A stretch of DNA of 25,602 bases from an uncultured delta proteobacterium (lineage in GTDB: Bacteria; Desulfobacterota; Binatia; UBA9968). The DNA is taken from positions 1-25,602 of the forward strand of contig CAWFJP010000025.1 in assembly GCA_963816145.1 (NCBI GenBank). Reading direction: 5' to 3'. Positions 1 through 25,602 of the stretch are shown here, piece after piece; the stretch's first letter is position 1, and each line of letters opens with the position of its first letter. The notes beneath the pieces are model-generated. The model was not told the origin of the DNA, ran no database searches, and saw nothing but the letters and a program-made list of their open reading frames with translations. Both the position numbers and the translations under genes were made by a program.

Positions 1-41
1 ACGATAATCCCAAGTATAAAGACCGGAACGCTTTCAATCAC
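1..41 (-). CDS. 5' fragment of a probable sulfotransferase-family protein (runs off the window edge)
   Basis: Minus strand reads GAGGAG (RBS, 49-54), a 7-nt spacer, then GTG ATT GAA AGC GTT CCG GTC TTT ATA CTT GGG ATT ATC = MIESVPVFILGII. PxFILG is the usual lead-in to the RSGT PAPS-binding loop of sulfotransferases. Only 13 codons are visible. Confidence 0.4.
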   Translation of the reverse strand, partial: MIESVPVFILGII

Positions 42-86
42 AGATCAACTCCTCAACTGTTTATCACTGCTGTGAACAATCACAGC

Positions 87-2480
87 TCAAGAAGCCACCG
101 AATTTGATCGGAAGTAATGGTTGGTTATACGACGCAGCCGAGCGACCAGGCCACGAATACGCAGAACCCGTCGTGCGATCGACAGCCCAACCAATGCGCC
201 CGGAATTCGCGAAACTCGCATACAGCCCTCAAGCCAATAACTTTCTTTGAGCGCGTCATAGAACCGTCGCGGCGTAAACACGAGCAAGGGGCTGATCTGA
301 GGCGATACCAAGGGCCGACATCGCGACGATCCCCAATCGAGAGAATGAGACAGATTTTTCAGAGCTTCGGCCTGCGCCGCCGTCGGTCGCAATAACAACG
401 GCGCCAGCCCACGAAGTGCTTCGGAGCGCAGAGTCGCCAAGTCAAAACCATCAGTGCTGTGATGGCAGACAAAGCTAGCGGCATAATCCAATATTCCAGC
501 CTGTAGAAGCCCCTGCTCCTGCGAAAGTTCTCCGCCTTCCTTACTCAACATCGGCGTAACTTGGCCATCGACCACGTCATACCCCAGCGTGGCCCCGTGT
601 GGCGCCGCAGCCGCAAGTTCAAAGAGCTCCAAGCAATGGCCAATCGCTTGTTCGGCACGTACGAGCCGTTTTTCATCGAAAAGGCACCCGGGCATAAACA
701 GACTGCGCGCCGAGAGCGAGTAGTCTTCATGGCGATACTTTCGACCGAAGTAGTGGCCAACAACCAAGGGAAACTCCGGATCATCGTCGAAAGCCTTCGT
801 TAAATTAGCTTGAATCGTCGCGTTCCAGCCGATGTCGACAAGCAGTTTCACTTGCTCAGGGCGAAAGAATCCTTCCTGAGCCATATAACCACGCAGGAGC
901 GTGCGCGCTTCCTGGGCACGGGCCTGCACCCGACTAGCGAATTCTCGATCCCTAAACAGATCAGCTTTTGCCGTTTCGTTGCGGTTTTCGAAATCGATTC
1001 CTAGATCGGCGAAATCCGCGGCATCAAGACCGAACGCCGCGATGCACTCAGCTAAAGTCGAATGGTGATTGCGATAAAACGCCAGATGCAACTCTCGCAG
1101 GCTCAACGTCCGAACCGCCGGCAGACTGGTAGCCAGCCGACTGACATATAGATAACGGTGCCGCGATTGGAATTGTTTTTTCAGAGCGGGAAACCTTGCA
1201 ATCAACAATTCATGAAGCCGCCGAAACAAATGTCCTTCGCGGGCTAGATAATAAATATCGGCAGCGCCAATTCGAGCTGCTTCTTGGATGACCTGAAGGA
1301 TAAATGCCGTGAACGCCGGGCCAAGAATATCATGGCCAATGCGGTAAAGTTCCGGTTGTTTAACCGTTGAAATTGGCGCTAATTGGTTCGGCGCCGTCAT
1401 TGGCCCGGCTTTCTGTGGTGCCACACTTGCCGGCGCCGACCGTTGCGTAAACTTACGCGCGATCTCGCGCCGGCGGCGCAGCCGTTCGATGTCGAAGAGA
1501 AATACAGCCGACACTCCGGACTTTAACGCACCGCGAATATCGCTCTCGTAAGTATCGCCGACATGAATCAAGCACCTCGGTTGAATGGCTTCAGTCTTGA
1601 GAATCTCCTGAAACAACCTCCCCGAATATTTGCCGACACCATACTCTGACGAAGGGTAAACTACATCGATCCACCGATTAAGTTGCAATTGCGTGAAGAG
1701 TTGCTGCAGGTGAGCCCGTTCGAGATAGGTGTCGCTTGAAGCAATAATCCGCTTACCGCGAGCTTTTAACTGCTGCAGTAGCTGCGGGATTCCCTCGGCG
1801 ACGCGCAAATGTTGCAATTCGAGATCAACCTCATACCGGACCAGTAGTTCGGTGTCTGAATCCGCTTGTTCGGTACTGAACAAACGGAAGAGCACCTCAT
1901 GAATCACCTCGGAAAGTTTGCACTCCGCGTCCGCGCCGCCGCTTTGCGCCAGGCGGCGTTGCCGCATTTCGCTCACGTTCCTTAGGTAAAGAAACAGGTC
2001 AGGCGTCACCGGGTAGCCTTGAGTCGCATATCGATCTGCGGCGAAATTGGCCGCTAAGCGCTTCAAGTAATCCGGCGGTTCGACGGTCCGATAAAGCAAC
2101 GTATCGAAGACATCAAAACTTACGATGTCAGCTTGGTCGCAGAGTTTTGCCATATCCGGCACACTGCCAAGGGTCCGAACTGAACCCACCGCCGCGTCCC
2201 TTGCCCAAGCAACGAAACGAAAAACTTGTCGTAGCCGATCTGGTAATTGGGTCAGAAATTGCCGACGCCAGCTCGCTGATGATTGGGCACTGTCGCTCTG
2301 TCGGCATTTTTCGGCATACTGACATCGCAATAGTGAAGTCTGATAGTTCTCGCCTCGCCGAGCAGCCGCAGCTTCAGTGTCGCCGTCGCGGCTTACCAGC
2401 CTATCATTGGGAGGCGAAACGAGCGGCGTCGGATCGTGAGCCGTGATTCGCCGCGCCAAACTACCGATGGTCGTGGTCAT
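87..2480 (-). CDS. HAD phosphatase + PRTase-like dual-domain protein, putative glycan ribofuranosyltransferase (PRP + gPRT type)
   Basis: HAD motifs SFDVFDTLL, SSDTY, GVGKYSG and HVGDTYESD. The C-terminal half has YYLAREG, YLYVSR and LLVDIGWNATIQ (PRPP-binding-like). Start moved from 2618 to ATG 2480, 4 nt after the Wzt stop, to remove the overlap; the true start could lie further downstream. Confidence 0.75.
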   Translation of the reverse strand: MTTTIGSLARRITAHDPTPLVSPPNDRLVSRDGDTEAAAARRGENYQTSLLRCQYAEKCRQSDSAQSSASWRRQFLTQLPDRLRQVFRFVAWARDAAVGSVRTLGSVPDMAKLCDQADIVSFDVFDTLLYRTVEPPDYLKRLAANFAADRYATQGYPVTPDLFLYLRNVSEMRQRRLAQSGGADAECKLSEVIHEVLFRLFSTEQADSDTELLVRYEVDLELQHLRVAEGIPQLLQQLKARGKRIIASSDTYLERAHLQQLFTQLQLNRWIDVVYPSSEYGVGKYSGRLFQEILKTEAIQPRCLIHVGDTYESDIRGALKSGVSAVFLFDIERLRRRREIARKFTQRSAPASVAPQKAGPMTAPNQLAPISTVKQPELYRIGHDILGPAFTAFILQVIQEAARIGAADIYYLAREGHLFRRLHELLIARFPALKKQFQSRHRYLYVSRLATSLPAVRTLSLRELHLAFYRNHHSTLAECIAAFGLDAADFADLGIDFENRNETAKADLFRDREFASRVQARAQEARTLLRGYMAQEGFFRPEQVKLLVDIGWNATIQANLTKAFDDDPEFPLVVGHYFGRKYRHEDYSLSARSLFMPGCLFDEKRLVRAEQAIGHCLELFELAAAAPHGATLGYDVVDGQVTPMLSKEGGELSQEQGLLQAGILDYAASFVCHHSTDGFDLATLRSEALRGLAPLLLRPTAAQAEALKNLSHSLDWGSSRCRPLVSPQISPLLVFTPRRFYDALKESYWLEGCMRVSRIPGALVGLSIARRVLRIRGLVARLRRITNHYFRSNSVAS

Positions 2481-2484
2481 CAGG

Positions 2485-4917
2485 CTATTTCTGCGTGAGC
2501 GGTTTGAGCACACTTTTATACAGCCGATATGCGAACGTCTGCCGCACTGCATCGGAAAAGATTTGCAATCGATCCGCCCTTTGCTGGAGCTCACCGAACA
2601 TTTGTTCAAGCTCGGCAAGTTGATGCCGAAGTCGGAATTCCACCTCGTTCATTTCAATCGTCTTGGCGTTCAAGGCGTTTTCAAGCTGCGTGACTCGCTC
2701 TTGTTTGCCCAAGTCCACGGTCAAATCGAGAAAATCTCGCACCGATTCGTGAATGTGACAATCGTCAGCGGAGCGATGCACATCACGCCGGCATTGTGAC
2801 CGCAACATCAGGTATAACATTTTAATTTCGCCGCATATCCTGTCGTTATCCAGCAATTCCCGAACCGCGCTGGTATGATGGCGCAATTCACCGGTTATGA
2901 TCGCGGGCATGCGCTCGATACCGTTCGGTTCTGGAAGCCGACAAAAACGTGCTAATCGCTGGATTTCCGCTTCAGCATCGACGAAGTAATCGTCATAAAA
3001 AGTAAACGCTACCGGATATCCGACGGTGTCGTTGAGCGCATCGCGCATGTAACGATGCCAGAGCTGAATACCGGCATCGACCGGCAAGCCGTTTCGATTA
3101 GCTAAAGACTTCGCGACATCCAACGGATTGCGAACGCAAATGACGAAGCGCAAGTTAGGCACCAACGATTTCCAAAATTCTAATAGAATCGTCGTGCGCG
3201 GTTCCTTCCAGCCCCATGGAGAATGGTTCGGGAAGGATGCAATCAAGGCCCTGGCCGTGGTGGTAATATTAATCAGAGCCGGATCGTTGGTCCAGCCGAC
3301 GTCGAGTCGCGGCGGGCTCTCCCATGCACCGCCAAAGTGACCAAGCAGTTGTTCATCAATTTGTAAAAACCCGGAATGCTCAAAATGACCCTCGGGGTTA
3401 CCCTCGTTAGGGCCAAACAGCTGTTCTTCAGGTCCCAAGTAGAGACCGCAGAGACTCAACAACCTGGCAACCATCGAGGTGCCGCTTCGATGCATGCCGA
3501 TAATGCAGATAACACCCGAGGTGGATTTGCGGTCAGATCGATCTCCGTCGATTGCCGCGGTATCCATATCACAAACATGCTGCGACCAACCGCGGTCTGA
3601 CTCGGGGTTACCGTTCATTGCCAACCGTTGGTCTGGTGTTAGAGTCCCCGCCGTCCAGCTCGTTGGCATGGCAAAGACCCCTCTCCCATCAGCTGGAGCG
3701 CTTTCAACTTGAATATTGAGTGGATAAGGCCATTGGTGCTCGGGCAACTCATCAACAGATTTCAAAAACACCGCCGCGTGAATCCCATAGTCGCCCTCGA
3801 CCAGACCCAAGTTTGGATAATCAAGCGTGATCTCGCCCTCGCCGATCAGACTGCCCAAGTGGACGCCCTGCCGCTCTGTGTTGATACCGTGGCAAAATAC
3901 GCCATCGCCACGGTAAATCTGAACGCGAAAAATCGGATTCAGTACGGCTTCTCGAGCAAAATAGTGAATCTGCACTTGCATTGCCGTGTGGGTACGAAAC
4001 AGATGTCGCGGATTCCCTGCACCATCAGTGACCCGCACCTCCGTAATATAGATCGGCAAGCCGGCAGCCGCATTGAGTAAAGAGTTGTTTCCATGCTCGG
4101 ATTGGGCGGCGACAGAGGTCGATGCCACGTTTGCGTACCTTCCGATGACCTGATCCGGCAAGCCGTCGGCAACAACTTGCCCCTGGTGTATTAGTACCAG
4201 ACGCTGTGCCACGCGTTGCGCCTCTGCGAGGTTGTGAGTCACGATGACAATGGTTTTTTTGGCCTGAATAAACTCATCGATCTTCGCATAACAGCGCCGC
4301 CGAAACGATGCATCACCGACAGCTAACACCTCATCAACCACGAGAATATCTGGGTCGGCATGGACCGCTAATGAAAACCCGAGACGCACGGTCATGCCAC
4401 TGGAATAGTGCTTTAGCGGCGTGTCGATAAAATTTCGCAGCTCGGCAAAATCTAAAATCTGATCGAAGTTTCTGTCGATTTGCTGTTTTGAAAGCCCCAA
4501 GATCGTGCCGTTTAGATAGATATTTTCCCGCCCGCTAAGCTCAGGATGAAAACCTGCGCCGAGTTCGATAAGTGCGGTCAGCCGGCCATCGATAAAAACA
4601 TCGCCCTCAGTCGGCTCGGTGATTTCAGCAAGGATCTTAAGTAACGTGCTTTTGCCCGAACCATTGGGACCGATAATGCCAACCGTTTCGCCTTTTTTGA
4701 TTTCAAGGGAGATATTTCTGAGTGCCCAAAGTTGGTTTGATGCGGGTTGGTCTTTGGAATGACGTGCTTTCCCCGCAGTCGGTTTAAGCAATTCGTCATT
4801 GCGTTGTGGCCCCGCAAATTTGGCAGCAATGGTCTCACGCAAACTTAACCCATGGCGACTCTTCCCGAGCTGGTAGAGCTTGCCGACGTTATGCACCCGC
4901 AGAGCGATATTATTCAC
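2485..4917 (-). CDS. wzt: Polysaccharide ABC transporter ATPase Wzt fused to Wzt_C carbohydrate-binding domain, sulfotransferase domain and C-terminal coiled coil
   Basis: Walker A GPNGSGKST, GFHPELSGREN, signature YSSGM, Walker B ILVVDEVLAVGD, H-loop VTHN. A beta-rich Wzt_C segment follows (ITEVRV...GDYGIHA), then IIGMHRSGTS, NPEGHFE, WGWKEPRT and CVRNPLDVAKSL (sulfotransferase), then a heptad-rich tail. Located directly downstream of wzm. Confidence 0.92.
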   Translation of the reverse strand: MNNIALRVHNVGKLYQLGKSRHGLSLRETIAAKFAGPQRNDELLKPTAGKARHSKDQPASNQLWALRNISLEIKKGETVGIIGPNGSGKSTLLKILAEITEPTEGDVFIDGRLTALIELGAGFHPELSGRENIYLNGTILGLSKQQIDRNFDQILDFAELRNFIDTPLKHYSSGMTVRLGFSLAVHADPDILVVDEVLAVGDASFRRRCYAKIDEFIQAKKTIVIVTHNLAEAQRVAQRLVLIHQGQVVADGLPDQVIGRYANVASTSVAAQSEHGNNSLLNAAAGLPIYITEVRVTDGAGNPRHLFRTHTAMQVQIHYFAREAVLNPIFRVQIYRGDGVFCHGINTERQGVHLGSLIGEGEITLDYPNLGLVEGDYGIHAAVFLKSVDELPEHQWPYPLNIQVESAPADGRGVFAMPTSWTAGTLTPDQRLAMNGNPESDRGWSQHVCDMDTAAIDGDRSDRKSTSGVICIIGMHRSGTSMVARLLSLCGLYLGPEEQLFGPNEGNPEGHFEHSGFLQIDEQLLGHFGGAWESPPRLDVGWTNDPALINITTTARALIASFPNHSPWGWKEPRTTILLEFWKSLVPNLRFVICVRNPLDVAKSLANRNGLPVDAGIQLWHRYMRDALNDTVGYPVAFTFYDDYFVDAEAEIQRLARFCRLPEPNGIERMPAIITGELRHHTSAVRELLDNDRICGEIKMLYLMLRSQCRRDVHRSADDCHIHESVRDFLDLTVDLGKQERVTQLENALNAKTIEMNEVEFRLRHQLAELEQMFGELQQRADRLQIFSDAVRQTFAYRLYKSVLKPLTQK

Positions 4918-4939
4918 AGGTCACTGGCCATAGTGGTGT

Positions 4940-5782
4940 TCAAAGAACATCGGCGATATGGCGCTCCGTACGCCGGAAATAAAAAACGCCGCTGATGAGA
5001 ATCACGAGAGAAATGGCCGCGGAAAACAACAATTTCCCATCAAATGCGATGCCCTTGCCCAACAATGCCCAACGAAACCCCTCAAGAATGGCAACCATTG
5101 GATTGAGACCGTAGTAGAAACGCCATCTCTCGGGAATCAAACTTGTGCTATAGGCCACAGGACTGATGAAAAACCATAACTGACTAAGGAAGGGAGTGAT
5201 AAGCCGGACATCGCGATATCTAACGTTGAGGGATGCTAGCCAAAGTCCAACGCCCAAGCCGAGAATCAGTGCGAGAAGTATGAAAACCGGCAATGCCCAG
5301 ACGCGGGGTGACAAGGGGATTTGATAAAAAGCCCAAAGCCCACCAAGCACTATCAGACAAATCGCGAAGTCAACCAAGCGACCCATGACAGCGGCTAGCG
5401 GAATGATCAGTCTAGGAAAATGGACTTTGATGAGCAAATTTTGATTTGCGATCAGACTTACGCCCGCTTCGGCAAATGAACTGGACACTAGCTGCCACGG
5501 CACCAATGCACAAAAATAATAGACTGGATATGCGACACCATCGGACGGCATCTTGGCAAGAAAACCGAACACAATACTAAACACGGCCGTAAACAAGAGT
5601 GGCTGCAGAGCCACCCAGGCGCCACCGAGCAGGGTTTGTTTGTAACGGACTTTGAGATCCCGCAGCGCTAAGAAATAGAGCAAATTCCTGCGCCCCCAAA
5701 CCGCGGCCATATCAACGGCAACCCAGCCTTGGGAGGGTCGAATAAATCGTGGGCCAACAGTTTGGCTACTATCTTGGAACAT
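4940..5782 (-). CDS. wzm: Polysaccharide ABC transporter permease Wzm (ABC-2 type)
   Basis: RDLKVRYKQTLLG..W..LQPL, LIKVHFPR, NVRYRDV, F.SPV.Y, LNPM..ILEGFR, terminal ADVL; several hydrophobic helices. Confidence 0.95.
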   Translation of the reverse strand: MFQDSSQTVGPRFIRPSQGWVAVDMAAVWGRRNLLYFLALRDLKVRYKQTLLGGAWVALQPLLFTAVFSIVFGFLAKMPSDGVAYPVYYFCALVPWQLVSSSFAEAGVSLIANQNLLIKVHFPRLIIPLAAVMGRLVDFAICLIVLGGLWAFYQIPLSPRVWALPVFILLALILGLGVGLWLASLNVRYRDVRLITPFLSQLWFFISPVAYSTSLIPERWRFYYGLNPMVAILEGFRWALLGKGIAFDGKLLFSAAISLVILISGVFYFRRTERHIADVL

Positions 5783-6056
5783 GGAAGTTGATCATCGCCC
5801 TTGACATCAATCCGTTAACGAACTCAATTGCTCGTGGTCCGGTCATCGAGTCACAGAACATTCAAGGGGAGCACAATGGCTCCCTGTATGGCAATTCTGG
5901 GCGTCGAGCGAACTCGTCTTAAATCGTTGCAAACGCAACGCCGGCCCAATAAATCTGCAAGAGAACGATCAAAATATGATTTTAAGGTGCTTCGAGACCA
6001 CCATCAAGCTTTTTCTCATAATCGCCATGGATTCTTACGAATGGCTCCATTGCGGT

Positions 6057-7295
6057 TCAACCTGCTCGCAGAAGGCCTGTGTAGAGTCCTAAATGATCCG
6101 CCAAAAACCGCTGCCGCGAAAAATGACGCTCAACTCGCTGCCGTCCTGCCACAGCCCAAGCCGCAAGGTGTTTTTCCTTTAACGCGACTTCGAGGCCGGC
6201 AACCGCCGCTCGGACATCACCTTTAGGGACAAGGAAGCCGGTCTGTCCATGTTCGACAACTTCGGGAATGCCACCCGTAGCAAAACCGATCATCGGAGTT
6301 TCCGTGGCCATGGTCTCCAGTATCGTTAGCGGCATGTTATCATCCAAGGGACAAAACAAAAAAACATCGGCAGCAGCAAAGAAATCGGCCTTCTTCCGAT
6401 CGTCGGTTAAATATCCGGTCTCGATCACCTCGATTGGGTCAAACGTTTGCCGAACTTCCGTTGCCATTTTCCCAACAACCAATACCAGTGGATCGATTCG
6501 CGGATAGCCATTTTTTAATACTTCAATCGCGTGAAGCGTCCCTTTGCGCTTGTCCGTGATGTCACCGGCAGACAGGAGCACAATCGGCTTTTTTGTTTGG
6601 ATGCCCAATTGCCCGCGGATCGCCGCCTTATTTAAGGGATGATAATGAGTGATGTCGATGCCGTAAGGAATGACTGTCAAATCGTTGAAAGTCGTTCCCG
6701 AAGCGTGAGCGGTCCTAGCCATCCATTCACAGGGCGCAACCACATGAATCTTTTCGCGCTGGAAACCGTTCTGTTTCAGCCGCAGCATCAAGCGGGTGAA
6801 ATCGATACCCTTGGATCGATCAAGCGGCCAAAGGTGCATCTGCGGACAAGAACCACAGCCGGTTTGATATCGGGCACAGTCCATCGGGAAAATGCATCCC
6901 CCGGTGAAGGCTGCATAGTCGTGGAACGTCCAGACCGTCGGTAGTCGTTGAGCCGCCAACCGCACGGTCAACGGTGAAATCGCCGAAGATAAATCATGAA
7001 AATGGACGAGATCGTAATTCATCCGACCATTCGCGATCCAAAGAACGATCGACTCCCATGGGATAATCTCCTGCAGCCCCAGACGTTGTGAGACATGATG
7101 GGCGAAACCTATCACTTTCCGTAACCGTCTGCCGCCATAGAGCGATTTCATGTCGGGCTGGAGCTCAATGGCACTGGAAACATAATGGTGGGCGGTATGT
7201 CCACTCTCTCGAAGCCAGACGCTGAGATCTTCCGCTACTCGACTGGCGCCGCCGCCAAACCTGTCAGCTTTGCTAATAATCGCTACTTTCATCAA
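6057..7295 (-). CDS. Glycosyltransferase family 4 (WcaC-like, with Cys cluster)
   Basis: N-terminal GGA, WTFHD..FTGGC, C..CP, DKRKG and DNMPLTILETMA..P..GF.TGGIPEVV (GT-B motif region). Confidence 0.9.
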   Translation of the reverse strand: MMKVAIISKADRFGGGASRVAEDLSVWLRESGHTAHHYVSSAIELQPDMKSLYGGRRLRKVIGFAHHVSQRLGLQEIIPWESIVLWIANGRMNYDLVHFHDLSSAISPLTVRLAAQRLPTVWTFHDYAAFTGGCIFPMDCARYQTGCGSCPQMHLWPLDRSKGIDFTRLMLRLKQNGFQREKIHVVAPCEWMARTAHASGTTFNDLTVIPYGIDITHYHPLNKAAIRGQLGIQTKKPIVLLSAGDITDKRKGTLHAIEVLKNGYPRIDPLVLVVGKMATEVRQTFDPIEVIETGYLTDDRKKADFFAAADVFLFCPLDDNMPLTILETMATETPMIGFATGGIPEVVEHGQTGFLVPKGDVRAAVAGLEVALKEKHLAAWAVAGRQRVERHFSRQRFLADHLGLYTGLLRAG

Positions 7296-7470
7296 TCGAA
7301 ACCATGCAAACGTTCTAACGTCACCAACCTATGACCCACCCACATACAAGCATTGCGCGATTCTTTGATCTTCGCGAGTTTCAAAACAAACCTAGATCAA
7401 TGTATACCTTCGTTGAAACGATGTCTTGTAAGATCCGTGACAGGTTAATGTCATCGAGCATGTTGGATTC

Positions 7471-8493
7471 ATGGGGCAACAAATAAAAATTTGGTTTCCG
7501 GCGATCCGCGGCGGCAGTGGCGTTGATATTCATACCAGTCGGCTAGCGCAAGCGCTGCAACATCGTGGAGTTGAAGCCACCGTCACTTGGTATTCGACCT
7601 ACTTTCAGTTTGCGCCATACCTGCTTTCGCAAATCGCCGCGCCATCCGGCGTAAATATCATCCATGCCCTCTCCTGGTTCGGGTTCGCATTCAAACGAAA
7701 CAACTTACCGCTAGTGGTCAGCGAGCAGCTCGACGTTCTCAATCCGATCTACCGGCCCTACAAAAGTATCGCGCAGGCGATATTTCACCAATTATTAGTC
7801 CGCCGTTTCATGACTCGATCCTTCGCTGCGGCAGGAGCCATTACCGCGGTGAGTCGTGCAACGGCCGCTAGTCTCGCCGAGACGATCCGGGTTGACTCCG
7901 CGCAGGTAATCACCAATTTCGTCGACACCGAAATTTTCCGCCCGCTCGACGGTCGGGCCAAGCCGGGAAGTCCTTTTCGGTTGCTCTATGTCGGCAACCT
8001 GACCAAACGCAAGGGTGCCGACTTACTCACACCGATCATGCGGCGGCTTGGCGCCGGCTTCGAACTGCGCTTCACTTCCGGACTACGTGACGGTAGTGTC
8101 GACGCTATTTCGGCGAACATGGTTACCCTCGGCAAATTGACCGGTGACAAATCCTTATTAGAAGCCTACCAAGCTTGCGACGCTCTGCTGTTTCCTTCTC
8201 GGCTCGAAGGTTTGCCCATCACCCCCTTGGAGGCCATGGCTTGCGGCAAGCCGATCATAGCTGCCCGTGTCTCGTCGATGCCGGAGGTCGTCGAAGACGG
8301 TGTCACTGGAATACTTTGCGAGACCAATAACGTTGAGCAATTCGCCGCCGCCTGCGAGCGCCTCGCTAGCTCACCGGTAGTCTTGCGACAAATGGGTGCC
8401 GCTGCACGCGATCGCGTCGAAACCTATTTCTCAGTGGCAGCGGTGATACCGCAATACATTCAATTGTACGAAAACTTGCTCGACGCTAGCTAA
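7471..8493 (+). CDS. Glycosyltransferase family 4
   Basis: LLYVGNLTKRKG, PSRLEGLPITPLEAMACGKP, PEVVEDGVTG. Confidence 0.92.
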   Translation: MGQQIKIWFPAIRGGSGVDIHTSRLAQALQHRGVEATVTWYSTYFQFAPYLLSQIAAPSGVNIIHALSWFGFAFKRNNLPLVVSEQLDVLNPIYRPYKSIAQAIFHQLLVRRFMTRSFAAAGAITAVSRATAASLAETIRVDSAQVITNFVDTEIFRPLDGRAKPGSPFRLLYVGNLTKRKGADLLTPIMRRLGAGFELRFTSGLRDGSVDAISANMVTLGKLTGDKSLLEAYQACDALLFPSRLEGLPITPLEAMACGKPIIAARVSSMPEVVEDGVTGILCETNNVEQFAAACERLASSPVVLRQMGAAARDRVETYFSVAAVIPQYIQLYENLLDAS

Positions 8494-8547
8494 ATGATTG
8501 GACCGAAGTATCACAGTGAGAAGAGAGCTTGGCGGAGTCCTCAGAAA

Positions 8548-9693
8548 TCAGCCGACATTTTCAGCTAGAACATTCTCATAGCGCGCCACGATTCTCGCCC
8601 ACCCAAATTCGCTCAATACCCTTTTCCTGCCGGCTTCGCCCATGGCGCCGCATTCCGGAGTGTCATGAAGCAAACGTACCAAGGCGCAACTGAGGGCAGC
8701 ATAATTCCCCGGCTCGACCAACAAACCTGTGACACCATCTTGAACCGCATCTGAAATACCGCCGCAGCGCGTCGCAACCACCGGCTTTCCCGCCGCCGCG
8801 GCCTCCAAAGCGACCATACCGAAGCCTTCGACATCCGAGGCTAAATCCAACACGGGTAACAGGACGACATCACACAGTGCATAGAGCTGAACCAACTCGT
8901 TATCGCTAACGGCTCCCAGGAGTTGCACAGGATCGGTAAGTTTCTGATTAGCGATCGCTTGGCGAATCTCGCTGGCCATATCGTCGTGATGCATCAACGA
9001 TTCCGTTGGATTGTCGCCGGCGATGACAAAACAGACTTCCGGCACTTGCTTGACGATATCGATCAGCGAATGCTCGATGAATTCTCTGACGCCCTTGCGC
9101 GGTGCCAACCGGCCGACAAAAAGAATGACCTTGCGGTTCGCGAACCCGCGTGACTGCTTGAGTGCCTCGGCGCTCGCTGCCACTTGGAAGCGCTGGCAGT
9201 CAACGCCGGGAGGGATGACCTCGATCGCGCTATCGGCCACACTTTTCTGCTGCGCCAACTTTGCCGTGTGATGGCTGTTGGCGATAACTCGATCGACGTA
9301 GCGCAGGCAGCGAACGACGACGCATTGATAGACCGAGTTACGATAGATTAGATCTAACCCATGGGCTTGAACGATCGCTTCTCGGCGAAACAGCCGGGCG
9401 AGAAGCAAAACGATTGGCGTCACCAAGACACTTCCACCGAAGATAATACGAATGCCGGGGTTGGCATGCAGCAGTGCAATCCCCTTCGTAAAGGCAAACA
9501 GAAAATAGCGCATCATGCCGGGCGCGGCGGGGCGAAAAACCATCTCCCGACCGGTGGTGAAGTTATTATCCGCAAAGGCCGTGAGCACCGACACACTATG
9601 TTTTTGACTCAAACCGGCACAGACGCTCGCAAGTAACTGCTCCATGCCGCCGCGCCTCGGCGGATAGTTCCACGTGACAACCAGTATCTCCAT
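8548..9693 (-). CDS. Glycosyltransferase family 4 (PimB-like)
   Basis: ILVVTWNYPPRRGGME, LFVGRLAPRKG, DVEGFGMVALEAAAAGKPVV. Likely start is ATG 9693; alternative TTG 9708 overlaps the methyltransferase stop. Confidence 0.92.
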   Translation of the reverse strand: MEILVVTWNYPPRRGGMEQLLASVCAGLSQKHSVSVLTAFADNNFTTGREMVFRPAAPGMMRYFLFAFTKGIALLHANPGIRIIFGGSVLVTPIVLLLARLFRREAIVQAHGLDLIYRNSVYQCVVVRCLRYVDRVIANSHHTAKLAQQKSVADSAIEVIPPGVDCQRFQVAASAEALKQSRGFANRKVILFVGRLAPRKGVREFIEHSLIDIVKQVPEVCFVIAGDNPTESLMHHDDMASEIRQAIANQKLTDPVQLLGAVSDNELVQLYALCDVVLLPVLDLASDVEGFGMVALEAAAAGKPVVATRCGGISDAVQDGVTGLLVEPGNYAALSCALVRLLHDTPECGAMGEAGRKRVLSEFGWARIVARYENVLAENVG

Positions 9694-9704
9694 CCTCGTG
9701 GTAG

Positions 9705-10481
9705 TCAACTCTTAATCGTACACAGATGATAGACTTGATACTGCCATTCAAGCGGCCAAAGAGGTAAGGCCAGCGCTTGGGCGGCGCGCATGGGCCAGGC
9801 GTGCCATGAGCCCAGAAAAATCCAAGACGGCGAGAGCACGTGCAGGTCCCGCCAGCGATAGCGCACTCGAAGACCGGCACTTTCAAAAAGCTTGCCCCAC
9901 TCGGAAAGCGCCCGGTGTTCTTCTCGAACATCGGCTTGTTGTGTCCCGGAATAGAGGCCCAAACGCAGCGGCAAGAATCCAGAATTAGGCACAAGCAGGA
10001 TAATTATTGCGCTCGGCTTGGCGACTCGCACCACCTCGCGCAACGCCGTGTCGGGGTCCAAAAAATGCTCCAACGCGCCCAAGCATGAAATCACATCGAA
10101 ATATCCATCGGCAAACGGCAATTGCTCGGCCGAACCGCAATGAAGATCGGCACCGGGAAGAGACTTGCGGCAAACCTCCAACGCCTTTTGCGAGAGATCG
10201 ATACCGGCGGGAATTGCTCCAAGTGCCGCGGCCGCGCCAAGCCACTGCCCCGTGCCGCAAGCGACGTCGAGCAAGCGCACGTCCTTCCAAGGTTGCAGCT
10301 TCCGAGCGAGCCGCCGATGGTGCGCCGGGATCATCACGCTCGCACTCACATCGGCGTAGTAAACCCGATCGTAAAACTCGCGAACTGCCTCCGTGTCCGG
10401 AATATTTTGCGTCTTCAGGTGTCGATCCACTAGATTAAGAGTCGGGCTGTCGGAAACGGTCCATCTGCGCGCCGTTGGCAA
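9705..10481 (-). CDS. Class I SAM-dependent methyltransferase
   Basis: LLDVACGTG (motif I), GIDLS, AEQLPFADGYFDVI, LEHFLDP..LRE..RV.KP. Start uncertain. Confidence 0.9.
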   Translation of the reverse strand: MPTARRWTVSDSPTLNLVDRHLKTQNIPDTEAVREFYDRVYYADVSASVMIPAHHRRLARKLQPWKDVRLLDVACGTGQWLGAAAALGAIPAGIDLSQKALEVCRKSLPGADLHCGSAEQLPFADGYFDVISCLGALEHFLDPDTALREVVRVAKPSAIIILLVPNSGFLPLRLGLYSGTQQADVREEHRALSEWGKLFESAGLRVRYRWRDLHVLSPSWIFLGSWHAWPMRAAQALALPLWPLEWQYQVYHLCTIKS

Positions 10482-11369
10482 CTAACCATCGTCATGCCTG
10501 CGGCCGGCCTCCTGGCGCTCCATGCGCAAAAGCGCAATCTGTTCGGAGATCAATCCCAACATGAAAATGATCACTGCCGTGGTCAAAGCGAACACCGACA
10601 TATTGGTGAAACGGTTCTGGGTCAAGTAGGTGTAGATGTAATTGCCAATCCCGCCGAGAAAGAAGAATACACTCACCGGTAAAAATACCCGAAACGGCGC
10701 AAACAAAGTCGCGATCTTGGTGATGATCAGCAGGAACCGAATGCCGTCGGTAACCAAGCTGATCTTGCTCTGACCGGCGCGGTAGAGGGTCTGGATCGGC
10801 ACATACTGGACGGTCAGCCCAGAGCGCAGACAGGCCAGCGTCAAAGTCGTCGGGTAGGAAAAGGTATTGGGCAGCAGATCGATGAAGCGCAGGGCGTCGC
10901 GCCGGCGAATCACCCGAAACCCCGAGGTCAGGTCTTGGACCTTGAAGCGCGTCACATAAGACGCCAGCAGATTGTAGACCATGTTGGCCAGGTTGCGATG
11001 CATGCGCAGCTTGGAACCTTTGGCGCGCGCGCCGACGACCATGTGATACCTGTCCGCGTCGGCCAAAAGTTTGGGAATGTCTTCGGGTTTGTGCTGGCCA
11101 TCGCCGTCCATCATGACGATGAATCGGCCTTTGGCGGCGCGCATACCGCTCTTCACCGCCGCGCCATTGCCGATGTTGTAAGGATGGCGCACGACGTTGG
11201 CGCCGGCCGCCATGGCGATCGCCGCGCTGCCGTCGTTGGAACCATCGTCGACGACGATGATTTCACTGTCGGGCATCCTGAGCGAATGAATCTGGCCAAT
11301 TAATTTTTTCAGATTCTCCGCTTCGTTGTAGACGGGAACGATGATTGAAGTTTCGACGGGGTTAGCCAT
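10482..11369 (-). CDS. Glycosyltransferase family 2, polyprenol-phosphate (DPM1-like) glycosyltransferase with two C-terminal TM helices
   Basis: SIIVPVYNEAE, VVDDGSND, N.GNGAAVKSG, MDGDGQH, VVGAR, DLTSGFR, R.GQSKI, then two hydrophobic segments. Confidence 0.93.
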   Translation of the reverse strand: MANPVETSIIVPVYNEAENLKKLIGQIHSLRMPDSEIIVVDDGSNDGSAAIAMAAGANVVRHPYNIGNGAAVKSGMRAAKGRFIVMMDGDGQHKPEDIPKLLADADRYHMVVGARAKGSKLRMHRNLANMVYNLLASYVTRFKVQDLTSGFRVIRRRDALRFIDLLPNTFSYPTTLTLACLRSGLTVQYVPIQTLYRAGQSKISLVTDGIRFLLIITKIATLFAPFRVFLPVSVFFFLGGIGNYIYTYLTQNRFTNMSVFALTTAVIIFMLGLISEQIALLRMERQEAGRRHDDG

Positions 11370-13143
11370 TCAGTTGATAGACTGCGTGGCCCTGGTCACG
11401 AAAGTTGAGCCGAAGCCGGCTGGCAACGAATTCGTTCCACAGGTGCGCTTGCTCCGCCGTCAAGTTGTTGCTCAAAAATCCGGTCAGGAGATCCTCACGG
11501 ATCAGCAGATGAGTGATCTGTTTTTGCCTGAGCGACTGTGCCAACTGTTCGATGCCTTTAGCGTTGCGAATGGCGCCAAGAAGAAATCCCGGCAGCTCGC
11601 CGCCGTCGTGAAAATAGTTTCTCTGACAATAATACGCTCTCCGCCCGACAAAGAGAAGATAAATTTTCGCATTCGTCGGTGTTTCCCGGTTAATGTAGCG
11701 AAACGCCGGATACTCCGGGAGCGTTCGCGTCAGATAGCCGTCGCGGCTTTCCGCGCCAACCAGATAAGGCCAGGGTGCCGCCGCCGCGACATATTTCCAC
11801 AGAAATGCGCCATGCCACGCGGCGCAGAGCAACAACCCAGTAAACAAAATCGCCGGTCGCTTGATCCGGGTGTAAATGTTGAACACTCCGTAAACCATCA
11901 GAATGACCAACGGCGGGACGATCGGCAACACATAGCGCACCCGCAAATCGACCAAGAATATCCCGTACAAAAACGTTAGCAGGGAAAAGCCGGCGAGCAA
12001 CTTCTTGTCGTCAGACCACTTTCCCCGAAACGCCCAGGGCAGCAACAAGATCAGAATCGGCGTCAGCACACCGTCGAAGAACTGCGGATTGTCGTCCCGG
12101 CCGGAGAAGAAAAGCCGCAGCGGCAGCGTGACAATCTGCCAGACGTCCTCGCCGTACAAGAGTTCGCGCTTGGCGAAAATGCCGATGCCTGCAAAGCTGG
12201 CCGCCTGCGCGCCCACGCCCGCCTGCGCGCTGAACCAACCGGGGAAGAACGGATAAAAAGGATTGCCGGTTTGCCACCAATTCTTGCCGAGCCAGGGGAA
12301 AAACGGCAGGAACGCGAGCACGCCAAATAGAGCGGTTTCGCCAATCGACGCAAAAAAACTTTTCCGCGGTGGTTTGGCCAAGACGAGGGCGAACAACATC
12401 GTGACTATAAGCGCTGCGACCAAACCATTGGGCTTGGTTGCTAAGGCGAACCCCAAAGACAAGCCGGCTAACGCGAGGGCGCCGAGGGCGTTGCGATCTT
12501 CCCGCCAGCGAAGGAGCAATAGTAGCGCCGCCGTGGTGTAAAACGTGATGCCGAGATCGATATAACCCCAATGACTGAGCCGCAAAATCACCGGCGTGGA
12601 GAGGAAGAAAAAGGCGCCGAGCAAGCCGTAAACCGGGTTCATCCGCCACGCTAAATACCCATAGAGAAGCAGTCCCGTGAGCGCGCCGTAAAGCGCGTGA
12701 ATCCATTTGGGCACGAAGTCATAGCCCCAATAAATCCAAGGCGTATAGAGCATGTCGACCAGCATCGGATAGTAGGCGTAGGGCGCCACCGGCACTTCGA
12801 CGATGCGCCCGGCATCGGCGTAGAGCTTGGGTATCGCCAGATGATGGGTCAGCTCATCACGGCTGGTCGGCGGCAAAACCCCGAGAAGAATTTCGGCGAT
12901 CAGAATCACCAAGATGCCGAACCAGATGCTCCGGCCGACCCAACCGGTCTGGGTAAACAGCGCAAAGAAGTTAGCGAGAAAAAATAGCAACGCCGCCGCA
13001 AGAACCGCGGCGATACCAAGATTGAGCAGCGCACTGTGAACAAAACCCGCCAAGCCGGCGAGCAAGTACACCGTCCCCGCCACCCCGAGCAGACAACCGA
13101 CCGCGCAAGTGCGCGTCAAGAGTTGTGAGAAGCGCTCGCCCAT
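11362..13143 (-). CDS. Multi-pass membrane GT-C-fold glycosyltransferase (ArnT/PMT-like)
   Basis: More than 10 hydrophobic segments, PPTSRDELTHHL after an early TM (acidic loop), YYPMLVD, YIDL, ATKPNG, TGNPFYP and RYVLP. Start set at ATG 13143 (MGERF); the ORF track extends it to 13293. Confidence 0.75.
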   Translation of the reverse strand: MGERFSQLLTRTCAVGCLLGVAGTVYLLAGLAGFVHSALLNLGIAAVLAAALLFFLANFFALFTQTGWVGRSIWFGILVILIAEILLGVLPPTSRDELTHHLAIPKLYADAGRIVEVPVAPYAYYPMLVDMLYTPWIYWGYDFVPKWIHALYGALTGLLLYGYLAWRMNPVYGLLGAFFFLSTPVILRLSHWGYIDLGITFYTTAALLLLLRWREDRNALGALALAGLSLGFALATKPNGLVAALIVTMLFALVLAKPPRKSFFASIGETALFGVLAFLPFFPWLGKNWWQTGNPFYPFFPGWFSAQAGVGAQAASFAGIGIFAKRELLYGEDVWQIVTLPLRLFFSGRDDNPQFFDGVLTPILILLLPWAFRGKWSDDKKLLAGFSLLTFLYGIFLVDLRVRYVLPIVPPLVILMVYGVFNIYTRIKRPAILFTGLLLCAAWHGAFLWKYVAAAAPWPYLVGAESRDGYLTRTLPEYPAFRYINRETPTNAKIYLLFVGRRAYYCQRNYFHDGGELPGFLLGAIRNAKGIEQLAQSLRQKQITHLLIREDLLTGFLSNNLTAEQAHLWNEFVASRLRLNFRDQGHAVYQLNG

Positions 13144-13301
13144 CAGACTCCGTTGCTGCTCCAGCGGCTGGCCGCCGCTGGCCCAAGGCGAGCCAACCCA
13201 CCAGGCTTCGCGTCGAGAAGAATAACGGCAGTCACCAATAGGAGCGGGGCAAACAAAAGATTTACGATTTTCGCCGGAGCGGAAATGGATCAAGTTTGTC
13301 C

Positions 13302-13327
13302 GCGCGCGGCTGCCGTCAACCGCGCGC
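13302..13327 (-). terminator. GC-rich stem-loop downstream of the lipoyl-domain gene
   Basis: Minus-strand RNA GCGCGCGGUUG-ACGG-CAGCCGCGCGC (11-bp stem with one G-U), 17 nt after the stop; no U-tract. Confidence 0.4.
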
Positions 13328-13344
13328 AGTTGAGTTATCGCGAA

Positions 13345-13587
13345 CTACGGATCGATCACGGCAACCGCCGCGCCGAATTTGACGAAGTCCCCCTCTTTGG
13401 CACTCACCTCAGCGAGAGTGCCATCCGCCGGAGCTTCGATCTCGACGTTGACCTTATCGGTCTCGACTTCGAGCAGCGCTTCGCCCTTCTTGACGGCCGA
13501 CCCGGAAGCTTTGATCCAGCGCAGGATTCTTACCTCGTCGCTCTCATCGCTCGATCCCAAGCGCGGCACGATGACTTCGGTCTTCAC
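13345..13587 (-). CDS. Stand-alone lipoyl-carrier (biotin/lipoyl attachment) domain protein
   Basis: 80 aa, P.LG, W....G..VKKGE.LLEVETDKVNVEIEAP.DG; ETDK is the lipoyl-lysine turn (a biotin carrier would be EAMKM). Confidence 0.9.
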   Translation of the reverse strand: MKTEVIVPRLGSSDESDEVRILRWIKASGSAVKKGEALLEVETDKVNVEIEAPADGTLAEVSAKEGDFVKFGAAVAVIDP

Positions 13588-13595
13588 GGGCGATC

Positions 13596-14198
13596 CTAGA
13601 GCGACGGGGCATCGAAGCTATCGGCCAAGGACTTGAGCTTCAAGGTTTGACGCATGTTTTCAAGAAAGGCGTGAACGTTCTTGTACTGCGCCGGCACATC
13701 ATACTTCACCGCAGTGTAGAGATAATGCAATTGCGAGAAGATCGAGATATCGGCGATGGTCATCTTGTTGTCGAAGATGAATTTCTTGCCGGCATACATC
13801 AGGTCGAGGGAATTGAAAAGGGTACCCCACTCCGCTTCGGCCTTTTGTTTCGCTTCCGGAGTGTCAGCCCGGCGCATCGCGTGGTTGGCATGGACCAACA
13901 CTTCATCGGACCAGTCCTCGATCGCCAAGCATAGGCCCTTGTTATTGGCGCCTTCCGGATAAATGCTGTTCTGCGGATGATCCTTCTCCAACCGCGCCGA
14001 GATCACCGTCGAGTCGATGACGCATTCGCCGTTGTAATTGAGCGTCGGCACTTTGCGCTGATTGGTGTATTCGAGCAGCGACTTGCGCTCGTCGGCGCGC
14101 ACATCGATGACTTCGTAGGGCACCTTCTTCAGCGCGAAGACCACCCGGACCTTTTCGCAAAACATCGAAGTTTGGGAATTAAACAATTTGATCGCCAT
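13596..14198 (-). CDS. Glutathione S-transferase family protein
   Basis: SMFCEKVR, KVPTL (cis-Pro), IDSTVI, C-terminal MTIADI; RBS GGGAGG upstream. Confidence 0.9.
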   Translation of the reverse strand: MAIKLFNSQTSMFCEKVRVVFALKKVPYEVIDVRADERKSLLEYTNQRKVPTLNYNGECVIDSTVISARLEKDHPQNSIYPEGANNKGLCLAIEDWSDEVLVHANHAMRRADTPEAKQKAEAEWGTLFNSLDLMYAGKKFIFDNKMTIADISIFSQLHYLYTAVKYDVPAQYKNVHAFLENMRQTLKLKSLADSFDAPSL

Positions 14199-14347
14199 GA
14201 TTTCGAACCTCCCTGGGTATTTATTTTATATAAGAAACCGTTGAATTTGCCTATGCGGCAAGTGCCGAAGATATGCCGGCGCCGCCCGTGCATAGTAAGC
14301 CATGCATCAAATCGGCTTAATTCTCAACCCCGTGCCGGCCGCTGTTA

Positions 14348-14376
14348 TTGACCTTAGCGGAGTTCGTGAGTATTCT
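14348..14376 (+). promoter_or_regulatory. Putative sigma-70 promoter of the small CxxC protein
   Basis: TTGACC-17 nt-TATTCT, upstream of a GAGGA RBS and ATG 14415. Confidence 0.55.
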
Positions 14377-14414
14377 TCTGCGAACCGCGAGGGCAAGGTT
14401 TCACGAGGAACAAG

Positions 14415-14627
14415 ATGGCGAAGTACCTACAGTGCAGCGAATGCGGCAAGCTGGCCTTTTACTACGATGACTTTGTCGGCACCGAAAAGCCTTTCTACAA
14501 ACGCTTCATGCGCTACCCCGAAGGCGAGACCAAGCATGAACCACCCCGCTGCTTCAACTGTGGCGGCGTGCCGCGGCTGATCCACGACAACATCAAGGAA
14601 GAAAAAGCCGCCGCGGCCAAGCACTAA
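14415..14627 (+). CDS. Small hypothetical zinc-ribbon-like protein (70 aa)
   Basis: CSEC...CFNC pair, RBS GAGGA, GC-ending codon preference like the core genes, own promoter-like sequence. Confidence 0.8.
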   Translation: MAKYLQCSECGKLAFYYDDFVGTEKPFYKRFMRYPEGETKHEPPRCFNCGGVPRLIHDNIKEEKAAAAKH

Positions 14628-14640
14628 GCGGTCCGCAACT

Positions 14641-14961
14641 TTATCGAGTCCGCGCAGCGATCGCCTTCAGGTGCTCTTGCACCACTTCACGAGGACACAG
14701 ATTAAGAAATAGCTTTAAGCCGCCGAGGATCACCGCCAGGTCGTCCAGTTGTCCGAAACCGATAAGAAAGTCCGGCAAGAGGTCGCCGGGTAAGATCACA
14801 TAGGCCAAGATCCCGGCCAACAGCAGCTTGGGGCTGACGGAGACTCGCGGATCTTTGATCAAACGGGAAAACAGCTTCACAAAGCTCGGCAGATGGGTGA
14901 GCAGCTGGAAAAAACTTCGCCACCCCATTTGCCGGATGATTCCTGTCGGTTTTATTGCCAT
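14641..14961 (-). CDS. DUF1232 (YkvA-like) small membrane protein
   Basis: DPRVS...K......AY.ILP.DLLPDF..GFGQLDDL signature. Confidence 0.9.
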   Translation of the reverse strand: MAIKPTGIIRQMGWRSFFQLLTHLPSFVKLFSRLIKDPRVSVSPKLLLAGILAYVILPGDLLPDFLIGFGQLDDLAVILGGLKLFLNLCPREVVQEHLKAIAARTR

Positions 14962-15446
14962 GTCTTTAGCCCTCGGTCAGCTAACAGAAGCCCGCTAGTC
15001 GGTGCTTATTACATGGCAAAGCTGTCATGGCGAATGACGCAAATCTGGAGTCTCGCGTAGGCCTGCTTGAACATGGCGAGTAAGTGGGCGGCGAGCTTAT
15101 CAACTCGAATAATCCGTGGTGCACCAAAGTTCTGGCGTGCATCACGTGGATCATAAGCGCGGCTTCGAAATTTGCACTGGCTTGGATCCGTCGAAACTAA
15201 TGTACCGCGGTGCCAATTCGCTGGCTTTCGTGAGCGCCGCCTGCTCATCCATGAAAGACGATGAAAACTCGGTCAATAGAATTCCCGCACTGTCGGCCAA
15301 GGGTAGATCACCTTTCAGCCGCGGCTGCACTTCAATGCAAATTAATTTGTGTGCTGTAAACTTAGACTACCGTGACAAAGATTGCGCTATAACCAGTAGA
15401 AATATTGGTAGATAGTATTCGAAAAGTTGCCGCTAAGAGAATTATT

Positions 15447-15523
<77 letters not shown>

Positions 15524-16387
15524 CTAGTTTGGGATGGTTTTTAGGTACTCGAGCACTTTATCTCTAAGGTCTGGCCTTTTCAACGCATAGGCCACGGTCG
15601 CCCGGACAAAACCGAATTTATCGCCGATATCGTAACGGTCGCCGACAAACTCACAGCCAAATATTTTCCGTTCACGGACCAATTGCGCCAGGCCATCGGT
15701 AAGCTGTATCTCGCCGCCCCGCCCCGGCGGCAGATTTTGTAATATCTTGAAGATCTCCGGGCGCAGCACATAACGGCCGATGATTGCCATGCGCGACGGG
15801 GCATCCTTTGCCAGCGGTTTTTCCACTGTCCCTTCAACCTGGTAAAGCCGCTTTTTTATTTCCCGGCCCTTGATGACGCCGTATTGATGCACCTCGGCTT
15901 GCGGCACTTCCATCAGCGCAACCACGGATTCGTTAGTCTCTTCGAAGATCTGGAGCAGCTGGCGGATACCCGGCACCTCGGCGTCGATCAAGTCGTCGGC
16001 GAGCATCACCGCAAACGCCTCGTCGCCGACTAGATCGCGAGCGCAAAGCACCGCGTGACCAAGGCCCAGGGGCTTTTTCTGCCGCACCGAAACCACTTCG
16101 GTCATCTCGGCGATCTTGCGGAGAGTCTGGGCCATCTCAAGGTTGCCGCGCTCGGTGAGCACCTGCTCCAATTCCGGTGCTTCGTCGAAGTGATCTTCGA
16201 TGCCGTCTTTACCGCGTCCGGTAACGAAAATAATTTCTTCGATGCCCGCTTCCATCGCCTCCTGGACGACATACTGGATCGACGGAATATCGACGATCGG
16301 CAGCAACTCTTTGGGCACAGTTTTGGTTGCCGGCAAGAAGCGCGTGCCGAGTCCAGCCACGGGAATAACCGCTTTGCGAAGTTTCAT
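15524..16387 (-). CDS. galU: UTP--glucose-1-phosphate uridylyltransferase
   Basis: KAVIPVAGLGTRFLPATKTVPKELLPIVD, RQKKPLGLGHAV, VEKP, GEIQLTD, RYDIGDK. Confidence 0.97.
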   Translation of the reverse strand: MKLRKAVIPVAGLGTRFLPATKTVPKELLPIVDIPSIQYVVQEAMEAGIEEIIFVTGRGKDGIEDHFDEAPELEQVLTERGNLEMAQTLRKIAEMTEVVSVRQKKPLGLGHAVLCARDLVGDEAFAVMLADDLIDAEVPGIRQLLQIFEETNESVVALMEVPQAEVHQYGVIKGREIKKRLYQVEGTVEKPLAKDAPSRMAIIGRYVLRPEIFKILQNLPPGRGGEIQLTDGLAQLVRERKIFGCEFVGDRYDIGDKFGFVRATVAYALKRPDLRDKVLEYLKTIPN

Positions 16388-16405
16388 GGCGTTTGAAATG
16401 GCCGG

Positions 16406-16771
16406 TCAGACGACCCGCTTGGCCTTTCTCTCTTCGACTTCCTGGTCGGATTTACACTGAATGCACAGCGTCGTCACCGGGCGGGCTTTGAGCCGGGCGG
16501 TGCCGATCTCTTCGCCGCACTCTTCACAGATGCCATAGGCGCCGGCTTCGAGCCGCTCCAAGGCTTCCTGTATCTTGAATATGAGTTTGCGCTCGCGGTC
16601 GCGCATGCGCAGCATCGAATTGCGATTAGATTCCATCGACGCCCGGTCGGTGGGATCGGGGAAATTTTCTTCCTCGTCCATGGTACCGACGGTCTTGCCG
16701 GCTTCGGCGCGCAACTCATCGATGCGCTCACTCAACATTTTGCGAAAATATGCGGTGTCTCTAGTGTTCAA
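16406..16771 (-). CDS. dksA: RNA polymerase-binding protein DksA
   Basis: FPDPTDRA coiled-coil tip, RDRERKLI.KI, YGICEECGEEI...RL.ARP.TTLCIQCK zinc finger. Likely TTG start at 16771 after AGGTGA (alternative GTG 16786). Confidence 0.95.
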   Translation of the reverse strand: MNTRDTAYFRKMLSERIDELRAEAGKTVGTMDEEENFPDPTDRASMESNRNSMLRMRDRERKLIFKIQEALERLEAGAYGICEECGEEIGTARLKARPVTTLCIQCKSDQEVEERKAKRVV

Positions 16772-16797
16772 AAAATCACCTATCACGAATAGCCGGT

Positions 16798-16825
16798 ATT
16801 ATAAGGCACAATGCCCAAACATCAA
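16798..16825 (-). promoter_or_regulatory. Putative sigma-70 promoter of dksA-galU-tRNA
   Basis: Minus strand TTGATG-16 nt-TATAAT. Confidence 0.55.
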
Positions 16826-16931
16826 CCTGGATTCACCGAGTTTTTTTGATCCCGAAATCGGCAGTCGATACCTCACGCCGGGCGCCAAGTCCAACTGCGG
16901 CAGCAAAGTTGAAGAGAAGAAAATGGCTAAA

Positions 16932-17753
16932 TCAGTCACCGAAACTATTGGAACGCGGATAGGCGAGCACGTAGACCTCGGTCGCTTTCGGGAGCATGGA
17001 GCGATTTAACGTAAGCTGAGACTCTGCTAAGCGCTTGACCGGGTAATGCTCTTTGGCGAAGGCGGCAAACAGCTCGGCTTGGCGCGCGATATCGTAATGC
17101 ATCGGAATCACGATCGGCGGTTTCACCTGGTCGATCACCTTTATGACATCTTCAAAACCGAGATTGGTCATCGCATCGATCGGCACCATCATGACATCGA
17201 TGTGCTGCAGCACCTTGACCTGCTCGTCGGTGAGCAAGTGGCCGATGTTGCCCAGATGGGCGAGACATAGGCTACCCATCTCATAGACGAAGATCGAGTT
17301 GGCAATCGCACCCCAATTGGCGCTACGCTGGCTGGGAATATTGACGATGGTGATATCTTTCACGCTGGTGCGAATCGGTTGCCAGGTCTGTTTGAAAGTA
17401 ATGCCGCGCAGAATCAGCGGATTGCCGGTCACCGCGCCGGTATTGTTATGGGTGAAGTGATCGTTGCTGACAGTCACCGCGTCGGCTTGAATTCCGGGCG
17501 TCACATTGAAATTGGGATCGGCGACGACTTTGGTTTGGCTGCCGGAGTGAATCAAAAAACTCGAATGGCCATACCACTGGAGAAAATAAGAACCGAGCAC
17601 CAGGCTTTTGCCGATATTGCCGCGAGTCTGAACCAGCTGGCGTCCGTGATGAAAGAAATGCACCACCGACGGATTGCACACCGCTTCGACAATTTCACGT
17701 AGAGGAAGGAGCAGAAAGCTCGTGAGGGCGCCAATAAAACTTCGTCGTTTCAT
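16932..17753 (-). CDS. Tat-signal MBL-fold (Lactamase_B_3-like) protein with degenerate metal ligands
   Basis: MKRRSFIG twin-arginine signal, WYGHSSFLI, VVADP, VTVSNDHFTHN, HLGNIGH, IVIPMHY; strong RBS GAGGAGGAG. Confidence 0.85.
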   Translation of the reverse strand: MKRRSFIGALTSFLLLPLREIVEAVCNPSVVHFFHHGRQLVQTRGNIGKSLVLGSYFLQWYGHSSFLIHSGSQTKVVADPNFNVTPGIQADAVTVSNDHFTHNNTGAVTGNPLILRGITFKQTWQPIRTSVKDITIVNIPSQRSANWGAIANSIFVYEMGSLCLAHLGNIGHLLTDEQVKVLQHIDVMMVPIDAMTNLGFEDVIKVIDQVKPPIVIPMHYDIARQAELFAAFAKEHYPVKRLAESQLTLNRSMLPKATEVYVLAYPRSNSFGD

Positions 17754-17828
17754 TTCTCCTCCTCATGGACATCGCTACGACATCGCCGCTGACGTTCTTG
17801 CGCCAGACATTATGGGTGCGACGTGAGA

Positions 17829-17857
17829 ACTCTATCGCCGCACCCGCCGGTTTACAA
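17829..17857 (-). promoter_or_regulatory. Putative sigma-70 promoter of the MBL-fold gene
   Basis: Minus strand TTGTAA-17 nt-TAGAGT. Confidence 0.45.
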
Positions 17858-17869
17858 CAAAGTCGAATC

Positions 17870-18262
17870 TTAGGAAGAGCAGCCCTTGCAGGTGCCGTAG
17901 AAGGCCAAGTGATGCGATGTCACGGTGAAGCCCTCCTCGGGAAGCTTTGCCGGCCGGATATCCCGATGGCTTTCGACGATCACATCGAAGACACGTTCGC
18001 AAACTTCGCAGATGAAATGCTGATGGCGCTGCACCAGCGGATCAAAATGTTGGGAGCGGCCGAGCATCAAGACTTGCAGTCTTTTTAAGGCAACCAGCTT
18101 TTGTAAGTTACGATATACCGTTCCGAGGCTGATGTTCGGCAACTTGCGCCGTACGCGATCATAGACTTGATCCGCGGTAGGATGAGACTTATCGTCTTTG
18201 ATGGCCTGCCAAACCATCGCCAATTGCCTGGTATTCCGCGCCGGCTTTTGGGTTGACGCCAT
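17870..18262 (-). CDS. Fur-family transcriptional regulator, PerR-like
   Basis: HPTADQVY, ISLGTVYRNL, FD...HQHFICEVC..VFD and YGTCKGC; the His/Asp ligand pattern matches PerR. Start ATG 18262, 2 nt after the DUF3501 stop. Confidence 0.92.
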   Translation of the reverse strand: MASTQKPARNTRQLAMVWQAIKDDKSHPTADQVYDRVRRKLPNISLGTVYRNLQKLVALKRLQVLMLGRSQHFDPLVQRHQHFICEVCERVFDVIVESHRDIRPAKLPEEGFTVTSHHLAFYGTCKGCSS

Positions 18263-18264
18263 CA

Positions 18265-18840
18265 CTAATCCGCCAAATCCTGCGCCAACGACTCCTGCAC
18301 TGCGGCGCAAAGAACTTTGCTGGCACGGTAGTTCGTATGGTCGATAACAATCTCAGCCGGCACGCCCGCGATGAAGGCTTGTCGGGCTTCCGCGCTGAAC
18401 ACAAACCGCACATATTGGACCGCGCTGATCTTATCCTCTTTGCTTCGCCCCTCTTCGAACCGCCCAGGAATTCGCTGTTCGCCAACTTTAAACATCAAGG
18501 CTTCGTCAATGCCGAGGAATTTCAGCAGCTCGTCGCGCAGGTGGGTTTGATCCTCAATCTCGATGAAAAGCGTCGCGCTCAGTTCGCCGGGGTTGGGAAT
18601 CAGCTCGTTGTAAACGGAAATTTCTTCGCGAATTTTATCGAGGTCGGTGATCCGTTCGGCGCGCAACATCTCTTGGATCTGAAAGATCACCGTGTCGCGG
18701 TTTTCGAATACCAGGGAAATATTCCGGCCCACCGCTACCCGGCGGAGCTTTTTCTTTTCGATGATCTCCCGGCGGAACTGCTCGCGCACATTTTCGTAGG
18801 CGGCAAATCCCAATATATCGTCAAGGGCAATTTTTTTCAT
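18265..18840 (-). CDS. DUF3501 family protein
   Basis: KK.RRVAVG, FENRDTV.FQIQEMLRAE, YNELIP, SATLFIE, SAVQYVRF; adjacent to rubrerythrin. Start at ATG 18840 (MKKIALDD). Confidence 0.9.
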   Translation of the reverse strand: MKKIALDDILGFAAYENVREQFRREIIEKKKLRRVAVGRNISLVFENRDTVIFQIQEMLRAERITDLDKIREEISVYNELIPNPGELSATLFIEIEDQTHLRDELLKFLGIDEALMFKVGEQRIPGRFEEGRSKEDKISAVQYVRFVFSAEARQAFIAGVPAEIVIDHTNYRASKVLCAAVQESLAQDLAD

Positions 18841-18857
18841 GAGTGGCAAATGCAACA

Positions 18858-18894
18858 GCGGCGGGTAGTTGAATGGCTTCGCGCTACCCGCCGC
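18858..18894. repeat. 11-bp perfect inverted repeat between rubrerythrin and DUF3501
   Basis: GCGGCGGGTAG-15 nt-CTACCCGCCGC. Confidence 0.8.
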
Positions 18895-18918
18895 CGTCAT
18901 CATTGACTAAGCTAGGTA

Positions 18919-19344
18919 CTAACTGCCGAGAGTATCGAGACCCTTGGCGAAGCGTCCGGCGTGAGACTTTTCCGCCTTGGCCAAAGTTTCAAACCATTCG
19001 GCCAATTCGGGCAACCCCTCGTCGCGCGCGGTCTTGGCAAAGCCCGGATACATTTCGGTGTATTCGTAGGTTTCGCCTTCCACCGCCGACTTCAGATTTT
19101 TCGCCGTGGTGCCGATTGCTACGCCGGTGCACGGATCGCCCACTTCTTTGAGAAAGTCGAGATGCCCAAAGGCGTGACCGGTCTCCGCCTCCGAGGTATC
19201 GCGGAACAAACCACCGACATCAGGGTACCCTTCGATATCCGCCACCCGTGCGAAATAAAGGTAACGCCGATTGGCCTGAGACTCACCCGCAAAGGCGCCC
19301 TTCAGGTTCTCGTGAGACTTGGTGCCAGCTAAACTTTTTGCCAT
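18919..19344 (-). CDS. Rubrerythrin, short aerobic type without rubredoxin domain
   Basis: [31 protein letters not shown] diiron motifs; no CxxC tail; RBS AGGAGG before ATG 19344. Confidence 0.95.
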
Positions 19345-19364
19345 AAAGCTTCCTCCTGTTAATT

Positions 19365-19383
19365 GATAATGATTACTATTATG
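19365..19383 (-). promoter_or_regulatory. Fur/PerR-type operator box
   Basis: Minus strand CATAATAGTAATCATTATC matches the Fur consensus GATAATGATAATCATTATC at 16/19, just upstream of the rubrerythrin RBS and downstream of a TTGACT hexamer. Confidence 0.8.
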
Positions 19384-19452
19384 AAGTGAATCATCGCAAG
19401 TCAAGAAAGCTCGTTACTTTTTTTAGCGATTCGACTCTGATATTTTCAGCTG

Positions 19453-19797
19453 ATGGAAAATCCGGAACCGACCGCCACCATCGCCATCGACGATTTCAAA
19501 AAGATCGAGCTGAAAGTAGCGACAATTACCGCCGCCGAGCCTCATCCCAACGCCGATAAACTGCTGGTGCTGCAAATCGATCTCGGCACCGAACAGCGGC
19601 AAATCTGCGCCGGCATCAGAAGCCACTATACGCCGGAACAACTGGTCGGCAAACAGATTGTCGTCGTCGCCAACCTGGCCACCGCCAAACTGCGCGGCAT
19701 GGAGAGCCAAGGCATGCTGCTCGCCGCCTCCAGCGGCGACCAGGTGATCGTCTTGACACCGGACAAACCGGCGCTTGCCGGTTCGAAAGTAAAATAA
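19453..19797 (+). CDS. Stand-alone tRNA-binding OB-fold protein (MetRS C-terminal / Trbp111 / CsaA family)
   Basis: IDDFKKIELKV, HPNADKLL, RQICAGIR, VANL..AKLRG.ESQGMLLAA. Confidence 0.92.
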   Translation: MENPEPTATIAIDDFKKIELKVATITAAEPHPNADKLLVLQIDLGTEQRQICAGIRSHYTPEQLVGKQIVVVANLATAKLRGMESQGMLLAASSGDQVIVLTPDKPALAGSKVK

Positions 19798-19822
19798 GCC
19801 CATCGAGAAAACCGCGTCCTCC

Positions 19823-20956
19823 ATGACCATCACCCCGCCAGGGCGGCCCACCTTCTGCGTCATCGATCATCGCGCCTTGCGCTGGAACTTGAAACAAGTT
19901 CGCACGCTGGTCGGTGCGCGGGTGAAAATCCTGGCCATGGTGAAAGCCAACGGTTACGGCCATGGCGCCGTCGCCGTGGCAAAAACTCTTGCTGCGGCCG
20001 GCGCTGACGCTTTCGGCGTCGCCACGGTCGAAGAAGGGATCGAACTCAGGCGGGCGCGCATCAGGCAACCGATCCTGGTGCTCGCCGGTGTTTACCTCGA
20101 ACAACTGCCGCAGTTTTTGCAATACCAGCTAACGCCGGTGGTCCATGAAGTCGCGACCTTAAAGGCTTTAGCCAGTCGACTACTAAAGCTAAAAACGACG
20201 CTGCCGATCGAAATCGAAGTCGATACCGGCATGGGGCGCATTGGTTTTCCGGCGGGGGGAATCGACGCTTGGTTGCCGGCGCTCGCCAAGCTCAAAGCGG
20301 TCAAGCTCCAAGGAGTGTTTTCCCATTTTGCCGACGCCGAGAGCCCAAACGAACGATATACCCAGAAACAGCTCACGCGTTTCCACCATGTCTTAGAGCG
20401 TTTCGCACAAGCCAGCGTCATGCATCGAACCAGCCACATGTCCAAAAGCGCGGCGCTCATCACCGAACCGAATGCGCATTTTGCCATGGTGCGGCCGGGG
20501 CTGATTCTTTACGGCATGTATCCGGCACCTGCGCTCAAGAAGCAGATCGATCTCAAACCGGTGCTGAGTTGGCAAACCCGCATCATCCAATTGAAGCGCG
20601 TTGCCGCGGGCACCAGCATCGGCTATGGCCGGACCTTCGTGGCGAAACGAAACAGCCTGATCGCTACTTTACCAGTGGGCTACGCCGACGGTTACCGCCG
20701 GCTTTTTTCCAACCGCGCGCAAGTCTTGGTGCGCGGTAAACGCGCGCCGGTAGCCGGTAGAGTGAGCATGGATTTGACTACCATCGATGTTACCGATATT
20801 AGAAATGTCCAGCAGGGAGACGAGGTTGTTCTCCTCGGCTATCATGGCAGCGCTGAAATTGGCGCAGACGAGATCGCCGGCTGGGCAAACACGATCTCTT
20901 ACGAGATTTTCACTTCCATCAGCGCTCGAGTTCCCCGCATTCACAAAAATATCTAG
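19823..20956 (+). CDS. alr: Alanine racemase
   Basis: AMVKANGYGHG (PLP lysine), DTGMGRIG, SHFA.A, VRPG..LYG, IGYG, GYADGY, GRVSMD, TISYE. Confidence 0.95.
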   Translation: MTITPPGRPTFCVIDHRALRWNLKQVRTLVGARVKILAMVKANGYGHGAVAVAKTLAAAGADAFGVATVEEGIELRRARIRQPILVLAGVYLEQLPQFLQYQLTPVVHEVATLKALASRLLKLKTTLPIEIEVDTGMGRIGFPAGGIDAWLPALAKLKAVKLQGVFSHFADAESPNERYTQKQLTRFHHVLERFAQASVMHRTSHMSKSAALITEPNAHFAMVRPGLILYGMYPAPALKKQIDLKPVLSWQTRIIQLKRVAAGTSIGYGRTFVAKRNSLIATLPVGYADGYRRLFSNRAQVLVRGKRAPVAGRVSMDLTTIDVTDIRNVQQGDEVVLLGYHGSAEIGADEIAGWANTISYEIFTSISARVPRIHKNI

Positions 20957-20970
20957 GAGGACTACCGGCA

Positions 20971-22545
20971 GTGGGCAAGATTGAAAGAGCCCTTATCAGC
21001 GTTTCCGACAAACAAGGCATTGTCGAATTTTCCCGCGCCCTCGCGGCCATGGGGGTCGAATTGGTCTCTACTGGCGGCACCGCGACGCTGCTGCGCGATA
21101 ACAAAATCCCCGTCAAGGATGTTGCCGATCTCACCGGCTTCCCGGAAATGATGGACGGCCGGGTCAAAACCCTGCATCCGAAAATTCATGGCGCCATCCT
21201 GGCGCTGCGCGACAATCCCGAACATGTCGCCAAGATAAAAGAGCATGGCATCCAGCCCATCGATTTGGTCGTGGTAAATCTCTATCCCTTCGAAGCCACC
21301 GTCGCTCGTGGCGCGGCCTTCGAAGAAGTCGTTGAAAACATCGACATAGGCGGCCCGAGCATGGTGCGCGCCGCAGCGAAAAACCATCAGCATGTCGGCG
21401 TCGTCGTCGATCCGGCGGATTACGATTCGATTCTTGCCGAATTAAAGGCCAATAACGGCGCGCTCCTGCCGGCAACTCACTTCCGGCTCTTCTGCAAGGC
21501 GTTCCAGCACACCGCCCACTACGACGGCGCCATCTCCAACTATTTTTCTTCGCTGGACCAAGACAAGAAACCGCAGCGCTGGGGCCAAACGGTCAACATC
21601 CAAGTGAGCAAGCTCCAGGACATGCGCTACGGTGAGAATCCCCATCAGAGCGCGGCCTTCTACGGCACCACGGGCGATGCTGGCCCATCGATCTCGCGGG
21701 CCAAACAGTTCCAAGGCAAGGAACTGTCGTTCAACAACATCCTTGATGCCGACGCGGCGTTGAGCACGGTGTTGGAATTCTCCGATATCGCCACCGTCGC
21801 CATCAAGCACAACAACCCTTGCGGCGTCGCCCTGTCGACAAAATCCCTCGCCGACTCGTTTCGCAAAGCCAAGGCCTGCGATCCGGTTTCGATCTTTGGC
21901 GGCGTTTTGGCCTTTAACCGGCCGGTGGACGAAGAGACCGCGCTGGAGCTCAAAGAGATTTTTCTCGAAATCGTCATCGCTCCGAGCTTTACCCCGCAAG
22001 CCAAGTCCGTGCTGTCGTCGCAGAAGCGCCTGCTGAACATCCGCTTGCTCGAATGTGACATGAGCCAGCCGCAGACTGGCGGTTACGACCTGCGGCGCGT
22101 GCGCGGCGGCATGCTGATCCAAGATTGGGACACCGGCAAGATCGATGTGCGCGCCTGCAAGGTCGTCACCGAACGAAAGCCCACCGACGACGAGTACCGC
22201 GCCCTCGACTTCGCCTGGCGCGTCTGCCGTCATGTAAAATCGAACACGATAGTTTTCGCGTCCCCCGACCAGGTGCTCGGCGTCGGCGCCGGCCAGATGA
22301 GCCGCATCGACTCGACCAAAATCGCCGTGCTGCGCGCCGCCACCCATGGACTCGATCTCAAAGGCTCGGCGGTGGCATCCGACGCATTTTATCCATTTCG
22401 CGACGGCCTCGACGAAGCCGCCAAAGGCGGCGCCAAATCGATCATCCAGCCCGGCGGCTCGATCAAAGATGAAGAAGTCATCGCCGCCGCCAACGAACAT
22501 GGCATCGCCATGATCTTCACCGGCATGAGGCATTTTAGGCATTAG
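20971..22545 (+). CDS. purH: Bifunctional AICAR transformylase / IMP cyclohydrolase
   Basis: [56 protein letters not shown], terminal RHFRH. Confidence 0.98.
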
Positions 22546-22551
22546 GCCGTT

Positions 22552-22560
22552 GATCAATGA
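22552..22560 (+). repeat. 9-bp direct repeat, left copy (GATCAATGA)
   Basis: Identical 9-mer at 24556-24564; the pair brackets the helicase gene. Confidence 0.55.
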
Positions 22561-22614
22561 CGGAGAATGGATGATCGCTATCTTCTAGCGCCGGTCCTCC
22601 AACCTCGACTGCTT

Positions 22615-24564
22615 ATGACTCAATCTCAGGCGCTGTCGATATTACAAACCGGCGCGAACGTCTTTTTGACCGGCGAGCCCGGTTCTGGCAAGACCTATAC
22701 AATCAACGAGTATGTCGCATACTTGTATGCGCGGGGAATCGAACCGGCGATCACCGCCTCCACCGGCATCGCCGCCACGCACATTGGCGGGATGACCATT
22801 CATTCTTGGAGCGGCGTAGGGATAAAAACCAAACTAAACCAGAACGACCTTAATAAAATCGCGTCAAACGAACATATCGCAAAGCGCGTCCGGCGCACCA
22901 AAGTTCTTATCATCGACGAAGTCTCCATGCTTGCGCCGCAAACCCTCTCAATGATCGATGCTATTTGCCGCGAAATCAAACAGAGTTCAGACCCGTTCGG
23001 AGCTATTCAAATCGTCTTGGTCGGCGATTTTTTTCAACTGCCGCCGATTGTCAAGACCGAAGTAGAAACCGATTCGCAAATCATGTTTAGCGAGGAGCCG
23101 TCAGCCCGTTTCGCTTATGATTCTCCCGCGTGGGCACGGTCAAACCCCGTCGTCTGCTATCTCACCGAGCAACACCGCCAAGATGACAGTGACTTTCTTG
23201 CCGTACTCTCGGCCATTCGCCACAACGCTTTCACTAGCGATCACCTAGGTCGCATTGAAAGCAGAAAGATCGCGCCACATGCCGCGCCCACTGGCGCGCC
23301 GAAACTCTATTCACACAATATCGACGTGGATTGCGTCAATGACAAAATACTCGCCAAACTTTCCGGCCCTTCGCATGTCTTTGCCATGTCCTCAGAAGGT
23401 CCGGAGGCGCTCGTTGCGTCGCTCAAAAAAAGTTGTATTTCGCCCGAGACGCTTTGCCTTAAAGTCGGCGCAGCGGTAATGTTCACAAAGAATAATCCGC
23501 AGGAAGGATTCGTCAACGGTACGCTCGGCACGGTTGAAGGATTCGCGAAGCAAGATGGTAATCCGGTCATTAAAACTCGCAGCGGAAGAAACATTGCGGT
23601 TGAGCCGATGGATTGGGCGATGGAAGAGAACGGCGCGATTCGCGCGCGCATTTCCCAATTGCCGCTCCGGCTTGCTTGGGCCATAACGGTGCATAAGAGC
23701 CAAGGAATGAGCCTGGACGAGGCTGTAGTGGATTTAAGCGCGGTTTTTGAGTTCGGCCAAGGTTATGTCGCGCTCACACGCGTCAGGCGGCTATCCGGTC
23801 TGCATTTGCTCGGTTGGAACCAGCGCGCGTTTCAGGTGCATCCCGACGTAGCGGCAAAAGATGTGAAATTCCGCGCCGAGTCGGAAGAAGCGGCACGCAG
23901 GTTCGGCGCCATGGCGGGGGATGAGACCATGGTAATGCAGGAGCAGTTCGTTCATGACTGCGGCGGGAAGATCCTCTCCCGGCCCCGCCCTGGAGCGCCG
24001 CAAGTGTTGCACGGTCCGCGTCCGGCCAACAATCCTAGCAAAGCACGACGAGTGCGGCGTTGGCAGCACACGCTCACACTAATTCAGTCGGGCAAGTCGC
24101 TCGCCGCGGTTGCGGCAATATCCGGGCGGACGGAAGGGATCATTTTGCAGCATCTAGAATCCCTTCGCCGACTTGGCAAACTCCCGGCACAAGACGTCGC
24201 CCACCTGGCGCAAGGTTGCGAGCCGGCGATCGCCGAGATTCATGCCGCGTTTCGCGAACTTGGCACCCTCAAGCTCGCGCCGGTCTATGAAAAGTTTGGC
24301 GGTGCGCATTCATACGATCGCTTGAGGCTCGCCCGCATGATGCTCGATGATCCAGCCATAGCGAAAAATCCTCCACCGACTGGTTTTGATAAGGTCAGAG
24401 AAATTCATCCAAGTGCCTATATGCCCTGGGATCCGCTTCAAGACGAGAAATTGCGGCAACTCTTTGCTAAAGGTTTATCGGTCGATGACCTCGCAAAAAT
24501 TTTCAGCAGAACCAAGGGCGTCATCCGAGCGCGCCTTGCCAAGTTGGAGCTTTCCGATCAATGA
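22615..24564 (+). CDS. Pif1-family (SF1B) DNA helicase with C-terminal HTH domains
   Basis: FLTGEPGSGKT, TASTGIAA, TIHSWSG, IIDEVSM, FGAIQIVLVGDFFQLPP, LTEQHRQ, QLPLRLAWAITVHKSQGMSLD, GQGYVALTR. Likely start ATG 22615 (MTQSQAL); alternative 22567. Confidence 0.93.
   Translation: MTQSQALSILQTGANVFLTGEPGSGKTYTINEYVAYLYARGIEPAITASTGIAATHIGGMTIHSWSGVGIKTKLNQNDLNKIASNEHIAKRVRRTKVLIIDEVSMLAPQTLSMIDAICREIKQSSDPFGAIQIVLVGDFFQLPPIVKTEVETDSQIMFSEEPSARFAYDSPAWARSNPVVCYLTEQHRQDDSDFLAVLSAIRHNAFTSDHLGRIESRKIAPHAAPTGAPKLYSHNIDVDCVNDKILAKLSGPSHVFAMSSEGPEALVASLKKSCISPETLCLKVGAAVMFTKNNPQEGFVNGTLGTVEGFAKQDGNPVIKTRSGRNIAVEPMDWAMEENGAIRARISQLPLRLAWAITVHKSQGMSLDEAVVDLSAVFEFGQGYVALTRVRRLSGLHLLGWNQRAFQVHPDVAAKDVKFRAESEEAARRFGAMAGDETMVMQEQFVHDCGGKILSRPRPGAPQVLHGPRPANNPSKARRVRRWQHTLTLIQSGKSLAAVAAISGRTEGIILQHLESLRRLGKLPAQDVAHLAQGCEPAIAEIHAAFRELGTLKLAPVYEKFGGAHSYDRLRLARMMLDDPAIAKNPPPTGFDKVREIHPSAYMPWDPLQDEKLRQLFAKGLSVDDLAKIFSRTKGVIRARLAKLELSDQ
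24556..24564 (+). repeat. 9-bp direct repeat, right copy (GATCAATGA), includes the helicase stop codon
   Basis: Identical to 22552-22560. Confidence 0.55.
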
Positions 24565-24646
24565 TTGAAACCAATAATAAGGATACGGTGTAAGTTTAAC
24601 CTTTCTCCGGAGTTTTTACTTTTTAAATTTGCCATTTTGATTTCTT

Positions 24647-25602
24647 ATGAAACTCCTTGTCATCGGCAGCGGCGGCCGCGAACACGCGCTGGTCTGGAAG
24701 CTCAGCCAAAGCCCGCGCGTGACGAAAATATTCTGCGCACCGGGCAGTGCCGCCATCGGCGAGTTAGCCGAATGCGTAGCGATCAACCCAGAGCATCTGG
24801 ATCGTCTCGCCGAGTTCGCAGAAAGAGAACGGATCGACCTCACCGTCGTTGGCCCGGAGTTGCCGCTGACACTCGGCATTGTCGATCTTTTTGAATCGCG
24901 CGGTCTGAGAATTTTCGGGCCAAACAAAGCCGCCGCCCAACTCGAAGGCAGCAAAGCCTTCACCAAGGAAATTCTTCACGCCAACGGAATTCCAACCGCC
25001 GCCTTCGCGACATTCACCGACGCGGCAGCCGCCAAGCAATATTTGGCGCGACAAAAATCGCCCTACGTCGTCAAAGCCGACGGCCTCGCCGCCGGCAAGG
25101 GCGTGTTGATCTGCGCCACTCTGACCGAAGCGGAAGCCGCCATCGATGAAATTCTCGTCCGCAAAAGTTTCGGCGCCGCCGGCAACAAAGTCGTCATCGA
25201 AGAATTTCTCGCCGGCGAAGAGGCCTCGTTCATGGCGCTGACCGACGGCGAACATTTGCTGCCGCTGGCTACGTCGCAGGATCACAAGCGGGTCTTCGAC
25301 AACGATCAAGGGCCCAATACCGGCGGCATGGGCGCCTACTCGCCCGCCCCGGTCGTCACCGCGGAGGTCCATGCCCGGATTCTTCGCGAAATACTGCTGC
25401 CGCTCCTCAACGGTCTGAAGCGGCAAAACATCCGCTATCGCGGCCTGATTTATGCCGGCTTGATGATTACCAAGGGTGGGCCGAAGGTCATCGAATTCAA
25501 CGCCCGCTTCGGCGATCCCGAATGCCAGCCGATCATGATGCGGCTCAAAAGCGATTTGTTGCCGCTGCTCGAAGCAACCATCGACGGCAAACTCGATCAG
25601 GT
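24647..25602 (+). CDS. purD: Phosphoribosylamine--glycine ligase (3' end beyond the window)
   Basis: Not in the ORF track because it has no stop here. It reads MKLLVIGSGGREHAL, VVGPE.PL, AAQLEGSKAF, VVKADGLAAGKGV, EEFLAGEEAS, QDHKR, GPNTGGMGAY, EFNARFGDPE. Confidence 0.97.
   Translation, partial: MKLLVIGSGGREHALVWKLSQSPRVTKIFCAPGSAAIGELAECVAINPEHLDRLAEFAERERIDLTVVGPELPLTLGIVDLFESRGLRIFGPNKAAAQLEGSKAFTKEILHANGIPTAAFATFTDAAAAKQYLARQKSPYVVKADGLAAGKGVLICATLTEAEAAIDEILVRKSFGAAGNKVVIEEFLAGEEASFMALTDGEHLLPLATSQDHKRVFDNDQGPNTGGMGAYSPAPVVTAEVHARILREILLPLLNGLKRQNIRYRGLIYAGLMITKGGPKVIEFNARFGDPECQPIMMRLKSDLLPLLEATIDGKLDQ

Follow-up and report, generated by a model that had tools for sequence, protein, structure and literature searches.

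A Wzt transporter ATPase joined in one reading frame to a putative PAPS-dependent sulfotransferase with a terminator-like layout

[quoted passage not shown] Coordinates refer to the window, the whole stretch of 25,602 bp that was analysed. With confidence somewhat short of even, we read this frame as a genuine fusion of two genes that are usually adjacent, wzt and the gene for a WbdD-like terminator with a PAPS-dependent ST domain, and propose that it may cap glycan chains with sulfate. An earlier, sequence-only reading had placed terminator, ruler and cap reader all on the transporter. The terminator-like layout stands, by comparison only, but within this ST family no second fusion to Wzt was found, and the two halves are separate in the nearest relatives.

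ORF calling returned the single frame uninterrupted, as had been claimed, beginning at a GTG that is supported by the N-termini of homologues. The NBD and Wzt_C domain ascribed to its first half were also recovered: Pfam matched ABC_tran to residues 66-197 (E 2.3e-21) and Wzt_C to residues 290-405 (E 3.7e-13; 50.1 bits, cut-off 30.4), the latter defining the CBM at 3703..4050 (minus strand). Pfam, motifs and alignment with 8dku_A, the solved Aquifex aeolicus Wzt, together place the NBD at residues 57-265 (4123..4749, minus strand); the alignment itself covers residues 57-393 at E 6e-68. The ATPase motifs are intact, with Walker A (GPNGSGKS) at 83, the signature (YSSGM) at 171, Walker B (ILVVDE) at 191 and the H-loop at 227. 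Homology to unfused Wzt proteins extends to residue 430, with alignments stopping at 430 for P0003 and at 426 for P0004. On its motifs, its Wzt_C domain and the adjacent Wzm, the first half is a Wzt, and its CBM is predicted to bind a chain-end cap.

The second half begins with a PAPS-type ST domain (residues 469-700; 2818..3513, minus strand) containing an MHRSGTS loop, GHFEH, WGWKEPR and C-V-R-N-P...S. Pfam matched Sulfotransfer_3 to residues 470-662 (E 9.1e-10; 39.6 bits, cut-off 27) and also gave Sulfotransfer_1 (E 1.6e-5; 24.9 bits, cut-off 22). The motifs named beforehand are all in place, GMHRSGTS at residues 474-481 (window 3475-3498), WGWKEPR at 568-574 and RNPLDVAKSL at 596-605, and fall on columns that are invariant or at least 90% conserved in a 98-sequence family alignment. 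Every residue invariant in this alignment is retained by the ST; in the MHRSGTS loop conservation is 90% or more, and R596 and S604 of C-V-R-N-P-L-D-V-A-K-S are invariant. We take the loop to be the 5'-phosphosulfate-binding loop and the R...S motif to bind the 3'-phosphate. R-N-P-L-D-V-A-K-S aligns with R-N-P-K-D-V-A-V-S of human SULT1A3 in an alignment that is sub-threshold, and the PDB profile matches, to cytosolic sulfotransferases, are marginal (E 0.09), so that the substrate cannot be inferred from them. Two APS kinases were found in the genome (matches of 235 bits each), and hence PAPS can be made. By its motifs the domain is a member of the PAPS-dependent sulfotransferase superfamily.

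Behind the ST domain, the coiled coil previously put at about 2520-2705 was located at 2545..2694 (minus strand; residues 742-791, seven heptads) by family-wide periodicity together with a single-sequence scan, that is, by a heptad signal in sequence. Conserved hydrophobic positions are spaced 3-4-3-4 over these residues in the family alignment, the best period is 3.5 (power 1.21 versus 0.006-0.5 in five control windows), and Gly/Pro account for 1.7% of the region versus 9-18% in comparison. The basic/aromatic terminal helix of the sequence-only reading is likewise a family-wide feature (residues 792-808; 2494..2544, minus strand): Y797, R798, Y800 and P806 are each at least 90% conserved among the 98 sequences, and the helix is identical to the C-terminus of the closest stand-alone ST (P0372). 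It is predicted to be amphipathic, with a modest hydrophobic moment of 0.30 for the single sequence.

The fused gene lies within a glycan-synthesis locus. Directly upstream, across a 22-nt spacer, is its partner permease gene wzm (4940..5782, minus strand), coding for a 280-aa ABC-2 type permease (Pfam ABC2_membrane, E 1e-17) with partial NCBIfam matches to Wzm/KpsM. Downstream, a gene for a 797-aa protein (87..2480, minus strand) probably starts at ATG 2480, 4 nt past the stop of the fusion, and its product has a HAD hydrolase domain and about 470 aa that match no family. Beyond wzm, the locus holds GT4 glycosyltransferase genes at 6057-7295 (minus), 7471-8493 (plus) and 8548-9708 (minus), a methyltransferase (9705-10481, minus), a GT2 (10482-11369, minus) and a PMT_2/GT-C-like membrane protein (11362-13293, minus). 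The methyltransferase was considered as the counterpart of the terminator methyltransferase of relatives and was rejected (E 0.19).

The ST/coiled-coil/helix module belongs to a widespread family, with 721 matches of 203-648 aa and 669 of 445-1418 aa, in which it stands alone or is joined to methyltransferases or glycosyltransferases. Proteins of 590-611 aa combine methyltransferase, ST, coil and helix in a WbdD-like manner (P0031, P0122), and joins to GT2/GT4 modules, with the ST N-terminal, are found in many WbbB-like proteins of 700-1280 aa. The module thereby occupies the position of the kinase in the former and of the Kdo-transferase in the latter, and its layout is, by comparison, that of the known chain terminators.

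The module is often encoded immediately downstream of wzm-wzt. Stand-alone ST genes occur beside Wzt and methyltransferase genes, and in two genomes of the same genus (G003, G004) Wzt, methyltransferase and stand-alone ST-coil lie on one strand. Of 80 ST loci, drawn from many phyla, 17 had a Wzt-type ATPase and/or Wzm within 8 kb of the ST, against a rough chance expectation of about 1% (taking some five Wzt-like loci per 7.8 Mb). In the 8 loci examined, the ST gene is 0-2 genes downstream of Wzt, and Wzt_C was present on five of seven Pfam-scanned ATPases upstream of ST genes, as well as in G003 and G004. The module thus travels with CBM-bearing Wzt proteins, which is the company of cap-dependent export. 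One locus (L146) has Wzt and ST in one frame parted by a single stop codon, and another (L200) carries a fusion of ATPase and methyltransferase. As a separate observation, the Wzt P0004 and the ST P0246 are probably encoded on one 9,007-bp contig.

On the reading that we favour, the glycosyltransferases of the locus would lengthen an undecaprenyl-linked glycan at the cytoplasmic face of the membrane. The seven-heptad coil and the basic/aromatic end helix, the latter perhaps membrane-bound, would hold the ST away from the membrane, with the coil possibly serving as a ruler, while the 38-aa linker would tether the ST to the CBM. Sulfation of a sugar at the non-reducing end, the presumed acceptor, would stop growth, and the neighbouring CBM would bind the sulfated end for export of the chain by Wzm-Wzt. 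[quoted passage not shown] The export-licensing chain-end caps described in PMC9445017 are methyl, (methyl)phosphate and Kdo. It is conceivable, though we hold it with more reserve than the fusion itself, that sulfate constitutes a new class of terminating, export-licensing cap, and that ST writer, CBM reader and motor on one polypeptide couple capping, proofreading and export in cis, each Wzt dimer then carrying two STs.

A second type of Wzt-ST fusion bears on this proposal. A conserved protein of 690 aa was found in 21 of 80 cyanobacterial loci, mostly of Microcoleus, and its Atlas cluster has 65 members, all of which carry all three Pfam families. Like the window protein, the example from Microcoleus vaginatus HSN003 (L085) has ABC_tran, Wzt_C and a C-terminal PAPS-type ST within a single frame that is immediately preceded by wzm. 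Unlike it, the cyanobacterial protein has an ST of a Sulfotransfer_1-like family and lacks coiled coil and end helix; it is also kept across species, whereas the fusion in the window is a singleton. The two ST domains gave no phmmer match and an hhalign probability of 3.3%, and by these comparisons the cyanobacterial fusion is of independent, second origin with an unrelated ST. The idea that the genome of the window is itself cyanobacterial, so that the Atlas cluster would be its own family, was rejected, since Photo_RC is absent from it at a completeness of 99.5%. The literature searched yielded no characterisation of these proteins.

The absence of a coil from these fusions, and the frequent occurrence of sulfate along the chains of exopolysaccharides in cyanobacteria, count towards the alternative that survives best, which we nevertheless regard as unlikely: that the fusion in the window is real and its ST a decorator stationed at the exporter, sulfating along the chain or on some chains, ahead of loading or in the course of it, without terminating or licensing. 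The shortness of the window coil speaks in the same direction. So does the existence of pre-export end modifications that are dispensable for export, such as the pyruvate of K. pneumoniae O1, described as diversifying only (PMC11231755), and of capsules with internal sulfate (PMC11766843, PMC11641403). Against a decorator speak the coiled coil and end helix, described as a consistent mark of terminators (PMC11231755), and the place of the ST module where terminators have their kinase or Kdo-transferase; the CBM-bearing Wzt that the ST accompanies is also a marker of cap-dependent export.

The fusion of Wzt to this particular ST family is, among the matches and samples searched, a singleton of this genome. 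Contrary to what conservation of the architecture would have required, full-length homologues combining ABC_tran, Wzt_C and this ST were found only in the query's own cluster, among the 120 matches listed of 7929 and the 120 listed of 669. No such fusion occurred in 30 other genomes of the genus, in 80 ST loci or in the 7 long ST frames of a 401-genome phylum sample, and a tblastn search of 72,556 plasmids gave no record covering at least 80% of the 810-aa query. Searching with the whole protein recovered relatives at the level of the ATPase only (17 loci on genome contigs and 17 on metagenome contigs) and no close fused relative. A mixed full-length alignment, in which the ST P-loop had fallen on the Walker A motif, was excluded. 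The nearest relative of each half is a separate protein, P0003 for Wzt (455 aa, 66% identity) and P0372 for the ST (358 aa, 64% identity), so close relatives do encode two genes, as would be expected if the linker hid a stop; these relatives, however, come from other genomes and not the same one. The sequence-only reading knew of no characterised example, which agrees with the literature searched (main texts), where neither a sulfate cap nor a fusion of Wzt and ST turned up; the architecture as such is not unique, given the cyanobacterial proteins.

The halves are joined by a polar linker of 38 aa (residues 431-468; 3514..3627, minus strand), shorter than the 45 or so residues estimated earlier and corresponding approximately to a Wzt tail plus the N-terminus of a stand-alone ST. 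Its methionine codons, Met434 and Met451, are indeed not preceded by a Shine-Dalgarno sequence, but this is uninformative since the true GTG start has none either. Within the linker, the sole homopolymer of at least four bases is a CCCC run (3604..3607, minus strand; codons 437-438). One additional C in this run, a point absent from the sequence-only reading, would yield a 449-aa Wzt ending at TGA, followed after 1 nt by the ATG of a 360-aa ST.

These products match the sizes of the relatives, 441-455 aa for Wzt and 358 aa for ST, and relatives of both halves were all unfused among the searches made. It could therefore be argued, though we think it rather improbable, that there are really two genes, a Wzt and a stand-alone ST-coil terminator operating like the unfused systems, and that a C was lost from a C5 run, whether through a fault in the consensus or by neutral slippage in the very recent past. 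The assembly does contain frame-broken genes (one of three RND pumps, one of eight loci for aldehyde dehydrogenase and a few among 90 AMP-binding matches), and one of its frame breaks sits exactly at a CCCC run.

Set against this, the exact 810-aa protein is recorded by NCBI, Logan and ENA on two contigs, the window and one of 292,336 bp. Its identity on the second, differently assembled contig argues against assembly error, with the caveat that the two assemblies may share reads. No stand-alone protein beginning at Met451 or at Met434 is present in a collection of 15 billion proteins. Moreover, NRPS frames of 2,800-4,328 aa are intact in the genome, indicating that random indels are rare, whereas the lesions concentrate in a few genes, as true pseudogenes would, and neither the RND break nor the aldehyde dehydrogenase break falls at a homopolymer. 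A run of four bases is also short for miscalls. Systematic homopolymer error was considered and not established, one of three characterised breaks being at a run. Mis-binning of the contig was rejected; its tetranucleotide distance equals the median of 60 windows and its composition is typical of the bin.

It is very unlikely that the ST acts instead on a lipid-linked primer, a lipid or a protein, or is a dead scaffold, for although its marginal PDB relatives leave the substrate uninferable, its PAPS-binding motifs are all intact and invariant and its tight linkage to wzm-wzt and glycosyltransferases recurs across phyla.

If a sulfate-capping fusion is real, several consequences follow. Having writer and reader naturally fused would be Rosetta-stone evidence that, at the transporter, both work on one and the same chain end. 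Physical coupling of the exporter to enzymes that make caps, as also in the Microcoleus ST and the L200 methyltransferase, would be a general and previously unrecognised design principle, and the conserved cyanobacterial fusions offer a second, sturdier system for the same idea. Sulfate would join methyl, (methyl)phosphate and Kdo as a chemically distinct, anionic signal, and the coiled-coil sulfotransferases, a very widespread family so far uncharacterised, would be accounted for. The fused polypeptide could also allow joint reconstitution of capping, cap recognition and export. Should the fusion prove a one-base accident, the locus would remain a clean example of a sulfotransferase-terminator.

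Among known systems, the wb(salmo) locus of Aeromonas salmonicida carries Wzt, a 216-aa sulfotransferase-domain protein and WbbB as separate genes, with the sulfotransferase-domain gene between wzt and the WbbB-type polymerase-terminator (PMC4483657); this likeness is one of description. According to its authors, the O-antigen structure contains no sulfate, and they leave the function undecided. This counts against a sulfate cap, although a sub-stoichiometric sulfate end group may have been missed.

The WzmWzt of A. aeolicus is like the window system in having NBD, a jelly-roll carbohydrate-binding domain (CBD) and wzm upstream. Its CBD reads a 3-O-methyl sugar and, unlike in the window, no enzyme is fused after it. 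The methyl pocket (Leu300, Thr346, Ala348, His350) corresponds to Gln333, His380, Ala382 and Phe384 in the window protein, flanked by Arg331 and Arg336, in a region of low identity that makes this a lead only.

Close parallels are also found among the terminators themselves. WbdD of E. coli O9a and K. pneumoniae O3, described as chain terminator and molecular ruler, shares with the window protein the order of catalytic domain(s), C-terminal coiled coil and C-terminal membrane or partner region, as well as a wzm-wzt locus with a CBM-bearing Wzt (PMC3482155, PMC11231755), and the relatives P0031 and P0122 have a methyltransferase at the N-terminus, where WbdD has its own. The window protein differs in having a PAPS sulfotransferase, with no sequence relationship, where WbdD has its kinase, in a coil of about 50 residues versus a WbdD C-terminal domain of about 250 (PMC3482155), in its covalent junction to Wzt and in missing the adjoining methyltransferase of relatives. 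Pfam and NCBIfam scans of the fused protein returned no kinase, WbdD or Kdo-transferase family. WbbB of K. pneumoniae O12 and ORF6 of K. pneumoniae O7 unite terminator, coil and polymerase in one protein, and the 700-1280 aa ST proteins with GT2/GT4 modules follow the same modular logic (PMC11231755). According to that paper, no other terminator enzyme was known to carry a CBM, save for a predicted one in ORF6-O7. In the window, by contrast, the partner of the putative terminator is not a polymerase but the exporter ATPase with its CBM. Judged from these sequence comparisons, the ST module resembles WbdD and WbbB by layout and is not a member of either by descent.

The reverse-strand interval 2485-4917 is a single open frame of 810 codons, as the sequence-only reading had it; the window covers contig C25 from end to end, in a 7.8-Mb assembly of 31 contigs (G000). 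Pfam placed ABC_tran at residues 66-197, Wzt_C at 290-405 and Sulfotransfer_3/_1 at 470-662 of the product. All of its ATPase motifs are intact, and residues 57-393 match the solved Aquifex aeolicus Wzt (E 6e-68). Immediately upstream is wzm and, beyond it, genes for three GT4s, one methyltransferase, one GT2 and one GT-C-like membrane protein; this is an ABC-transporter-dependent glycan locus. Since G000 carries two APS kinase copies, PAPS can be made. Downstream, a 797-aa HAD-domain gene (87-2480, reverse strand), with a probable start 4 nt past the fusion stop, leaves less than 87 bp before the end of the contig; its HAD-family hydrolase domain covers residues 119-326, and its last ~470 residues gave no Pfam or NCBIfam match. 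The window also holds, with no relation to the fusion, genes for a Fur-family regulator, a DUF3501 protein and a rubrerythrin in series (17870-19404, reverse strand) and for a PIF1-like helicase that carries HTH_40 at its C-terminus (22567-24564, forward strand).

Using residues 441-810 only as the query, we found 721 relatives of 203-648 aa for the sulfotransferase (ST)/coiled-coil module, and the 120 listed either stand alone, at ~320-410 aa, or are fused to a methyltransferase. Among these the stand-alone P0372 (358 aa, 64% identity) is the best match, and it shares its last six residues with the window protein. In a 98-member family alignment, the MHRSGTS loop, WGWKEPR and C-V-R-x-P...S, at the sites of the ST motifs that the sequence-only reading had picked out, proved to be either strictly invariant or conserved at 90% or above. 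All are present in the window protein, and the same holds for GHFEH and the end-helix Y-R-x-Y...P. The proposed coiled coil was likewise supported across the family: conserved hydrophobic positions are spaced 3-4-3-4 over residues 742-791, with a best period of 3.5 (power 1.21 vs 0.006-0.5 in five control windows) and 1.7% Gly/Pro. Past residue 791 the spacing shifts to a 4-4-4 stripe, up to residue 807. A 22-residue block of about three heptads (769-790) is absent from about one third of the aligned members, so the stalk differs in length among them by steps the size of heptads. G000 encodes the ST domain a second time (contig C2, 339365-340111, forward strand; 47% identity), in a 315-aa frame without coiled coil or end helix, and short versions like it are found in five genomes of the genus.

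A domain-architecture check recovered the window fusion and no conserved fused homologues of its ST family, leaving it a singleton among the matches listed. In whole-protein and module searches, ABC_tran, Wzt_C and ST occurred together only in the query's own cluster, among the matches listed, and an exhaustive representative search gave no junction-spanning best stretch in the best 150 of 324,029 rows. The two two-stretch rows scanned, P0240 and P0242, are double-ATPase proteins. The ST was found in 10 of 31 genus genomes, in a long frame in G000 only, and in 14 of 401 phylum genomes, where none of the seven long ST frames carried an ATPase. The nearest Wzt relatives, the unfused P0003 (66%) and P0004 (56%), both end 11-22 residues beyond residue 430.

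One rival is that there are two separate genes, one base away from the frame observed. The CCCC run at 3604-3607 is the sole such run in the linker; one added C would end Wzt at a TGA after 449 aa, 1 nt ahead of the ATG of Met451, which would then start a 360-aa ST, both product sizes being as in relatives. Broken genes do occur in G000: one of three RND pumps (contig C24, 55496-57074), one aldehyde dehydrogenase with several lesions (C3, 518123-519518) and a few of 90 AMP-binding matches; an adenylation-domain gene is shifted at a CCCC run (C31, 113146-114181). The three located breaks represent pseudogenes or else errors left in the assembly, and the RND pump and aldehyde dehydrogenase breaks lie away from homopolymers. 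NRPS frames of up to 4,328 aa are unbroken in this very NRPS-rich genome (the 90 AMP-binding matches; contigs C3, C10, C17, C29 and C31). NCBI, Logan and ENA all record the exact 810-aa sequence; two contigs carry it, of which the longer is 292,336 bp, and stand-alone readings of the ST half were absent from the protein collection searched. We consider the fusion likely to be true to the organism.

Elsewhere, the two genes are often neighbors. The same-genus genomes G003 and G004 have the order Wzt, methyltransferase, stand-alone ST-coil; the unpublished G005 has a similar order but is not used as evidence here. In 17 of 80 loci from many phyla, the ST has a Wzt-type ATPase and/or Wzm nearby (flanks of at most 8 kb). 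Across the eight loci examined, the ST lies downstream of Wzt at a distance of 0-2 genes, and five of their seven Pfam-scanned ATPases have Wzt_C. At L146:6567-9083 (labelled a Nitrospirota MAG), a 429-aa Wzt and a 407-aa ST share a frame with one stop codon between them; the ST starts two codons after this stop, leaving the pair one point mutation short of a window-like fusion. At L200:6532-7989 (labelled a Gammaproteobacteria MAG), a further case of an enzyme fused to the transporter, the ATPase in the Wzt position carries a SAM methyltransferase domain in place of the carbohydrate-binding module (CBM); the gene after it encodes a 1015-aa ST + 2xGT2 protein. The calls for three stand-alone STs (P0246, P0373 and P0374) start within or just past the MHRSGTS loop and are therefore truncated at the 5' end, and P0246 and P0004 have the same 9,007-bp figure for their longest contig, suggesting that the Wzt/ST boundary overlaps or is untidy in other assemblies as well.

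A 65-member ESM Atlas cluster has ABC_tran, Wzt_C and Sulfotransfer_1 in every member. At the DNA level, a conserved 690-aa Wzt with C-terminal sulfotransferase, wzm upstream, was found in 21 of 80 loci (L085:1001-3073 and 20 others within L066-L097), all 21 labelled cyanobacterial and mostly Microcoleus, including M. vaginatus HSN003; the literature searched held no paper on it. The cyanobacterial fusion lacks a coiled coil, whereas the window fusion has one. Its ST gave no phmmer match to the window ST and an hhalign probability of 3.3%, and is unrelated to it at the sequence level; a sulfotransferase has therefore been joined to Wzt at least twice.

The best-supported reading, in which we infer every functional step past domain identity, takes the ST half as a chain terminator that is tethered to the cap reader on the transporter. 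Its other rivals are that the ST decorates the chain rather than terminating it, or acts on another acceptor. Within the CBM (3703-4050), Gln333 and His380, flanked by Arg331 and Arg336, align in a low-identity region with the pocket that binds the methyl group in A. aeolicus Wzt, and such polar and basic residues could fit an anionic cap; the F/I-R-V-Q-I/M-Y/F-R motif is kept in the closest Wzt relatives.

In the literature searched, which covers few subscription papers, those that mention Wzt with sulfotransferase described no fusion, none matched WbdD with sulfotransferase, and related terms led to neither a sulfate cap nor a Wzt-ST fusion. The stem "sulf" is absent from PMC11231755 and PMC9445017. 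Known layouts do recur around the module itself: 669 matches span 445-1418 aa, and among the 120 listed it is fused to N-terminal methyltransferase (P0031, P0122 and others) or GT2/GT4 modules. These methyltransferase- and GT-fused forms have the layouts of the coiled-coil chain terminators WbdD and WbbB/O7-ORF6, as set out in PMC11231755 and PMC3482155.
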